Part shown: positions 1 to 64,000 of the stretch, one piece after another
Position numbering within the stretch: position 1 is the first letter of the stretch
Layout: every line of letters starts with the position of its first letter
Source of the DNA: an uncultured Gammaproteobacteria bacterium
GTDB taxonomy: Bacteria; Patescibacteriota; Microgenomatia; Levybacterales; GWA1-39-11
Direction of reading: 5' to 3'
DNA: 64,000 nucleotides
NCBI GenBank assembly: GCA_964651815.1
Contig: CAZYWG010000007.1
Coordinates: 5,129-69,128 of the forward strand
The notes under the pieces: model-generated
What the model saw: only the letters and a program-made list of their open reading frames with translations
Databases searched by the model: none
What the model was told of the DNA's origin: nothing
Position numbers and translations under genes: made by a program

Positions 1-40
1 TTAGGAAAATTTTACCATAATTCCTACTTCATTATTCCGT

Positions 41-367
41 CTACGAGGCGAGAGCTGCATCTATATTATTTTTAAAATTCTCTTTTGGCTGGACACCTAT
101 CATTGTTGAATCCGGTTTTCCACCTTTAAACATCATAATTGTAGGGATTGACATAATACCAAACTGCCCGGGAATTTGCGTATTTGCATCAACATCCATT
201 TCTGCAACTTTGATTTTATCGCCATACTCTTCCGAAAGCTCATGCACTAAAGGCCGCACCATTTTGCAAGGCTGGCACCATTCTGCCCAAAAATCAACAA
301 GAACTGGAATGTTTGATTCTAAAACTTCTTTTTGAAATGTATCATCTGTGAGAGTTACAACTGACAT
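41..367 (-). CDS. trxA: thioredoxin
   Basis: 108 aa; FWAEWCQPCK, a CxxC active site in a thioredoxin-fold context. Confidence 0.9.
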   Translation of the reverse strand: MSVVTLTDDTFQKEVLESNIPVLVDFWAEWCQPCKMVRPLVHELSEEYGDKIKVAEMDVDANTQIPGQFGIMSIPTIMMFKGGKPDSTMIGVQPKENFKNNIDAALAS

Positions 368-419
368 AGGATAAACAGTATAGTACAGGGGTCTTTAAAC
401 TGTCAAGACAAAAAATCTA

Positions 420-1058
420 CTATTTATTAACGCTTTGATTTAAGATTCTGTTAACTTCCGCGTTCTCAACTTGGGGAAAGTTATTGTAGAATTGGCCGAC
501 ACTTTTAAAATTTGGTGGAATTTCAGCAGCTATAATTTTATCAAAATATTCTTTGAGTTCTACTTTTGTGGATCTTGAAATAACGCTAGTTGCCAGAATT
601 ATTTTTTTGGCACCTAATTTTTTAACAATCAGAGATGAGGCAATTGCAGTTGCCCCTGTTGCAACACCATCATCTACAACAATTGCGAATTTATTTTCAA
701 TGTTAGGCAAGGTTACCTTAAACTTTTTTTCTAACTCGGAAATTGTTTCAAAAGTTTTTTTGAGCAGCGTTTCTTTTTCTTTTTGTGAGATACCAAAATT
801 TTCAACAAGATTTTCATCCCAAAAAACTATTCCGCCCGCATTTTCCGAACCGGTTGCACCAATTGCAAGCTCAGGATTATTGGGTGCACCAATTTTTTTA
901 ACTATTAAAATTGTTAGGGGAATTTTTAGAACTTTGGCAATTACTTTTCCTACTATAACACCGCCGCGAGGAATACAAATAACAATTGCATCAGTGTAAT
1001 TCTCTTTTAAGAGGAGAGCAGAAAGTTTAAGACCTGCTTCTTCACGATTTTCAAACAT
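420..1058 (-). CDS. phosphoribosyltransferase family protein (type I PRTase fold)
   Basis: 212 aa; PRPP-binding-like motif VVDDGVATGAT; otherwise generic. Confidence 0.6.
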   Translation of the reverse strand: MFENREEAGLKLSALLLKENYTDAIVICIPRGGVIVGKVIAKVLKIPLTILIVKKIGAPNNPELAIGATGSENAGGIVFWDENLVENFGISQKEKETLLKKTFETISELEKKFKVTLPNIENKFAIVVDDGVATGATAIASSLIVKKLGAKKIILATSVISRSTKVELKEYFDKIIAAEIPPNFKSVGQFYNNFPQVENAEVNRILNQSVNK

Positions 1059-1167
1059 AAAAGTACTGTCAACGACACAGATATTTTACCACGAAAAAAT
1101 TCGCCAGCCTCGCCGAGTCTAGGCGGGCAGGCAAAAAAACCATGCGATTCAAATGTTACTTTAAAAC

Positions 1168-1608
1168 TTATTTATAGTAAGACTTAATTTGGAAAAGAAA
1201 ATAGAATCCAATAAGTCCCCAAAGTACTCCCCCCAGGTTAATCGCGACAACTGATGAAACAATGTTCACCACACCTGACCAGAAAAGAAGAGTCCATCCT
1301 GACAGTTTGTTTGCTTTAGTCCCAGGAAAAGCAGCTAAAAGTAAAGCGCTTGAAACAAGAGCTAAGATAACTCCTACTATTCCATTTGATGCTGCTCCTA
1401 TCCCAGCGCCCATTGCTATGAGTGGGGAAAGAACTGTAAGTATCCCAAGACCTGCAAGAGATATCAATACTCCTAACACACCAAAAACGAGTGCCACCCA
1501 TGGGGTAATTTTTACAATAACTTCACGCCAGTTTTTTGGAAGTGGGGGAAGCTTAGCATACCATTCTCCTACCATTCCTATTATTTGATTTGCGTCTGTT
1601 TTTGCCAT
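1168..1608 (-). CDS. hypothetical small membrane protein
   Basis: 146 aa, 3-4 hydrophobic helices, Gly/Ala-rich TM segments. Confidence 0.4.
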   Translation of the reverse strand: MAKTDANQIIGMVGEWYAKLPPLPKNWREVIVKITPWVALVFGVLGVLISLAGLGILTVLSPLIAMGAGIGAASNGIVGVILALVSSALLLAAFPGTKANKLSGWTLLFWSGVVNIVSSVVAINLGGVLWGLIGFYFLFQIKSYYK

Positions 1609-1688
1609 TAAATATCACCACCCTTCTTGCCCAAAACGAGCCATATTTCTAATATAACATATTTGATATCAAAGCATTAGTGATATAG

Positions 1689-3107
1689 TTAAAACTCGAG
1701 GCCGAGTTGGGATTTTTCTTTTTGTTTTTTCTTTTCAAGCTCCTCTTCTTCATTCCAAATGGCAACTTTTCCATATTCACCGTCATACCCTGGAATAATT
1801 TTAATATTTCGAGCGCGCACTTTTTCAATTCCAGTAGAAACGCGCTCTCCTGCCAAAGTTCTTATCTCGTCAAGCGCCACACGGAACAACACTTCATGTT
1901 CTGAACCAAAATGTTGAGTCAGCCTGTCAAAAACGGAAAGAACTGTTTGACTTGAAGTACCTGCGTGAAGCGACTCTGATAATATTTCAAGAAGCGGGAC
2001 AAGTGAAACATACGGTGGCCTAATATTTTTGGGATCCTCCATCCAAGTTACTCCAAATTTATCTTGACGCGGTTTAAAGTTGTTTTCCGGAGTATTCGCA
2101 AGTTCTTCTACTCTATGCATAACCCCAACTGTTAACGGCCTATGACAAACGGGACAAATTGTGCCTTTTGACCTATCCTCATCAGATGAATATGAAATAT
2201 TACAATTACGGTGCCCTGTATAATGATATTTACCTTCCTCTGGATAAAATTCTATTGTATAAGCAATTTCAAAAACACGTTCTTTCCCACGCACGAAAGA
2301 ATTTAAAATATTGTCATAAGTAATATCCTCAATTTTCACTTTTCCCTTTTCACCTTTCACTTTCAACACCGTTGCTTCCCTACCCATTTTTTCCATTGAG
2401 TGAGCGTCGGAAAATGAGACGATTGAACGCGAATCAAGCTCATTTATTCGCCAATTCATTGCAGGATCACTTGAAAGGCCTGTTTCGATTGCGAAAATAA
2501 ACTTTGTATATTCACCAAAACAATCCTGAATTCTATCGTACCCAGAACGCGAACCGTAAAGTGAAAACCACGGAGTCCAGATGTGGCATGGAATAATTGC
2601 AATTTTCCTATCAATGTTATAGACAATGTCGGCAAGCTCTCGGGAAGGAATACCAAGAATTGGTCGGCCGTCTGAGGACAAATTTATTCCGCGGCGTAGA
2701 AGCTCCGCGTTGATTTTTTCTGCGGTTTCAAAATTTGGTGAAAAAATTAAATTGTGGATTCGATGTGGGACACCATTTTCTGTATAAATTGCTGCAACTT
2801 CAGTAGAAAGCATAAAGTATGGACCGAGGAACTCTTTCTGGGAAAGTTCACCAAGCTCTTGCTCTGCCTGCCTTTTGTCTTTTAATTTATAAATTCCGGG
2901 ATTAATTTCTTGAAGCAACGATCTTGCCTCGCGAAACCAAACGGGATGCGTAAAGTCTGCGACAGACAAAATATTAATGCCTTTCTTTCTACCCCAAATG
3001 TACATGTTATTTAAATTCATACGTTGCGAGACGGCACGGGAAAATCTGGAGTGAATGTGAAGGTCAAGAACCAATTCCATTTGGGATTCATTAAACAAGA
3101 AATCCAA
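1689..3107 (-). CDS. endoQ: endonuclease Q-like (PHP domain plus C-terminal zinc finger)
   Basis: N-terminal LDLHIHSRFSRAVS...GINILSVADFTHPVWF matches the EndoQ PHP signature (DLHIHSxYSxAxS ... GTGDxxHPxW). Mid-protein IPCHIWTPWFSLY...SFSDAHS and C-terminal GKYHYTGHRNC...CPVCHRPL are EndoQ-like. The true start may be the internal Met at ~3080. Confidence 0.8.
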   Translation of the reverse strand: MDFLFNESQMELVLDLHIHSRFSRAVSQRMNLNNMYIWGRKKGINILSVADFTHPVWFREARSLLQEINPGIYKLKDKRQAEQELGELSQKEFLGPYFMLSTEVAAIYTENGVPHRIHNLIFSPNFETAEKINAELLRRGINLSSDGRPILGIPSRELADIVYNIDRKIAIIPCHIWTPWFSLYGSRSGYDRIQDCFGEYTKFIFAIETGLSSDPAMNWRINELDSRSIVSFSDAHSMEKMGREATVLKVKGEKGKVKIEDITYDNILNSFVRGKERVFEIAYTIEFYPEEGKYHYTGHRNCNISYSSDEDRSKGTICPVCHRPLTVGVMHRVEELANTPENNFKPRQDKFGVTWMEDPKNIRPPYVSLVPLLEILSESLHAGTSSQTVLSVFDRLTQHFGSEHEVLFRVALDEIRTLAGERVSTGIEKVRARNIKIIPGYDGEYGKVAIWNEEEELEKKKQKEKSQLGLEF

Positions 3108-3467
3108 TTAAGTTTCAACCGCCTGTTTAACAATAGATGTTATAATAACTTCGTGCAAACAGTTGGGGACGTATTGAAAAAATTTAATCCTACAACGGAT
3201 AAATATATCAGCCGTGAATTTCAATCTTACGGAATCTATTTGTCCGAAGAACTTCACGACCACAAACACAAATCTCTTTACATAAAGCTTGCAAAGACCG
3301 TTCACCGTTCTATACTTGATAAGGCTTTGTCATTTGTTAAAGACGCACGAACAGATACACCCAATAAAGGCGCGTTATTTATGTGGAAAATGAAACAATT
3401 AAAGGATAGCCACAAAGAAAATGAAGCTAAATTAATTGCGAAAAGAGCAAAAGCAGCGGATGAATAA
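3024..3467 (+). CDS. hypothetical protein (start uncertain)
   Basis: ORF frame from the six-frame track. Its first ~84 nt overlap endoQ on the opposite strand, so the real start is probably a downstream GTG/TTG near 3150. Basic, helical, coding-like composition; the 3' end overlaps the MGMT ORF in another frame. Confidence 0.3.
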   Translation: MRDGTGKSGVNVKVKNQFHLGFIKQEIQLSFNRLFNNRCYNNFVQTVGDVLKKFNPTTDKYISREFQSYGIYLSEELHDHKHKSLYIKLAKTVHRSILDKALSFVKDARTDTPNKGALFMWKMKQLKDSHKENEAKLIAKRAKAADE

Positions 3468-3762
3468 ACCGTTTGAAAAAGTTTATAAATTAATTCAAAA
3501 AATTCCGGCAGGCCGCGTCACAACTTATGGAGAAATTGGTAAGAAACTTGGAATGTCGCCTCGCGTAGTTGGGTTTGCACTACATTCGAACCCGGACGGA
3601 GAAAAAAATCCGTGTCACCGAGTTGTAAATATAGATGGCAGAATAGCTCCCGGTTTTGCTTTTGGTGGTCCCGGAATTCAGAGGAAGAAACTTGAACGAG
3701 AAGGTGTGAAATTTAAGGACGAACAACACGTAGACCTCAAAAAATATTTCTTTGGATTTTAA
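3460..3762 (+). CDS. ogt: MGMT-family protein (methylated-DNA-protein-cysteine methyltransferase C-terminal DNA-binding/active-site domain only)
   Basis: PCHRVV active-site motif with the acceptor Cys retained. The winged-helix region TYGEIGKKLG...RVVG is Ogt C-domain-like. Start taken at the internal ATG (MNKPFEKVYKLI). Confidence 0.75.
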   Translation: MNKPFEKVYKLIQKIPAGRVTTYGEIGKKLGMSPRVVGFALHSNPDGEKNPCHRVVNIDGRIAPGFAFGGPGIQRKKLEREGVKFKDEQHVDLKKYFFGF

Positions 3763-3786
3763 CTTAAAAAACCTCTGAAAGCTGAT

Positions 3787-3984
3787 TTACATTTGGGTTG
3801 GAGGAGTTGAATCACTTGCGGGAGGAGTAGGCTCTGATCCCGGCACTGGAGAAGGTCCTGGAGTTGGTTCTGGCATGGGAGGAGTAGGCGGCATTGGCGG
3901 CTCTGCAGGTGGCGGCGTAGGAGTTGGGTCAGTTGGCGGCATCATTGGATCTTGTACTGGTGTTGCCTGATTCGAATCATCCAT
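3787..3984 (-). CDS. Pro/Thr-rich low-complexity small ORF
   Basis: 65 aa, about 45% Pro (PTPPMPEPTPGPSPVPG). Locally elevated GC, no clear RBS. May be spurious. Confidence 0.25.
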   Translation of the reverse strand: MDDSNQATPVQDPMMPPTDPTPTPPPAEPPMPPTPPMPEPTPGPSPVPGSEPTPPASDSTPPTQM

Positions 3985-4097
3985 GGTATAAATTTATAAC
4001 ATTTAACAAAATATCTTGTCAAGACGCAACTTTTGTGTCACAAACCCTGACCGAATGCACCGTAGGGCATGAGTCGAATGGGTCAATATAGCAAAAA

Positions 4098-5882
4098 TTA
4101 TTCTCCGCTCTTTTTGTTCTTCTCATGATGTTGAGCGCTAAACATTTTTTCTATTTCGGAAAGAGAAGTAATATCTTCCGGTTTTTTATCATCACGGAAG
4201 CGTTCTAATCTTGGAAATCTTAAAGCATATCCTGCAACATCCACGTCAAAGGCCGAACCCGACTTTGATGCCTTCATCACCCTACCCGCTGTATGATTTG
4301 GAGAACGGGTAAGTTCATCTGCTTTTATCTCTACAACAACTTCTGGCTCCATCCATACGTCAGGTTCTAAATTTTTATCAACGTTATAAAGTGGGGGCTT
4401 CTGCTTTGCCGCAAGTTTTTTTCCTCGAATTGCAAGCGTTTTCCACTCTTCATCAGTAAGACCCGTTCCAACTTTTGAAACCGTTACAAATTGGTCATTT
4501 TTCTTGTCATATACTCCAATTAGAAAACCACCTATTCCAAATGCTGTCCGCTTGCCTCTTCCTAAATAATATCCCATAACAAGACAATCAACTGTATCAT
4601 CCAGCTTTGAGGAATAAGACCGTTTAAACTTTATCCAATTCCAGCCGCGGGCACCGGCCTGATAAGTACCATCAAGTTTTTTGGCTAGAATTCCTTCAAG
4701 ACCTCGTGAAACCGCATCGTCAAAGAAACTTTCAACCAGCTTCCCGTCAGAGAAAACTTGCTCGTCTGAAGGAATTATTACATCACCATCTTTTATAATT
4801 GAAAGTAAGGTCTTTCGCCTCTCAGCATATCCCTTGTTTATCATGTTATGACCTTCAACGAACAACACGTCGAACGCCATTAGTTTTAGAGGAATTTTTT
4901 CTACCATTTCTTCTATGTCATACTTTCGTCTACGTTGGGTAGTTATTTGAAAAGGCAAAAATTCGCCTGTTTCGCGAGTATAAGCAATAGCTTCTCCTTC
5001 CATTATTGTTTCTTTTGCCTTGATTTGCGTGCGGACACCTTCAACAACATCCGGATACATGAAGGTCACATCTTCAAGGTTTCTTGTGATAAGTTTTACA
5101 TCGTTACCTTTTTTATGAATTTGAAGTCTAAATCCATCAAACTTTGGCTCAACCGCGCACTCCCCAATTTTTTTAATGATTTCTTCACCGGATGAAAGTC
5201 GTTCTGCTCTTGCCATTAAAACCGGGGTAAACGGTACGGGAGTTGCTGCTGCAAGTCCCTTGATACCTTTTTCCTTAATAGTCTTTGCGATATATCCAAG
5301 GTCAGGACGAATGTTAAAGACTGGTTCGATCTGTTTTCGTAATACTTTAGTACCATCAATCATCCAGGCTAATGAATCAAGAACTGTCATATCGGAAAAT
5401 CCAAGACGCATCTTGCCAACCGGAATTCTTGTAACAAACCGAGCTGATAACGGATCGAGATTTTTCAAAAGATCCGATACTATAATCATTTTCTTTTCCA
5501 CAGAACCAGAGCCACCCGTCTCAGCCACTTTTTTTAATTCGTCAAATACTTCAGTGACAGTAATATTAGAACCCTTATGTTTTTCGCCTGCTAACTTTTC
5601 AGCAAGAACTCCAATATCTCCTATCTTTTTATATTCAGCATTGACCTCTTTATCAGAAACACCATATGCGTTCGCTACCGTTTTTAACATCTGCTTCTCT
5701 GCCATTCCAAATTCAATAGGCTCATAAAGTGGCCCTACTCTACCCTGCAGAAGGTATATCATTTTGTCTATCTCGGCGGCATCTGCCTCGCGGAATAACT
5801 CCGCAAGCAATTCAATCATCGTATTTCTCGACGCTGTATTTTCTAGTTTTTCTAAATGTCTTGCTAAATCTCTAAATTTCAT
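4098..5882 (-). CDS. lig: ATP-dependent DNA ligase (archaeal/eukaryotic-type: DNA-binding, adenylation and OB domains)
   Basis: 594 aa; adenylation motif I EPKFDGFRLQIH (KxDGxR); length fits a three-domain ligase. Confidence 0.9.
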   Translation of the reverse strand: MKFRDLARHLEKLENTASRNTMIELLAELFREADAAEIDKMIYLLQGRVGPLYEPIEFGMAEKQMLKTVANAYGVSDKEVNAEYKKIGDIGVLAEKLAGEKHKGSNITVTEVFDELKKVAETGGSGSVEKKMIIVSDLLKNLDPLSARFVTRIPVGKMRLGFSDMTVLDSLAWMIDGTKVLRKQIEPVFNIRPDLGYIAKTIKEKGIKGLAAATPVPFTPVLMARAERLSSGEEIIKKIGECAVEPKFDGFRLQIHKKGNDVKLITRNLEDVTFMYPDVVEGVRTQIKAKETIMEGEAIAYTRETGEFLPFQITTQRRRKYDIEEMVEKIPLKLMAFDVLFVEGHNMINKGYAERRKTLLSIIKDGDVIIPSDEQVFSDGKLVESFFDDAVSRGLEGILAKKLDGTYQAGARGWNWIKFKRSYSSKLDDTVDCLVMGYYLGRGKRTAFGIGGFLIGVYDKKNDQFVTVSKVGTGLTDEEWKTLAIRGKKLAAKQKPPLYNVDKNLEPDVWMEPEVVVEIKADELTRSPNHTAGRVMKASKSGSAFDVDVAGYALRFPRLERFRDDKKPEDITSLSEIEKMFSAQHHEKNKKSGE

Positions 5883-6583
5883 TTTTTTCTTTTTGAAAGG
5901 GCTTCAGTGACTTTTGCATCTACCTGATCATATATTCCTAGGTAAACATCATATGCTAGCTGTGCTCCGGCATCCTCAAATATTTTAACCCCTTCCGTAT
6001 CTTTTTGACGTTTTAATTGTACTAAACTATCAGCTAAAAGCGAAAATCCCCTAGGATCAATTGAAAATAATTGCCTCCATCTATTCCACTCTTCTGCCAT
6101 TTTTTGGACGACTAAATTCGCTTGAGCCAATTCCCTTCTGCCACCACCAGAGGATCTAACCAAATTTTCTGCTTCCCTTCTAACCTCATCTATATGGGCT
6201 GTAGCCTCAAATACACTATCATGCGTGGTCATTAATGGACTGATTTCGTTTGTAAAGCCTGTATTCATGTCTAAAGCGATCGCTCCTATTACTTTCATAT
6301 TTGGATTGTCAGAGCCTAAAGCAGATATTCCCTTTTCCTCCAAAAACATTCTCCTTGTCCGTTCAAGGTATTCAACTAAATAGTAAGAAGTAGGACGAAC
6401 AGTTGGAGTCCTATCTACAATCAGAGACAAGGCTGATCGTTCTTGTACCAAATCGTCTCGAACAATTCCTCTATAAGCCTGCGCGAATTTCTCGACATGC
6501 GGCATTAAACGCTGGAAGTCTTTCCTACTTCCATCCAATTGAATACTACCCCTAAGAGCCATTAAATCTATTTCCTGCCGCAT
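5879..6583 (-). CDS. hypothetical protein, stop/start (ATGA) coupled to the ligase
   Basis: 234 aa. Its TGA stop overlaps the ligase ATG at 5879-5882. Its RBS and ATG lie inside 37-bp repeat copy A. GC is higher than the window average. Confidence 0.5.
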   Translation of the reverse strand: MRQEIDLMALRGSIQLDGSRKDFQRLMPHVEKFAQAYRGIVRDDLVQERSALSLIVDRTPTVRPTSYYLVEYLERTRRMFLEEKGISALGSDNPNMKVIGAIALDMNTGFTNEISPLMTTHDSVFEATAHIDEVRREAENLVRSSGGGRRELAQANLVVQKMAEEWNRWRQLFSIDPRGFSLLADSLVQLKRQKDTEGVKIFEDAGAQLAYDVYLGIYDQVDAKVTEALSKRKK

Positions 6584-6617
6584 AAATTACTCCTTCGTCA
6601 TCACGTATTTTACACCC
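6581..6617. repeat. 37-bp perfect direct repeat, copy A (cataaattactccttcgtcatcacgtattttacaccc)
   Basis: Identical to 7791-7827. On the minus strand it reads GGGTGTAAAATACGTGATGACGAAGGAGTAATTTATG, i.e. Fic C-terminal codons, TAA, and AAGGAG-ATG. Confidence 0.9.
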
Positions 6618-6638
6618 ATTTAACTGAGTTTCAAATTT

Positions 6639-7676
6639 CTAAGCGACTTGCTTCGTCAGATCATCAACAATTTTGCCGAGTGTTGGAACGCTTATACTTT
6701 TAATTTCAATGTTCCTTTCACTGACCTCATATCTTCTTGGATAATTCTTAATCATATCGAGTGAATCAAGTACCTCCTCTCGAGGCGTACCTTCTTTTTT
6801 AAGCAAGTCTACCATCTGCTTCAACATTCCGCGTATCGCACTATGCCTTGCCTCCTTATCTTTCACGAGATATGAAATTCTAAACCTCTCAGGAACTACC
6901 AAATGGCTATACCCCATTACAACAGCCACATTAATCGGTTTGTGAGTTTCATAACCTACCAAATCTGATGTAGGTTGGGAAAGTACTTCCGCAATAAGCG
7001 CATTTCTTAAAACAAGCAGGTATTTAAAATACTCACTATCGTATTTTGCGCGTCGACTAAATTGCTCCGAATCTAAGGTATATTGAGGAATCGGCCCAAC
7101 CGAATTTACGTCACCCGTTACCATTTTAAAATCTTGTTCGGCTAGTTCGTGAATTTGTTCATCGGAAAGATTGCTCAAATTATTACTCTCTCCATTCTCC
7201 TTTCCTAAACCGTTTAAAAACACTGCGCCGGCTACTGCCCCTGCTCCCCCTGTCAAAAACCTTCTTCGAGTATGCGTATTTTTTAAAGCATAGAGTCCTC
7301 CACTTGCTGCAAAACCCAGTGCCGCGAGCTTTTGGACCCAAAAACTTTCATCAACATTCAACTGACCTTGATCTACGACGTTTCTATATCTTTCAGTGAA
7401 TAAATTTTGGTAGCCTTCTTCTTCTTTTTCTACAGAAGATAAAATGACTGGCACCAAGTTAACAGGGTCTGCGGCTATAAGAGGGATATTTCTATCTGAG
7501 GCAAAAAGCATTCCCCATGCAGGAAAAGCTGATTCTGACTCAAACCTTGAACGCGCCGAATAATCTTTCAATCCCTCAAGGCCAAATTGCGAATCCATTG
7601 CGAGAGCATTAATTCGTCCATACATCTTCTCGAATCTTGATATATCCTCTTCCGTCTGTGCTTTTCCAGGGAACAC
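6639..7676 (-). CDS. hypothetical protein with an internal twin-arginine-like motif
   Basis: 345 aa, GTG start. Preceded in frame by a TAG and a 38-codon ORF (7677-7793) that starts in repeat copy B. Internal RRRFLTGGAGAVAGAVFL resembles a Tat signal but lies ~135 residues in. Confidence 0.45.
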   Translation of the reverse strand: MFPGKAQTEEDISRFEKMYGRINALAMDSQFGLEGLKDYSARSRFESESAFPAWGMLFASDRNIPLIAADPVNLVPVILSSVEKEEEGYQNLFTERYRNVVDQGQLNVDESFWVQKLAALGFAASGGLYALKNTHTRRRFLTGGAGAVAGAVFLNGLGKENGESNNLSNLSDEQIHELAEQDFKMVTGDVNSVGPIPQYTLDSEQFSRRAKYDSEYFKYLLVLRNALIAEVLSQPTSDLVGYETHKPINVAVVMGYSHLVVPERFRISYLVKDKEARHSAIRGMLKQMVDLLKKEGTPREEVLDSLDMIKNYPRRYEVSERNIEIKSISVPTLGKIVDDLTKQVA

Positions 7677-7790
7677 CTAACCGCCGCCGTGATCTGTTCC
7701 AATGATTAAAACTTTTCTGTCTACCAATCCGGGTATAGGTTCCGTTGAGGGTAAGGGCAATCTTGAAAAAGCTTCCAAGCGAGCTCCTGA

Positions 7791-7827
7791 CATAAATTAC
7801 TCCTTCGTCATCACGTATTTTACACCC
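7791..7827. repeat. 37-bp perfect direct repeat, copy B
   Basis: Identical to 6581-6617. Overlaps the last 10 codons and stop of fic and provides the ATG of a 38-codon ORF. Confidence 0.9.
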
Positions 7828-8834
7828 TTTGTCACGCCTTGCTTTTTGAGTAAACCTTTTTTGACTAAATCCTGGACTTCACGCAAAACCGTGTCTTCTG
7901 AAACCATTGGAAAAAGAGAATTATAAGCCATATTTTCTATATATCCATTTGCTTGAATATATTCGATAATTTTAAGTTGCCGCTCGGACAACATGACTGG
8001 TCCCCCCAATTTTTTCTTAAGATTTGAATCAATTGAAATCTTTTCTATTCGGTCTTTTATCTTTGATAATTCGACTGCAAGACATTCAGTGAAATACGCA
8101 AGCCAGTCAGTTTGGTCACCATTTTTTCTTTCAACAGACTGCAACGCTTCGTAATATCTATCTGGATCTCGGTCAAAATGTTCTTCAATTGAAAAGAATT
8201 GACGAATATCATAACCAAGCTTGTATAAAACCAGCATTGAAAGAGCACGTCCTACGCGTCCGTTTCCATCAAGAAACGGGTGAATTCTTACAAATTCATA
8301 GTGGACTATTCCACTTTTCAAAACAGGATGAATTTCTGAGTTCTCCTGTATAAACAGTGTTAAATCTTTCATTTGCCAAGCAACTTCCACAGCCTTTGGC
8401 GGTTTGAAAGCAACGTCTCCTGTTATGGAATTGCGGATTACCACCTCTTTCTTGCGATAATTCCCGGCTTCTTCATCCGGCAAAACATTTTTTACAACAA
8501 TTTTGTGGAGATCAAGAATTGTCCCTTCGTCAATTTTTTCGTCAGTTCTTTTTTCTATATACTCGATAACTTTCCTGTAATTTATTACTTCCTGCACGTC
8601 CCTGTCCCGGGCAACAATTCGCTCTCCATCCAATACTTTCTGGACTTGGAGAAGTGACAATTCATTTCCCTCAATATGCGTTCCAAAGTGGGTTGTTCTG
8701 ACCAATGCCTCATCCTGAAATTTTTTCTCCCAATAAGGTAGGAGCGGTGCATTTTCTATGACTTCTTTGGCAGCTTCAATTGCACCGATGTTTTTTAAGA
8801 CTTTATTGTTAATGCTGAACAAGGGGTTATACAT
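7797..8834 (-). CDS. fic: Fic family protein (Fic/DOC AMPylase-like with C-terminal wHTH)
   Basis: 345 aa; canonical Fic motif HPFLDGNGRVGRAL (HPFx[DE]GNGR). Confidence 0.85.
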   Translation of the reverse strand: MYNPLFSINNKVLKNIGAIEAAKEVIENAPLLPYWEKKFQDEALVRTTHFGTHIEGNELSLLQVQKVLDGERIVARDRDVQEVINYRKVIEYIEKRTDEKIDEGTILDLHKIVVKNVLPDEEAGNYRKKEVVIRNSITGDVAFKPPKAVEVAWQMKDLTLFIQENSEIHPVLKSGIVHYEFVRIHPFLDGNGRVGRALSMLVLYKLGYDIRQFFSIEEHFDRDPDRYYEALQSVERKNGDQTDWLAYFTECLAVELSKIKDRIEKISIDSNLKKKLGGPVMLSERQLKIIEYIQANGYIENMAYNSLFPMVSEDTVLREVQDLVKKGLLKKQGVTKGVKYVMTKE

Positions 8835-8900
8835 AAGATTAATTCACAATTTTAAATTTAAAGTTTTAAATAAAAATTAGAAATTGAAAATTAAAAATTC

Positions 8901-8923
8901 ACGAACTTGATAATCAAGTTCGT
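8901..8923. promoter_or_regulatory. perfect 23-bp palindrome (ACGAACTTGATAATCAAGTTCGT), candidate operator or stem-loop
   Basis: In the divergent intergenic region between the fic start (8834, minus) and the ATG at 8943 (plus). Confidence 0.3.
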
Positions 8924-8942
8924 AATTAGTATTATATCAGCT

Positions 8943-9218
8943 ATGGCAACCGAAACTAAAAAAGAAAAAGAACAAAAATTGACTATAGAGCTGGTCCGTC
9001 AAATGTTAATGCTTGCAACCTCAGGGTTTGGACTTGTTGCAGCGCTTGCATGGAATAGTCTAATTCAAGAAGTTGTTAATAATTATATTAAAAAATGGTT
9101 ACCCGGCAGCGGCATAATTTCACTTCTTATATATGCTCTCGTTGTCACGGTTATTGCTGTATTTATCACATTTCAGCTTTCTAAAATACTGCGTCGCTTG
9201 GAAGAAAAAAGCGCATGA
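8943..9218 (+). CDS. hypothetical small membrane protein
   Basis: Start moved to the ATG (MATETKKEK...). Two predicted TM helices. Overlaps the recF start by 4 nt. Confidence 0.45.
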   Translation: MATETKKEKEQKLTIELVRQMLMLATSGFGLVAALAWNSLIQEVVNNYIKKWLPGSGIISLLIYALVVTVIAVFITFQLSKILRRLEEKSA

Positions 9219-10321
9219 TTTTAAAAAAACTAAAACTTGTAAATTTTCGGAACCACAAATCTGCCCAATTTAAATTATCTCCAACTACTGTAATTATTGG
9301 GAAAAATACTGCAGGTAAAACAAATATTCTGGAGGCAATTTACGTTTTGTCCGCCGGCCGTTCTTTCCGTGCAGAACGCGATCTTGACACAATTGCAGAA
9401 GGCTCTGATTTTGCAAGAATAGAAGCAGAGATTGAAACCGATCAAGAAAAAATAGATCTTAAAGTAATTTTTTCAACTCAAAAAGGATATTTGTCAAAGA
9501 AGTTTTTAGTGAATGGAGTCGCACGAAGGCAGCATGACTTTGCGTCAAATTTTGTTTCTGTTTTATTTACCCCCAAAGACGTTGAAATAATGACGGACTC
9601 GCCAGGGGTGCGCCGCCGCCACATTGATGCCATACTTTATCAAGCCGATAGAAATTATAGGAAAGCGCTTTCCTCGTATGAAAAAGCCTTAAGACACAGA
9701 AACAAAATGCTCCATGATCTGCGCGAAGGTAAAAAACAATACGTTACTTCTGATTTTGACTATTTCAATAATATTTTAATTGAACAAGGAGGAATTTTAA
9801 CTTCAAAACGTGAGGAATTTGTTGAATTTGTAAACAATGCAAAAAAAGATATTTTCAGGTTTGAACTTTTTTATGACAAAAGCATTATGTCTCTTGAAAG
9901 ACTATTTAAATATCATTTTGAAGAACAGGCAGCTGGCGTTACTTTGGTAGGGCCACAACGCGACGATTTTGGATTCTTTTTTCCTGCCGATGTAAGCCCT
10001 TCTATGTCATTGCGGGGAGACCGCAGCAATATTATTTCAAGACAATCTTTTTCTAAATTGATTAGTGAATTTGGTTCCCGTGGAGAGGAACGCCTTGCAA
10101 TACTCCAGCTTAAAATCCTTGAAGTAAATTATTTGCAGCAAGCGACTAATCAAATACCAATGTTGCTACTTGATGATATTTTTTCAGAACTTGACGACGC
10201 AAATATTTTTAAAGTATTCGAACTGTTGCCGAATCAGCAGACGGTTTTGACAACAACCCACCGTGAATTCGTCCCCAAAAAAATCATGAATCGAGAAGAC
10301 GTAGAGATTATTGAGCTTTAG
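9215..10321 (+). CDS. recF: DNA replication and repair protein RecF
   Basis: N-terminus MILKKLKLVNFRNHKS plus Walker A GKNTAGKTNILEAI. 368 aa, SMC-like signature region. Confidence 0.85.
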   Translation: MILKKLKLVNFRNHKSAQFKLSPTTVIIGKNTAGKTNILEAIYVLSAGRSFRAERDLDTIAEGSDFARIEAEIETDQEKIDLKVIFSTQKGYLSKKFLVNGVARRQHDFASNFVSVLFTPKDVEIMTDSPGVRRRHIDAILYQADRNYRKALSSYEKALRHRNKMLHDLREGKKQYVTSDFDYFNNILIEQGGILTSKREEFVEFVNNAKKDIFRFELFYDKSIMSLERLFKYHFEEQAAGVTLVGPQRDDFGFFFPADVSPSMSLRGDRSNIISRQSFSKLISEFGSRGEERLAILQLKILEVNYLQQATNQIPMLLLDDIFSELDDANIFKVFELLPNQQTVLTTTHREFVPKKIMNREDVEIIEL

Positions 10322-10325
10322 TATA

Positions 10326-11204
10326 TTACGCGTGTTTTACAAAGTTTTGGAAGTGGGATTTTATTTTTGACGGATCATTTTCCCTTATGATCTCATAAAC
10401 AAATTCTGCAAGCGGCAACTCTACTTTTGTTTCTTCTTTAAAATATGGTATTGATTCAACCGTTGTTATTCCTTCAACGGTTTCATTTATTTTTTTGAGA
10501 GCTTCTTCTGTTTTGTATTTTGCAAGAAGTTTCCCAAAAGAAAAGTTACGTGATTCCTCAGAATTACAAGTCAAAATCAAGTCCCCTATTGTTCCGGGGA
10601 GCGCGCGTCTGTCAATTGAATATTTTAATTTTCGCGACAAGGTATAGAATTCTTCGATCGCCAAAAGAATTAATTTGACTCGTGTATTTGTCTCAAAGCC
10701 AAGACCATCAGCTACTCCGCAAGCTATTGCATAAACATTTTTAAAGGCGGAAGCAAGCTCTAAAGCACGGATTCCTTTTGTTAGACGAACCCTGAAAAAA
10801 TCTGTCTGGAAAAGATTCTGTACAAGCTCTTTATTTTTATCTTTTGTGTAGCCGATGTTAACAAGCGTCGGCATTCCGTTTTTTACTTCTTCAGCAAAGC
10901 CGGGACCAATAAGTGAAAAATAGTCAATTCCAGTACCTAGAACTTCTGTCACTATCTGATACGGAAGCTTATTTGTTTTCTTCTCTATTCCTTTTGCACC
11001 GTTGATAACAATGGAGTTCTTAAGGTTCTTGCCATAATCTGTCACAACCTGCCGAATCGCCTGTGTTGGAATACAAATAATTATGGCTGAGTCCGCCGGA
11101 AGTTGAGTACCGCGCTTCCAATATTCAAATTCGTGCCCGTTCTTTTTAAGTAAAGATCCCATTGCGCTACCCCATTTTCCGCTCCCGAGGATAATTATCT
11201 TCAT
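10326..11204 (-). CDS. gpsA: NAD(P)H-dependent glycerol-3-phosphate dehydrogenase
   Basis: N-terminal Rossmann motif IIILGSGKWGSA; the length and C-terminal domain fit GpsA. Confidence 0.8.
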   Translation of the reverse strand: MKIIILGSGKWGSAMGSLLKKNGHEFEYWKRGTQLPADSAIIICIPTQAIRQVVTDYGKNLKNSIVINGAKGIEKKTNKLPYQIVTEVLGTGIDYFSLIGPGFAEEVKNGMPTLVNIGYTKDKNKELVQNLFQTDFFRVRLTKGIRALELASAFKNVYAIACGVADGLGFETNTRVKLILLAIEEFYTLSRKLKYSIDRRALPGTIGDLILTCNSEESRNFSFGKLLAKYKTEEALKKINETVEGITTVESIPYFKEETKVELPLAEFVYEIIRENDPSKIKSHFQNFVKHA

Positions 11205-12016
11205 AGAAGTTCTTTCATTACGAGGGGAATTTTGTTTGCCAGATCCGTGGCATTGAAATAAATCCCCATTTTCGTTTCAAGCGACTCGCCTGCTTTTTTA
11301 TTGATATATGACGCGGCGCACGCAGATAAAAATGCGTCATTTTTACAATATAAAGATGCAACAAGTCCCGCCAAAACGTCACCAGTCCCGCCTTTTGTCA
11401 TTCCAGGATTTCCGCCGGAAATTATTACCGATTTAACAGGCGATGAAACAACGTCATATTCTCCTTTTGTCAAAATTACCACGTTATATTTTTTTGCCAT
11501 ATCTTGTATACTCTCGTCTGTAGGCTTGATTCCAAAAAGTTTCTCGAATTCTATTTTATGGGGCGTGATTATTGCGTTTTTTGGAAGCATTGATGGATTT
11601 ATAACCTGAAGACTTCCTCCGTCAACAACCCATTTTTTATTAGGATACAAACCGAGTAATTTTTCGGTTAACTCTTGAGTGCTGTCGTCTCCTTTTTCTT
11701 TTCCTTCATCTCGGGTTAACCCCGGTCCTATTAATACACAATCCGCTTCATCCATATAATTTTCGATTTTCTCACGCGGTATAACGATTCCATTCCTGAA
11801 TTCCTCTTTTGCTTTTTGTACAAGCGCGTTATTCTCAGGCACTGAAGCATAAAAAACCATGTCAACAATGCGCGATGCAACGGTCAAGGGCCACAGCGAA
11901 GCGGCATGGAACAGGCGAGACCCGGCAATTATTAAAACTTTCCCGTTTTCACCTTTGTGAGAATTCTTAGCAGGTTTATAAAGTTTTTTAAGTTCTCCGT
12001 GGTCAAATTCTTGCAT
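11201..12016 (-). CDS. nnrD: ADP-dependent (S)-NAD(P)H-hydrate dehydratase (YjeF C-terminal domain type)
   Basis: GGTGDVLAG motif, carbohydrate-kinase-like fold, 271 aa. Confidence 0.8.
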   Translation of the reverse strand: MQEFDHGELKKLYKPAKNSHKGENGKVLIIAGSRLFHAASLWPLTVASRIVDMVFYASVPENNALVQKAKEEFRNGIVIPREKIENYMDEADCVLIGPGLTRDEGKEKGDDSTQELTEKLLGLYPNKKWVVDGGSLQVINPSMLPKNAIITPHKIEFEKLFGIKPTDESIQDMAKKYNVVILTKGEYDVVSSPVKSVIISGGNPGMTKGGTGDVLAGLVASLYCKNDAFLSACAASYINKKAGESLETKMGIYFNATDLANKIPLVMKELL

Positions 12017-12073
12017 AGAGGAATTATATCAGAGAGATAACATGGGTTCTAGGTGTACCAAAGTTGAGTTAGC

Positions 12074-12102
12074 TCGTGATACTCATGATACTCCTGATAG
12101 CT
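12074..12102. repeat. 9-bp tandem motif array (cgTGATACTC aTGATACTC cTGATAGC)
   Basis: Three TGATAC-core units at exact 9-bp spacing in the intergenic region upstream of nnrD. The same motif recurs at 22803-22840 and 59695-59733. Confidence 0.6.
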
Positions 12103-12109
12103 TTCGGCA

Positions 12110-12811
12110 CTAGCCTTCAATTACCGTCCCAACAAACTCGCGTCCTTCAAAATAATGTTCAAGATTTTCAAAATTATTTCCCTTAAGGATAACCACCTTT
12201 AGCCCCAATTCTTGAGCTTTTTTGGAAGCAATCGGGTCATATGGTAGATTCATTCCGGGTATCCATTCATCTCCCACAATTTTTCTAAAACCTTCCCACG
12301 TAATTTTTTTGATAGGTGCAGCATCCGGAAAGAGTTTTGGGTCTTTGTCGTATGCCATCTCAATATTACTTAAATTGACTACTGTTTTAACATTGTAATC
12401 TTCACATATCATGGTGGAACAATAATCAGTTGACCAACCGGGCTTCCATCCGGCCGCGGCTATTACGGGCTCTGTAACTTTTCTGATAATTTCATAGTGT
12501 TTTAAAACATAAGGGTGAGCAATATCACGAAATATTGTTCTTACTAAATGCGCATTGAGTTTGGTTGCATGTATTCCAAGCCAATCCTGGTCATCTTTTG
12601 TGAGCTCGTGTCCCACAACCTCACGCCCGGCGTCTCTATAATGCCTTGCAATAGATCCACCTCCTGCGACAATAAAAAACTGGCGATCTTGGTGTTTTAC
12701 TAGTTGGTCACGAATAAACTCATTAAAACGCTTAAGGAATACAATGTCAATTCCGCCGTTTGGGACTATGAGCGATCCTCCAAGTGAAATTACGATTCTT
12801 TCCTTATGCAT
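12110..12811 (-). CDS. pyrH: archaeal-type UMP kinase (amino-acid kinase family)
   Basis: 233 aa. ISLGGS and VAGGGSIARHY motifs, then a GWKPGWSTD region, are collinear with archaeal-type uridylate kinases. Confidence 0.6.
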   Translation of the reverse strand: MHKERIVISLGGSLIVPNGGIDIVFLKRFNEFIRDQLVKHQDRQFFIVAGGGSIARHYRDAGREVVGHELTKDDQDWLGIHATKLNAHLVRTIFRDIAHPYVLKHYEIIRKVTEPVIAAAGWKPGWSTDYCSTMICEDYNVKTVVNLSNIEMAYDKDPKLFPDAAPIKKITWEGFRKIVGDEWIPGMNLPYDPIASKKAQELGLKVVILKGNNFENLEHYFEGREFVGTVIEG

Positions 12812-12963
12812 TTACGCGTTCTCTCCCGGGTTTATAAGTTCGAAGGGATATTCCTTAAAATATCAGAAATTCAGGATAAATGCAAGGAATTCTGAATCAA
12901 GTTTTAATTTACCGCGCAAACACGACTTGACACAAACAAACCTTTTCAATTAAGATAGTACCT

Positions 12964-13770
12964 ATGCCGGCGCGCAAAACAAAAGGTTCTGCCACAAAAA
13001 GCAAGTCAAAAGGGTTAACTATTGGAGATATAGGTAAAAAAATCTCGGCAATCCATGCGAATCAGGTTTTATACTGTCTCTTGCTAGTTGCAGTTTTCCT
13101 AATTGGATATTTGATTGCACGCGTTCAATTCTTAGAAAAAGGATCAACCACCGCTACGGCCACCGCTCCTTCAGCACCAGGTCAACCCCAACAACCACAA
13201 GCGCCATCTGCACCTAACGCAAAAGATGTTTTGAAAAAGTTATCTCTTGGGAATTTTCCCGTGAAAGGTGAGAAAAGTGCCAAAGTCACTTTAGTTGAAT
13301 TCGCCGATTTTCGTTGCCCTTTCTGTGAACAATTTTTTACTAATGCAGAACAGCAATTAATAAAAGACTATGTTGATACGGGAAAGGTTGCAATTTATTT
13401 TAGGAATTATGCTTTCTTAGGGCCCTCGTCAATAGTTGCAGCCAACGCGGCCGAATGCGCAAATGATCAGGGAAAATTCTGGGAGTTTCACGACTGGCTT
13501 TACAAAAACCAACCACCTGAAACTGATACATCAATGTACAACACGGATAGCCTTACTACGGCTGCTGTGAATCTTGGAATGAATGGTGACGAATTCAGAA
13601 ACTGCTTATCTTCAAACAAAGATAATGCAAATGTCCAAAAAGATTTGACTGATGGTCAAGCTGTGGGTGTTAGCGGTACGCCTACTTTTTACGTTAATGG
13701 CAATCAAATTGTGGGAGCAGTGCCTTACGACAACTTCAAAACCGCAATTGACAACGAACTCAAGAAATAA
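12964..13770 (+). CDS. DsbA-family thiol:disulfide oxidoreductase, membrane-anchored
   Basis: N-terminal TM helix, Pro/Gln-rich linker, CPFC active site in a thioredoxin fold. Confidence 0.75.
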   Translation: MPARKTKGSATKSKSKGLTIGDIGKKISAIHANQVLYCLLLVAVFLIGYLIARVQFLEKGSTTATATAPSAPGQPQQPQAPSAPNAKDVLKKLSLGNFPVKGEKSAKVTLVEFADFRCPFCEQFFTNAEQQLIKDYVDTGKVAIYFRNYAFLGPSSIVAANAAECANDQGKFWEFHDWLYKNQPPETDTSMYNTDSLTTAAVNLGMNGDEFRNCLSSNKDNANVQKDLTDGQAVGVSGTPTFYVNGNQIVGAVPYDNFKTAIDNELKK

Positions 13771-14637
13771 TCATTTTTGGCACTTTGTGCAAAAGAAGGT
13801 TCCGCGGCCACCAAGATATATTTTCTCCACTACTCCACCGTCATCACGAGTGCAAGGCTTGTTTTTTCTGCCGTAAACTAAAAAGTGTTTTTGATATTCA
13901 CCAAGCTGACCTAAAACATCAACAAAATTTAGCTCTGAAGAACCTCTATATTTAAAAGCTTTTTTAAGTACTTCTAAAATACAATCGAACAATGTTTTTA
14001 TTTCTTTATCTGACAACCCTTTAGCACGACGTCGGGGGTCAATATGCGCTGCAAAACATGAGTCGTTTGAATAAATATTTCCAATTCCTCCTATTTTGGT
14101 CTGCTCCATGAGCAAAGACTTAATTGGAAGATTGGACTTCTTAACAACCTCTTTAAAGTGCTCGAGCGTAAGCGTTGGAGTTCCGGAACCGGGAGATGGA
14201 ATTGGCTCTGGACCAAGAGTCTTGAAGAATGGAAGAGTTTTAAGATCTGACGTTTTTAATATTTTCATCCATGCAAAGCCGCGCACCTCTTGGAAGTAGA
14301 AATTCGAACCATCTTTGAAATTAAGAACAACTCTTGTAAATTTATTAGGAACTTTGGCAGGAACCGGCTTCAATACTTCAAGATCCCGCATCGTATCATC
14401 ACGGAAAATAAGCTGCCCAGTAAGCTTGATATGGAAAGCGATTGAATAATCGTTTGAAAGATCAATTACAATTCCTTTAGCATACCTTCTAACATCCGTT
14501 ATTTTTGCTCCCTCAATATCCTTTGGATTTCCAGTTAATAACTTTGAATCAATAACCTCAACAGACTTAACAGTCTTCCCTACTGTATATTTTTGTAATC
14601 CGAGTTTAAGAGTCTCAACCTCTGGTAATTCAGGCAT
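13771..14637 (-). CDS. mutM: formamidopyrimidine-DNA glycosylase
   Basis: Starts MPELPEVE (catalytic Pro2 and Glu3); C-terminal zinc finger C..C..CTKCQK. Confidence 0.85.
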   Translation of the reverse strand: MPELPEVETLKLGLQKYTVGKTVKSVEVIDSKLLTGNPKDIEGAKITDVRRYAKGIVIDLSNDYSIAFHIKLTGQLIFRDDTMRDLEVLKPVPAKVPNKFTRVVLNFKDGSNFYFQEVRGFAWMKILKTSDLKTLPFFKTLGPEPIPSPGSGTPTLTLEHFKEVVKKSNLPIKSLLMEQTKIGGIGNIYSNDSCFAAHIDPRRRAKGLSDKEIKTLFDCILEVLKKAFKYRGSSELNFVDVLGQLGEYQKHFLVYGRKNKPCTRDDGGVVEKIYLGGRGTFFCTKCQK

Positions 14638-15784
14638 TGAATATTTTGTTTACAAATTCTTTTATCTTCTTGTCAAAAACTTCTGCGGAAAATTTTTGTG
14701 CTTGTTTTTTGCACGCATTCGAACTTATTTTCACTTTCTCGAATTTCTCGATTGCAGAATTTATTGCTTCGGGCGTATTTTCATCAAAAAAGATTCCAGT
14801 CTTCCCATCAATTACAGTCTCTTTAACTCCACCCGATCGAAACGCAATTACAGGTGTTCCAACACTCATTGCTTCAACCGGTGTTATTCCAAAATCTTCA
14901 TCATATGAAGCAAAAACATAAGCTTTAGCTCCCGCCATTAAATTTGCCCGCTCATCATCCGTCACTTCGCCAACAAATTCTATATTTTTATTGGCTAAAG
15001 CTTTAACTTCTTCGTCAAACCCTGCAAATCCTTTTCCGAAAATCTTCAACTTCTTCCCATTTTCATTAAACGCTTTTACAATAATATCAATTCCTTTTGC
15101 CCTTGCCAACCTACCTCCTGCAAGATAATATTTTTGATTTTTAGATCTTGAATTTTGTTTGGAATTTGGTTCTTGTTTACCCTGAGCCAATGCGAAGGGG
15201 ATCTTGAGATTTATATATACTGGTGGATTAATAACAACCGCGTCCCGCCTGTAAAATTTCTTTATTCTCGCTTTAATTTCTTCAGAATTTGCTATAAAAA
15301 AATCAACATTCTGTGAAGCTTTAAAATCAAGAAGGCGCAAAAAATGATTTGCAATATGTCCAAAAAAATTCATTAAGCGGTCTTTTTGCCACTCTCGCGC
15401 CGTCATATAACCGTATAAATATCTTGGCGGCGTGTGTGTATAACAAATTAGCTTTGTCCGCTTCCCTTTTTGGACAAGATTTGGAAAATATGCACCGGTT
15501 TGCGAAACAATAATAACATCCGCATCATTAAATACAAAACTCCAAAACGCAAAAGGCGAAAATAGCCTGAAAATAGAAATCAATTTTTCTCTATACGGAA
15601 TGGAATTTAAAAACGATGCGTGAATGTCCATTTTTTCAAAAGACTGGCGGTGAGGACCTAAATATTCCGGTGCATAAATTGAGGTATAAATTGGCGCATC
15701 GGGGAAAACTTTATGTAATTCTTCCAATACCCTCTCCGCTCCTCCGTATTCTTTAATATAATCGTGAACCAAAACAACACGCAT
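14630..15784 (-). CDS. glycosyltransferase family 4
   Basis: C-terminal EDFGITPVEAMSVGTPVIA (GT4 EX7E region), 384 aa. Confidence 0.8.
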   Translation of the reverse strand: MRVVLVHDYIKEYGGAERVLEELHKVFPDAPIYTSIYAPEYLGPHRQSFEKMDIHASFLNSIPYREKLISIFRLFSPFAFWSFVFNDADVIIVSQTGAYFPNLVQKGKRTKLICYTHTPPRYLYGYMTAREWQKDRLMNFFGHIANHFLRLLDFKASQNVDFFIANSEEIKARIKKFYRRDAVVINPPVYINLKIPFALAQGKQEPNSKQNSRSKNQKYYLAGGRLARAKGIDIIVKAFNENGKKLKIFGKGFAGFDEEVKALANKNIEFVGEVTDDERANLMAGAKAYVFASYDEDFGITPVEAMSVGTPVIAFRSGGVKETVIDGKTGIFFDENTPEAINSAIEKFEKVKISSNACKKQAQKFSAEVFDKKIKEFVNKIFNA

Positions 15785-15794
15785 AATAATTTCT

Positions 15795-15845
15795 TAGAAA
15801 TTTTGAATTTTGAATTGTAGTTTTGAATTTTGCATTTTGAATTTT
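15795..15845. repeat. AT-rich tandem TTTTGAATT-like repeats
   Basis: aaattttgaattttgaattgtagttttgaattttgcattttgaattttta, in the intergenic region upstream of the GT4 gene. Confidence 0.5.
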
Positions 15846-15851
15846 TAATTA

Positions 15852-16820
15852 CTAGAGGAGTTTCATCTGGTTCTGCTTCTTTGTTTCTTCTTTTCTGCTT
15901 AAAACTTCGTCAACTCTTTTGGGTAAAGTATTAAATTCATATTCTTCGAGTGCTTTCTTAAAGGCATCTATATCAATTTTTGAAGTCATGCAATCATCAA
16001 AATCGCAAGAAAATGGGACGTCCGTCACTATTGTTGCAAGTTTTTTACCAAGCTCTGCTTCTTCTGCTCCATCAATTAGTTTTTGGGCAATTCCTTTACT
16101 CTTAGCTGCAATTTCATCTAAATGTTTGTAAATATTATCTACACTTCCGTAAGTATTGATTAAATTTGCCGCAGTTTTTGGCCCAATCCCCGGTACTCCA
16201 CCATAATTATCGGAAGGGTCTCCGGTTAACGCTTTTAAGTCAATTATTTGACTTGGACTTACTTCATATTTTGCCTTTACCGAATCTTCATCGTGAATTT
16301 TCACTTCCGATATCCCTTTTATTGGCATGAGGACTAGGGTTTTATGGTTTACAAGCTGCAAAATATCGCGGTCGCCGGTCACTATATAAACTATATTTCC
16401 CATATCTTTGGCGCGCGCAGAAAGCGTTCCGAGTATATCATCCGCCTCAAATCCATCTACTCCAATTTGCATGATTTTGGCCTTATTAAGTATTTCAATT
16501 ATTGCCCCAAACTGGTCAGAAAGGTCTGATTCCATTTTTGGACGTTGCGCTTGATATCCAACAAAAAGCTGTTGGCGAAATGTTGGCTTTGGTCTATCAA
16601 ATGCTACAACTATATGGGCCGGTTTTAATTGTTGAATTAGTTTTAAAAGCATGGAGAAAAATCCTGAAATTGCGCCCGTAGGGACGCCCGCTGATGTAAT
16701 AAATGGTGGCATGGCATGATACGCGCGGTGAACAATTGCCGAACCGTCAACAAGCATAAAAATGTCCCGCCTCGACTCGCCGTCTTCGGCGAGGTGGGCT
16801 TTTTTAGTTTCCATGACCAT
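15852..16820 (-). CDS. 5'-3' exonuclease / flap endonuclease (PolA N-terminal-domain-like)
   Basis: MLVDGSAIVHRAYHAM plus a C-terminal HhH region GVPGIGPKTA. Start placed at the internal Met (METKK) because the upstream extension looks non-native. Confidence 0.8.
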   Translation of the reverse strand: MVMETKKAHLAEDGESRRDIFMLVDGSAIVHRAYHAMPPFITSAGVPTGAISGFFSMLLKLIQQLKPAHIVVAFDRPKPTFRQQLFVGYQAQRPKMESDLSDQFGAIIEILNKAKIMQIGVDGFEADDILGTLSARAKDMGNIVYIVTGDRDILQLVNHKTLVLMPIKGISEVKIHDEDSVKAKYEVSPSQIIDLKALTGDPSDNYGGVPGIGPKTAANLINTYGSVDNIYKHLDEIAAKSKGIAQKLIDGAEEAELGKKLATIVTDVPFSCDFDDCMTSKIDIDAFKKALEEYEFNTLPKRVDEVLSRKEETKKQNQMKLL

Positions 16821-17055
16821 ATTATAGCAGGAGAATAAATATATTAACTTAAATGAACTGGAAGGATGTGGCGGGAGCCGTGATTTTACGTCAAAAAGAC
16901 GAGCCAAAAAGGCAAAAAAATCACTAAGCGTATCCGCCACATCCTGTCCAGTCTGTGTGTCTCAAAGCGAGTCGCTTTGAAAAGATTGTTGGATTGATCG
17001 AGTATACGATTGTCTAAAGGGTTTAGCCTTTGCGTTCGTTGACACGAGAGTCCGC

Positions 17056-17108
17056 CGGAGGGCGAGGCAAAGAGTGCACAGCACACTTCGTTTAATCCTC
17101 GCCCTCCG
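17056..17108 (-). terminator. GC-rich 12-bp stem-loop just 3' of the desaturase stop
   Basis: cggagggcgagg ... cctcgccctccg with a 29-nt loop. There is no U-tract, so intrinsic-terminator status is uncertain. Confidence 0.3.
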
Positions 17109-17120
17109 CGAACCTCAGCT

Positions 17121-18203
17121 CTATGCTGCTTTGCGTGCCACTCTGGGAGTGTGGATCAGTCCTTGACCGATACGACGGAAATACCGTAGACCCTCGCGAA
17201 TGGATGGGACAAACGACATTTCGTAGTAGGGCAGACCCAACTCTTCTACCATCGGCTTGATGAATGCGCGTGCTTGTCCGAGCCGTCTCCTTGGAACATT
17301 CCAAAGAAGATGATGCTCAACTTGGTAGTTGAGGCCGCCGGTGAGGAATGTCATTATTCCAAACCAACCTCGGAACACGTTACGCGTCGTCATCACTTGT
17401 CGCTCAAGCCAGCTCAGCTGTCTCTTTTCCTCCGTGTCGATCACGTCCATTCCCTTGTGGTTTGGTGCGAAAACCGCTCCAAGGTATAGACCCTGAAGGA
17501 TCTTATGAACTAAGATGAACGGAATCGCCCACCAGCCCATCACCAAAACCAGGAATGAGAAGTAGATCACGAAGTGAGCAGACAAGGAGATGAACTCGAG
17601 CGCATGGTAGGGACGATACTTCCTTCTCTCTTCTTTTTTGTTTGAGAGGAGGAACTCGAAGCTGTTGAAAGTCATGGCAAGGGTTTCAAGCGCAACCAGG
17701 ATGTAGTAATACCTATTCTGGTAACGGATGAGCCAGCGCCAAAACGCGGATTTTTTCAACAGCTGAACGGGAGAGAAGGCAAGGAAGGGATCAACCTTCA
17801 CGTTGGGATCCTTCTCTATATCGTTAGGGTCTCGGTGATGAGCGTTATGAGTGTACACCCACCAGCTAGGACCTATGCCGACCAGGAGACAGAGCACCAG
17901 GAGCGCGTACCGGTTGCCTTTGTGCCAGGTTGGGAAGACCTGATCATGTCCTGCATCGTGAGCGATGTAGGAAAGGTGCGTATGTAAAAACGCCATGACA
18001 GGTGCAAGCACCATCCAGACCACACGGGACTCGGTCGTACTTATTACGTACACACTGTAAACCACGGCCGCAATGAGGGCGGTGAGATACACTGCGTAGT
18101 ACAGATAGTCTGCCTTGTAGAGTCCAAGCTCGCGAGCCTTTACCTTGATGCGCCTGTTTACTTCGTCGTACCTGATGTTGTTTTCTAGAGCTACTTCTGC
18201 CAC
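17121..18203 (-). CDS. membrane fatty-acid desaturase, front-end-like histidine boxes
   Basis: Three His boxes HDAGH, HNAHH, QVEHH (third box QxxHH). Multiple TM helices. GC is clearly above the surrounding genes. Confidence 0.85.
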   Translation of the reverse strand: MAEVALENNIRYDEVNRRIKVKARELGLYKADYLYYAVYLTALIAAVVYSVYVISTTESRVVWMVLAPVMAFLHTHLSYIAHDAGHDQVFPTWHKGNRYALLVLCLLVGIGPSWWVYTHNAHHRDPNDIEKDPNVKVDPFLAFSPVQLLKKSAFWRWLIRYQNRYYYILVALETLAMTFNSFEFLLSNKKEERRKYRPYHALEFISLSAHFVIYFSFLVLVMGWWAIPFILVHKILQGLYLGAVFAPNHKGMDVIDTEEKRQLSWLERQVMTTRNVFRGWFGIMTFLTGGLNYQVEHHLLWNVPRRRLGQARAFIKPMVEELGLPYYEMSFVPSIREGLRYFRRIGQGLIHTPRVARKAA

Positions 18204-18566
18204 GGGGACACCATCCTTTCAAGGTGGTACTACTAATTCGGTTTCGGAACGTCCGAGACTCGAAGAGGGTGCAAAGAGGATTGCTAAAATTGACAAATTG
18301 ATACTAATCTTTAAATCTTAAATCTTTTCTAAAACGTCTTTTTTCAAATTCGAATACAACTTACGTCTAACAAATTTTTGTTAAGCAAAAGTTGCATTCG
18401 ACATACGCCTTGCAAATTGGCGTATTTTAAAAAAAGTTCACAGACTGGTTGTCAAAGTGCAATATGCTTAAATTGCAACGCAAGCTAAAGCGCCGTTTTT
18501 AAGCAAGGTGAAACTTTAATTAGGAGTATAATCGCAAACCCTATTTTTGACAAGTTGAGCCGTTTT

Positions 18567-20786
18567 TTAGCTTTGAGGTTTTCTTCCGTAGCGCTCTTTT
18601 GAGTGGCGTATTATAGAATCGCGGTTATCATTTTTAACATTTGGTAATGGAAGAGTCGTTGCAGGGAAAGGTGCTGATGTCATTCCGTCAATAGAAAGCT
18701 TAATTACAGTTTCAAATTTACCAAGCGAAACAAGATCATTCTCCGTATAAATCTCGGCAAATTCTTTAGTCAAATTATACGCGTCGTGTGCACCCACCAC
18801 AAATGAAATCAAACTTCCCACATTACCGTAAATCGCGTGTTGGATTTGCTCCTCCAGTTGATCCGAATATTGATTGGCTAAAGTTAAAGACAAACGGTAC
18901 TTTCTGGCTTCTGAAAGAATTTTAATAAATGATTCTGTTGCAAAATTCTGAAACTCATCAACGTATAAGAAAAAATCGCGCCTGCTTTCTTCTTTTTGGA
19001 ATGAGCGGTTCATAGCTGCCAGCTGAATTTGAGTTATAACCATTGCTCCAAGTAATGCTGAATTGTCTTCACCAAGTTTTCCTTGAGACAAGTTCAGAAT
19101 TAATATTTTCCCTTCATCCATTATTTCCTGTAAATTAATTGATGAGGTGGGGTTACTTATGATGTTTCTAATCATACGAGATGAAACAAATTGTCCTACC
19201 TTATTTTGAATTGGTGAAACAGCTTCAGATTTTAATTTATCTGGCATCCTGGCAAATTCCGCTTCCCAGAAATTCTTGAGAACCGGATCAGAAAGCCTTG
19301 CGACAATTCTTGCACGATACGCATCATCAGAAAGAATTCTAAGCGCGTCCATTAAAGTCCCACCTTCAACGTCAAGAAGCGTCAAGATAACGTTGCGCAA
19401 GATATATTCAAGCCGAGGCCCCCAACTTTCTCCATAAATTTTGTGGAAAATAGAGACGATTCCCGATGAAACCAAGTCCTTATGTTGCAGATTATGAACC
19501 TCCAGAACATTTAGCGAAAATGGTCTCTCCACGTCAAACGGCTCAAGATAAACAACGTCATTAATACGTCTTTTAGGGATGTAATCCATTATAATTTCCG
19601 ACAAATCCCCATGGGGATCAATTATTCCTATTCCGCGGTCCTTTCTGATATCATCAATCGCCATATTGGCAATAAGGGTTGATTTTCCGGCACCCGTTTT
19701 CCCAATAACATAAACGTGTTTGCGCCTATCTGGCGTTTTTATTCCAAAAATTGTGTCAGTATTTTTAAATTCCGTTTTCGCAAAAAAATTAACGTCTTTT
19801 TTCTCCTCTTCCGTTATGGAAGTGATTACTGGAAGATTTTCAGGCGGCTCCCCCAAAAGAGTTTTCCCCCATGCAATATTTTTGAGTCCTGCAAGGAGAA
19901 ATCCTGTTGGGTGCCAAATTGTTGCAAGCTCTTGGGCATTCAAAACCTGATTTTTGCGCTCAAGATAATTAATAGTACGCTCTCTTATACGCTTTATAAG
20001 TTTTTTTCGGTTCGCCTCAAAAAGAGGCTTTCTAAAAACAAACTGGTTCCCCTCTCCTAAAGAAAAGCTTCCAAAAGTTCCGGCCAAATTACTCATATAA
20101 GGCGCGGTATTTGCCTGTTCTGATCCGACAACCAAACGAATTACTGCTTTGCCTCCCTGAAATCCTGCTTTCTGCATCATCCTAAGTTTTTGAGGATTTT
20201 GTGCGTATTTAACTGTTGAACCCATAGAAGTTTCGCCAGTCATTGCATCCTTCATTGCAGCGGCATGCGGATCTTCAATCATATGCCCGGCCATTTCAAC
20301 TGCTTTTGCTTGCCAAGCAAAACTTGCCGGTTTTATAACAATTTGAACTGCCATTTTGACAGTTGAATCTTGTTTTGCGAGAAATCCCAAGAGAGAAGAC
20401 AAAGGATCAACGTCTTCAAGGTCTGCATAGGTCTTGATTGGAAGATACGGATAGGAATTCAAAACCATCTCGCCAACTGCAATATATCTTGATTTTAAAA
20501 CCTCGAGCATTGGATCCGGTGTTTTTGTGATATTTGACTTAGGAAAAGATGACCCAACAAGACTTGCAACAAGAGTTTCATTTTCTGCTCTTGTTGTTGC
20601 GTATAAATAAACTGTTTGATTGAGTAAATAAATTTCAAACGCGTGAGATTTTGGATGTATCCAAGACCTTTTCCAAAGAGGAATGTAAGGAAACGGAAGA
20701 AGGGACGAAAATATTTGAGTTGCCGCCTCAATAGGCGTTTCATCATCTTTTGGATTGCGAACTAGAAGGTGCACAAATTCGGACAT
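18567..20786 (-). CDS. TraD/VirD4/TrwB-like (DUF87-type) P-loop ATPase without TM segments
   Basis: Walker A VIGKTGAGKST, IIDPHGD, Walker-B-like YVDEFQNF. 739 aa with a soluble N-terminal domain. Confidence 0.5.
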   Translation of the reverse strand: MSEFVHLLVRNPKDDETPIEAATQIFSSLLPFPYIPLWKRSWIHPKSHAFEIYLLNQTVYLYATTRAENETLVASLVGSSFPKSNITKTPDPMLEVLKSRYIAVGEMVLNSYPYLPIKTYADLEDVDPLSSLLGFLAKQDSTVKMAVQIVIKPASFAWQAKAVEMAGHMIEDPHAAAMKDAMTGETSMGSTVKYAQNPQKLRMMQKAGFQGGKAVIRLVVGSEQANTAPYMSNLAGTFGSFSLGEGNQFVFRKPLFEANRKKLIKRIRERTINYLERKNQVLNAQELATIWHPTGFLLAGLKNIAWGKTLLGEPPENLPVITSITEEEKKDVNFFAKTEFKNTDTIFGIKTPDRRKHVYVIGKTGAGKSTLIANMAIDDIRKDRGIGIIDPHGDLSEIIMDYIPKRRINDVVYLEPFDVERPFSLNVLEVHNLQHKDLVSSGIVSIFHKIYGESWGPRLEYILRNVILTLLDVEGGTLMDALRILSDDAYRARIVARLSDPVLKNFWEAEFARMPDKLKSEAVSPIQNKVGQFVSSRMIRNIISNPTSSINLQEIMDEGKILILNLSQGKLGEDNSALLGAMVITQIQLAAMNRSFQKEESRRDFFLYVDEFQNFATESFIKILSEARKYRLSLTLANQYSDQLEEQIQHAIYGNVGSLISFVVGAHDAYNLTKEFAEIYTENDLVSLGKFETVIKLSIDGMTSAPFPATTLPLPNVKNDNRDSIIRHSKERYGRKPQS

Positions 20787-20831
20787 AGATTAATTATAGC
20801 AGGAAGATTTATAAAAATTTCTAATTTAGAT

Positions 20832-22709
20832 TTATTGTGATTTTGTAGAATTCTTCTTGGTTTGAATAGTCTTTTGAGGCTTATTTCCCGACACAAGCTC
20901 TATAAATTCATCACCTTCAAGCGTTTCTTTCACAAGCAATCTTTCTGCAACGCGGTCAAGCTTTAGGCGATTAGTCTTAAGAATTTTTTGCGCGTCAACG
21001 TATGCCTGGTCCATTATTCGGCGAATTTCGGCATCAATTTTTGATTGCATTTCATTTGATATTTGTCCGGTCTCACCAAACATTCTGTTTTTCTCAACGT
21101 CATAGTTTACAGGCCCAAGATTACTCATACCATATTCAATTACCATGGTCCTCGCAACGTCTGTTGCCTTTTCAATGTCGTCGGAAGCGCCTGTTGTCAT
21201 TTCTGAAAAGATTAATTCTTCAGCGGCCCTTCCCCCAAGCATTGTTGCAATAGTTTCGAGAAGCCTTGTTTTTGTTTCGTGAACCCTGTCTTGCGCCGGT
21301 GGAATAAGTGTGTGACCAAGCGAAAGCCCTCGCCCTACAATTGAGATTCTATGAACTGGGTCAGTGTGCTTTGAAAAGTAAGATACAAGCGCATGTCCGG
21401 ATTCATGGTATGCCGTAATTTTTTTGTCATTATCAGACTGCATTCTTTTTTTCTCAGGCCCAAGTTTTACTTTCGTTGCCGCTTCTTCAAGGTCCTCCAT
21501 ATCAATTTGTTTTTTGCCAAGACGTGCTGCAAGGATAGCCGCCTCATTCAGCATGTTTTCAAGATCTGCACCAGAGTATCCAACCGTGCGCCTTGCAACC
21601 CTCTCCCAATCCACATTTGCAACAAACGGCTTTCCCTTTGCATGTATTGAAAGGATTTCTTTTCTTCCTTCAATGTCAGGAAGCGGAAGCATAATTCTCC
21701 TATCAAATCTACCTGGGCGGACTAAAGCGGGGTCCAAAATATCAGGTCTGTTAGTGGCGGCGATCACAACCAGCTGCTCATTTGGGGTAAAACCATCCAT
21801 TTCAACCAAAATCTGGTTGAGTGTTTGTTCTCGCTCATCATGTCCTCCCATTATTCCAACTCCACGCTGTCGACCTATTGCATCTACTTCATCTATAAAA
21901 ATAATTGCAGGTTGAGACTTTTTGGCTGTGGTAAATAAATCTCTTACACGAGCCGCTCCTACTCCAACTAGCATTTCCATAAATTCGGATCCTGCAATTG
22001 AAATAAATGGAGTGTTTGCTTCACCCGCAACGGCACGCGCCAACAAAGTCTTTCCGGTGCCAGATGGCCCAACTAGTAATACACCTTTTGGAGTACGCGC
22101 GCCCATTGCGCGATATTTTTCAGGATTTTTCAAAAAATCAACCACTTCAGACATTTCCTGTTTGGCTTCATCAACTCCTGCAACATCGGCAAATGTGGTT
22201 TTTGGAAAATCTTTATTAAACGTTTTGCCACGGGAAGAACCAAAAGAAAAAATATTCTCTTGTGCACCGCGTGCTTGCCTGAAAATAAAGTAAAAGAAGA
22301 TGATAATAAGGACAACGGGCAAGAAAGATGAAACTACATTAATCCAAGTATTTAGAGTTGTTTGGTCTTTTACATTTATTTTGACCGAATTTGGATCAAT
22401 ATTTGAATTTTTTAAAACATCAAAGAGGGAAACTCCTGTCTCTTTTGTTGAAACAGCTTCTTTTCCATCTTTATATTTAATGTCAATTTTTGATTGAGAA
22501 ACAGAAATCTCGTTAACTTTTTTGGCTTTTATATCCTGCACAAGTTTTGAGATTGGGACTTCTTGACTCCCTTGAGTACTTGCAAAATCCCCAATTCCCA
22601 TAACTATAAAGATTAGGAAGAAAAATAAAAATCCGTAGAGAAGTAAATCTTTCCAGGTAAATCTGAAGCCGACCTTTATCTTTTTACCGTTTTTCTGCCT
22701 GCCGTTCAT
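20832..22709 (-). CDS. ftsH: ATP-dependent zinc metalloprotease FtsH
   Basis: N-terminal TM helices, AAA motif [23 protein letters not shown], zinc motif HESGHAL. Confidence 0.92.
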
Positions 22710-22802
22710 GAGTGGGAAAAATTATAGCACAAAGAGACTGTCTTTGCGAGGTTTCGAAGAGGCATAAGTCACTAATCTTCGAATTGGACAATCTCTTTCC
22801 CT

Positions 22803-22840
22803 TTGATACTTCTGATACCCTTGGTACTCGTGATACTCTT
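22803..22840. repeat. 9-bp tandem motif array (tTGATACTT cTGATACCC tTGGTACTC gTGATACTC)
   Basis: Four units at 9-bp spacing, in the intergenic region upstream of ftsH. Confidence 0.6.
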
Positions 22841-23077
22841 TTATTTCACCGGATCAAATCCGCCGGCGCTCCACGGATGACAACGAATAATTCTTTTGAA
22901 TCCAAGGACTAAACCCTTTCCTGCACCGTATTTTTCGACAGCTTCATATGTATATTCAGAACACGTAGGTTTAAAACGGCAAACCGAATCCGTCAGAAAT
23001 AAGGTACGGAACAATTGTAAATGAAAAAACTCGGTTTTTTTATAAAGTCGAATCGCAGCCAAAGTTAATTTCTTCAT
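22841..23077 (-). CDS. yidD: membrane protein insertion efficiency factor YidD
   Basis: [10 protein letters not shown] ... [12 protein letters not shown] signature. Confidence 0.85.
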
Positions 23078-23095
23078 TGGCCCATTATAACCTAA

Positions 23096-24244
23096 CTATA
23101 GTTTAAACCCGAGTAGCTGGAGATTAGTCTTGAGACTTTCTGACTTGAATTGAACTAAGTATTCGAGGGCTCCAGAAGTATCAAGATCGTTGTTTAAAAA
23201 ATTCAAAATCTTCGAATCTACTTCATCTTTACCCTTACCGCTTAACGCTTTACCCTCTAATTCTTCCATTTTCTCTGCGGCATCTTCCATTTCTTCTTCA
23301 TGAAATTCCCACGGCTTTCGATAATGGTGAGATAAAAGTAGAAACCTGATTGCATTTGCTGAATATTTTTTGAGCAAGTCTGAAACAATAATCAAATTCC
23401 CTAAAGACTTTGACATTTTTTCCGTATGATAAAGAACACTTCCCGTATGCATCCACGTCCCAACAAATGGAGCTTTACCTGTAAAACTTTCACTTTGCGC
23501 AATTTCACTCTCATGATGAGGATAAATTAGATCCTCTCCCCCACCGTGAATATCAATCTGTTCACCCAAATAATCATAAATCATGCTCGAGCATTCAATG
23601 TGCCAACCGGGACGACCCTTACTCCAGGGCGAGTTCCAAAATGGCTCATCTGGTTTGGTTTTCTGCCATAGTATAAAGTCTAATGGATCGCGCTTAGCAG
23701 GGTCATGCGGATTCGCTCCTCGTTCTGATGAGATTTTAATCATTTCATCACGATTCAATCCGGACAATTTTCCGTAATCTTCAAATTTTTTGACCTCAAA
23801 ATAAACAGTGCCATCTTTTTCGTATGCGAATCCTTTTTCTATTAGTCTCGAAACAACTTTAATAATAGTTGGAATAGAATCCGTTGCTTTCACATACGGT
23901 TCGGGAGGAATCCAGCCGAGTGCGTTCATATTTGTAAGAAATAAATTTGTCCAATTCTCACCAAATTCGCTCCATTCGCGTCCTGCTTTTTTTGCGCGCA
24001 CCAAAAGATCATCATCAATATCCGTCACATTCTGCAAATAATTAACTTTATAGCCTAAAAACTTAAGGTAGCGAGTTAAAACATCAAAAGAAATATATGT
24101 AAACGCATGACCCATGTGGTTTGCCGCGTCTGGTGTTATTCCACAGACATAAAGCGAGACTTCTTTATCTTTAATTGAAACAAATGGTTCGACCTTTTGG
24201 GAAAGGGAATTGTAAAGCTTGAGGTCGTTTTGCACGGCTTTCAT
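23096..24244 (-). CDS. cysS: cysteine--tRNA ligase (short form)
   Basis: YVCGITPDAANHMGHAF (class I HIGH) and KMSKSLGN. Start set to the internal Met, which aligns with the CysRS N-terminus (LKLYNSL); a longer ORF would overlap acyP. Confidence 0.75.
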   Translation of the reverse strand: MKAVQNDLKLYNSLSQKVEPFVSIKDKEVSLYVCGITPDAANHMGHAFTYISFDVLTRYLKFLGYKVNYLQNVTDIDDDLLVRAKKAGREWSEFGENWTNLFLTNMNALGWIPPEPYVKATDSIPTIIKVVSRLIEKGFAYEKDGTVYFEVKKFEDYGKLSGLNRDEMIKISSERGANPHDPAKRDPLDFILWQKTKPDEPFWNSPWSKGRPGWHIECSSMIYDYLGEQIDIHGGGEDLIYPHHESEIAQSESFTGKAPFVGTWMHTGSVLYHTEKMSKSLGNLIIVSDLLKKYSANAIRFLLLSHHYRKPWEFHEEEMEDAAEKMEELEGKALSGKGKDEVDSKILNFLNNDLDTSGALEYLVQFKSESLKTNLQLLGFKL

Positions 24245-24248
24245 TCTA

Positions 24249-24527
24249 TCAAGCTGTGGGCAATTTTTCAAAGGAATCGAACTTCTCCACAATCTCTTGC
24301 CATTCAACTGATATATTTTTAACTTCTGCAAGAAATGGTCCTTTTTCGCAAATTTTGATGAATTCTTTTAACTTTTCTTCACTTCCTTGCGCAATCACTT
24401 CCACGCGATTATCCAAAAGATTTCTTGCCCATCCTGTAATTTCCATTTTTTTAGCATTCGAACGAACAAATTCCCTAAATCCAACACCTTGTACAAACCC
24501 GGAGATTAATAGATGAACTTGTTTCAT
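24249..24527 (-). CDS. acyP: acylphosphatase
   Basis: 92 aa; VQGVGFR motif near the N-terminus. Confidence 0.8.
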   Translation of the reverse strand: MKQVHLLISGFVQGVGFREFVRSNAKKMEITGWARNLLDNRVEVIAQGSEEKLKEFIKICEKGPFLAEVKNISVEWQEIVEKFDSFEKLPTA

Positions 24528-24533
24528 TGAGGA

Positions 24534-25565
24534 TTATGAAAGTCCCATTTTCTCACGCACTTCACTAACCGTTTCTTTTGCAACCTTTCGGGCTTTTTCT
24601 GCCCCCTCACGAATAACTTGATCCACAAACTCAGGATTTGCTTCAAGTTCTGCACGTCTCTTTTGAATTGGTTCAAGCTCGGCGTATATTGCTTCAGCAA
24701 GGCTATTTTTTAATTCGCCATAACGAATTCCATCACTCTCATATTGCACGTCATATTCCTTCCTTTTATCATACCCTTGAAAAAGTTCTACAAATTTCAT
24801 TAATGCACCAACGCCATCTGATAACTTACCGTTTTCGTTCTCATAAAAATATTCCTTAACTCCCTCTTTCTTGTGAACCGTACCTTTTCCACTATCTGTC
24901 ACCACGCGAGCGAGTGCTTTTTTTATATCTTCAAGACTATCTGTCAAATTTATGTATGATCCTTCAACGGATTTACTCATTTTCCCAACGCCTGCAAGAG
25001 AAGGCACGTATTCTCCCTTTGTTGCAAATCTTTTGGGTTCCGGAAAATCTGTTCCATAGTCTTTATTAAAACGGCGAGCAATTTCCCGTGTTACCTCCAA
25101 ATGCGGCTCTTGATCTATTCCCACAGGTACCAAATCTGATTTATACATTAGAATATCCGCCGCCATAAGCACCGGATAATTCAAGAGCGCCATAGTCACA
25201 TTCTCAGGATATTGTTTTACTTTGTCTTTAAACGTTGGCAAATGCTGCATCTTAGCAACAGTGACAACCGTCGAGAAATAAAACATAAGCTCTGCATGTA
25301 AATCAATTACCTTGGATTGCACAAGAATTGAACTTTTTTCCGGATCCATTCCGGCTGATAAATAATCCAAAACAACTTCGCGCGTTTTTTGTGCGAGAGT
25401 TTCTTTATCGTATGGCGTAGTCATTGCGTGAATATCGACTACTGCAAAAAACATTTCGTATTGAGGGTCCTTTTGAAGAGCGAGCATTCCTTTAACCGCA
25501 CCAAGATAGTTGCCTAAATGCAACCTTCCCGTAGCCCTGATTCCAGAAAATATTCTCTTTTTCAT
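24534..25565 (-). CDS. trpS: tryptophan--tRNA ligase
   Basis: SGIRATGRLHLGNYLGA (HIGH-like), KMSKS, 343 aa. Confidence 0.9.
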   Translation of the reverse strand: MKKRIFSGIRATGRLHLGNYLGAVKGMLALQKDPQYEMFFAVVDIHAMTTPYDKETLAQKTREVVLDYLSAGMDPEKSSILVQSKVIDLHAELMFYFSTVVTVAKMQHLPTFKDKVKQYPENVTMALLNYPVLMAADILMYKSDLVPVGIDQEPHLEVTREIARRFNKDYGTDFPEPKRFATKGEYVPSLAGVGKMSKSVEGSYINLTDSLEDIKKALARVVTDSGKGTVHKKEGVKEYFYENENGKLSDGVGALMKFVELFQGYDKRKEYDVQYESDGIRYGELKNSLAEAIYAELEPIQKRRAELEANPEFVDQVIREGAEKARKVAKETVSEVREKMGLS

Positions 25566-25580
25566 TATGTTATTGTACCA

Positions 25581-26942
25581 TTAGACGAGCGCGTTTACCT
25601 CTTTTTTAAACTCTTCACCCCGAACCTTATAATTCTCAAACATATCAAACGAGGCACATGCCGGCGATAAAACGACTACATCCCCTATTTCACCGATAAC
25701 TTTTGCAGCTTTCACTATTTGTTCCATATTTAATGCGCCTTCTACAATATGCGTTGTGGGTAGATTTCCTATTTCATTTCTAATTCTAGGCCATTCCTCT
25801 CCTATTCCAATAATTGCTTTTATATTTTTTGCTTCTCGAATTGTTTTTCCAAGCTCCGTAAAATCACTATTTTTACTTGATCCCCCGAGTATTAAAATTT
25901 CCGGATCTTCAAAAGCTTCAATTGACGCAATGGCTGTCTCAGGAGTTGTTGAAAATGAATCATCGTAATACCTCACCCCATTAAACAATCTGACAAGTTC
26001 TAAGCGGTGCTCAAGACCTTTGAAAGTTTTAACAACCGGAATTATTGCATCCATTTGTGCTCCCGCTATTGTCGCGGCTAAAATTGCCGCACAAACATTC
26101 TCGAGGTTATGACGGCCTGGGAGCAAAACATCTTTGACAGGCAATATTTTTTCTTCCCGTTCACCCATTTTAAGCCAAATAAAATCTTCTTTGACAAAAC
26201 ATCCCTGGTCAACACTTCCTTCACGGCTCACTTTATAAATCTTTGCCTCAGTATGTACGTCACTTTCGTTACTCGCCGGATAATCGCGATTTATAATTGC
26301 AAAATCACCTTTTGTCTGAAAACGTAAAATGTTTCTTTTTGCGTCAATATACTCCGAAAGATCCCGGTGGTAGTCCAAATGTTCACTTGTAACCATCAAA
26401 ACCACGGCAATTTGAGGACTTTTTGTTAAATCCTGTAGTTGGAAGCTTGACAGTTCTAAAACCACCTCAGAATCCGTTTTTAGCTTATCTAAGAAATCGA
26501 GCGGTGGTATTCCGATATTCCCCCCCAAATGTACATCCATACCCTGCTTCTTTAGCATTTCATAAATTAATGTAGACGTTGTTCCTTTTCCTTTTGTGCC
26601 AGTGACACCTATTATTGTGCATGGGCAAAGGTCAAAAAATATTTTAGTTGCAGATGTAACCGGAATATTTTGCTTTTTAACTTTTTCAAAAACTTGCGAA
26701 AGTGGACTAATCCCAGGTGAACGGATCACCAAATCAAATTCTAAAAAATCCTCAGGGTATTTATCAAATTGGAAGTGTACCCCTTTTTTACGTAGGACTT
26801 CAATTTTTCCTTTTTCAAACTTTTCTTCAGACCTAACGTCAAATATTGTAACTTTAGAACCCCGTTTTAAAAGAAAACTAGCAGAACTTTCACCTTCTAC
26901 ACCAAATCCCAGAATGGCAGCCCTTTTTCCTTTGAAATCCAT
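25581..26942 (-). CDS. murD: UDP-N-acetylmuramoylalanine--D-glutamate ligase
   Basis: GVTGTKGKGTTSTLI P-loop; Mur ligase architecture; 453 aa. Confidence 0.88.
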   Translation of the reverse strand: MDFKGKRAAILGFGVEGESSASFLLKRGSKVTIFDVRSEEKFEKGKIEVLRKKGVHFQFDKYPEDFLEFDLVIRSPGISPLSQVFEKVKKQNIPVTSATKIFFDLCPCTIIGVTGTKGKGTTSTLIYEMLKKQGMDVHLGGNIGIPPLDFLDKLKTDSEVVLELSSFQLQDLTKSPQIAVVLMVTSEHLDYHRDLSEYIDAKRNILRFQTKGDFAIINRDYPASNESDVHTEAKIYKVSREGSVDQGCFVKEDFIWLKMGEREEKILPVKDVLLPGRHNLENVCAAILAATIAGAQMDAIIPVVKTFKGLEHRLELVRLFNGVRYYDDSFSTTPETAIASIEAFEDPEILILGGSSKNSDFTELGKTIREAKNIKAIIGIGEEWPRIRNEIGNLPTTHIVEGALNMEQIVKAAKVIGEIGDVVVLSPACASFDMFENYKVRGEEFKKEVNALV

Positions 26943-26948
26943 AGCTTA

Positions 26949-27740
26949 TTATATTCCCGCATGTTCTACATGTTCAAGCCTTACTCCCAATAATTTTTCT
27001 GCGATCCTTTTTAAAATTAATGCGTCGCCTGTTGTATAGTAATAATCTTTTATTTTTCCGCTTGATAAAATGTTTTCCTTTGACAATATATACTGCACGC
27101 GTCTTGCAATTGCTCCTCCCGAATCATAGATTGCAACCCTATTTCCTACTATTCTTTTAATTTCAGGCGTTAAAAAGGGGTAATGAGTACAACCAAGTGC
27201 CACGGAATCAACATTCTTTTCAATTAAAGGTAGGAGAGAATTTTTAATTGCTTTTTTAACCTTGTCTCCGTCAATTATTCCTTTTTCAACTAAATGCTCT
27301 AGCCTACTTGTTCCTACCGTGTAAATTTTGGTTCCTCCCGCAAATCTGCGTATTAAGTCTTTTAGATACTTACTTTTTGCAGTGGCAGGTGTTGAAAAAA
27401 CTGCAGCTTTTTTTGTCTTACTTTTCTCAGCAATTGTTTTGACAACTGGTACAACTGCAATTATTGGAATTTTAAATTTAAGACGAAGAGAATCAATAGC
27501 ATTTACACTTACTGTATTGCACGCAACGATTATTAGTTTTACATCTTTCTTTTCCAGAAAAGCAACTATCCTTGAGGATAATCTTTTTATATCCGCAATT
27601 GATCTCCCACCGTAAGGATTATTTGCTTGATCTGCAAGATATATAAAATTTTCCTTGGGCAGAAGTTTTTTGACATCTCTAAGAATGCTCAAGCCCCCTA
27701 CTCCCGAATCAAATATTCCAATAGGTCGTTTGTCGTTCAT
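26949..27740 (-). CDS. murI: glutamate racemase
   Basis: IGIFDSGVGGLS motif. Start moved to MNDKRP; the longer six-frame ORF would run through the tRNA genes. Confidence 0.85.
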   Translation of the reverse strand: MNDKRPIGIFDSGVGGLSILRDVKKLLPKENFIYLADQANNPYGGRSIADIKRLSSRIVAFLEKKDVKLIIVACNTVSVNAIDSLRLKFKIPIIAVVPVVKTIAEKSKTKKAAVFSTPATAKSKYLKDLIRRFAGGTKIYTVGTSRLEHLVEKGIIDGDKVKKAIKNSLLPLIEKNVDSVALGCTHYPFLTPEIKRIVGNRVAIYDSGGAIARRVQYILSKENILSSGKIKDYYYTTGDALILKRIAEKLLGVRLEHVEHAGI

Positions 27741-27779
27741 AAGACGATATATTATAATACATTGACTAAAGTGGAACTT

Positions 27780-27851
27780 GCCAGGGTAGCTCAGTGGTAG
27801 AGCACAAGATTCATATCCTTGCGGTCGTGGGTTCAAACCCCACCCCTGGTA
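27780..27851 (+). tRNA. tRNA-Met (anticodon CAT), elongator-like
   Basis: Hand-folded cloverleaf with 7-bp acceptor, GCTC/GAGC D stem, anticodon loop ttCATat, T stem GTGGG/CCCAC. No encoded CCA. Confidence 0.75.
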
Positions 27852-27868
27852 CTTAACCACTTTTATTT

Positions 27869-27944
27869 GTACCCGTAGTTCAATGGATAGAACACCTGGT
27901 TGCGGTCCAGGCGGTTGGAGGTCCGATTCCTCTCGGGTACGCCA
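27869..27944 (+). tRNA. tRNA-Arg (anticodon GCG)
   Basis: Acceptor GTACCCG/CGGGTAC, anticodon stem CCTGG/CCAGG with loop ttGCGgt, encoded CCA. The T loop (TCCGATT) is atypical. Confidence 0.65.
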
Positions 27945-27949
27945 AGGAG

Positions 27950-28110
27950 TGGCCACTTGAAGTGGACACGACGCAGGCACTGGGAGCCCTGAAAGGGCGA
28001 GGCAGTGCAACGAGTTATTCTCGGTCGAACAGCGCAAAAGCAGAAAAGTTTAACTGTTAAATTTGTAGCCTGGAAATGAAATTTCCAGTGCATTGAAAAA
28101 TAAGTAAGAA
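27950..28110 (+). ncRNA. unassigned structured RNA candidate inside the tRNA cluster
   Basis: ORF-free, GC-enriched. Nested hairpins: GCACTG-GGAGCCC-TGAAA-GGGC-GAGGCAGTGC with a GNRA tetraloop, CGAG-ttatt-CTCG, and a perfect CTGGAAAT-gaa-ATTTCCAG. The strand is only assumed to match the flanking tRNAs. Confidence 0.2.
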
Positions 28111-28130
28111 GATTTTCTTTGTTTTTCAAT

Positions 28131-28215
28131 GGAGGATTCGCATAGTGGCCAATTGCACGAGTTTCGAAAACTCGAGGGAGCAATCCCTACACAGGTTCAA
28201 ATCCTGTATCCTCCG
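28131..28215 (+). tRNA. tRNA-Ser (anticodon CGA), type II
   Basis: Acceptor GGAGGAT/ATCCTCC, anticodon stem CGAGT/ACTCG with loop ttCGAaa, long variable arm, T arm ACAGG-TTCAAAT-CCTGT. Confidence 0.8.
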
Positions 28216-28217
28216 CT

Positions 28218-28289
28218 GCTCCCGTAGTTCAATGGATAGAATGAGGGATTCCGGATCCTTTGATGCGGGTTCGATTCCCACCGGGAGCG
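28218..28289 (+). tRNA. tRNA-Arg (anticodon CCG)
   Basis: Acceptor GCTCCCG/CGGGAGC, anticodon loop ttCCGga, T loop TTCGATT. Confidence 0.75.
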
Positions 28290-28292
28290 CAA

Positions 28293-28313
28293 GGTTTGTC
28301 TGAAAGACAAACC
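28293..28313 (+). terminator. 8-bp hairpin after the tRNA cluster (GGTTTGTC-tgaaa-GACAAACC)
   Basis: Perfect stem immediately 3' of tRNA-Arg(CCG); the downstream U-run is weak. Confidence 0.35.
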
Positions 28314-28372
28314 GCAGTACTGAAAAGTTTGTTTTACAAATCTTTTTAGTACAAAAAGTAAGAATATATTAT

Positions 28373-28807
28373 ATGAAATTAGAATTTTCAGCAGGAGGGA
28401 TTGTTTACAAAAAAGAGGGATCGAACCTCTATATTTTGGTATCCCAACATTCGCAGCACTTAGGCTGGGTTTTCCCAAAAGGATTAATTGGAGACAACAT
28501 AAAAGGTGAAAAAAAGGAAGAAACGGCCGTCCGTGAAGTTGAGGAAGAAACAGGCGCAAAAGCAGAAATCTTAAAACAAATAACACCAGTCACATATTGG
28601 TATGTTATGGATGGGGAAAAACGCAAAAAAACAGTCTATTATTTCATAATGAAATATGTAGGGGGCGATATCACCAAACACGATCATGAAATGTCGGCTG
28701 TTGAGTGGCTTCCGGAAGATAAAGTTTTGGATCGTCTGAGCTATAAAAGTGACAAAGACTCGTTTATTGAAGCTCTCCCCCAAATTAAAACACTCGCAAA
28801 TTCTTAA
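28373..28807 (+). CDS. NUDIX hydrolase
   Basis: Nudix box GEKKEETAVREVEEETG (Gx5Ex7REUxEExGU). Confidence 0.85.
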   Translation: MKLEFSAGGIVYKKEGSNLYILVSQHSQHLGWVFPKGLIGDNIKGEKKEETAVREVEEETGAKAEILKQITPVTYWYVMDGEKRKKTVYYFIMKYVGGDITKHDHEMSAVEWLPEDKVLDRLSYKSDKDSFIEALPQIKTLANS

Positions 28808-28879
28808 TTCTTAATTTATAATTCACATATCTCCGAAGCGATTTGGGGCTCCCAAAAAACAAGTTTTTGGGGAAAGCAT

Positions 28880-28964
28880 GGAGGGGTCGCATAGTGGTCT
28901 AGTGCGCACGCTTGGAAAGCGTGTATATCGAAAGGTATCGGGGGTTCGAATCCCCCCCTCTCCG
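28880..28964 (+). tRNA. tRNA-Ser (anticodon GGA), type II
   Basis: Acceptor GGAGGGG/CCTCTCC, anticodon stem CACGC/GCGTG with loop ttGGAaa, long variable arm, T arm GGGGG-TTCGAAT-CCCCC. Confidence 0.8.
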
Positions 28965-28966
28965 CA

Positions 28967-29527
28967 TTAACTTTTCTCTAGAGGGAAATTGCGGGTCAGC
29001 CATTCTGCGCTTTTTTCCATAAATGTAGGCTGCACAAATTCACGGTAAGGTAGATACCTGACTAAAATCTTACGCAAATGATCGCGTGTTAGATTTCCAA
29101 GCGAAATCTTAAGCTCGCCTGGGAACATCACTTGAGTCCTCAATATCAAAATATCTGCCCCATCTATCCTTTTGAAGTAAAAATCATAAAGCTCTGACCA
29201 AATATAAAAATAGTCCTCTACTTTAATCCCCTCAGTTGTTATTTTATAGTGGAAATCATGCGGAGGGACAACAGAAAGGGCAAATGACAAGAAAGTTAGG
29301 GCAAGTAAAACTACCATTAATTCATACTGACTGAAAAGAAAAAGTATGACCAAAAAAAACATCAGAATTAAAAGTACGGATAGATAAAATTGCCTGCTTT
29401 TCTTTCTGAATGGTCGGCCAGGCGCGCTCCATGAGACCATTGTTCTTACATCAAAATCGTGTTTATTCTGATGAGAACCCTGCTCATCAAAGTATTCGTG
29501 CTGAGTTTGATGTGAAGTTGTATCCAT
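28967..29527 (-). CDS. hypothetical membrane protein (2 TM)
   Basis: 186 aa, hydrophobic core flanked by charged domains; no recognisable motif. Confidence 0.4.
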   Translation of the reverse strand: MDTTSHQTQHEYFDEQGSHQNKHDFDVRTMVSWSAPGRPFRKKSRQFYLSVLLILMFFLVILFLFSQYELMVVLLALTFLSFALSVVPPHDFHYKITTEGIKVEDYFYIWSELYDFYFKRIDGADILILRTQVMFPGELKISLGNLTRDHLRKILVRYLPYREFVQPTFMEKSAEWLTRNFPLEKS

Positions 29528-29605
29528 ACTTTAATAATGACCCAAGTTGAGGAAAAAATCAAGGAAAAAGTAGTGCGAAAAATTTGGTCGTTCAAACCAA
29601 TTGAT

Positions 29606-30472
29606 TTAGAGTTCGATGAGTGAAGTACCGTCTCCATTTTTTACTTCTTTGAGATATTGAAGATAACGCTCTGTTGAAGAAAGTCTTTTATGGCCCAAAA
29701 CCTTTGAAAGGAATATGATTGAAACACCATTTTTTAAGTGGTGAGCAACAAATGTGTGTCTGAGATCATTAATCTTTGCATTTTCAATTCCGGCACGTCT
29801 AAAATATCTCTCAATAGCGTCTCTGATGTTTCTAACTAAAAAAGGCTTACCTGTTTTTGTGACAAATAGATGGTCGTCAGCAGTTTCAGGTCTTGCATCA
29901 ATATAGCGTTTAAGCGCATCTTTTGCTCTTTTATTCAATGGTACTTCTCGAGCAGGATGTCCTTCATAAGGACGGACATTTAAGACGCTGTCTCTCACAT
30001 CCTCGCGTCTTATATTTGCAAGCTCTCCAATTCTTACACCCGTTTGAAGCAAAATCTCAACAATTGCATAAATTCTGGAGTCAGATGACGCCGAATCACG
30101 CAAAGCACGATACTCAAGTGGAGATAAAACTCGCGGCGGATTTAATTCATATTTTGGGTGCTTGACTATAAGAGATGGGTCATCAGTTACATATTCACTT
30201 ATCTTTAGGAAACGGTAGAAAGTTCTAGTTGAATTAAGTTTTCTTGAAACGGATTTAGGAGTGTAGCCTTTTGATTGCATTGAGGCTAAAAATGCCTGAA
30301 TATCTTCTGAGGTAACTTCGTGAACATTTTCTTTTTTAAGTTCACCAAGAAAAGAGATCAACTGGTCAATATCCTTGCCATAAGCAAGAATTGTTGCAGA
30401 AGCTTTATTTTTAGATTTTAAAAAGTCTTGAAAGCGGTCTCGCGCATCCTGAACCCTAACTGGACTTGTCAT
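29606..30472 (-). CDS. xerC: tyrosine recombinase, XerC/XerD family
   Basis: C-terminal catalytic region with R..H..R..Y spacing (LRHTFVAHHL ... LGHKRLSSTERYLQ); N-terminal core-binding domain. Confidence 0.8.
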   Translation of the reverse strand: MTSPVRVQDARDRFQDFLKSKNKASATILAYGKDIDQLISFLGELKKENVHEVTSEDIQAFLASMQSKGYTPKSVSRKLNSTRTFYRFLKISEYVTDDPSLIVKHPKYELNPPRVLSPLEYRALRDSASSDSRIYAIVEILLQTGVRIGELANIRREDVRDSVLNVRPYEGHPAREVPLNKRAKDALKRYIDARPETADDHLFVTKTGKPFLVRNIRDAIERYFRRAGIENAKINDLRHTFVAHHLKNGVSIIFLSKVLGHKRLSSTERYLQYLKEVKNGDGTSLIEL

Positions 30473-30505
30473 AAATTTTGATAAAGCCTATAATATCAAG
30501 AGGAG

Positions 30506-30862
30506 TTGTGTTTGTCAATGATTAGAGTGAAAAGAATTCTTCCATTCGTAATTATAATCTTTCTCGCTTTATTGGTTAAAAATAACATTTCGAGTATTTC
30601 ATCTACTCTTACTAATTCTAGTACTACAGATAATCTTACAAAAAAGTTAAGCGACGAAAAGAAGGAAAACCTGTATCTTAAAGAGCGGCTGCAGTACGCT
30701 AATAGTGATCAATTTGTTCAAGAACAGGCTCAAGAGAAATTAGGACTTCTAAAAACAGGCGAGTATTTTGTGATTGCACCTACTTCTACCCCACTAAACA
30801 CTCAGACTTCAGTCCCAGACCAAAAACCTAACTGGCAAAAGTGGTGGGAGCTATTCTTTTAA
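30506..30862 (+). CDS. ftsB: septum formation initiator (FtsB/DivIC-like)
   Basis: N-terminal TM helix. KENLYLKERLQYANSDQFVQEQAQEKLGLLKTGEYFVIAP matches the FtsB coiled-coil and C-terminal consensus. Confidence 0.6.
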   Translation: MCLSMIRVKRILPFVIIIFLALLVKNNISSISSTLTNSSTTDNLTKKLSDEKKENLYLKERLQYANSDQFVQEQAQEKLGLLKTGEYFVIAPTSTPLNTQTSVPDQKPNWQKWWELFF

Positions 30863-31662
30863 GGTTTTGGTGTAGCGCGACTTCCAATTGCAGTTCTGAC
30901 AATCCCCCCGGCTACTTTTTTACCTGTTTCTAGAGCCACTCCAGCAGTTCCAAACAAAACATCATCAGCAACGCTGCCAACAGATCCCGTAGCTTTTGCT
31001 TTAACTGCATGCTCAAACGCATCTCCCACCTGGGGTAAATCCGGACCAAGCTCAAACGCGGCTGTTCCTAGAGTTGCACCAATTATCGCATTTCTTGCCC
31101 GCTTACCAAGTGTATCGCCAAACGTTCCTCCACCCATCGCCCCACCTATTATTAGGGATATTTCTTCAGCATGAGGCGTGTTGGTTACCGACATAATGAT
31201 TGCGGTTAATCCAGACACACCGACTGCTTGAAATTTGGGATTTTTCAAAATTTTTAAACATATCTCCCCCATTTTACCTATAACATTCGCTTGTTTAAGT
31301 TCCTGCTGAATCTGCTCTTCAGTTTGCACTTCTACTTTAATATCATCTCTAACATCTTCTATTGCTGTTGCGTCTTGTTCTTTGTGAGTTTCGGCATCTG
31401 GTAGATCTTGGCTTTCATCGGTAGAACCTTGAATATTCGCTTTTTGTGTTTCTCCTGTTTTTTCACCCCCATCTGTTATTTTTTTATCTTCATGTTCTGA
31501 CGCATTTAATTCTTTATTTGCATTTTGGTCAGTTTGTGAAACTTGTGGTGCACTGGATTCATTTGAGGCCGAGGGTTGTTGATTTCTTTGTCCGGAACTG
31601 TCTGGCTGCTCTGCTTGAGGGCCAACTCCGGCTCCTATTTCTGAAGCTGATGTGTTATCCAT
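30859..31662 (-). CDS. hypothetical protein: disordered acidic N-half, Gly-rich glycine-zipper-like C-half
   Basis: 267 aa; C-terminal GGAMGGGTFGDTLG ... GATLGTAAFELG. Confidence 0.4.
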   Translation of the reverse strand: MDNTSASEIGAGVGPQAEQPDSSGQRNQQPSASNESSAPQVSQTDQNANKELNASEHEDKKITDGGEKTGETQKANIQGSTDESQDLPDAETHKEQDATAIEDVRDDIKVEVQTEEQIQQELKQANVIGKMGEICLKILKNPKFQAVGVSGLTAIIMSVTNTPHAEEISLIIGGAMGGGTFGDTLGKRARNAIIGATLGTAAFELGPDLPQVGDAFEHAVKAKATGSVGSVADDVLFGTAGVALETGKKVAGGIVRTAIGSRATPKP

Positions 31663-31746
31663 AAACTAATATTGCCAACGTTTAAATAAAAAGTCAATTA
31701 ACTAACTCGTTGACATAGCCATTCGCAATCATTATTATCATTAATT

Positions 31747-31992
31747 ATGAAGGATAAATTGTGGGAGTGGTGGGAAGTACTTCTGTGGGCTTACTCAACG
31801 CTTTACGCTATTTTCATAATGTTTATAGCAATCAGCATGGTCCTTAATCCTTACTCTTCAAAATACACTCCCCCTGCTGATGATAGAGCCGGAGGTATAA
31901 CGTTTTTAATATTGACCCTACCCGTTTTGATATTTCTAGTATTTGAGGGGATTAAACACATCGGGCGCAAAAACATTCAGGACATATTCTAA
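31747..31992 (+). CDS. hypothetical small membrane protein
   Basis: 81 aa, two hydrophobic helices. Confidence 0.35.
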   Translation: MKDKLWEWWEVLLWAYSTLYAIFIMFIAISMVLNPYSSKYTPPADDRAGGITFLILTLPVLIFLVFEGIKHIGRKNIQDIF

Positions 31993-32071
31993 AGAAAAAT
32001 ATACATACCTCCTTTAATTGAAAATCTTATAATTATTTGATTTCAAAATTATCGTATGATATATTCCCAAA

Positions 32072-32455
32072 ATGGAAAGAGGCAGCAGTGCTGGAAATGG
32101 AAAGGAGGCAGGTGGAGGATCAGATCCAAGGCCTACCGCAAACCAATATCTTAGAGGAATTTTAAGAGAAATAGATACGTCTCTTAAAAGTCCGGACGCC
32201 TGGGATAAACAGGTTCACAGTGAAAAAGCAAGAGTTGAAGCTTTTAAATTTATAAGAGAGGTAAAACCTCGAGAACTTTCAACCCTTGGTGGGGCGCTTA
32301 CACGCTTATTAAAAGAAAATCCTGATACTCTTGCTCTCGTGATGGGAACATATGCTGCCATAAGAGACGCTTATCTCATTGAACAAACTATCAAAGCCCG
32401 ACAGGTAAGAACTATGATGGGTCTTCCTACAAGAGGTAGGATTTTCCGAGTTTGA
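32072..32455 (+). CDS. hypothetical protein
   Basis: 127 aa, Gly-rich N-terminus, helical remainder. Confidence 0.4.
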   Translation: MERGSSAGNGKEAGGGSDPRPTANQYLRGILREIDTSLKSPDAWDKQVHSEKARVEAFKFIREVKPRELSTLGGALTRLLKENPDTLALVMGTYAAIRDAYLIEQTIKARQVRTMMGLPTRGRIFRV

Positions 32456-32466
32456 GGATAATATTG

Positions 32467-32731
32467 TTGCGGAGCAAGGAATCGCACCTTGTCTAGAAGA
32501 TTATGCATCTGTTTCTCCAATTACTTAGAGTGTCGGACTATATCTTCACCCCTAAATTTTAGGGGGCTTGGCGTGTAGTCTCTACGGTGTCCCAAACTTG
32601 TTGGTTTAGGTTCCCTCGGTATTACCCTAAATAAATCTCTAGGGTTCCACCGATATAGCCAAGTACTCTCATATCGTTACCATTATGAGGGCCCATTTTG
32701 AGCCTTCTGTGCAGCTTTACACTACCCCGCA
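32467..32731 (-). tRNA. tRNA (anticodon CAU; Met/Ile2-type) split by a group I intron between positions 33 and 34
   Basis: Minus-strand exon 1 (32731-32701) is tgcggggtagtgtaaagctgcacagaaggct. Exon 2 (32505-32467) is cataatcttctagacaaggtgcgattccttgctccgcaa. Spliced product: acceptor TGCGGGG/CTCCGCA, D stem GTGT/GCAC, anticodon stem GAAGG/TCTTC with loop cuCAUaa, T stem CAAGG/CCTTG. The D loop is atypical (AAAGCU, no GG). Confidence 0.55.
32506..32700 (-). ncRNA. group I self-splicing intron (~195 nt, compact, Azoarcus-like tRNA intron)
   Basis: Read on the minus strand. P1: exon ..GGCU pairs with IGS GGCC. P2 CTCATA/TATGAG. P3 CTTGGC/GCCAAG. P4 TCGGT/ACCGA. P5 CCCTAGA..TTAGGG. P6 CCTAAAC/GTTTGGG. 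R element CGTAGAGACTACACG. P8 CCCCCTAAAATTTAGGGG. S element AAGATATAGTCCGAC. P7 ACTAC/TAGTC. Terminal G at 32506. Confidence 0.75.
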
Positions 32732-32847
32732 TGTGATCAATATACTACCAGAATAATTAGCCTTAGTCAATGATTAAGCGCACTCAGTCATTTATAAAAA
32801 TTAACTTATTGATTTATTGCAATTTTTGCTTCAAAATATAGCTAAAC

Positions 32848-33531
32848 ATGAAATACAATAGTGTTGTCAAAGAAAAGGTTCGTAAACTTAGAAGGTCAGG
32901 CTTTAGTTTAAACCAAATTAGCAATACAACTCACGTTGCAAAAACAACTATTCGAGCATGGATTTCGGATATTTACTTATCGAAAAATCAGAAAGATATA
33001 CTCGATAAAAAAGTATCCAAAGCATTACAAGAGGGAAGAATTAAAGCACAAATGATCAATCATCAAGTACGTGTTGAAAAGGAAAAAACATTATTAAATC
33101 AGGGTAGAAAAGAAATTGGAAAATTAACAAGAAATGAATTGATGGTGGTCGGAATCGCATTATATTGGGCGGAAGGATTCAAAAATAAATATGAAAAAAG
33201 ACTTGGTTTTTGTAATTCGGATCCTCAAATGATTTTGTTTTATCTTAAATGGCTTAGAGAAATATTGGAAGTTGACGTTAAGAATATTACTGCCCGTGTA
33301 TCAATTAACGCTGCTTATAAAGAAAAGGATCAACAAATTAAAACTTATTGGTCAAAAATAACAAGTATTCCTTTAGGTCAATTTACTGCCAGTTTTTATC
33401 AAAATACTTTGTGGAAAAAAGAATATTTTGATGATAATTATTACGGTGTTCTAAGAATTCACGTCAAAGAAAGCTTAGATCAACTACTAAAAATGCGGGG
33501 GTGGATTGAAGGAATAAAGCTAAATGCATAA
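32848..33531 (+). CDS. HTH plus LAGLIDADG-like (homing-endonuclease-like) protein
   Basis: N-terminal HTH (LRRSGFSLNQISNTTHVAKTTIRAWI). VVGIALYWAEGFK resembles the second LAGLIDADG helix of I-DmoI (GLYVAEGDK); a later FCNSDPQMILFYLKWL is HE-like. Lies 117 bp from the intron-containing tRNA on the opposite strand. Confidence 0.5.
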   Translation: MKYNSVVKEKVRKLRRSGFSLNQISNTTHVAKTTIRAWISDIYLSKNQKDILDKKVSKALQEGRIKAQMINHQVRVEKEKTLLNQGRKEIGKLTRNELMVVGIALYWAEGFKNKYEKRLGFCNSDPQMILFYLKWLREILEVDVKNITARVSINAAYKEKDQQIKTYWSKITSIPLGQFTASFYQNTLWKKEYFDDNYYGVLRIHVKESLDQLLKMRGWIEGIKLNA

Positions 33532-33591
33532 AAGTGTTGAATCATTAAGTAAATTTGTATTTGCTATTTTTTTTTAGTACAATGAACCCCA

Positions 33592-34338
33592 ATGGCAAAA
33601 CGCGAAGAGTTAAAAGTTGAAAAAAGAAGCGTTGTTGGGAAAAAAGTTAAGAAATTAAGACGCGACGGAATTGTCCCCGGAAATGTTTATGGGAAAGAGA
33701 TGAAATCAGCCGCGGTCCAACTCCCACTCAAAGATTTTTTGACAGTTTATAAACAGGTTCACGAAACCGGACTTGTAGATCTTGCGCTTGATGGGCAGAT
33801 GCTCCCAGTCTTAATCCACAACGTTCAATTTGATCCTAAAACGAGAGTTCCCGTTCATGCGGATTTTTTCAAGGTAAATCTTAAGGAAAAAATCACAGCA
33901 AAAATTCCTGTTGTCTCAATTGGTGAGCCAAAAGCAGAAACAGATAAAGTTGGACTTTTGGAGCAACCGGTTGCAGAAATTGAAGTTGAGGCTCTTCCAA
34001 CAGATCTCCCGGAGAAGATTGAAGTTGACGTTGCAAGTCTTGCTAAGGTTGATGACCAGATTCTGGTATCAGATGTTAAGCTCCCTGCAGGTGTTACCGT
34101 TCTTTCGGAAGCTTCACAAGTTGTGTTTAAAATAGGAGAACTCGTCACAAAAGAAATGGAAGCGCAGGCAGCGGCTGATGAAGCGGCAACTGCTGAGGCT
34201 ACGACTGCAGAAGAGGGCGCTGAAGGAGAAAAAGCAGCAACTGAAGGTGTTACTCCTACTGAAGGCGACGAGGGCAAAGATGAAAAACAAACAGATAAAA
34301 AAGAAGAAAAAGCTTCAGACAATACCTCAAAAGAATAA
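33592..34338 (+). CDS. rplY: 50S ribosomal protein L25 / general stress protein Ctc form
   Basis: MAKREELKVEKRSVVGK...LRRDGIVPGNVYGK N-terminus; acidic C-terminal extension. Confidence 0.85.
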   Translation: MAKREELKVEKRSVVGKKVKKLRRDGIVPGNVYGKEMKSAAVQLPLKDFLTVYKQVHETGLVDLALDGQMLPVLIHNVQFDPKTRVPVHADFFKVNLKEKITAKIPVVSIGEPKAETDKVGLLEQPVAEIEVEALPTDLPEKIEVDVASLAKVDDQILVSDVKLPAGVTVLSEASQVVFKIGELVTKEMEAQAAADEAATAEATTAEEGAEGEKAATEGVTPTEGDEGKDEKQTDKKEEKASDNTSKE

Positions 34339-34749
34339 TTACCTCTCAATACTTTTTTCGAGTTCTCTTGCTTTCTCAAATGAAGGATCAAGTACAACTG
34401 CATGGTGTAAAAAGCTTTCAGCGTTTTGGTTATCGCCAAGCTCAATAGAATACAAGCCCGCATTATAATACCCGTCCGGAAAATTTGGGTGAGCCTGAAT
34501 CACGCCTTTCCAATATATCAGGTTGTCCACTGCCCGCTCCCTCTGGTCTTTTACATCAAGATATTTCAAAAATAACAAACCCATGGTAAAAATTAACACT
34601 GCGAGCATTAAAACAAGTACCAGAATAAAATATTGAAGCAACTCTAGTCTAATTTGCTTAATTTTTATGTTTTTCTTAAACCACTTTTTAATGCCTTGCG
34701 GTAAACGTTCGGTAATTTTGCGGTAATAGCTGGCAATTCTTTTTTTCAC
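34339..34749 (-). CDS. hypothetical membrane protein (TPR-like C-terminus)
   Basis: 136 aa, one TM helix. Confidence 0.4.
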   Translation of the reverse strand: MKKRIASYYRKITERLPQGIKKWFKKNIKIKQIRLELLQYFILVLVLMLAVLIFTMGLLFLKYLDVKDQRERAVDNLIYWKGVIQAHPNFPDGYYNAGLYSIELGDNQNAESFLHHAVVLDPSFEKARELEKSIER

Positions 34750-34753
34750 CTTT

Positions 34754-36751
34754 TTATTTTACTACAGCCAGAATTTCTGCGTTTGCGTTTTCATAAATTT
34801 TCTTAAGTCCAACCCACTCCGCAGGATACGGCAACTCTTCAATGTAATCTTCATACTTTGCAAGATAAATATATTTTGCATGATTTACCTGAATTTCCTT
34901 TTTAATATCCTCTGGGGACTTTGCGAGTGGTAGTTTTAAACTCCCAATGATTTTTTTCCTGGAAATAAAACCAATATAATTTTTGTACCCCGCCATTGCC
35001 GCTGGTTCGTATTCCGTTTGCCACGTGCATCTTAGACAGTCTTTGTCATAAACAAGAACTATGCCTTGAGGGAGCTTTTGGAGATAATTTAATGCATAAA
35101 GCTCTGATTCGCTAATAGTTAATTTTTTCCATGAAAGCAGGAATAATCCAATGATAATTATTAAAACAAGTAAGGTTATTTTTACGGATTTATAATTTGA
35201 AAACATAAATAAAGTTACGATAAAAATCAGCAATATGATAAACAAAATCGTAGGCAAAATGTTTATCAGTGGGGTTGGAATCATTCGCATTAAACCGTAT
35301 GGAAACCTAAAACCAATGTTCTCAACATATAACTTACCTGGTGGAAAAGGTAACTTACTTCCAAGTCCAACATAAATATGACCCTTACCTTCATCTTGGG
35401 TTTGTATTTCAACTCTATTCCCACCAAACATAACTGTACATTTTTTGAACTTTACCTTATCCAACTTAACGGAGACTATATCTCCACATAAAAACGATTC
35501 TTCGCTATGAGGTTCAATATTTGAATCTATAAGATAAGGAAGGTTTATGAATAAGCTATTTTGCCTATTTGGAGATTTATAAAATGGTTCTTCAAAATTT
35601 GAATAGTATGAAATAAGATTCCGGATTGTTAATTTTTGAGTTATTGGGTCATATACCAAACCAATTCTATAATTTGGGTTTTGGAACCAGATAGCTTTTT
35701 TGGTACTCCCCAAAAAATCATCAGACATTAACATATGTGGAGGCGAAACATTCTTAAATTTATTGCGATACCAATTGGCAAATTCCTGTGACGTGGTAAA
35801 TTGACTACTGCTTGATTGACTTAAATTTATAATCTCATCAAGTCTTTTGGCATACGGGCCGGAAAAAGTCTTGGGTTCCGAATCTGCCTCAAGACCTAAG
35901 GTTAGTTGACCAAATTCATTGTTTTCTTGTTTTGTTGAATAAAACGATGCGATTTTTTGGAAATATTCGTCAGTCAGTCCAATTGTTGAATAATCTTGAG
36001 GACTGTACATTGCTGCCGAATTTGCAGAGGGACTTTGAAATCCGTTAATGGGGTCCCGCGGCGCCCACCGGAGCATCACAACATTTATTTTGTCTTTTGC
36101 GCTTTTTGCAGGGATTGCTGCATTTATATTTGAAGGATAATATGGTGTTGAATAATAAGTACCCCAAACATTATATCCGTCAAGTGAAAACTGATCGGAA
36201 ACAGAGAGATTTGATGTGATTTGATATTTCTTCGAAAGATAATTGAGAGAATATGAATCTGTCCACCAAGACCCAACAGACTTAGGATAATAACCAAAAG
36301 TTTTTTTAAAATCCGCAAATACTCTATCCATCAATTTTTTCCGGTCATCTTGTATGTACCCCGTGAGAAATAAAGACGCCGCGCGGTGCCATGAGTCACG
36401 CGCGTTGTAGACAACTCCTGCTTTTTTTGCAAAAAGAGGCGTCACTTCTAAAAAAATCCCAAGCTCTTGCTTATTATCAAAAGTAGATATAACTTTTAAC
36501 ATTTGCGGATTTGATAACGCATCGTCTGACAGAAGCCAGGTTGCAGGGAGCGATCTTTTTTTAATTTCCGTGTATTCTGATCCTAGACTGTCAGCCGGGT
36601 TTTTAATGTAAGACGAAATTCTTACGGGGTTTACAATTGTTATAAAAGAATTATTTGATGCGAAAGTTTTATTTGGGAAAAGTAAAAAAGATAAAAAAAA
36701 CAGAACAAAAACTGAGCGCTTTAAATTTTTATTAAACATTAGCGAGGCCAC
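34754..36751 (-). CDS. hypothetical large secreted/membrane protein
   Basis: 665 aa; N-terminal signal peptide, C-terminal TM helices, Tyr/Ser/Asn-rich. Confidence 0.45.
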   Translation of the reverse strand: MASLMFNKNLKRSVFVLFFLSFLLFPNKTFASNNSFITIVNPVRISSYIKNPADSLGSEYTEIKKRSLPATWLLSDDALSNPQMLKVISTFDNKQELGIFLEVTPLFAKKAGVVYNARDSWHRAASLFLTGYIQDDRKKLMDRVFADFKKTFGYYPKSVGSWWTDSYSLNYLSKKYQITSNLSVSDQFSLDGYNVWGTYYSTPYYPSNINAAIPAKSAKDKINVVMLRWAPRDPINGFQSPSANSAAMYSPQDYSTIGLTDEYFQKIASFYSTKQENNEFGQLTLGLEADSEPKTFSGPYAKRLDEIINLSQSSSSQFTTSQEFANWYRNKFKNVSPPHMLMSDDFLGSTKKAIWFQNPNYRIGLVYDPITQKLTIRNLISYYSNFEEPFYKSPNRQNSLFINLPYLIDSNIEPHSEESFLCGDIVSVKLDKVKFKKCTVMFGGNRVEIQTQDEGKGHIYVGLGSKLPFPPGKLYVENIGFRFPYGLMRMIPTPLINILPTILFIILLIFIVTLFMFSNYKSVKITLLVLIIIIGLFLLSWKKLTISESELYALNYLQKLPQGIVLVYDKDCLRCTWQTEYEPAAMAGYKNYIGFISRKKIIGSLKLPLAKSPEDIKKEIQVNHAKYIYLAKYEDYIEELPYPAEWVGLKKIYENANAEILAVVK

Positions 36752-38934
36752 TCTTCTATCATAATACTTTTCCCATCTTCAAACTTTTGGTAAAGTTCTT
36801 CGGTTATAAACGGCATGAATGGATGCAATAATTTCAAAGATTCTTTATAAACGTATTCTAGACAAGGCTGCGCCTCCGCTCTTCTTTCTTTGACGCTTTC
36901 AATATATTTATCAGCAAACTCATGCCAAATAAATTGATAGAGTTCTTGTGCCGCATCATGCAATCTGAATTGATCGATTGCCGACGATACATTATCTTGA
37001 ACCACTTTCACTCTTTCCATAATTTGTTTGTCGTCAACGTGTTTACTTATTGTATCTTTTGAGTCATCCGGTTTGAATTCTAAAATAAACCTTGTGATAT
37101 TCCAGAGTTTATTTGTAAAAAATTTCATTCCTCGGACTTTGTCCTCTCCAATTGATATATCATTTCCTCCCGATGTAGAAAAAATAAGAGCCATTCTTAA
37201 TGAATCGGTTCCGTATTTATCAATTAGTTCTAAAGGGTCAATAACGTTTCCTTTTGACTTACTCATTTTTTGTTTTTCCGCGTCCCTAACCAGTCCATGT
37301 AGTAAAACTTGATGGAAAGGGATTTGTCCTAATAAACTTGTTGTCATGAGAATCATTCTGGCAACCCAGAAAAATAAAATATCATACCCTGTTTCAAGAA
37401 CGCTTGTTGGATGGAATATTTTCAAGTCTTCTGTTTCACGGGGCCAACCAAGAGTTGAAAAAGTCCAGAGCCCAGATGAAAACCAAGTATCCAAAGTGTC
37501 GTTGTCCTGGACTAAGTCTTTAGAGTTACAGTTCGAGCATTTTTCAGGTACGAAAGTGTCCTCAACCGTCCAGTTCGAGCATTTTTCGCAGAACCAAGCC
37601 GGAATCCTATGTCCATACCAAATCTGGCGAGAAATACACCAGTCGCGAAGATTATCAATCCAATGATAGTAAGTTTTAATAAAACGGTCGGGAGCAATTT
37701 TTATTTGACCACTTTCAACAGTTTTTTTCATTAGTTTTTTAAGAGTCACCGTTTCACCATCTTTGACACCGTCAATTTCCGAATGTTCCAAAACAAAATC
37801 TCTGTTTACTCCAACCATCCATTGTTTTAGGATTTGCGGCTCAATTATTCCCCCACCCCTATAATTCGTTGCAATTCTGTGATTATAGTTTTCGTCAACT
37901 TTCACGAGAAGATTTTTTTCTTTAAGTTTCTCAACAATTAAAACTCTCGCTTTTTTAATATGTACTCCTTCAAATTCACCTGCTATCGGCAGGAGCTTTC
38001 CTTTAAAATCAATCACAGGTTCCATGTCTAATTTGTGGCGCTTTGCAATTTCATAATCAGTTTTATCGTGGTTTGGCGTAATTGTCATAACCCCAGACCC
38101 AAATTCCATATCAACAACATCATCTTTAATAATAGTTGCTGTGATCTTGCCTTTAATCCATTCTACTTCGATTTTTTCTCCATCCTTGTATTTTGAATAA
38201 CGTTTGTCAGAAGGATGCATAACAACGTATTTATCTCCAAATTTTGTTTCAGGACGTGCTGTCCCTATTACGAACGGCCCGTATTGAAAGTAGTAAAAAG
38301 GAGCTTTTTCTTCTTTCCATTCTATTTCGTCATCAGAAACAGTTGTCTGGAGTTTTGGATCCCAATTTACAATTGTTTCTCCCCTGTATATTAATCCCAA
38401 ATCATACATTTTTTTAAATGCCACACGGACTGCCAGATTGCGCTCTTCGTCAAGTGTGTATGCCTCCCGATCCCAATCAACAGAAGCACCCATTCTTTTA
38501 ATTTGATTAATAATTGTGTCGTGACTCTCTTTTGCAAATGCCTCAACTCGCTTGAGAAATTCCTCACGTCCCAAATCATGTCTTGTTTTTTCCTCTTCTT
38601 TATAAATCATGGCCTCTACTTTTGATTGTGTAGCAATTGCTGCATGATCTGTCCCCGGAAGCCAAAGAGTATTAAATCCTTGCATCCTGTGGTAACGGAT
38701 TAGAATGTCTTCAATAACAAGCATTAAAGCATGACCTATATGGAGAGTACCTGTAACATTTGGCGGCGGGAGAACGATTGAAAAAGTATCTTCTTCGTGT
38801 TTACCAAATCTCGCTTGTGGCTTAAAGTATCCAGCTTTTTCCCAACTCCCATAAATTTTCTTTTCGACCATTTTGTGGTCATATGCTTTATCCATTGGCT
38901 TCGTGATTTTAGCATACCATAAAACTAGGTTCAA
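36739..38934 (-). CDS. valS: valine--tRNA ligase (short form)
   Basis: PPPNVTGTLHIGHA (ValRS-type HIGH) and KMSKSKGN. 731 aa, so it lacks the long C-terminal coiled coil. Confidence 0.85.
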   Translation of the reverse strand: MNLVLWYAKITKPMDKAYDHKMVEKKIYGSWEKAGYFKPQARFGKHEEDTFSIVLPPPNVTGTLHIGHALMLVIEDILIRYHRMQGFNTLWLPGTDHAAIATQSKVEAMIYKEEEKTRHDLGREEFLKRVEAFAKESHDTIINQIKRMGASVDWDREAYTLDEERNLAVRVAFKKMYDLGLIYRGETIVNWDPKLQTTVSDDEIEWKEEKAPFYYFQYGPFVIGTARPETKFGDKYVVMHPSDKRYSKYKDGEKIEVEWIKGKITATIIKDDVVDMEFGSGVMTITPNHDKTDYEIAKRHKLDMEPVIDFKGKLLPIAGEFEGVHIKKARVLIVEKLKEKNLLVKVDENYNHRIATNYRGGGIIEPQILKQWMVGVNRDFVLEHSEIDGVKDGETVTLKKLMKKTVESGQIKIAPDRFIKTYYHWIDNLRDWCISRQIWYGHRIPAWFCEKCSNWTVEDTFVPEKCSNCNSKDLVQDNDTLDTWFSSGLWTFSTLGWPRETEDLKIFHPTSVLETGYDILFFWVARMILMTTSLLGQIPFHQVLLHGLVRDAEKQKMSKSKGNVIDPLELIDKYGTDSLRMALIFSTSGGNDISIGEDKVRGMKFFTNKLWNITRFILEFKPDDSKDTISKHVDDKQIMERVKVVQDNVSSAIDQFRLHDAAQELYQFIWHEFADKYIESVKERRAEAQPCLEYVYKESLKLLHPFMPFITEELYQKFEDGKSIMIEEWPR

Positions 38935-38992
38935 TTAAGATACCAGGTCTCAATAAGCAAAAGTAGTATAATTGGTATGGAGGCAAAGGGGC

Positions 38993-39625
38993 ATGGAATA
39001 TCTAAAAAAGAAACTTTCTTCTACCTTGAGAGAGGGATCTATATTTATTTTGCCTTCAGATCATGTAAAAAATGAAGGTCATCAAAAAGACAAGCAACCC
39101 ACCTCTAAAGATATAGTAATAAAGCTTTATCCAAAAGAAAGAGTAGTGGAGATTCAGAGACAACATATAATTTCACTTTTTCTCCCAGTTGCAGCCGTAA
39201 TAATCCTTATATTAGTTACAATTTTAAGTCTTTTTCTTTTGGAACTTCAAAAATTTATAAGCGTTCCAAATATTATTAAAATTGAGGTTGCTTTAATTGC
39301 TATAAACTTTTGCTTGGTATTTACATTTTTCTCGTTTATGTATTGGTTTTATCAGTTTTACATAATTACTAATCGAGCAATTATCCATAGATTCTTTTTC
39401 AGGTTCGGAGGTTCCCATTCCGAGGAAGTATTTCTTGAAGCAAGCCCGGAACGTGAGATACTTCTAGAATCTGAGAGTCCTATTTTCAGCCTGCTTGGAA
39501 TAGAAGACGTTAAAGTTTTTTTCCAACGCCCCGGCCTTGGAGAGTTTGTTTTTAAAATACCTGAGAATCCTGAGGGAATAGAAAATGCACTTGAAGAAAT
39601 ATCCCTTGGACGTCTTAAAAAATGA
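38993..39625 (+). CDS. hypothetical membrane protein (bPH/DUF304-like topology)
   Basis: Two TM helices followed by a soluble domain. Start set to the internal Met (MEYLKK). Confidence 0.4.
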   Translation: MEYLKKKLSSTLREGSIFILPSDHVKNEGHQKDKQPTSKDIVIKLYPKERVVEIQRQHIISLFLPVAAVIILILVTILSLFLLELQKFISVPNIIKIEVALIAINFCLVFTFFSFMYWFYQFYIITNRAIIHRFFFRFGGSHSEEVFLEASPEREILLESESPIFSLLGIEDVKVFFQRPGLGEFVFKIPENPEGIENALEEISLGRLKK

Positions 39626-39834
39626 TATTTTCAATAATACAATTTTTTCTTCTAGTTATTTTGATTTTTATTGCAATGTGGTATTCAACCGTTCTTGTAG
39701 CGTTAAGGCAAGCTGAGAAAGCATCCATGATTCCATTACCAAAATTTTGGAGGGTTGCTACTCCTATCTTTTCGCTAATCACTTTCGCCTCAATTGCTTT
39801 TTTTCTGATACAAATATTTCTTTCATTTTTTTAA
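39622..39834 (+). CDS. hypothetical small membrane protein
   Basis: 70 aa, 2 TM; overlaps the upstream stop by 4 nt. Confidence 0.3.
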   Translation: MIFSIIQFFLLVILIFIAMWYSTVLVALRQAEKASMIPLPKFWRVATPIFSLITFASIAFFLIQIFLSFF

Positions 39835-39921
39835 AAAACCTTAATCGATCGCAGTCAAAATATAGAGCTTTTCAATAGGTTAAAATTTGCGTTCAAGTAG
39901 TCTTAAGCATATAATACATTT

Positions 39922-41580
39922 ATGGACCCGGTAAAAACTGATGGTTCGGAAGCAAAGCTTGACGACAAGGCAAGCGCGATACAAACCAAACTTGCTCCGG
40001 ATACAAATACTTACGAGCAGTACACCATAAATAAACCCTCCAATTTTCTAATCAAGGCTTTTGAGGACGGTAATAAAATTCATACCGACAGGGGGACTTT
40101 CACAAGAGGGATCGCCTCAGAACTTGCGGCATGGTACGAAAAACTCAGGACCGCTATAGAGAATCGTGACGAAGAAGTAATTCTCAGAGCGGCTATCGAA
40201 CGCATACTTAGACGCCGTCTTCTTTTGGGTGGAACAGGCACAAGCGTTGCCAAACCATTAATTCGCGAGCTTATATGGGCACGGTATTTCCCAGATGAAT
40301 CAATAGGAGATGACAAGATTGATGAGATTGAAAAATTAATTGATCTGTATCTCAACTTGCGCCGTAATGTCCCTACATATAATAAAGTCAGTGAATCAGA
40401 ATTAAATGATTGGATTTATCAACTAATGGCTTCACAAATTGAAAGTGCGCTGAGTCCAGGCTCAAGGACAGAAGCGATGATCTCCTACATATTCCACAAT
40501 ATTCAAGAGATGGTTACAATTAAGGATGACACCAAAGAGACTCGTGACGTCCAGGTTTTTATTGCAATAAGAAAAGCTTACGCAAAAGAGGATCTACCTT
40601 TTCTTCGTTATAATCTATTTATCCAATATTTTGGCCTTTTAACTGACAAGAATCTAAGAGATGTTATCAGGCGTTTTGGGCAAGGGAAGAAAATAATTGA
40701 TTTACAACTGGATTATTCGGGTAGGTTTAAGATATTCGAGTTTGTAAAAAGACAAATTCCTCCATTTCTAATTCTTGAAGATATCATGACAAACTATGAA
40801 GACACTTTCAGGGATTTTATTAAAGATGATGAGGAGTTTACAAATGTTATTGTACAGACGTGTGACGCGCGCTATGCCAATATTTCCGGTAAAGTGAGGC
40901 GCGCGATTATTCGCTCCATTATTTTTATCTTACTTTCAAAAGTGTTCATTGCTTTAACTGTAGAAGGTACATATGACAGAATAGTTTACGGGCACATAAT
41001 ATGGGAGGTTATAGCAATAAACATTGCAATTCCAGTATCAATGATGATTATTATGTCATTCTTCCTCCGCGCACCTGGAATGGATAATACAGATAGAATT
41101 GTTGCAAGAATTAAATCTCTCTTGTTTGACGAACAACCACAACTCGGCAAGGCATTATCCTTCAATCATAAACCGCGTGCAAAAACACTTATGGATACCA
41201 TCTTTACGCTTGTTTGGTTCACCACTTACTTTATAAGCTTTGGAATAATTGTCACTATATTAACTCAATTACACTTCAATTATGTAAGCCAAGCTTTCTT
41301 CCTTTTCTTCTTTGCAATTGTTTGTTTCCTTTCATACAGAATTAACCAAGCAGCGAGTCTCTATACTGTCAAAGACAAACCAAGAATTTATACACCATTT
41401 GTTGATTTTTTCTTTATGCCAATAGTCCGAGTTGGGCGGTATCTTGCTGAGGGTGTCCGCTCAATTAACATTTTCATATTCTTACTTGATATGTTAATTG
41501 AAATGCCCCTTAAAGGACTCGTTGCTTTTTTTGAGCAATGGTTTTTCTTCCTTCATTCAAAACGCGAGGACCTGTCCTAG
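39922..41580 (+). CDS. hypothetical polytopic membrane protein
   Basis: 552 aa: soluble N-terminal ~320 aa, then about 5 TM helices. Confidence 0.45.
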   Translation: MDPVKTDGSEAKLDDKASAIQTKLAPDTNTYEQYTINKPSNFLIKAFEDGNKIHTDRGTFTRGIASELAAWYEKLRTAIENRDEEVILRAAIERILRRRLLLGGTGTSVAKPLIRELIWARYFPDESIGDDKIDEIEKLIDLYLNLRRNVPTYNKVSESELNDWIYQLMASQIESALSPGSRTEAMISYIFHNIQEMVTIKDDTKETRDVQVFIAIRKAYAKEDLPFLRYNLFIQYFGLLTDKNLRDVIRRFGQGKKIIDLQLDYSGRFKIFEFVKRQIPPFLILEDIMTNYEDTFRDFIKDDEEFTNVIVQTCDARYANISGKVRRAIIRSIIFILLSKVFIALTVEGTYDRIVYGHIIWEVIAINIAIPVSMMIIMSFFLRAPGMDNTDRIVARIKSLLFDEQPQLGKALSFNHKPRAKTLMDTIFTLVWFTTYFISFGIIVTILTQLHFNYVSQAFFLFFFAIVCFLSYRINQAASLYTVKDKPRIYTPFVDFFFMPIVRVGRYLAEGVRSINIFIFLLDMLIEMPLKGLVAFFEQWFFFLHSKREDLS

Positions 41581-41711
41581 GACTCGAAAAATTTCTTTTG
41601 ATTTTTAAAATGTTTGTCAAAATAGTTTTTTGCGTTTTTAATTAGTGTTGATATAATGATTTATTCCGATTGCACAGTATTTAGAATATATATTGCTGAA
41701 AAATAATAGAA

Positions 41712-42137
41712 ATGAATCCTAAACCAGACCTTAAAATTTTTACAGACGGAGGCTCACGAGGAAACCCCGGACCGGCAGCTTACGGTTTCGTAATTTATGA
41801 TTCCAAGAATGAACTTTTGTTTGAAGAAGGACGCATTATTGGCACTAATACAAATAATGTTGCTGAATATTCCGGTGTAGTAGGGGCTTTAAAATGGGTC
41901 GAAGAAAATTCCGATATTGAAAAACCAACCATCCAATTTTATCTTGACTCTATGCTCGCGACAATGCAACTCTCTAATAAGTGGAAAATAAAAAATGAGA
42001 ATTTAAGAAATCTATTTTTTACTATTAAACTACTAGAACGTTCTATTGGTGGAAAAATTTCTTATTCTCATGTGAGACGCGAAAATAATAAAGAGGCGGA
42101 CAGACTGGTAAATTTAGCTCTCGATGGTTTAATTTAG
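41712..42137 (+). CDS. rnhA: ribonuclease HI
   Basis: IFTDGGSRGNPGPAAYGFVI (RNase H DxG motif and fold), 141 aa. Confidence 0.8.
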   Translation: MNPKPDLKIFTDGGSRGNPGPAAYGFVIYDSKNELLFEEGRIIGTNTNNVAEYSGVVGALKWVEENSDIEKPTIQFYLDSMLATMQLSNKWKIKNENLRNLFFTIKLLERSIGGKISYSHVRRENNKEADRLVNLALDGLI

Positions 42138-42182
42138 TTCAAACTCCTGGACAATCCGAGGCGTTTTATCTAAACTTAAACC

Positions 42183-44837
42183 ATGCCCATAACTCTTGAA
42201 ACTCAGGACCGCGAAAAACCAATTTTACTGATAGTTGGGGAGGCAAATCCCCTCGTCATAAAAATTATCGAGGAGTATTCTCGCGACTTCACAATAGCAC
42301 ATGTTGCAAATAATTCCTCTAATCCCGAAAATTCTGACATTTATCATATCAAACCTAGTTCAGCGTCACTTATTAAAAACCTTGAGGAGAAAGTTGAATA
42401 CGCAGTAATATTTCTTGAAAACGAAAACAAAAATTTTCTTATTCCAATATTCGAAAAGCTAGTATCTGATAAAACAAAAGCGGCAGTAATTGTTGAAATT
42501 GAAAAAGAAGAAAAGTTTTATGACGTAATTGCCGCCTGCCGAAAAGTTTCAACTTTTAATATTTTACTACTTGGAGATGTATATTCAGAGGAGTCTGAAT
42601 TCAACCCAAAATCCGAAAGTGCAAAAATTATTAATGAAGCGGTCTCTAACCATTCAATTAATTTGAGTGGAAATGACTTGAAACCACTTTTTCCAATTTA
42701 TTGGAAAGACGCTATAACCGGAATAAGTCAAGTGATTTTTGGCAAACACCAAAAATCACAATTCTTCTTTCTGTTTTACAATCACCCGCAATCACAAATT
42801 TCTGCAATCCACGAGCTTGAACACGTACTAAATGACCTTGAAGTTAATTATGAAGAAAACGTGGATGAAAAATTTGACAAGAGCCGTGATAGTCTCGAGG
42901 GAGGTATTCAAGAGAATCTTGGCATTTCGCCAATATACTTAGATACTTATCTTGAAGGTTTTGAAAGTAGTATAAAACATTTTGTAGATAGGGGCCCTTT
43001 AAAAGTAGGTACCACTTCAAAAATTACAAACGGCCCAAAAAAAACTCTACTCAAGCAAAAACAAAAAATTACATCAGTTTTTAAACTTTTTTTTTGGGGT
43101 GTCGTAATTTTCATTTTACTCAATTTTATTTTAAGCGCGGCTTCTATATTTCTTCTTAAAAACTCCATATCTGATTTTAATGCCAATAATTATGGCGGCC
43201 TGAAATCAAACATACTAGCTGCGCGTGCTTTTTCAAATTTTACAAATCCATTTGCAACGGCTATTGTAAAACTTGTTGGGTTTTTAGGTTTTGTGGGACT
43301 TGAAAAAAACTATAATCTTGCTTATGAAGGAATCAACCTCTTAACAATAGCTTCATCTGATTTTGACGGAGTCAACCAAATCAATCAGGGAATCTCAAGG
43401 AACATGCTAGATAAAAAAGTTGCGGATGCTTTTTTTCTCTATTTCTCAGGTCAAAAATTAAAAGGCGAGGCGAATTCTGCCACACTAAATGCTTTGCTAA
43501 CTCCGGATCTTTCTGAAATACTTGCAATCTCACAGGTTTCTCCTGAGATTTTGGGATTTGACCGTGAAAAAAAATACCTACTTCTTTTCCAAAATAATGG
43601 TGAGTTAAGGCCCGATGGAGGTTTTATTGGATCTGTCGGAGAACTCGATATAAAAAATGGGAAAATAGAAAACCTAAATCTTCAAGACGTTTATGCCTAT
43701 GACGGACAACTTAAGGCTCATGTTGAACCATATTTTATAATAAGGCGATACATCCAACCTCACTTATATCTTCGTGACAGTAATTTTAATCTTGATTTTC
43801 AGGAATCGGCAAGCCACGCAGCTCAACTATACAGTCTTGAAACAGGAAAAAGAGTAGACGGTGTGATAGCCATAAATTTTGAGGCAGTCCGACAAATCAT
43901 AGGTATCCTTGGACCTATAAAACTTTCGGCCTACAATCAAACACTTGATTCAAATAACACATTTAATTTTCTCGAGAAAACAATTGACAACAATTTTTTC
44001 CCTGGCTCAACACAAAAGAAAGATGTTTTACAATCCCTTTTCAATGAACTTATGTCGAAGATCTCCAATAAAGACGGTTTGATAAAAGTTGCACGTCTAA
44101 TACCAATTTTGGCTCATGAAAAACAAATCCTCTTTGCATTTAATGAAAACTCAGTTCAAAGTATTTTTTCTGCACAAAATTTAGGGGGAGAATATAATGA
44201 TTATTCTACAATAACCCAAAACACTTTAAACGATTTTCTGGGTGTGAACGAAGCAAATATTGGAGTCAACAAGGCAAATATTGGAGTTACGAGATCAACC
44301 ATTTATAACATTGACGTTTCTTCTTCTAATATAAAATCGAGAATTGAACATGCGCTTGTTAACAGATCCGATGATAATTACAAAGCGTTTGTCAGATTCG
44401 TAACGCCTCTCGGAAGTAAGCTTGAAGGCGTTAAAATAAATGGAGTCAATCAAGTAACGACGCCTGCTATTACAGACTACAGAATTTATGAGAAGAAAAA
44501 TTTTAAACCACCCACAGCGCTTGAAGTGAATCAAAGTATAGAAACGAAGCACCAAGTTTTTGGATTTATTGTAAATGTCGCTTCACATACAACAGGGACA
44601 ATTGAGGTTGACTATACAAACGGAATTGATAAACCTGATAGTCCTGTACTTAATTATTCCCTACTTTTAATAAAACAGCCGGGAACGGAAAATTATCCTT
44701 TTGTATTAAATCTCAATTACGGAAATACATACACACCTCAAGAGGTGAAAGATGCCACGCTTGGAAACGGTAGTATACAAATTAATAAAACAATAGATGA
44801 AGATAAAACCTTTGATTTAAAACTTCTAAAAAGATAG
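42183..44837 (+). CDS. large hypothetical membrane-anchored protein (DUF4012-like)
   Basis: 884 aa, one TM helix near residue 300, large extracytoplasmic C-terminal region with GGFIGSVGELDIKNG. Confidence 0.45.
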   Translation: MPITLETQDREKPILLIVGEANPLVIKIIEEYSRDFTIAHVANNSSNPENSDIYHIKPSSASLIKNLEEKVEYAVIFLENENKNFLIPIFEKLVSDKTKAAVIVEIEKEEKFYDVIAACRKVSTFNILLLGDVYSEESEFNPKSESAKIINEAVSNHSINLSGNDLKPLFPIYWKDAITGISQVIFGKHQKSQFFFLFYNHPQSQISAIHELEHVLNDLEVNYEENVDEKFDKSRDSLEGGIQENLGISPIYLDTYLEGFESSIKHFVDRGPLKVGTTSKITNGPKKTLLKQKQKITSVFKLFFWGVVIFILLNFILSAASIFLLKNSISDFNANNYGGLKSNILAARAFSNFTNPFATAIVKLVGFLGFVGLEKNYNLAYEGINLLTIASSDFDGVNQINQGISRNMLDKKVADAFFLYFSGQKLKGEANSATLNALLTPDLSEILAISQVSPEILGFDREKKYLLLFQNNGELRPDGGFIGSVGELDIKNGKIENLNLQDVYAYDGQLKAHVEPYFIIRRYIQPHLYLRDSNFNLDFQESASHAAQLYSLETGKRVDGVIAINFEAVRQIIGILGPIKLSAYNQTLDSNNTFNFLEKTIDNNFFPGSTQKKDVLQSLFNELMSKISNKDGLIKVARLIPILAHEKQILFAFNENSVQSIFSAQNLGGEYNDYSTITQNTLNDFLGVNEANIGVNKANIGVTRSTIYNIDVSSSNIKSRIEHALVNRSDDNYKAFVRFVTPLGSKLEGVKINGVNQVTTPAITDYRIYEKKNFKPPTALEVNQSIETKHQVFGFIVNVASHTTGTIEVDYTNGIDKPDSPVLNYSLLLIKQPGTENYPFVLNLNYGNTYTPQEVKDATLGNGSIQINKTIDEDKTFDLKLLKR

Positions 44838-44858
44838 CCACTCAAAATTCAACTCTTA

Positions 44859-45869
44859 TTAGTCAGTAAATTCTTGTACAAAGATTTCGCCATAAACCCC
44901 AGCGTCTAATGCAGCAATTCCTATTTTGACGAAATTTTTTGATAAAATATTTGCCCTATGTCCCGGACTCTTCATCAAACCTTCCATGGCAATATCAACG
45001 TCTGATGCAAATGCCAAATTCTCGCCGGCATATTGATAAGTGATATTTGCTCGGGCCATTCTGTCAAATGGCGATAACCCTTCTGGTGTATAGTGGGAAA
45101 AATATCCGCGTGCTAGCATATCTTTTGCATGAATGCGAGCAACTTGCGTTAGCCTTTCGTCGATGGAAAGTTCAGTTGCACCCACCTTTCGACGTTCCAG
45201 ATTCACAAGAGCAACCATTTGTGATTCCGCTTCCAAATCAACTTTGTATGAGCCGGTTTTAAAATGCAAAGCAATAGCTTCATTTGACTCTGGCTCAACA
45301 GTCAAAAAATTAATTGTCTCCTCAATTGCCCCACCAAAAATTTGCCTAACATCGCGGTCAAATCTTTGCACTTGTGAGGATAAAAATTTCCCTGAAACCG
45401 AATCATTAATTGAAGTTTTAACAGATTTTGATATTGGCAGAGCTAGAAGCAGAGCCACAATAAATGAAGCAATAAAGAAAAAAGATAAACTTCCAAAAAT
45501 AATACCACCTATAATATCTACCGCTTTTGGAATAGAAAACCTGAAATATTTTTTTCTTATCAAAGAAAGAACATAAGAAATTATCACAAAAGAAATAGCA
45601 GTTACTATAAAAAAGGAAATTGAATCAGAGATTCCTTTAGTTAAAGAGAATTGCTTAACAACTATCTTTGACAAAGGGAGATAAAAAGTGAGCCCTACAA
45701 AAAAAGATGAAATAATAGAAAAAAAACCAATTCCTGCAGCCACAAGACCAAAAGATGCGTCTTCAAAAACATAAATCAGAAATAAAACAATCAAAACTAA
45801 GTCAAAAATGTTAAAGGGGATAAGACTTGCAATTTTCCTTAAAAAATCCAAATACCCAGCTAAATTCAT
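44859..45869 (-). CDS. CvpA-family membrane domain fused to a CAP/SCP (YkwD-like) domain
   Basis: N-terminal 4 TM helices; C-terminal CAP-like motifs GYFSHYTPEG, GENLA, HRANIL. Confidence 0.6.
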   Translation of the reverse strand: MNLAGYLDFLRKIASLIPFNIFDLVLIVLFLIYVFEDASFGLVAAGIGFFSIISSFFVGLTFYLPLSKIVVKQFSLTKGISDSISFFIVTAISFVIISYVLSLIRKKYFRFSIPKAVDIIGGIIFGSLSFFFIASFIVALLLALPISKSVKTSINDSVSGKFLSSQVQRFDRDVRQIFGGAIEETINFLTVEPESNEAIALHFKTGSYKVDLEAESQMVALVNLERRKVGATELSIDERLTQVARIHAKDMLARGYFSHYTPEGLSPFDRMARANITYQYAGENLAFASDVDIAMEGLMKSPGHRANILSKNFVKIGIAALDAGVYGEIFVQEFTD

Positions 45870-45955
45870 TTTTTAATTATACCATCACTTTTTGTAGATT
45901 CGATTATTTGAACTGTAAAATGCACGATGTTATAATAAACTCCGTCAACAAATAA

Positions 45956-48166
45956 ATGCCTAATTTCAACACTTTCTATATGAAACCTCCAAAAAACCTC
46001 CAAAAAAAGCTAAAAAAAGTAAAAATTTGGAAATTCGGACTTAAATCCATTGGCATATTCATAGTTTTAGTTATTATTACAGTTGCCGCTTATTTTTTTG
46101 TTTTAAAAGATATTCCATCCACTGCAACAATTGGGACTTCAAACTACCCACAATCAACAAATATTTATGACCGGAATGGCAAACTTTTATATTCCCTTTT
46201 TACATCAAGAAATCAAACATTTGTGCCGTTTAATCAGATTCCAACTAATCTTAAGAACGCAACGGTTGCAATAGAGGACAGGGATTTTTTTAAACATGGC
46301 GCTATTGACGTTAGAGGCATGCTGAGAGCTGCTGTTTCAATTGTATTTAAAAAACAAGTTCAAGGAGGATCAACAATTACCCAACAACTTGTAAAAGCAA
46401 CGCTTTTAACGCCAGAGCAAACAATTACTCGAAAAATTAAAGAGATAATTCTTTCGTTTTTAGTTGAATCAATTTATTCAAAAGACAAAATACTTGAAAT
46501 GTATCTAAACCAAGTTTCATACGGAGGGACTGCCTGGGGAGTTCAAGCAGCAAGCTACGTTTACTTTGACAAGCCAGTTCAGAAACTTGACCTATCAGAA
46601 ACTGCGTTCCTCGCAGGTCTTCCGCAGGCACCAAGCATTTATTCGCCTTTTGGGTCGCATCCGGAAGCCGGGCGCGCGCGACAAGTTGATGTTTTGAAAA
46701 GTATGCTCGAGCAAAAATATATCACTTCTTCCCAAGAAAAAGCAGCAGAAAAAGAAGATTTAAAATTTTCCAAAATTCAAAACAAAATTTTAGCTCCTCA
46801 CTTTGTTTTTTATATAAAAGATTTACTAGTTCAAAAATATGGAGAGAGACTTGTAGAGCAAGGAGGCCTCAGTGTTATAACTACTCTTGACCTAGACTTA
46901 CAAAATTATGCAGAAGCTTCTGTCTCAGGAGAGCTTGATAAACTTGACAATCCAACAGTTACAAACGGCGCAGCACTTATTACAGATCCTTCAACCGGTG
47001 AGATTTTGGCAATGGTTGGGTCACGCGATTATTTTGATGCTGCACATGACGGTAATGTAAATGTCACAATCTCAAAAAGACAACCTGGATCATCAATTAA
47101 GCCAATTAATTACGCAGTGGGTCTTGCTAAAGGTTACACTGCTTCAACTCCCTTTATTGACCAACCCATTTGTTTCCCTGCCGCTGGACAACCAAATTAT
47201 TGTCCAGTTAACTATGATGGAAAATTCCATGGAGTAGTGCAAATGAGATATGCACTTGCAAACTCTTTTAATATTCCGGCTGTTAAGATGCTTAAATTAA
47301 ATACTGTGACTGATATGATAGCTTCCGCTTCGGCAATGGGTATAACAACATTTAATTCACCGGACAGGTACGGATTATCCCTAACTTTAGGCGGGGGAGA
47401 AGTGTACATGACAGATATGGCAGAGGCTTTTGGAGTTTTTGCAAATAGTGGATACAAAATCTCTCTTCAACCAATTCTAAAGGTCACGGACAATAAAGGC
47501 ACTGTGCTAGAGGAGTATAAACCGCCAACAAGCCCTATATTTGGCAAAGAAGTTATGGATTCTGGAATTGCTTTCATTATTTCTAACATACTTTCAGATA
47601 ATGCTGCGCGCGCAACGGAGTTTGGAACAAATTCTCCACTCAAAATTGGAAACTATACTGTATCCGTTAAAACCGGGACAACCAATGATTTTCGCGACAA
47701 CTGGACAATAGGGTATACCCCAGCATATGTAGTTGCCGCTTGGGTAGGGAATAATAACAACAAACAAATGACGGGAATCGTATCGGGTATCACGGGAGCT
47801 GCCCCAATTTGGCATGACATAATGGCACATTTGGTTACATTAAATCCACCTAAAGGATTAATAAAACCTGATGACGTTATAGGTACATACGTTTGTACTG
47901 ATACAGGACAGGTAGCTGCAGCAAAAGATGGTGGTTGTCCCACAAGATTTGAATATCTACTTCGTAATTCTCAAAACAGTCACGGAAAAATAGAAAAGGA
48001 AAATGTATTAATAGATAAAGGGACGCAAGGTCTTGCTAAACCAGACCAAACAGATAACGTTGAGACCCAGGAAAAAACTATTGTTCTTGACGCAACAGGG
48101 GACAAATACTGTGTTGATTGTCCACACCCAGAGCTTCTCACTCCAACCCCGACACCACATCCATAA
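45956..48166 (+). CDS. mrcA: penicillin-binding protein 1A (class A, bifunctional)
   Basis: Transglycosylase motifs EDRDFFKHGAID and GGSTITQQLVK; transpeptidase SGSSIKP. Confidence 0.88.
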   Translation: MPNFNTFYMKPPKNLQKKLKKVKIWKFGLKSIGIFIVLVIITVAAYFFVLKDIPSTATIGTSNYPQSTNIYDRNGKLLYSLFTSRNQTFVPFNQIPTNLKNATVAIEDRDFFKHGAIDVRGMLRAAVSIVFKKQVQGGSTITQQLVKATLLTPEQTITRKIKEIILSFLVESIYSKDKILEMYLNQVSYGGTAWGVQAASYVYFDKPVQKLDLSETAFLAGLPQAPSIYSPFGSHPEAGRARQVDVLKSMLEQKYITSSQEKAAEKEDLKFSKIQNKILAPHFVFYIKDLLVQKYGERLVEQGGLSVITTLDLDLQNYAEASVSGELDKLDNPTVTNGAALITDPSTGEILAMVGSRDYFDAAHDGNVNVTISKRQPGSSIKPINYAVGLAKGYTASTPFIDQPICFPAAGQPNYCPVNYDGKFHGVVQMRYALANSFNIPAVKMLKLNTVTDMIASASAMGITTFNSPDRYGLSLTLGGGEVYMTDMAEAFGVFANSGYKISLQPILKVTDNKGTVLEEYKPPTSPIFGKEVMDSGIAFIISNILSDNAARATEFGTNSPLKIGNYTVSVKTGTTNDFRDNWTIGYTPAYVVAAWVGNNNNKQMTGIVSGITGAAPIWHDIMAHLVTLNPPKGLIKPDDVIGTYVCTDTGQVAAAKDGGCPTRFEYLLRNSQNSHGKIEKENVLIDKGTQGLAKPDQTDNVETQEKTIVLDATGDKYCVDCPHPELLTPTPTPHP

Positions 48167-48181
48167 ATGCTATAATTTAGA

Positions 48182-48440
48182 TGTGGCAAGCATTGAAGAT
48201 CGAATAAAATTGATAGAGGAACGAAATAAGAAAGTTGAAATTGATAAAGCTTGGGAAATAAGCTGGACTCGCCGAATTCTAATTGCGATTTTTACCTATC
48301 TTGCCATTGCGCTTTATCTTGAATTTATTGTAGGAATTAATCCGTGGATTAATGCAATAGTTCCAACAGTTGGATTTTTACTGTCAACTTTAACCCTACC
48401 ATTTTTTAAATCCCTCTGGCAAAAATATTTGAATAAATAA
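48182..48440 (+). CDS. hypothetical small membrane protein (GTG start, uncertain)
   Basis: About 85 aa with one or two TM helices; the six-frame ORF otherwise overlaps the PBP 3' end. Confidence 0.3.
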
Positions 48441-48444
48441 ACAC

Positions 48445-49734
48445 TTACCCTAGTTGCGCAAAAGTTAGTCCTAAAATTAATGCAAAGATTATTTCTCCTT
48501 GTTCTAGTGTCAGGAAAAAATGGTCAAAAAGTCCAACGATAATGACTGAAATTAATGTAAACAAAATACATTTGTAAAAGGTTCGTAGTTCATAGTTTGG
48601 AGTTCGTAGTTTATTTGTGAGCGAACGAAATGCCAGTACAAAAGCGGCAGGAAAAATCCAAAAACCAAACAAACCCAAAGAGAGTAGAGCTAATGCAAAA
48701 ATATTGTGAATCGGTTGAAAATTGGTAGGCGAGATGATTTTTATAAGAGGCGCCTGGTTTATAAAAAAATTATTTAATCCTATTCCAAAATAGGGGTTGT
48801 TTTTAAAAATTGTGAATGACTCTAAAAACAGTTCTTGTCTAAAATCAAGACCACGAAATAGAAATTGCGAGGCAAATATTTGAGGGAGGAGAATATAAAG
48901 AAAGATTAACAGAGACAGAAAAACAGGCACAATATATTTTATGTTACGTTTTCCTTTCGTGTAAAGTTCACCTATTGCAACCATAATAGCGAGCATTATT
49001 ACAATTCTTGAGAATGTTAAAACCAAAGCAATAGAGGAGAGCAAAATTGATAAAATAAGAAAAATTTTAAGCGGTAGTTTTTTTTCATGTAGTATACTGT
49101 GTACTGAAAAAAAAATTGACATCAAGAGAAAAAAGGCAAGAATATTGGGATGAGGAAAAGCAGCATATGGACGCAAAATCTGTTGATTTAAATTGACTGT
49201 TGAAATTCCAATGGTTGAAGTATTAAAAGTCCGCTCACCCAAAAAATACCAAATACCACCAACAGACGACTGAATCATAAACTGCCAAATGGCAAGGATA
49301 GATGAAACAAGTGCCGAAAATGAAAGGGCGTAGACAAAATTTGGGATGTCCTCTTTCTTAAAAGTTTTTGCAACTACCCATCCAAAAAATCCAAATTCAA
49401 CAATTTTTAAAATACCAAAAAAGTGCGCTAGTGGCGACTTGGAAATAAAAATATTGATTATCAAATCGAGGAAAAAAATCAGAAATAACAACTTTAAAGT
49501 GGTAACCGGAAATATTGAACTTTTCTCCTTGAAACGAAATATTTTTTTATCCTTTAATGCCGACACAAAAATAAACAAGATTATCAATACATCAAGTAAG
49601 TAAAGAGTTGGGGATAAATAATCTATTCGGGCACCATTAACAAAAGCAAACCTTGGCCAAAAATGAAGCCCAAATTGTGAAGAGAGGAAAAAAGCAATCA
49701 AAAAGAATAAATATTTTTGAGGACGCTCAAACAT
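48445..49734 (-). CDS. O-antigen ligase / polymerase-like polytopic membrane protein
   Basis: 429 aa, about 10-12 TM helices; Wzy/WaaL-like topology only. Confidence 0.45.
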   Translation of the reverse strand: MFERPQKYLFFLIAFFLSSQFGLHFWPRFAFVNGARIDYLSPTLYLLDVLIILFIFVSALKDKKIFRFKEKSSIFPVTTLKLLFLIFFLDLIINIFISKSPLAHFFGILKIVEFGFFGWVVAKTFKKEDIPNFVYALSFSALVSSILAIWQFMIQSSVGGIWYFLGERTFNTSTIGISTVNLNQQILRPYAAFPHPNILAFFLLMSIFFSVHSILHEKKLPLKIFLILSILLSSIALVLTFSRIVIMLAIMVAIGELYTKGKRNIKYIVPVFLSLLIFLYILLPQIFASQFLFRGLDFRQELFLESFTIFKNNPYFGIGLNNFFINQAPLIKIISPTNFQPIHNIFALALLSLGLFGFWIFPAAFVLAFRSLTNKLRTPNYELRTFYKCILFTLISVIIVGLFDHFFLTLEQGEIIFALILGLTFAQLG

Positions 49735-49777
49735 GGAGGTAGTTTACTACAAAATGGCAATTTGACAATGCTTGCAG

Positions 49778-50227
49778 CTATTTTTTCTTAATTACCAAAA
49801 CACGGTCGCGGTCTTCACCCTCTGACTCACTTGCTACGTCGCCATCTTCTGCTAAAAACATATGCACAACCCTTCTTTCCCAAGGCTTTAACCCTCTGAC
49901 TGTTTTCTCATTTCCTGTTTCAACAACTTCATCTCTGAGTCTTCCTGCCAAATCCTTAAGATAATCTTCACGTGCCTGCCTGTAACCGCCAACTTCAATC
50001 ACAATTCTTTTGAACTCCCCAATTTTCTTTGCAACAATAAGCGACAAGATTAATTCAAGTGACGATAAGGTGTTCCCATGTTTTCCAATTAGAAGTGCGT
50101 TTTCATCTGTGTCAATATGAACACTAATGGAGTCCGCCGAGCTTTCAACTTTAATAGTTCCTTTTGTACCAATTTTCGCAAGTAAGAGTTCTGCCTCTTC
50201 TTTTACAGTCTTATTTATTTCTTCCAT
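49778..50227 (-). CDS. khpB: Jag/KhpB RNA-binding protein (KH plus R3H)
   Basis: KH-like GKHGNTLSSLE and a C-terminal R3H-like region; conserved position downstream of yidC. Confidence 0.75.
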   Translation of the reverse strand: MEEINKTVKEEAELLLAKIGTKGTIKVESSADSISVHIDTDENALLIGKHGNTLSSLELILSLIVAKKIGEFKRIVIEVGGYRQAREDYLKDLAGRLRDEVVETGNEKTVRGLKPWERRVVHMFLAEDGDVASESEGEDRDRVLVIKKK

Positions 50228-51047
50228 GTAATTTTACTTTTCTAAAATATGGCGAAGCGCTTCCTGCTCCTACCAAAAGATATTGCTGGAGTATACCAAA
50301 AATCGTGAACGTATTCCAGTAAAGAGAGAGCCCGATTGGGAATGAAAAAGAAAAATAGCCTATCATAATGGGGAAAAGTATCATAGATTGTTTTTGGAAT
50401 GCTGCTTGAAAATCATCATCTTTTTTTCCTTCTTTTTTAACCACGGGCGTAATTCCAGATTCTTCCGGCATCATCATTTTTGAAAGTACAAACTGGAAAA
50501 CTCCGGTCAGAATAGGGACGAGAACTATGAGCGGCATATGCCCAAAAATTTGCGAGGGGGAACTTCCAAGGGGAAGACCAAAAAAAGAAGTGTCCCAAAC
50601 CCGCTGTAATTTTAAAAAATCAAAATACAAAACTTTATTAATTGGGGCAAGCAGTTTAACCGTATGAATGTTGACTGCAGTCCTTAATACGTAGTAAAGA
50701 CTGATTGTAATTGGAAGTTGAATTAAAAGCGGTAGACACCCAGCAGCAGGATTAACACCGTGTTCTTTATATAACTTCATCATTTCTTCATTTTGTCTCT
50801 TGCTGTCCCCTTTGTGTTTTTCGCGAATTGCCGACATGTGAGGAGCAATCCTTTGCATTTTAGCAGCTGACTTTATTTGAGAAGAAGTAAATGGATAAAG
50901 AACAAGTCTAATTGCGGAAGTTAAGGCAATAATTGAAAGACCAAAAGCAAATGGAATATGTGCTAAAACAAACAGCTTATAAAACCCTACCAAGAGATTG
51001 GTAATTGGATTTGTAATTATGATGTTAAAAATGTCAAAAATTCCCAT
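50211..51047 (-). CDS. yidC: membrane protein insertase YidC (short form)
   Basis: 278 aa, five TM helices, conserved YidC/Oxa1 core; operon context. Confidence 0.85.
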   Translation of the reverse strand: MGIFDIFNIIITNPITNLLVGFYKLFVLAHIPFAFGLSIIALTSAIRLVLYPFTSSQIKSAAKMQRIAPHMSAIREKHKGDSKRQNEEMMKLYKEHGVNPAAGCLPLLIQLPITISLYYVLRTAVNIHTVKLLAPINKVLYFDFLKLQRVWDTSFFGLPLGSSPSQIFGHMPLIVLVPILTGVFQFVLSKMMMPEESGITPVVKKEGKKDDDFQAAFQKQSMILFPIMIGYFSFSFPIGLSLYWNTFTIFGILQQYLLVGAGSASPYFRKVKLHGRNK

Positions 51048-51351
51048 TTATTTTATTTTTAATAACTTGTTCAATTTCTTTTTCAATATTTAAGTTTTCA
51101 ACCGCGTACTTTTTAACGTAGAATACTAAATTAAAAGGTTCATTTACTTTTATCAGGCTCGCTACGACTACTAAAATCTTTCTCTTAATTTTGTTTCTGA
51201 CAACGGCGCGCTTGTCTACCTTTTTGCTTACAACTACTCCAACTTTTAAACCTTCATCATTCTTATCGTATCGGAGCGTAAATGATTGGGAGTTAAAAAT
51301 ATTTTTTGGTAGCTTTTTTTTAAAAGAGAAACGATTTTTTCTGGAAAACAT
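51034..51351 (-). CDS. rnpA: ribonuclease P protein component
   Basis: 105 aa, basic; its start ATG overlaps the rpmH stop (TAATG). Confidence 0.8.
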   Translation of the reverse strand: MFSRKNRFSFKKKLPKNIFNSQSFTLRYDKNDEGLKVGVVVSKKVDKRAVVRNKIKRKILVVVASLIKVNEPFNLVFYVKKYAVENLNIEKEIEQVIKNKINGNF

Positions 51352-51482
51352 TAAATTCTCTTTCGGCCTTTAAGTCTTCTGCGTTTAATTACGAGTTTTC
51401 CGGTGTGTGTTTTAACACGACCTAAAAATCCATGCTTACGCTTACCTTTTAATTTTTTATGTTTTGTTAATTTTTCCGGCAC
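51351..51482 (-). CDS. rpmH: 50S ribosomal protein L34
   Basis: Hand-translated 43 aa (GTG start): PEKLTKHKKLKGKRKHGFLGRVKTHTGKLVIKRRRLKGRKRI. Too short for the six-frame track. Confidence 0.8.
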   Translation of the reverse strand: MPEKLTKHKKLKGKRKHGFLGRVKTHTGKLVIKRRRLKGRKRI

Positions 51483-51502
51483 AAAGCTTATTATAACTAA
51501 AA

Positions 51503-51518
51503 TTGTGCGCAATCACAA
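51503..51518. promoter_or_regulatory. palindrome TTGTG-cgcaat-CACAA in the rpmH/gap divergent promoter region
   Basis: Inverted repeat. Also flanked by ACAAAGCTT / AAGCTTGT inverted repeats and a 3x ATTCGTT direct repeat upstream of gap. Confidence 0.25.
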
Positions 51519-51617
51519 CAAGCTTGTATTGCAAATTTAAAAACTGGCCCCGAATGTTATTATCGATCATTCTTTTTTCCCCTTGATTCGTAATTCGTTA
51601 TTCGTTATTCTATTAGT

Positions 51618-52706
51618 ATGCTGAAGGTTGCAATAAACGGTTATGGAAGAATAGGGAGAGTAGGGCATAGAGTAATCCTTCTTTCACATACTGACGAAAT
51701 TGAAGTTGTTGCAATTAATGCCGGCTCATCAACTGACATCACGGGCTGGATGTACCTCTTGAAATACGATACTACCTACGGACAACTACAAAATATTTCT
51801 CTTTCTGTTAAAAAGGCAGAAGAAGTAACACTTCCATTCCAGAGTCAGACTCCAATTATAGGTGCGTTAGTTATTGATGGGCATGAGATCCCTGTTTTTT
51901 CAGGACGCGAGCCTGAAAAACTTCCGTGGAAAGATTTAAATGTTGACGTTGTTATTGAATCAACTGGCGCATTTACTACACAAGAAGCTCTCCAAAAACA
52001 TATAACAGCCGGTGCAAAAGCTGCAATTTTGTCAGCACCTTATAAAGATGAGGCAAGCGGCGCAACTTACGTTCTTGGAGTAAATTTGCCCCAAGACGGT
52101 AGCGGAAAAACAGAAAACATTATAAGTAATGCTTCTTGTACAACAAATTGCATAGCTCCTGTCGCGCATGTAATGGAAACAACTTTTGGGATTGAAAAAG
52201 CTATGATGACTACAATTCACGGATATACATCAGACCAAAAACTTCAAGATGGAGGCCATAAAGATTATCGCCGCGCCCGGGCCGCTGCTGAAAATATTAT
52301 TCCAACGTCAACAGGCGCAACAAAAGCCGCGGCCAAAGCAATTCCAGCGTTAGCTGGGATTTTTAATGGACTTGCAATCAGGGTTCCTGTCCCAACCGGA
52401 TCTTTATCAGACTTTACCTTCTTAGTAAAAAGGCCAACAACTGTTGAAGAAGTAAATCAAGCTTTAGAGCAGGCTTCAAAAGAGGCAAAGTTTGAAGGAA
52501 TTTTGCAAACGACACATGATCCAATTGTCTCATCAGATATAATAGGTAACTATCATTCTGCAATCGCCGATCTTTCCCTTACTCAAGTTGTCGGAGGAAA
52601 CATGGTAAAAATAATAGCTTGGTATGACAATGAATTTGGCTATTCTAACAGGTTGGTAGAAGAAACGATCCTTCTCGGAAGGCAGGTGCAAGCACCGGCT
52701 GCATGA
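51618..52706 (+). CDS. gap: glyceraldehyde-3-phosphate dehydrogenase
   Basis: NGYGRIGR NAD-binding motif, active site ASCTTNC. Confidence 0.9.
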   Translation: MLKVAINGYGRIGRVGHRVILLSHTDEIEVVAINAGSSTDITGWMYLLKYDTTYGQLQNISLSVKKAEEVTLPFQSQTPIIGALVIDGHEIPVFSGREPEKLPWKDLNVDVVIESTGAFTTQEALQKHITAGAKAAILSAPYKDEASGATYVLGVNLPQDGSGKTENIISNASCTTNCIAPVAHVMETTFGIEKAMMTTIHGYTSDQKLQDGGHKDYRRARAAAENIIPTSTGATKAAAKAIPALAGIFNGLAIRVPVPTGSLSDFTFLVKRPTTVEEVNQALEQASKEAKFEGILQTTHDPIVSSDIIGNYHSAIADLSLTQVVGGNMVKIIAWYDNEFGYSNRLVEETILLGRQVQAPAA

Positions 52707-53287
52707 GCACTCCTCAAGAACTCCCAGGAATTTTAAATATAACAGTCTCCGGACGTATTGGTAGTGGAGCCACAACGCTTGCCACTCATCTCTCACAAGT
52801 TTTAGGTTGGAATCTTCTTGATGGTGGAAAAATAATGAGAAAAATTCAAGTAGATATTGGGGCTGGTGTTGAAGAAACAAGTAAACGCCCGGACCACTTT
52901 GATTTAGAATATGAAGAAAGAATTAAAAAAATGCTAACTGATGAATCACATAACATAATTCAAAGTCATCTGGCAGGATTTGATGCTCAGGGAATTAAAA
53001 ATGTTTTTAAAATTTTGGTTTTATGCGAAGATAGGGACGGAAATGACAAGGCTGACGTCAGAATTGATAGGCTTGTAAACAGGGACGGCGCGTCACTTGA
53101 AAAAGCAAAACATGAAGTTATGGAACGCGACAGACAAAACCTGGAGAAGTGGAGAAGACTTTATGCAAAAAATGACCAAGCGTGGGTTTATTGGGACAAA
53201 AAATACTACGACCTTGTTGTAAATACTTATGATAAAAGCCAAGACGAAACATTTCAAACCGCAAAGACTGCTCTAGGATTAAAATAA
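52703..53287 (+). CDS. cmk: cytidylate kinase-like P-loop kinase
   Basis: ITVSGRIGSGATTLATHLSQVLGWNLLDGGKIMR parallels the CMP kinase N-terminus (ITIDGPSGAGKGT..W..LDSGAIYR). Confidence 0.55.
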   Translation: MSTPQELPGILNITVSGRIGSGATTLATHLSQVLGWNLLDGGKIMRKIQVDIGAGVEETSKRPDHFDLEYEERIKKMLTDESHNIIQSHLAGFDAQGIKNVFKILVLCEDRDGNDKADVRIDRLVNRDGASLEKAKHEVMERDRQNLEKWRRLYAKNDQAWVYWDKKYYDLVVNTYDKSQDETFQTAKTALGLK

Positions 53288-53322
53288 AAGATACTTCGAT
53301 AATTCACTTTGTGAGTGTTGTA

Positions 53323-53688
53323 TTAGAACCCGGATATATTCTCAAGATGCTCGATGTTTTTGAGTTTATTGTCAGTTGTCACTATTATTCCAATAGCATC
53401 AATCCGCATATCATTTGGTAAATTAGGGTGAAGTGATTTATAAAATTGTGATAATTGAACCAGGTGGCGCACTTTATATGTAGAAATTCCTTCAAGCGGA
53501 GACCCATATGAAGCAGAAGTTCGAGTTTTTACCTCAATAAAGACAAGTGTCGAATCATGTATTGCGATGATATCAATCTCTTCATATTTCTTCCTGAAAT
53601 TTCGCTCAATTATTTGATAACCTTTATTTTTAAGATAATCTACTGCAATATCCTCGCCTAAAATTCCTATAGGATTTACAATTTTCAT
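53323..53688 (-). CDS. yraN: YraN-family (UPF0102) endonuclease-like protein
   Basis: 121 aa; GEDIAVDYL ... EIDIIA ... LVFIEVK pattern. Confidence 0.8.
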   Translation of the reverse strand: MKIVNPIGILGEDIAVDYLKNKGYQIIERNFRKKYEEIDIIAIHDSTLVFIEVKTRTSASYGSPLEGISTYKVRHLVQLSQFYKSLHPNLPNDMRIDAIGIIVTTDNKLKNIEHLENISGF

Positions 53689-53690
53689 TG

Positions 53691-54773
53691 CTATTTTTCG
53701 AGTGAGGCTATTCCGGGGAGTTTGTGGCCAGAGAGAAATTCTAACATCGCGCCTCCACCGGTTGATACAAAATCAAATTTGTTAAGTAAATTCAAGCGTC
53801 GTAAATACGACAATGTATCACCGCCACCCACAACTTTATATGCGTGAGTATTAACGATAAATTCAGCCAAAATTTTTGTACTTTTTTCAGTCTCCTCGCC
53901 TTTTCCTATTAAACCAACCGGACCATTCCATACTATTGTTGCGGCCATCCCAAGAATCTGGCAAAAATTCTCAGCTGATTTTGGTGTAATATCTTTTCCA
54001 TCATCATTCATCTCAGAAACAAAAACGGCAGATTTTTTCCCTACAATTTTTTCGTGTTGAACTTTTATCAACACGCCCGTCTGCTCGGCAATTTCCCCGC
54101 CAACCAGAACGTAGTCTGCCGTGTGGTGCATCTTCTCAACAAGTGGCAATTTTGTCTCAATTTTTGCCCCCCCAATTAATATTGCCAATGGTCTTTTTGG
54201 ATTTTGCAATATCTTTGATAGTTCCTCTACCTCTTTTTCCATATGCAGGCCTGCATATGACGGCAAGAATTTAGTAATGCCAACTATACTTGCATGATTT
54301 CTGTGTGAAACAGCAAATGCGTCATTTACATAAATATCCCCAAGGAGCGCGAGCTCGCGGCTAAACTCAGAGTCCCCTTCCTCTTCTTCTTTAAAAAACC
54401 GGATATTCTCGATTAAACTAACGCGGTCTGTAATTTTCCACGCTTTAAATCTTCCAATTGCTATAGGCTCTATTTTACCCTCAAGTTTGCCTCCAAACCA
54501 TTTTGCTATAGGCTCTAAAGTTAGCTTTGTGTCTTCACCTTTCGGACGCCCCAAGTGTCCCACAATATTTACCTCCGCACCTTTTTGGAGCAATAATTTT
54601 AGAGTTGGAATAGAAGAGGTGAGTCTAGTATCATCCAAAATTTTAGGCCCCTCAAGATCTACATCAGTATCAATTCTTAAAAGAACAGTTTTTCCTGTGA
54701 GATTTGCGAGAGAATCAATAGAACGGAGTTTGCCCACTTTATTTTTTATACTATAAAGTTGGTCGAGATACAA
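53691..54773 (-). CDS. pgk: phosphoglycerate kinase
   Basis: LLRIDTDV...DDTRL and HLGRPKG N-domain motifs; C-domain GGGDT. Confidence 0.88.
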   Translation of the reverse strand: MYLDQLYSIKNKVGKLRSIDSLANLTGKTVLLRIDTDVDLEGPKILDDTRLTSSIPTLKLLLQKGAEVNIVGHLGRPKGEDTKLTLEPIAKWFGGKLEGKIEPIAIGRFKAWKITDRVSLIENIRFFKEEEEGDSEFSRELALLGDIYVNDAFAVSHRNHASIVGITKFLPSYAGLHMEKEVEELSKILQNPKRPLAILIGGAKIETKLPLVEKMHHTADYVLVGGEIAEQTGVLIKVQHEKIVGKKSAVFVSEMNDDGKDITPKSAENFCQILGMAATIVWNGPVGLIGKGEETEKSTKILAEFIVNTHAYKVVGGGDTLSYLRRLNLLNKFDFVSTGGGAMLEFLSGHKLPGIASLEK

Positions 54774-54788
54774 ATTATTGAACGAGTC

Positions 54789-57167
54789 TTATTGAGCTCC
54801 AGGTGTTAGAGTTGGAGTTGGTGGGGTAGAACATGAAACTGAATCTTCTGTCCCTTTCACAAAATATCTATCCATTCCAATACAATATTTCTTAACAACG
54901 TCAGGCGGAACTATTACAGCCGACGCAGTCCCGACCCTTTGAAGCATTGAGCTCATTATTTTATTCCACATAGGAGCAGCCCCTGTAATTCCTGACGCAA
55001 GAGCAGGATTCATAGGTGAATTATCATTATTTCCTACCCAAGTTGCAACCAAAATGTTAGGAGTAAATCCAACTGTCCAATTGTCACGTTTATCGTCAGT
55101 AGTCCCTGTCTTGACTGAAACTCGTGCGCCGGGAATTTTAAGAGGAGTATTCAACCCGAATTCAATGCTTCTTGCATTGTTGTCTGCCAAAATATCCGAG
55201 ATGATAAATGCAACACCTGGATCAACAATTGGAGCGGGTACTGGAGTCTTTTTATAAATAGATTTGCCGTACGAATCTTTTATTTCAAGGATTGGGTCTA
55301 GATCAACTCTGTTTCCTTCATTTGCAATAGCTCCATATGCAGTTGCTAGGTCTGTCATCATAACATCAACCCCACCAAGCGTTATTGAAACTCCATAATT
55401 TGTAACCCCCTCCCAAGAGGAAATTCCCATTCTTTCACCAAAATTTTTGACAGTGGTTGCTCCAAATTTCTGAGTAAGACGAACGGGTGGAATGTTAAAT
55501 GAATTGGCAAAGGCAGTCCTCAACGGAACTCTCCCATGAAAGGTTCCGTCATAATTTACAGGGGAATAGGAAGGGCTTCCGTCAACACCAGGGATAGTTA
55601 AAGGCGTATCATCCATTATCGAAGCTTCTGTATAGCCTTGTGAAAGAGCAAGAGAATAGGTTATAAGCTTAATTGACGAACCCGGTTGACGAAGAGATGT
55701 TGTCAGATTTACATTTCCATCGTGATCGGCGTCAAAATAATCGCGAGATCCAATCATTGCCAAAATATCTCCGTTTACTGGTGAGGTAACAAGCGAAGCA
55801 CCGTTTCCTATATTTAGGTTGGAATCCGAGTTAACCTCATCAGATACGATTCTTTGAACCTGATTTTGGATATTGAGATCAAGACTTGTTCTTACAGTCA
55901 AGCCTCCGCGTTCTACAGCGCTAATTCCATAACGATTTTCTAGAAGTCTTCTTACATACATTACAAAGTGTGGTGCTTTAAGCGGAATATTAGGACTTTT
56001 AAATGACAACTCTTCGGCAAATGCACGGTCTTCATCTGCTTTTGATATATAACCTTGTTTTTGCATTGAATCAAGAACCTGCTTCTGACGTCTTTTCCAA
56101 GTATTACCTGTGTTAAAAAAAGGTGAATAGTCTGATGGAGACTGAGGAAGACCGGCAAGAAATGCGGCTTGGGCTAGATCCAAATCCTGTACTTTTTCGC
56201 CAAAATATATATCGGCTGCTGATTGAACACCCCATGCTGTCCCACCGTAAGGCACATAGTTGAGATATAACTCTAAAATTTTATCTTTTGGATAGACGCG
56301 TTCCGCCCAAAAAGCAAGAGCGATTTCCTTAATTTTACGTACAACTGTTGGATCCGGTGAAAGAAGTGCCGATTTTATAAGTTGCTGAGTTATTGTGGAA
56401 CCACCTTGAAACCCTTTTTGTCTGATATCTGTAACAAAGGCACGAACCATTCCTCTAAGATCAAATCCGGGGTGATTGTAAAAATCCTTATCTTCAATTG
56501 CAATTGTCGCCTCCCGAAGATACGCAGGAACCGTTGAAAGTGGAACTACAGTTCTATTCTGATTTGCATATATTTCATAAAGAAGACTCCCATTTCTATC
56601 AAATATTTTTGTGGTTTTGGGGATAAAATTAACCGATAAATCTGAAAGATTAGGTAGGTCTGAGACAAAAATAAGCGAAACTAGAGGGACGAATATAAAA
56701 ATTAGTGAGAAAAGAAAACCCACAAAGACGTATTTCAATTTATAGAATATTGAGGGCCTCAAACCACTGCTTTTGAGCCTTTCAAGACGTCTTTGTTCTG
56801 CCATTTTTTGGGCCCTAACTCTTAATCTATGTATGCGATAAGAAGAAAACATTCGTATCGGCAAACTAAAAATAACACTAAATATTTTTTTGATTGCCTT
56901 AAACAAAAGGATTAATACAATAACTGGCGAGGCTACTATTTTTTTAACTATCTTAAAAAAGGGGATTCTAACTGATATTTTGTAGTGCTTATAAATTTGT
57001 TTTTTGGGGGAGGTTAGCCTAAATTCTCCGCTAAGCTTTCGCCTCGTATTAACCTGAGAAATAAATCTCAACATTTTCAATGGATACAAAAACAAAAAAA
57101 TTACGGCGTCCCCGACTGAGATCAAAAAATTGACAATCAAATTCATTAAAGTTTCAATAGCATCCAT
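54789..57167 (-). CDS. penicillin-binding protein 1A (second class-A PBP)
   Basis: IEDKDFYNHPGFD and GGSTITQQLIKS (transglycosylase), SGSSIKL (transpeptidase); N-terminal TM. Confidence 0.85.
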   Translation of the reverse strand: MDAIETLMNLIVNFLISVGDAVIFLFLYPLKMLRFISQVNTRRKLSGEFRLTSPKKQIYKHYKISVRIPFFKIVKKIVASPVIVLILLFKAIKKIFSVIFSLPIRMFSSYRIHRLRVRAQKMAEQRRLERLKSSGLRPSIFYKLKYVFVGFLFSLIFIFVPLVSLIFVSDLPNLSDLSVNFIPKTTKIFDRNGSLLYEIYANQNRTVVPLSTVPAYLREATIAIEDKDFYNHPGFDLRGMVRAFVTDIRQKGFQGGSTITQQLIKSALLSPDPTVVRKIKEIALAFWAERVYPKDKILELYLNYVPYGGTAWGVQSAADIYFGEKVQDLDLAQAAFLAGLPQSPSDYSPFFNTGNTWKRRQKQVLDSMQKQGYISKADEDRAFAEELSFKSPNIPLKAPHFVMYVRRLLENRYGISAVERGGLTVRTSLDLNIQNQVQRIVSDEVNSDSNLNIGNGASLVTSPVNGDILAMIGSRDYFDADHDGNVNLTTSLRQPGSSIKLITYSLALSQGYTEASIMDDTPLTIPGVDGSPSYSPVNYDGTFHGRVPLRTAFANSFNIPPVRLTQKFGATTVKNFGERMGISSWEGVTNYGVSITLGGVDVMMTDLATAYGAIANEGNRVDLDPILEIKDSYGKSIYKKTPVPAPIVDPGVAFIISDILADNNARSIEFGLNTPLKIPGARVSVKTGTTDDKRDNWTVGFTPNILVATWVGNNDNSPMNPALASGITGAAPMWNKIMSSMLQRVGTASAVIVPPDVVKKYCIGMDRYFVKGTEDSVSCSTPPTPTLTPGAQ

Positions 57168-57379
57168 ATCTTTGAGGGCAGACAGCAGAAATATCCTGCC
57201 GAAGGGCAGGACTAATTTGCTTGATTATAACAGGCAAAAACTGCCGTGGAAAGAGGATTTTAATAAATCCTGCAACCACGATCTTACGATCGGGATCGTT
57301 TTGTATATTACCCTTCGATCTTTAGAATGGGGTTTTTGGGTTAAGAATAAAGCTCGTTTTCTCTTTTGCTTTTTGACTT

Positions 57380-58360
57380 TTGACTTCATACAATAGTTAT
57401 ATGCACATTCTTGTTGTTGGTTCATCCGTTATTGACCTCTTCATGACCGTTGATAAAAACCACATTGAAACGCGGGACCGCAAGGTAATCCTAAATCTGG
57501 GAGACAAAATCCCATCCGAAATAAAGAAATTGGCTGTTGGTGGAAATGGGGCAAATGTTTCAGTAGGACTTTGCCGCCTTGAAATTCCGGCGAGTTTTTA
57601 CACTTATCTTGGAAGTGATGTATTATCCCGGAAGATTGAAGAAGATTTATCCCGTGAGGGAGTGGCTCTTGCATCAAAAAGGGGGGCTATACAAAATGCT
57701 CCGCTCCATATTATTCTTGATTTTACGGAAGACCGTGTAATTCTTTCTCACTATGAGCACGTAGATCATGATTTCTCATACGATGGGCAAGAAAAATTTG
57801 ATTTTATTTTCTTAAATTCTTTAGCTGACACCTGGGAGGGTGCTTATCAAAAGGTCTATGATTACGCAAAGAAAAATAATATTCCCTTTGCTTTTTCACC
57901 CGGATCAAGACAATTAGATAGGTTGGATGATTTAATTTATCAAATTATCGGCCACACAAAAATATTTTTCTCCAATAAAGAAGAGGCCGTGAGAATTATA
58001 AAAAAAGAGGAGACCGATATCAAAGTTATTCTCAAAGAGTTGAAGAAACTCGGTCCGAGTATTATTTCTGTTACAGATGGCCCTAACGGCGCGTATGCAA
58101 TTGACGAAAATAATAATTGTTATTTCATAAAACCTGCACCAACTGACTCTACAGAAAAAACAGGCGCTGGAGACGCTTATGCAACCGGGTTTTTTGCTTC
58201 AATACTTCACGGAAATAATACTTCAACCGCCATGACATGGGGCACTCTTAATGCGGGAGGAGTTATGCAGGATGTGGGAGCAGAAAGTGGTCTTCTTTCC
58301 AAAGAGGAACTTGACAGACAGCTTAAAGAACACAATAATTTAAAAGCCGAATTAATATGA
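57380..58360 (+). CDS. PfkB-family carbohydrate kinase
   Basis: N-terminal VVGSSVIDLF; C-terminal TGAGDAYATGF (PfkB signature 2). Confidence 0.8.
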   Translation: MTSYNSYMHILVVGSSVIDLFMTVDKNHIETRDRKVILNLGDKIPSEIKKLAVGGNGANVSVGLCRLEIPASFYTYLGSDVLSRKIEEDLSREGVALASKRGAIQNAPLHIILDFTEDRVILSHYEHVDHDFSYDGQEKFDFIFLNSLADTWEGAYQKVYDYAKKNNIPFAFSPGSRQLDRLDDLIYQIIGHTKIFFSNKEEAVRIIKKEETDIKVILKELKKLGPSIISVTDGPNGAYAIDENNNCYFIKPAPTDSTEKTGAGDAYATGFFASILHGNNTSTAMTWGTLNAGGVMQDVGAESGLLSKEELDRQLKEHNNLKAELI

Positions 58361-59244
58361 CAAATCAAGAAAAAGCGAGACAACTTTGGGAACGGACAAG
58401 AAGTGAAAAATTTGCCGTAGGTGCCTTTAATGTTGACAACCAAGAAACGCTTATTGCCATTGCGCGTGCGGCAAAAGTCAAAAATGCGCCTGTTTTAGTA
58501 GAGCTTTCACAAGGAGAAATTGATGCAATCGGCGCGGCCAATATTCGCTCGCTCGTTGATAACTACAAAAAAGAACTTGGTATTGAAGCATATATTAATC
58601 TTGACCACTCGCCAAGCGTTGAAGCGGCAAAGATGGGAATTGATGCTGGATTTGAATTTATCCATATTGATCTATCTCAAGCGAAAAAGGATGCAACTGA
58701 TGAAGAAATAATTGCTGCAACTCGCGAAGTTGTTGAATATGCAAAGAAAACGGGCGCACTTGTTGAAAGCGAACCTCACTATTTTGGCGGGAGCTCAAAT
58801 GTTCACAAAGAAGATATAGATTATGAGGAAATTAAAAAAACGTTCAGTACCCCGGAAGGAGCAAAGGCTTTTGTTGAAGCAACCGGGATTGATACATTTG
58901 CTGCGGCAATTGGAAATCTGCATGGCAAATACCCAGTACCAAAAATTCTTGACATCGAACTCCTAAAGAAAATTCGGGAAGCCGTAACCTGCGCTATTTC
59001 TTTGCACGGTGGATCTGGCACTCCTGCCGAATACTTTCAGCAAGCAATTGGTGTTGGAGTGAGCAAAGTTAACATTAATTCAGACATGAGATATGCATTT
59101 CGGCAAGCCCTTGAAAAATCCCTTGCCGATAATCCCGACGAATACGCGGTTGTTAAATTAATGCCTGCTGTTATAGACGCAGTACAAAAGGTAGTGGAGG
59201 AGAAAATTGATATGTTCGGCTCAGCTGGCAAAGCACAGATATGA
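58357..59244 (+). CDS. fba: class II fructose/tagatose-bisphosphate aldolase
   Basis: VGAFNVDNQE N-terminus, LDHS ... HGGSG metal-binding regions. Confidence 0.85.
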   Translation: MTNQEKARQLWERTRSEKFAVGAFNVDNQETLIAIARAAKVKNAPVLVELSQGEIDAIGAANIRSLVDNYKKELGIEAYINLDHSPSVEAAKMGIDAGFEFIHIDLSQAKKDATDEEIIAATREVVEYAKKTGALVESEPHYFGGSSNVHKEDIDYEEIKKTFSTPEGAKAFVEATGIDTFAAAIGNLHGKYPVPKILDIELLKKIREAVTCAISLHGGSGTPAEYFQQAIGVGVSKVNINSDMRYAFRQALEKSLADNPDEYAVVKLMPAVIDAVQKVVEEKIDMFGSAGKAQI

Positions 59245-59690
59245 GAGTGTTTTTAGGGACAGATCACGCAGGGTTTGAATTAAAGGAAGAAATAAAAAAA
59301 TTCTTAACAGGTCTTGGATATGACGTAGAAGATTGTGGGGCGCACGAATTTAATCCCAATGATGACTATCCTGACTTTTGCGCTGCCGCGGCAAAAAAAG
59401 TTTCTGAAAACCCAGACTCAATAGGATTTGTTTTTGGAAAATCAGGGGCTGGAGAGGCAATTGTTGCAAATAAAATAAATGGAATTAGGGCAGTCTTGGC
59501 GGTAAGCGAAGAAAATGTAAGACTATCTCGCGAACACAACAATGCGAATGTTTTATCTCTTGGTTCAATTTTCTATGATACGGAAACTGCAAAAAACTTG
59601 TCAAAACTATTTCTTGAAACCCCATTTTCTGGTGAAACGCGACACAAAAGACGAATTGATAAAATAGAAGAAATCGAAAAAAATCAATAA
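59241..59690 (+). CDS. rpiB: ribose-5-phosphate isomerase B
   Basis: MRVFLGTDHAGFELKEEI N-terminus (RpiB/LacA fold). Confidence 0.88.
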   Translation: MRVFLGTDHAGFELKEEIKKFLTGLGYDVEDCGAHEFNPNDDYPDFCAAAAKKVSENPDSIGFVFGKSGAGEAIVANKINGIRAVLAVSEENVRLSREHNNANVLSLGSIFYDTETAKNLSKLFLETPFSGETRHKRRIDKIEEIEKNQ

Positions 59691-59694
59691 GAAG

Positions 59695-59733
59695 CGTGAT
59701 ACTTGTGATACCCCAGATACTCATGATACCCTT
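59695..59733. repeat. 9-bp tandem motif array (gTGATACTT gTGATACCC cAGATACTC aTGATACCC)
   Basis: Four units at exactly 9-bp spacing between rpiB and rpe. Confidence 0.6.
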
Positions 59734-59738
59734 CTAGT

Positions 59739-60368
59739 ATGCGAGTTATTCCTGGAGTCCTTGAAAAAAATTGGGGCGCTATTGAATCAAAACTTGAACA
59801 AATCAAAAAATTCACAAACACTGTCCACGTGGACATAATTGATGGGAAATTTGTTGATAACAAAACGTTTCTTGACCCCACACCCTTCAAAAAATATTCA
59901 GCCGACCTTTTTTTAGAAGTTCATATGATGGTTATTGATCCAATTGAATTTATCGAGCCATTTGCTGCGGCAGGATTTAGACGATTCTTAGGGCACTTGG
60001 AGCATATGACTTCTCAGAAGGAATTTGTCACAGAGGCAAAAAAATATGGCGAAGCTGGGCTCGCGCTCGACGGGCCAACTCATATCAAAGCAATAAAAGT
60101 TCCGTTTGAAACGCTTGACACAATTCTTATTTATACTTCAAAGCATGTAGGGTTTTCAGGACCGGCGCTTATGGATGACAGGCTTGATAAAATTCGCCAC
60201 TTGAGAAAACTTACGAATTTGCCAATTGAAGTAGATGGCGGAATCAATACCAAGTCAATCGACCGTGCAAAAGCAGCTGGCGCAATTCGCTTTGTCGCGA
60301 CAAGTGCTATCTGGGACTCTGAAAATCCAGCTGAAAAATACAAAAATCTCACGGATTTATTAGCTTAA
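59739..60368 (+). CDS. rpe: ribulose-phosphate 3-epimerase
   Basis: VHVDIIDGKFVDN (H-x-D metal site), 209 aa. Confidence 0.88.
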   Translation: MRVIPGVLEKNWGAIESKLEQIKKFTNTVHVDIIDGKFVDNKTFLDPTPFKKYSADLFLEVHMMVIDPIEFIEPFAAAGFRRFLGHLEHMTSQKEFVTEAKKYGEAGLALDGPTHIKAIKVPFETLDTILIYTSKHVGFSGPALMDDRLDKIRHLRKLTNLPIEVDGGINTKSIDRAKAAGAIRFVATSAIWDSENPAEKYKNLTDLLA

Positions 60369-61210
60369 TTCTGCTTATCGTAAATATATTTAGCAATTTT
60401 ACCGATAGTCTGTTTTGCATGGGTTTCATCTGTTATGTCTGATGTTAAAAATGCCAAAATAAACGGGCTTTTCCCATCAACTATTGCAACGTCATGAATC
60501 ATTCCTATTGCATCCCCAGTCTTGTGGTACACATTCACATTTTTGGGTAATTCACTTGGGATTCTATCCTCAAAGTCTGTGCCTTCCATAAAATCTAGAA
60601 GCTCTTTCGTCAATGCCTCATTTGCAACTTTGTGGTTATAAATCAGCTCGAGCAACTTTCCCATCTCGCGAGCTGTTGTTTTATCGTTTGCCATATCGGT
60701 AGAAACAAAACCCAAGCTATCAATATATTTTTGGACGTTTGAAAGATCAAGGCGAATTCCCAAAACATGCGCGGCCGTATTATCAGACTGTTCAAGAGAT
60801 AATTTAGCCAAAGTTTTTAGGGAAAATGATTGTCCCGCGCCTCCATATTGAATACTTCCTGTTCCATAATTTTGAATGTCGCTATCCTGAATTATTACCT
60901 TATCTTCAATGTTTACTTTTCCAAGTGAAGCCCTATTATATAGATAAGCAATTATTGGTAATTTATTAAGGGAAGCTGCAGTTAAAACTTCATTTTCATT
61001 TATTCCAAACGTAGTTCCCGTTTTTAAATCTTTATAGTAAATACTGTATGACCCTTTTTCACTTTTTAAAAGTTTTGCTATAACATCTTGTCTTACATCT
61101 TGTGAATTATCTTTTTGTATAGGTAGCGCAATTTGAGGCAGAAAAGTCATCATTCTCCCAACAAAAAGGAGTATTACCGAGTAGATTAAAAAAATAAAAA
61201 TCTTCTTCAT
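60365..61210 (-). CDS. class A beta-lactamase-like serine hydrolase
   Basis: Signal peptide; SxxK (AASLNK), SDN (EQSDNT) and KTG (HKTGDA) motifs in the class-A order. Confidence 0.65.
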   Translation of the reverse strand: MKKIFIFLIYSVILLFVGRMMTFLPQIALPIQKDNSQDVRQDVIAKLLKSEKGSYSIYYKDLKTGTTFGINENEVLTAASLNKLPIIAYLYNRASLGKVNIEDKVIIQDSDIQNYGTGSIQYGGAGQSFSLKTLAKLSLEQSDNTAAHVLGIRLDLSNVQKYIDSLGFVSTDMANDKTTAREMGKLLELIYNHKVANEALTKELLDFMEGTDFEDRIPSELPKNVNVYHKTGDAIGMIHDVAIVDGKSPFILAFLTSDITDETHAKQTIGKIAKYIYDKQN

Positions 61211-62730
61211 ATTTCCATTTTAGGTCTGTATTGAAGCGCTTCTAAAACATGTTCTCGCAAAATAGAATCGGAATTTGCCAAATCGGCAATAGTTTGCGCA
61301 ATTTTTATGACTTTGTGATAAGCACGCGCTGACAAAGATAATTTTATAAGAGCCTGCTTGAGAATTTCCTTTGCTTCCTCCGTAATTTTTGTTGATTCCT
61401 TTATATCACGGTTTGACATTTCGGAATTTGTGACGATACGCTTTTTTTTAAAACGGATTTCCTGTTTTTTACGCGCCAAAACTACACGCTTTCTGATTTT
61501 TAGAGAACTTTCTGCTGAAATTTCTTCATCTGCCACTATTTTTGCCGCTTTGACAGCCGGCACGTCAACATGGATATCTATGCGATCCAACATTGGCCCT
61601 GAGACTCTTTTTTGGTATTTCAAAATCTGCCCGTAATTACATTTGCATTCGTTATTTGGGTCACCATAAAAGCCGCAGGGACAAGGATTAAGCGCTGCAA
61701 CCAACATAAATCGGCTTGGAAATTGAACCCTCTGCTTGGCACGAGAAACTACAACATAACCATCTTCCAGAGGCTGGCGTAAAGCCTCCAAAACTTGACG
61801 CGGGAATTCCGGGAATTCGTCTAAAAATAAAACGCCGCGGTGCGCCAAAGACACCTCCCCGGGCTTGGGTACGGCGCTTCCACCAATTAAACCAATGTGG
61901 GAAGTTGTATGATGTGGACTCCTGAAAGGACGGACTACAACCAACGCATTTTTCCCAAGCAAACCCGAGATACTGTAAATTTTTGTGACCTCAATTGCTT
62001 CATTAAAAGTAAGCGGAGGCAAAATGGAGGGCAAAGTTTTTGCAATTAATGTTTTTCCTGACCCGGGCGGCCCCTTTAGGAGAATATTGTGTCCTCCGGC
62101 AACGGCTACTTCTATTGCACGTTTTACAAATTCCTGACCCTTAATGTCTTTCATGTCAAAATCGTATTCTTCTTCCTTAAGATACTTATCATAAGAAACA
62201 TTTTTAAAAGGTTTGAGTGGTAATTCGCCGGTTAAATGCAGGAAAATTTCTTTCAGGTTTTTGGCAGGATATATTTTAATTCCTGAAATAATTGCTGCTT
62301 CAAGCGCGTTATCAGCAGGTAAAAAAACATTCTCCATTTTTAATTCTTTTGCAAGTAAAACAACAGGTAAAACCCCATTTGTTTGCCTCAACGCCCCGTC
62401 TAAAGAAAGCTCGCCAATAAACATACTCTTTGAAACGTCCGCCTTAAGCTGTTCTGTTGCAAGAAGTATAGAAACCGCAATCGGCAAATCAAATGCAGAT
62501 CCTTCTTTTGGAAGGTCACCAGGTGCTAAATTTGTGGTAATTTTTTTCGCTGGAAAATCGGCTCCTATATTTTTAAGGGCTGAACGAACACGCTCTCTTG
62601 ATTCTCCAACTGCTTTGTCAGGCAATCCAACTATATTAAAAGCCGGAAGACCCGATAGAATATCTGTCTCGACTTCTACTAAAACCCCATCTAGACCAAC
62701 AACGCTCCCTGAAAATACCTTGGCAAACAT
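61207..62730 (-). CDS. comM: Mg-chelatase-like AAA+ protein YifB/ComM
   Basis: N-terminal Lon-like domain, Walker A GPPGSGKT, C-terminal Mg-chelatase-like domain. Confidence 0.88.
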   Translation of the reverse strand: MFAKVFSGSVVGLDGVLVEVETDILSGLPAFNIVGLPDKAVGESRERVRSALKNIGADFPAKKITTNLAPGDLPKEGSAFDLPIAVSILLATEQLKADVSKSMFIGELSLDGALRQTNGVLPVVLLAKELKMENVFLPADNALEAAIISGIKIYPAKNLKEIFLHLTGELPLKPFKNVSYDKYLKEEEYDFDMKDIKGQEFVKRAIEVAVAGGHNILLKGPPGSGKTLIAKTLPSILPPLTFNEAIEVTKIYSISGLLGKNALVVVRPFRSPHHTTSHIGLIGGSAVPKPGEVSLAHRGVLFLDEFPEFPRQVLEALRQPLEDGYVVVSRAKQRVQFPSRFMLVAALNPCPCGFYGDPNNECKCNYGQILKYQKRVSGPMLDRIDIHVDVPAVKAAKIVADEEISAESSLKIRKRVVLARKKQEIRFKKKRIVTNSEMSNRDIKESTKITEEAKEILKQALIKLSLSARAYHKVIKIAQTIADLANSDSILREHVLEALQYRPKMEI

Positions 62731-62857
62731 AGCATTAAGAATAGTGAATTATGAATCAAGAATCAAGAAGAAAATTAGTCATAATTCATGCTCCATGATT
62801 CACGTCTTGTTTACACCGAGGAATGAAGTGACGAACGTGTGCTAAAATACAACCACG

Positions 62858-64000
62858 ATGGATGACGTTGAAAAAATAAAACAAAAACTTGATGTTGTTG
62901 ACATAATTGGAGAGCGACTTCAATTGAAAAAAGCGGGGCGTAATTTTAAAGCTCCGTGTCCGTTTCATAATGAAAAAACAGCTTCTTTTGTAGTATCGCC
63001 CGAAAGACAAATTTGGCATTGTTTTGGGTGTCAAAAAGGAGGTGATTTGTTCACATTTATTCAAGAATATGAAAACGTTACGTTTTCAGAGGCCCTGAAG
63101 GAGTTGGCTAACAAGGCCGGAGTTAAACTTGTGGCAAGCCCCGCGCGTTCTGACCGTGAACGTAAACAAGAATTAATTTATTCCTTAAATCATTTATCCG
63201 CTCAATTTTATAACTATCTTTTACTTTCTCATCCGGCGGGAAAACGCGCGCTTTCCTACCTTACTGAAAAGCGCAAAATGACTATTCCTCTTATTAAAAC
63301 TTTTATGCTTGGTGTGGCGCCTGGAAATGATGCTTTAGTTAAATATTTAATAGGAAAAAAGAAATATAAAGAAGAAGATTTACTTTTTGCAGGACTTGCG
63401 TTTCAACGAGGCAGGGGAGTCTCCGATTTTTTCCGTGACAGAATTGTCTTCCCAATAATTGATCACCGAGGAAATATTGTTGCTTTTTCCGGACGTGCGC
63501 TTGATGATCAAACTCTGCCAAAATATGTAAATACTCGCGAAACTCCAGTTTATATAAAAGGAGATACACTTTTTGGCCTAAATCTTGCACGAGACGGCAT
63601 TAAAAGTGAAGGAAAAGTAATCCTTGTTGAAGGAGAATTTGATGTTATTACAGCGCACCGCGAAGGAATTACAAATATTGTCGCAGTCAAAGGCACGGCT
63701 CTCACTGAAAACCAGATAAAGCTTTTAAAACGCTTCACCCAAAAATTTGCCTTTTGTTTTGATACTGATCTGGCCGGCAACGCGGCCCAAAGACGAGGCC
63801 TTCAGATGATTGAGCATGAGGGGATAACGGCAACAGTCATTGTACCACCTGCCGGAAAAGATCCTGACGAGCTTTTAAATGAAAACCCTGTTTCTTTTAA
63901 AATAGCGGTGAAAGATGATGTGAATGTTTATGATTTTGTCATAAATTCCGCGACTTCTGAAAGTGATAATGAGACTGCCGAAGGCAAGAAGAAAATTCTT
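62858..64000 (+). CDS. dnaG: DNA primase (5' partial, runs off the window end)
   Basis: Hand-translated MDDVEKIKQKLDVVDIIGERLQLKKAGRNFKAPCPFHNEKTASFVVSPERQIWHCFGCQKGGD (zinc ribbon CPFH..C.GC), then a TOPRIM region (EGEFDVIT); no stop before 64000. Confidence 0.85.
   Translation, partial: MDDVEKIKQKLDVVDIIGERLQLKKAGRNFKAPCPFHNEKTASFVVSPERQIWHCFGCQKGGDLFTFIQEYENVTFSEALKELANKAGVKLVASPARSDRERKQELIYSLNHLSAQFYNYLLLSHPAGKRALSYLTEKRKMTIPLIKTFMLGVAPGNDALVKYLIGKKKYKEEDLLFAGLAFQRGRGVSDFFRDRIVFPIIDHRGNIVAFSGRALDDQTLPKYVNTRETPVYIKGDTLFGLNLARDGIKSEGKVILVEGEFDVITAHREGITNIVAVKGTALTENQIKLLKRFTQKFAFCFDTDLAGNAAQRRGLQMIEHEGITATVIVPPAGKDPDELLNENPVSFKIAVKDDVNVYDFVINSATSESDNETAEGKKKIL

Follow-up and report, generated by a model that had tools for sequence, protein, structure and literature searches.

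Two perfect copies of a 37-bp sequence, here called R, flank a single gene that lies directly behind fic in a Levybacteria (Patescibacteria/CPR) chromosome. The locus raises the question of how this gene came to stand between fic and the neighbour that follows it, and whether a dedicated recombinase had to take part. The window, i.e. the whole 64-kb stretch of DNA that was analysed, contains the features compiled in Table 1.

Table 1. Features of the fic region, with positions in the window
Feature	Position	Strand	Description
R1 (upstream copy of R)	7791..7827	-	True fic 3' end (9 codons + 1 nt), TAA, TTT, ATG of ORF-A; AAGGAG Shine-Dalgarno
R2 (downstream copy of R)	6581..6617	-	Non-coding relic of the fic tail + TAA, TTT, ATG of ORF-B
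Inserted segment, 1173 nt	6618..7790	-	Not in related genomes; ORF-A codon 2 to stop + 21-nt tail
ORF-A	6639..7793	-	One gene, 384 codons + stop; in-frame TAG at codon 39
TAG in ORF-A	7677..7679	-	Premature in-frame stop, GTG directly after
21-nt tail AAATTTGAAACTCAGTTAAAT	6618..6638	-	From the ORF-A stop to R2
fic	7797..8834	-	345-aa Fic-domain protein, HPFLDGNGRVGR motif, SoFic-like architecture
ORF-B	5879..6583	-	234 aa, predicted all-helical; resident slot gene; overlaps the ligase start (ATGA)
ATP-dependent DNA ligase, Lig1/dnl1 type	4098..5882	-	Anchors the variable slot on its downstream side; conserved
DUF5654 protein	8907-9218	+	Upstream syntenic neighbour of fic
recF	9215-10321	+	Upstream syntenic neighbour of fic

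The direct repeats

On the minus strand, R reads G, GGT GTA AAA TAC GTG ATG ACG AAG GAG, TAA, TTT and ATG. It thus comprises the last base of a tenth fic codon, nine complete fic codons, the stop codon, a spacer of 3 nt and a start codon. The AAGGAG ribosome-binding site is located inside R, 6 nt upstream of the ATG. The copies agree at 37/37 positions, and the identity reaches 40 nt with one mismatch (to 6620 and 7830). R is the sole direct repeat of at least 22 nt with such identity in the 64 kb; allowing up to three mismatches, two matches were observed in the window versus 0.00 expected from 100 shuffles. Neither dyad symmetry inside R nor a hairpin formed by R was detected, and the 70-nt stretches around both repeats folded no better than shuffled sequences on either strand (z -0.12 to 0.26). 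From the upstream copy, a 38-codon ORF leads in frame across a TAG into a 345-aa ORF, while the downstream copy provides the start of the 234-aa ORF. The preliminary description had reported two identical copies with the same coordinates, each starting a different downstream gene, and had suggested looking for further 37-mers; the copies and the gene starts are as described, and just these two copies exist in the window. Its reading of R as the last ten fic codons with TAA, TTT, ATG and AAGGAG is correct in outline, the codons being nine complete ones and one base of a tenth.

Independent assemblies contain the same sequences. Logan unitigs (k=31; SRR9179562, SRR9179560) match the window without a difference, and their breaks fall precisely at R, unitig L001 corresponding to window 7798-14834, L004 to 6588-7820 and L002 to 5116-6610. 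The ORF-A unitig, L004, has 30 nt of R at each end. It is conceivable that the chromosome actually reads fic-R-ORF-B and that ORF-A-R, belonging to a separate circle or tandem or to another strain, was misthreaded into the contig, since the k=31 graph, in which fic leads in, ORF-B leads out and ORF-A forms a loop on R, cannot separate these cases. Such an artefact is nevertheless highly improbable. The 31-mers that link ORF-A to R on either side do exist in independent unitigs, the same loop unitig, premature TAG included, occurs in three samples, and a 1.2-kb circle devoid of a replication gene would hardly be maintained. Moreover, R (37 nt) is shorter than usual reads and than the final k of assemblers, so that the deposited 72-kb contig should have needed k-mers or reads across R.

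Empty sites in related genomes

Four relatives (L005, L006, L007 and L091) possess the order fic-ORF-B-ligase with a single copy of the junction and no ORF-A. In the closest relatives of fic itself, fic abuts the ligase gene directly (TAA-ATG), with neither ORF-B nor TTT-ATG. ORF-A is missing from all 80 related loci. A blastn comparison with L005, whose nucleotide sequence differs from the window by about 26% (at 3/37 positions within R), left window positions 6625-7790 unmatched, while 45 nt of L005 (3194-3238) aligned to both repeat regions. A search for an empty site or a circle of the same species, performed with exact and degenerate versions of R in metagenome contigs, added no more than a single further contig, which resembles L005. 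These alignments support a genuine insertion, in agreement with the preliminary description, which had proposed an insertion and predicted the empty site now seen in the four relatives. Three states of the site are thus available, namely filled, empty and, with fic directly on the ligase gene, emptier still, and they give a rare, cleanly resolved view of gene gain in a streamlined CPR genome, in which the junction scars are still perfect.

On the other hand, the order fic-R-ORF-A-R-ORF-B might be ancestral, the relatives having lost ORF-A when the repeats recombined, and gene conversion having kept the copies identical. A deletion between direct repeats would yield exactly the empty site observed. 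The fic-tail portion of R2 is non-coding, though, and still the two copies are 37/37 identical despite the divergence from L005, which is taken as a sign of recency. With ORF-A in none of the 80 related loci and the closest fic relatives lacking even ORF-B, an ancient arrangement is very unlikely.

The inserted gene

The 38-codon ORF and the 345-aa ORF are one interrupted gene, ORF-A. Residues H35, G36 and F41, which are invariant in its family, lie on both sides of the TAG. ORF-A is a full-length member of a real but uncharacterised family of proteins of about 360-460 aa that share an internal twin-arginine (SRRxFL) motif and whose genes occupy ordinary chromosomal contexts. An AF2 model of ORF-A reached a pLDDT of 79; searches of Pfam, NCBIfam, PADLOC, PDB and PHROG gave no assignment. 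TAG terminates 13 of the 54 window genes and is therefore an ordinary stop codon in this genome, by which a reassigned codon is ruled out. Because the TAG at codon 39 is premature, ORF-A is probably a pseudogene or a split gene, and it is probably decaying now.

At the nucleotide and near-identity level ORF-A is single-copy worldwide, its sole match among 5.8 billion proteins being itself. Screening of viral, metagenome, phage and plasmid collections and of PHROGs for ORF-A or R revealed no second ORF-A cassette, and R was likewise absent from the viral contigs, phages, plasmids and PHROGs. ORF-A is unrelated to ORF-B (BLASTP E = 32). The two genes are thus not diverged paralogues, and the earlier view that a simple tandem duplication is unlikely was well founded. 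By contrast, the visibly higher GC content stated in the preliminary description did not withstand measurement. The insert has a GC content of 0.414, compared to a gene mean of 0.384 +/- 0.034, the GC3 value of ORF-A is 0.344 (gene mean 0.312 +/- 0.055), and the codon-usage comparison which had also been suggested placed ORF-A among the host genes (codon-choice z-score -0.9). A foreign origin deduced from GC or codon usage was rejected, as ORF-A lies within 1 SD of the host genes. This host-like composition fits poorly with foreign DNA that arrived very recently, except where it came from a similar CPR genome or from the same genome.

Together with R2, the 21-nt tail gives a sigma-70-like match (TTGAAA-N16-TAAAAT). 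Promoter-like sites are no more frequent here than in shuffled sequence. A ligase 5' end left over from unequal crossing-over between slot alleles was also considered as the source of the tail. Local alignment to 76 ligase starts led to rejection of this candidate, shuffled tails equalling or beating the real one in 11% of cases by mean score and in 57% by maximum score.

A variable slot between fic and the ligase gene

The ligase gene follows fic in about 76 of 80 Levybacteria species loci. Among the 76 species, the gap between the two genes ranges from -4 to 2183 nt, is occupied in 50 cases and holds 0-3 genes, which are so tightly packed that start and stop codons overlap or abut. They belong to at least 16 families without BLASTP links, e.g. 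methyltransferases and a 23S-IVP-like protein. Given this range and the number of unrelated families, the fic-ligase interval is a phylum-wide variable slot. The cassette exchange contemplated in the preliminary description hence has a counterpart in the 76 species, as the slot is exchangeable, being empty or filled with one to three genes of unrelated families. The histories of fic and the ligase gene are mosaic, which points to recombination in the flanks of the slot. Thus, a conserved gene pair enclosing a hypervariable slot has been uncovered in Levybacteria, a defined place to seek gene flux, and perhaps Fic modulators, in an uncultivated phylum.

The resident ORF-B has one relative only (88% identity) and no match in Pfam, NCBIfam, PADLOC or PHROG. 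Its structure model (pLDDT 41) is too poor for use. The possibility that ORF-B is a distant member of the commonest slot family was ruled out by hhalign (probability 0.1%). A repeated fic tail was found at no other Levybacteria locus, and about 1 Mb of Levybacteria loci contained no further repeat-flanked single-gene insertion. Close by, at the 3' end of the ligase gene, the relatives L025 and L039 show duplications with filler in which no mobile element is involved.

Origin of the repeat and route of the insertion

Both copies of R carry three common substitutions relative to the fic/ORF-B junction of the relatives, and the TTT-ATG in R is confined to the resident fic/ORF-B junction. Hence R is of host origin and, judged from these bases, a duplication of the target made in situ, not an att site brought along by an element.

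The reading we favour, with a probability somewhat above even, is that the 1173 nt with ORF-A were inserted between fic and ORF-B recently and only once, in an illegitimate event or by template switching. A single segment with one gene would have entered the chromosome at the fic/ORF-B junction and would have duplicated 37 bp of the target, from the ninth-last fic codon to the ATG. Owing to this duplication, fic would have kept its true end and ORF-A would have gained a duplicate ribosome-binding site and start, while ORF-B would have retained its own. Two joints that overlap in register at a distance of 37 bp are what is expected from the fill-in of a staggered break or from template switching. 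Along the first route, the ends of a staggered break would simply have been filled in; along the second, replication would have switched to a donor template and returned 37 nt upstream, guided by microhomology only. Neither route would require a dedicated recombinase. The slot probably tolerates promoterless genes and expresses them through their tight coupling to fic. We infer this molecular route, and likewise a part of selection in preserving the start signals, from the structure of the locus. In any case, a copy of the upstream gene's tail, including ribosome-binding site and ATG, can hand translation signals to a newcomer with neither neighbour harmed. The case appears as a clean but fairly ordinary gene gain at a phylum-wide variable spot, and no new mobile element or recombination system is revealed by it.

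The left joint coincides exactly with the start codon, and the insert follows the gene precisely, beginning at codon 2 and ending 21 nt after the stop, an observation that speaks against an illegitimate insertion. Since such joints look 'designed', selection or microhomology at the ribosome-binding site and ATG is needed as an explanation. As this is the sole instance (n=1), the mechanism is not generalisable.

Site-specific integration, which the preliminary description had put forward, is not supported. It would involve a small non-autonomous cassette (CIME/IME-like) with R as att core and a tyrosine or serine recombinase acting in trans, e.g. the Xer-like protein encoded at 29606-30472 or one supplied by an unseen element. 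The locus indeed resembles the attL/attR sites of prophages, ICEs, IMEs and CIMEs in that identical direct repeats bracket an insert at a site of recurrent variation, the fic-ligase interval being a phylum-wide hotspot for differing genes. As in the classic picture, the repeats rebuild the 3' end of a conserved gene, the upstream copy completing the target gene so that its product is unchanged (R1 completes fic, R2 is the relic). The ORF-A unitig looping on R is also compatible with an excisable circle, and a tyrosine recombinase is encoded in the window. This Xer-like protein is the only one there; its gene lies 22 kb away, and its scores did not reach the NCBIfam cut-offs for XerC, XerD and IntI. 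By contrast to attL/attR elements, neither the insert nor any of the 50 occupied slots contains an integrase or transposase, no repeated fic tail exists in these slots, and R is without dyad symmetry or hairpin. A recombinase domain is absent from ORF-A, the inverted repeats found between 4000 and 11000 include none that pairs the ends of the insert, and the 64 kb include neither a transposase nor Cas1. Furthermore, R comprises the downstream start codon and spacer of the resident junction and so is not an attP independent of the host junction; an attP would have to mimic a lineage-unique junction (TTT-ATG and the lineage-specific bases in R). The insert is a single promoterless gene that is found nowhere else, a second copy being absent from the collections mentioned above. 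As the GC argument fails too and R is a copy of the target, integration of this kind is regarded as unlikely.

A homology-driven origin is doubtful as well. A circle consisting of R and ORF-A might have entered in the Campbell manner, through one RecA crossover within the 37 bp, or the slot alleles fic-R-ORF-A and fic-R-ORF-B might have undergone unequal crossing-over. Perfectly identical repeats and the loop in the graph would fit, as would the allelic swapping and mosaicism seen at the slot. However, 37 bp is close to the lower length limit for RecA-dependent exchange. In addition, a prior molecule with ORF-A already joined to this lineage's TAA-TTT-ATG would be needed, by which the problem is merely moved back, and neither a fic-R-ORF-A allele nor an intact ORF-A is present among the 5.8 billion proteins. 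Homology-facilitated illegitimate recombination, for its part, is documented in bacteria (PMC3240628).

It is scarcely likely that the end of fic, with its embedded ribosome-binding site and ATG, serves as the capture site of an undescribed gene-capture process in CPR bacteria. Promoterless genes would then be added singly after fic, a 'translation-start module' of about 37 bp being duplicated each time, e.g. by widely staggered cuts of an integrase. If true, this process would explain the phylum-wide slot, and the window would represent the only fresh event, caught before decay of the duplicate.

Comparison with known systems

The flanking target duplication, as it arises from staggered cleavage and fill-in, is reminiscent of transposable elements and casposons. 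Target-site duplications of IS elements, transposons and casposons typically amount to 2-15 bp. Unlike these elements, the locus shows a 37-bp duplication and a single copy, and it lacks a transposase as well as terminal inverted repeats. With integron cassettes it has in common a promoterless single gene directly after a fixed gene, expression driven by upstream signals and contents that vary from genome to genome. There is, by contrast, no attC hairpin and no adjacent IntI or attI, the upstream gene being fic; slots with several genes have no repeat common to the neighbouring genes, and the duplication consists of 37 bp of host coding sequence.

Illegitimate or microhomology-mediated insertion, the favoured mechanism, is matched by the one-off, non-homologous insert without element signatures; this category includes the homology-facilitated type (PMC3240628) and template-switch 'duplication-insertion'. 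Joints of such insertions can duplicate or delete target bases. Compared to typical cases, the boundaries here are unusually tidy and gene-precise, the microhomology is putative, and the 37-bp target duplication exceeds the usual length, which counts against the favoured reading.

At a larger scale, the region resembles flexible genomic islets, as fic and the ligase gene are syntenic in nearly all Levybacteria sampled, with unrelated contents between them and mosaic flanks. Unlike the usual islets, the slot is tiny, with 0-2.2 kb, 0-3 genes and abutting or overlapping start and stop codons.

The arrangement of a SoFic-like Fic protein with a small gene immediately after it also recalls SoFic and its downstream antitoxin AS1 (PMC12249575). 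Phage resistance and toxicity of SoFic, and neutralisation by the downstream antitoxin, are known from experiments in other organisms (PMC12249575). The downstream genes of Levybacteria differ in being larger, mutually unrelated and absent in a third of the species. The fic product matched the Pfam Fic family with 1.1e-18, and HPFLDGNGRVGR in its translation conforms to the HxFx(D/E)GNGRxxR motif. The PADLOC SoFic model was matched over nearly the full length (1e-53), whereas the NCBIfam SoFic equivalog gave 71 bits against a cut-off of 550. Unlike patchy defence genes, fic of Levybacteria is conserved, syntenic and core-like, the identity across Levybacteria being 60-89%.

Results

The 37-nt sequence CATAAATTACTCCTTCGTCATCACGTATTTTACACCC (R) occurs exactly twice in the 64-kb window, as an upstream copy (R1) and a downstream copy (R2), whose identity at 37 of 37 positions bears out the preliminary description. 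The search for further copies proposed there, run on the window, returned only these two, even with three mismatches allowed (0.00 expected from shuffles). The identity stretches to 40 nt with one mismatch, and R is the sole long direct repeat in the window. On the minus strand, R comprises the last base of a Lys codon, nine codons (GVKYVMTKE), TAA, TTT and ATG, with AAGGAG six bases 5' of the ATG. These signals had been described correctly, but the supposed last ten codons of fic are nine codons and one base. R1 ends the gene of a 345-aa Fic-domain protein (Pfam Fic 1.1e-18; motif HPFLDGNGRVGR) and provides the ATG for a 38-codon ORF, which continues in frame across a TAG into a 345-aa ORF (together ORF-A). 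R2 provides the ATG for the 234-aa ORF-B, and the stop of ORF-B overlaps with the first codon of the gene for an ATP-dependent DNA ligase. Each copy starts a separate gene, as claimed, and a comparison of ORF-A with ORF-B revealed no relationship, as had also been stated. By its layout, fic, ORF-A, ORF-B and ligase appear to form one tightly packed minus-strand array.

Coordinates of features in the window and of matching unitigs
Feature	Position	Strand	Remarks
R1	7791-7827	-	
R2	6581-6617	-	
Inserted segment with ORF-A	6618-7790	-	
TAG within ORF-A	7677-7679	-	
fic unitig	7798-14834		Logan k=31
ORF-B/ligase unitigs	start at 6610		Logan k=31
ORF-A unitig	6588-7820		30 nt of R at each end; Logan k=31
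Fatty-acid desaturase, 360 aa	17121-18203	-	Pfam FA_desaturase 4.8e-30
VirD4/TraG-like ATPase	18567-20786		adjoins desaturase
Tyrosine recombinase, 288 aa, window's only one	29606-30472	-	XerC/XerD/XerA-like, 153-160 bits
Group I intron	32514-32710 within 32476-32731	-	Rfam RF00028, 81.9 bits, E = 2.8e-19

An empty site, whose search had been suggested, was found on four related contigs (L005, L006, L007 and L091). They are syntenic with the window at ~74% nucleotide identity, carry a relative of ORF-B and share the gene order recF, DUF5654, fic, ORF-B, ligase. On each of them ORF-B begins 3 nt after fic, the junction (...GGGTGTAAAATACGTGATGACaAAaGAGTAAcTTATGCGGCAGG...) is present once, and ORF-A is absent between the two genes. 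A stretch of 45 nt around the junction of L005 aligns with both window repeats, and no counterpart of window positions 6625-7790 exists in L005. The empty site with its single junction copy supports the proposed insertion. In the closest Fic relatives (88-89% identity; L009, L092-L095), the ligase ATG directly follows the fic TAA, with no gene in this interval, hereafter the slot.

Logan unitigs (k=31) of runs SRR9179562 and SRR9179560, obtained through exact-protein look-ups, agree with the window at every base and are broken exactly at R. Since the ORF-A unitig, present in three samples and including the in-frame TAG, begins and ends in R, real 31-mers link the repeat with both ends of ORF-A, although unitigs of this k have no power to separate co-existing empty-site or circular forms.

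A word-indexed search of 5.8 billion proteins matched ORF-A only to itself, while a full HMMER scan of 1.84 billion representatives detected 25 distant relatives (~30% identity, 360-460 aa). As the 38 residues preceding the TAG align with the N-termini of these relatives and the invariant residues H35, G36 and F41 lie on both sides of the TAG at position 39, ORF-A is a single gene of full length (~384 codons) that is cut short by a premature stop. In this genome TAG serves as a normal stop codon, at the end of 13 of 54 genes. Apart from an internal SRRxFL motif resembling a twin-arginine signal, the family gave no Pfam, NCBIfam, PADLOC or PHROG assignment, and with a confident AF2 model (pLDDT 79) Foldseek found no PDB match. 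In the motif region (residues ~172-195; window 7260-7290, minus strand), 20 of 20 aligned members have an invariant RRxF with a hydrophobic stretch behind it, and eleven of them match Pfam TAT_signal; the PDB matches of this region are solely to the Tat signals in FdhA, NapA and a hydrogenase. Such an internal position is unusual for a Tat-like signal. A relative in a Saccharimonadales genome lies away from fic between adenosine deaminase and purA/guaA, an ordinary chromosomal context. The visibly higher GC content reported before was not confirmed (insert 41.4%, gene mean 38.4 +/- 3.4%), and the codon choice of ORF-A deviates by just 0.9 SD from the mean. For ORF-B, one relative is known (88% identity), and no fold could be assigned.

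R1 would let ribosomes start ORF-A, which the TAG at codon 39 would halt; re-initiation at a following GTG might yield an N-terminally truncated product without H35 and G36. R2 would preserve the start signals of ORF-B. The 21-nt tail behind ORF-A together with R2 contains a TTGAAA-N16-TAAAAT match, a type no commoner here than in shuffles.

To place the locus in context, one genome per species was scanned, giving 80 Levybacteria loci, in nearly all of which ligase comes after fic. Among the 76 non-redundant loci the gap ranges from -4 to 2183 nt (at most 25 nt in 16, 26-150 nt in 10), and one to three genes occupy the slot in 50. Occupants fall into at least 16 families unlinked by BLASTP, including methyltransferases, a 23S-IVP-like four-helix protein and many orphans. 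The commonest family, present in 30 loci among L014-L081, is very fast-evolving (~170-190 aa, with a range of ~140-230 aa) and without Pfam, PADLOC or PHROG match; 27 members were aligned (mean column identity 18%). L029 has two copies of it in tandem, and in L070 it is joined to a C-terminal half that resembles a response regulator. In four loci (L012, L015, L019, L020), fic is 83-86% identical to that of the window but ligase only 47-49%, the level of distant Levybacteria, and therefore recombination breakpoints lie at the slot. Because of these differences in gap size and gene content and the mosaic fic/ligase pairs, the junction is a newly recognised, phylum-wide variable gene slot. No other occupied slot showed a direct repeat of at least 12 nt involving the fic tail, and ~1 Mb of Levybacteria loci contained no second repeat-flanked single-gene insertion. 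In L060, GC-rich palindromic repeats (e.g. AAAGTTTCCGCCAGAGGCGGATCCGCCTCTGG; 6289-6320, 7977-8008; 4034-4084, 4868-4918), which look REP/MITE-like, lie inside the fic and ligase matches and twice upstream. They are possibly inserted in frame, since the fic match of L060 is ~50 nt longer than others.

Discussion

The data point to a recent insertion of a single gene, probably by illegitimate joining, that duplicated 37 bp of its target. R1 and R2 differ from the L005 junction by the same three substitutions, and both include TTT-ATG, which is found only where fic is followed by ORF-B; genomes in which ligase directly follows fic read TAA-ATG. By these shared features, R1 is a copy of the lineage's own fic/ORF-B junction, duplicated in situ at insertion. 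The fic-tail part of R2 is non-coding and yet R2 matches R1 at all 37 positions, despite an overall difference of ~26% between the window and L005 lineages, which places the insertion long after the species split. It also makes it unlikely that fic-R-ORF-A-R-ORF-B was the ancestral arrangement from which the relatives lost ORF-A. The favoured course would be two illegitimate joints, 37 bp apart in overlapping register, made either by a staggered break with subsequent fill-in or by a replicative template switch to a donor with return 37 nt upstream. Selection might then have kept the product, in which fic is intact and both ORF-A and ORF-B possess RBS and ATG. Candidate microhomology at the joints comprises no more than a possible AAA on the right and the ATG on the left. 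Duplications with filler do arise near this operon without mobile elements in relatives: L025 (9158-9339) contains the 3'-terminal ~80 nt of the ligase gene twice, separated by a 24-nt filler, and in L039 (9293-9680) they recur in tandem at least three times at a period of 107 nt, in an array broken by a scaffold gap of 100 N. In both, the duplicated segment takes in the stop and ~10 nt beyond.

Two features count most against illegitimate joining: boundaries that are tidy and gene-precise, and a duplication of unusual length. They leave a site-specific or cassette mechanism, as envisaged in the preliminary description, with a low probability. Neither the insert nor any related slot encodes an integrase or transposase domain, no inverted repeat pairs one end of the insert with the other, and R has neither dyad symmetry nor a hairpin on either strand. 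The cassette was not found elsewhere in protein, viral, metagenome, phage or plasmid collections, and the window genes are housekeeping genes, the only recombinase being the Xer-like one 22 kb away. Given the host origin of R, an element-borne attP would need to mimic a lineage-specific junction. Thus, nothing points to a dedicated recombinase. Homology-driven origins, i.e. Campbell integration over 37 bp, unequal exchange between slot alleles or homology-facilitated illegitimate recombination (cf. PMC3240628), are less favoured, since all of them require that ORF-A had been joined to this very junction beforehand, in another molecule. Because of this requirement and the missing signs of a recombinase, two illegitimate joints are preferred, and the locus, a neat case of a known kind of event, gives no support to site-specific integration.

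The window Fic protein seems to resemble SoFic (PADLOC model, 1e-53), though scoring below the NCBIfam SoFic equivalog cut-off. In E. coli, a 47-aa antitoxin is encoded just downstream of SoFic (PMC12249575). The slot genes of Levybacteria might be considered candidate Fic modulators; one third of the species have none.

Elsewhere in the window, the tyrosine recombinase, which adjoins five tRNA genes (27780-28965), scores below all NCBIfam equivalog cut-offs. The desaturase is by far the most foreign-looking gene (GC 0.51, window mean 0.38; GC3 0.62, window mean 0.31; codon-choice z-score -5.35). The group I intron is flanked by the halves of a tRNA(CAU) gene (anticodon CAT; acceptor stem GCGGGG/CTCCGC; anticodon loop CT|CATAA) that ARAGORN did not report and that is broken by the intron between positions 33 and 34.
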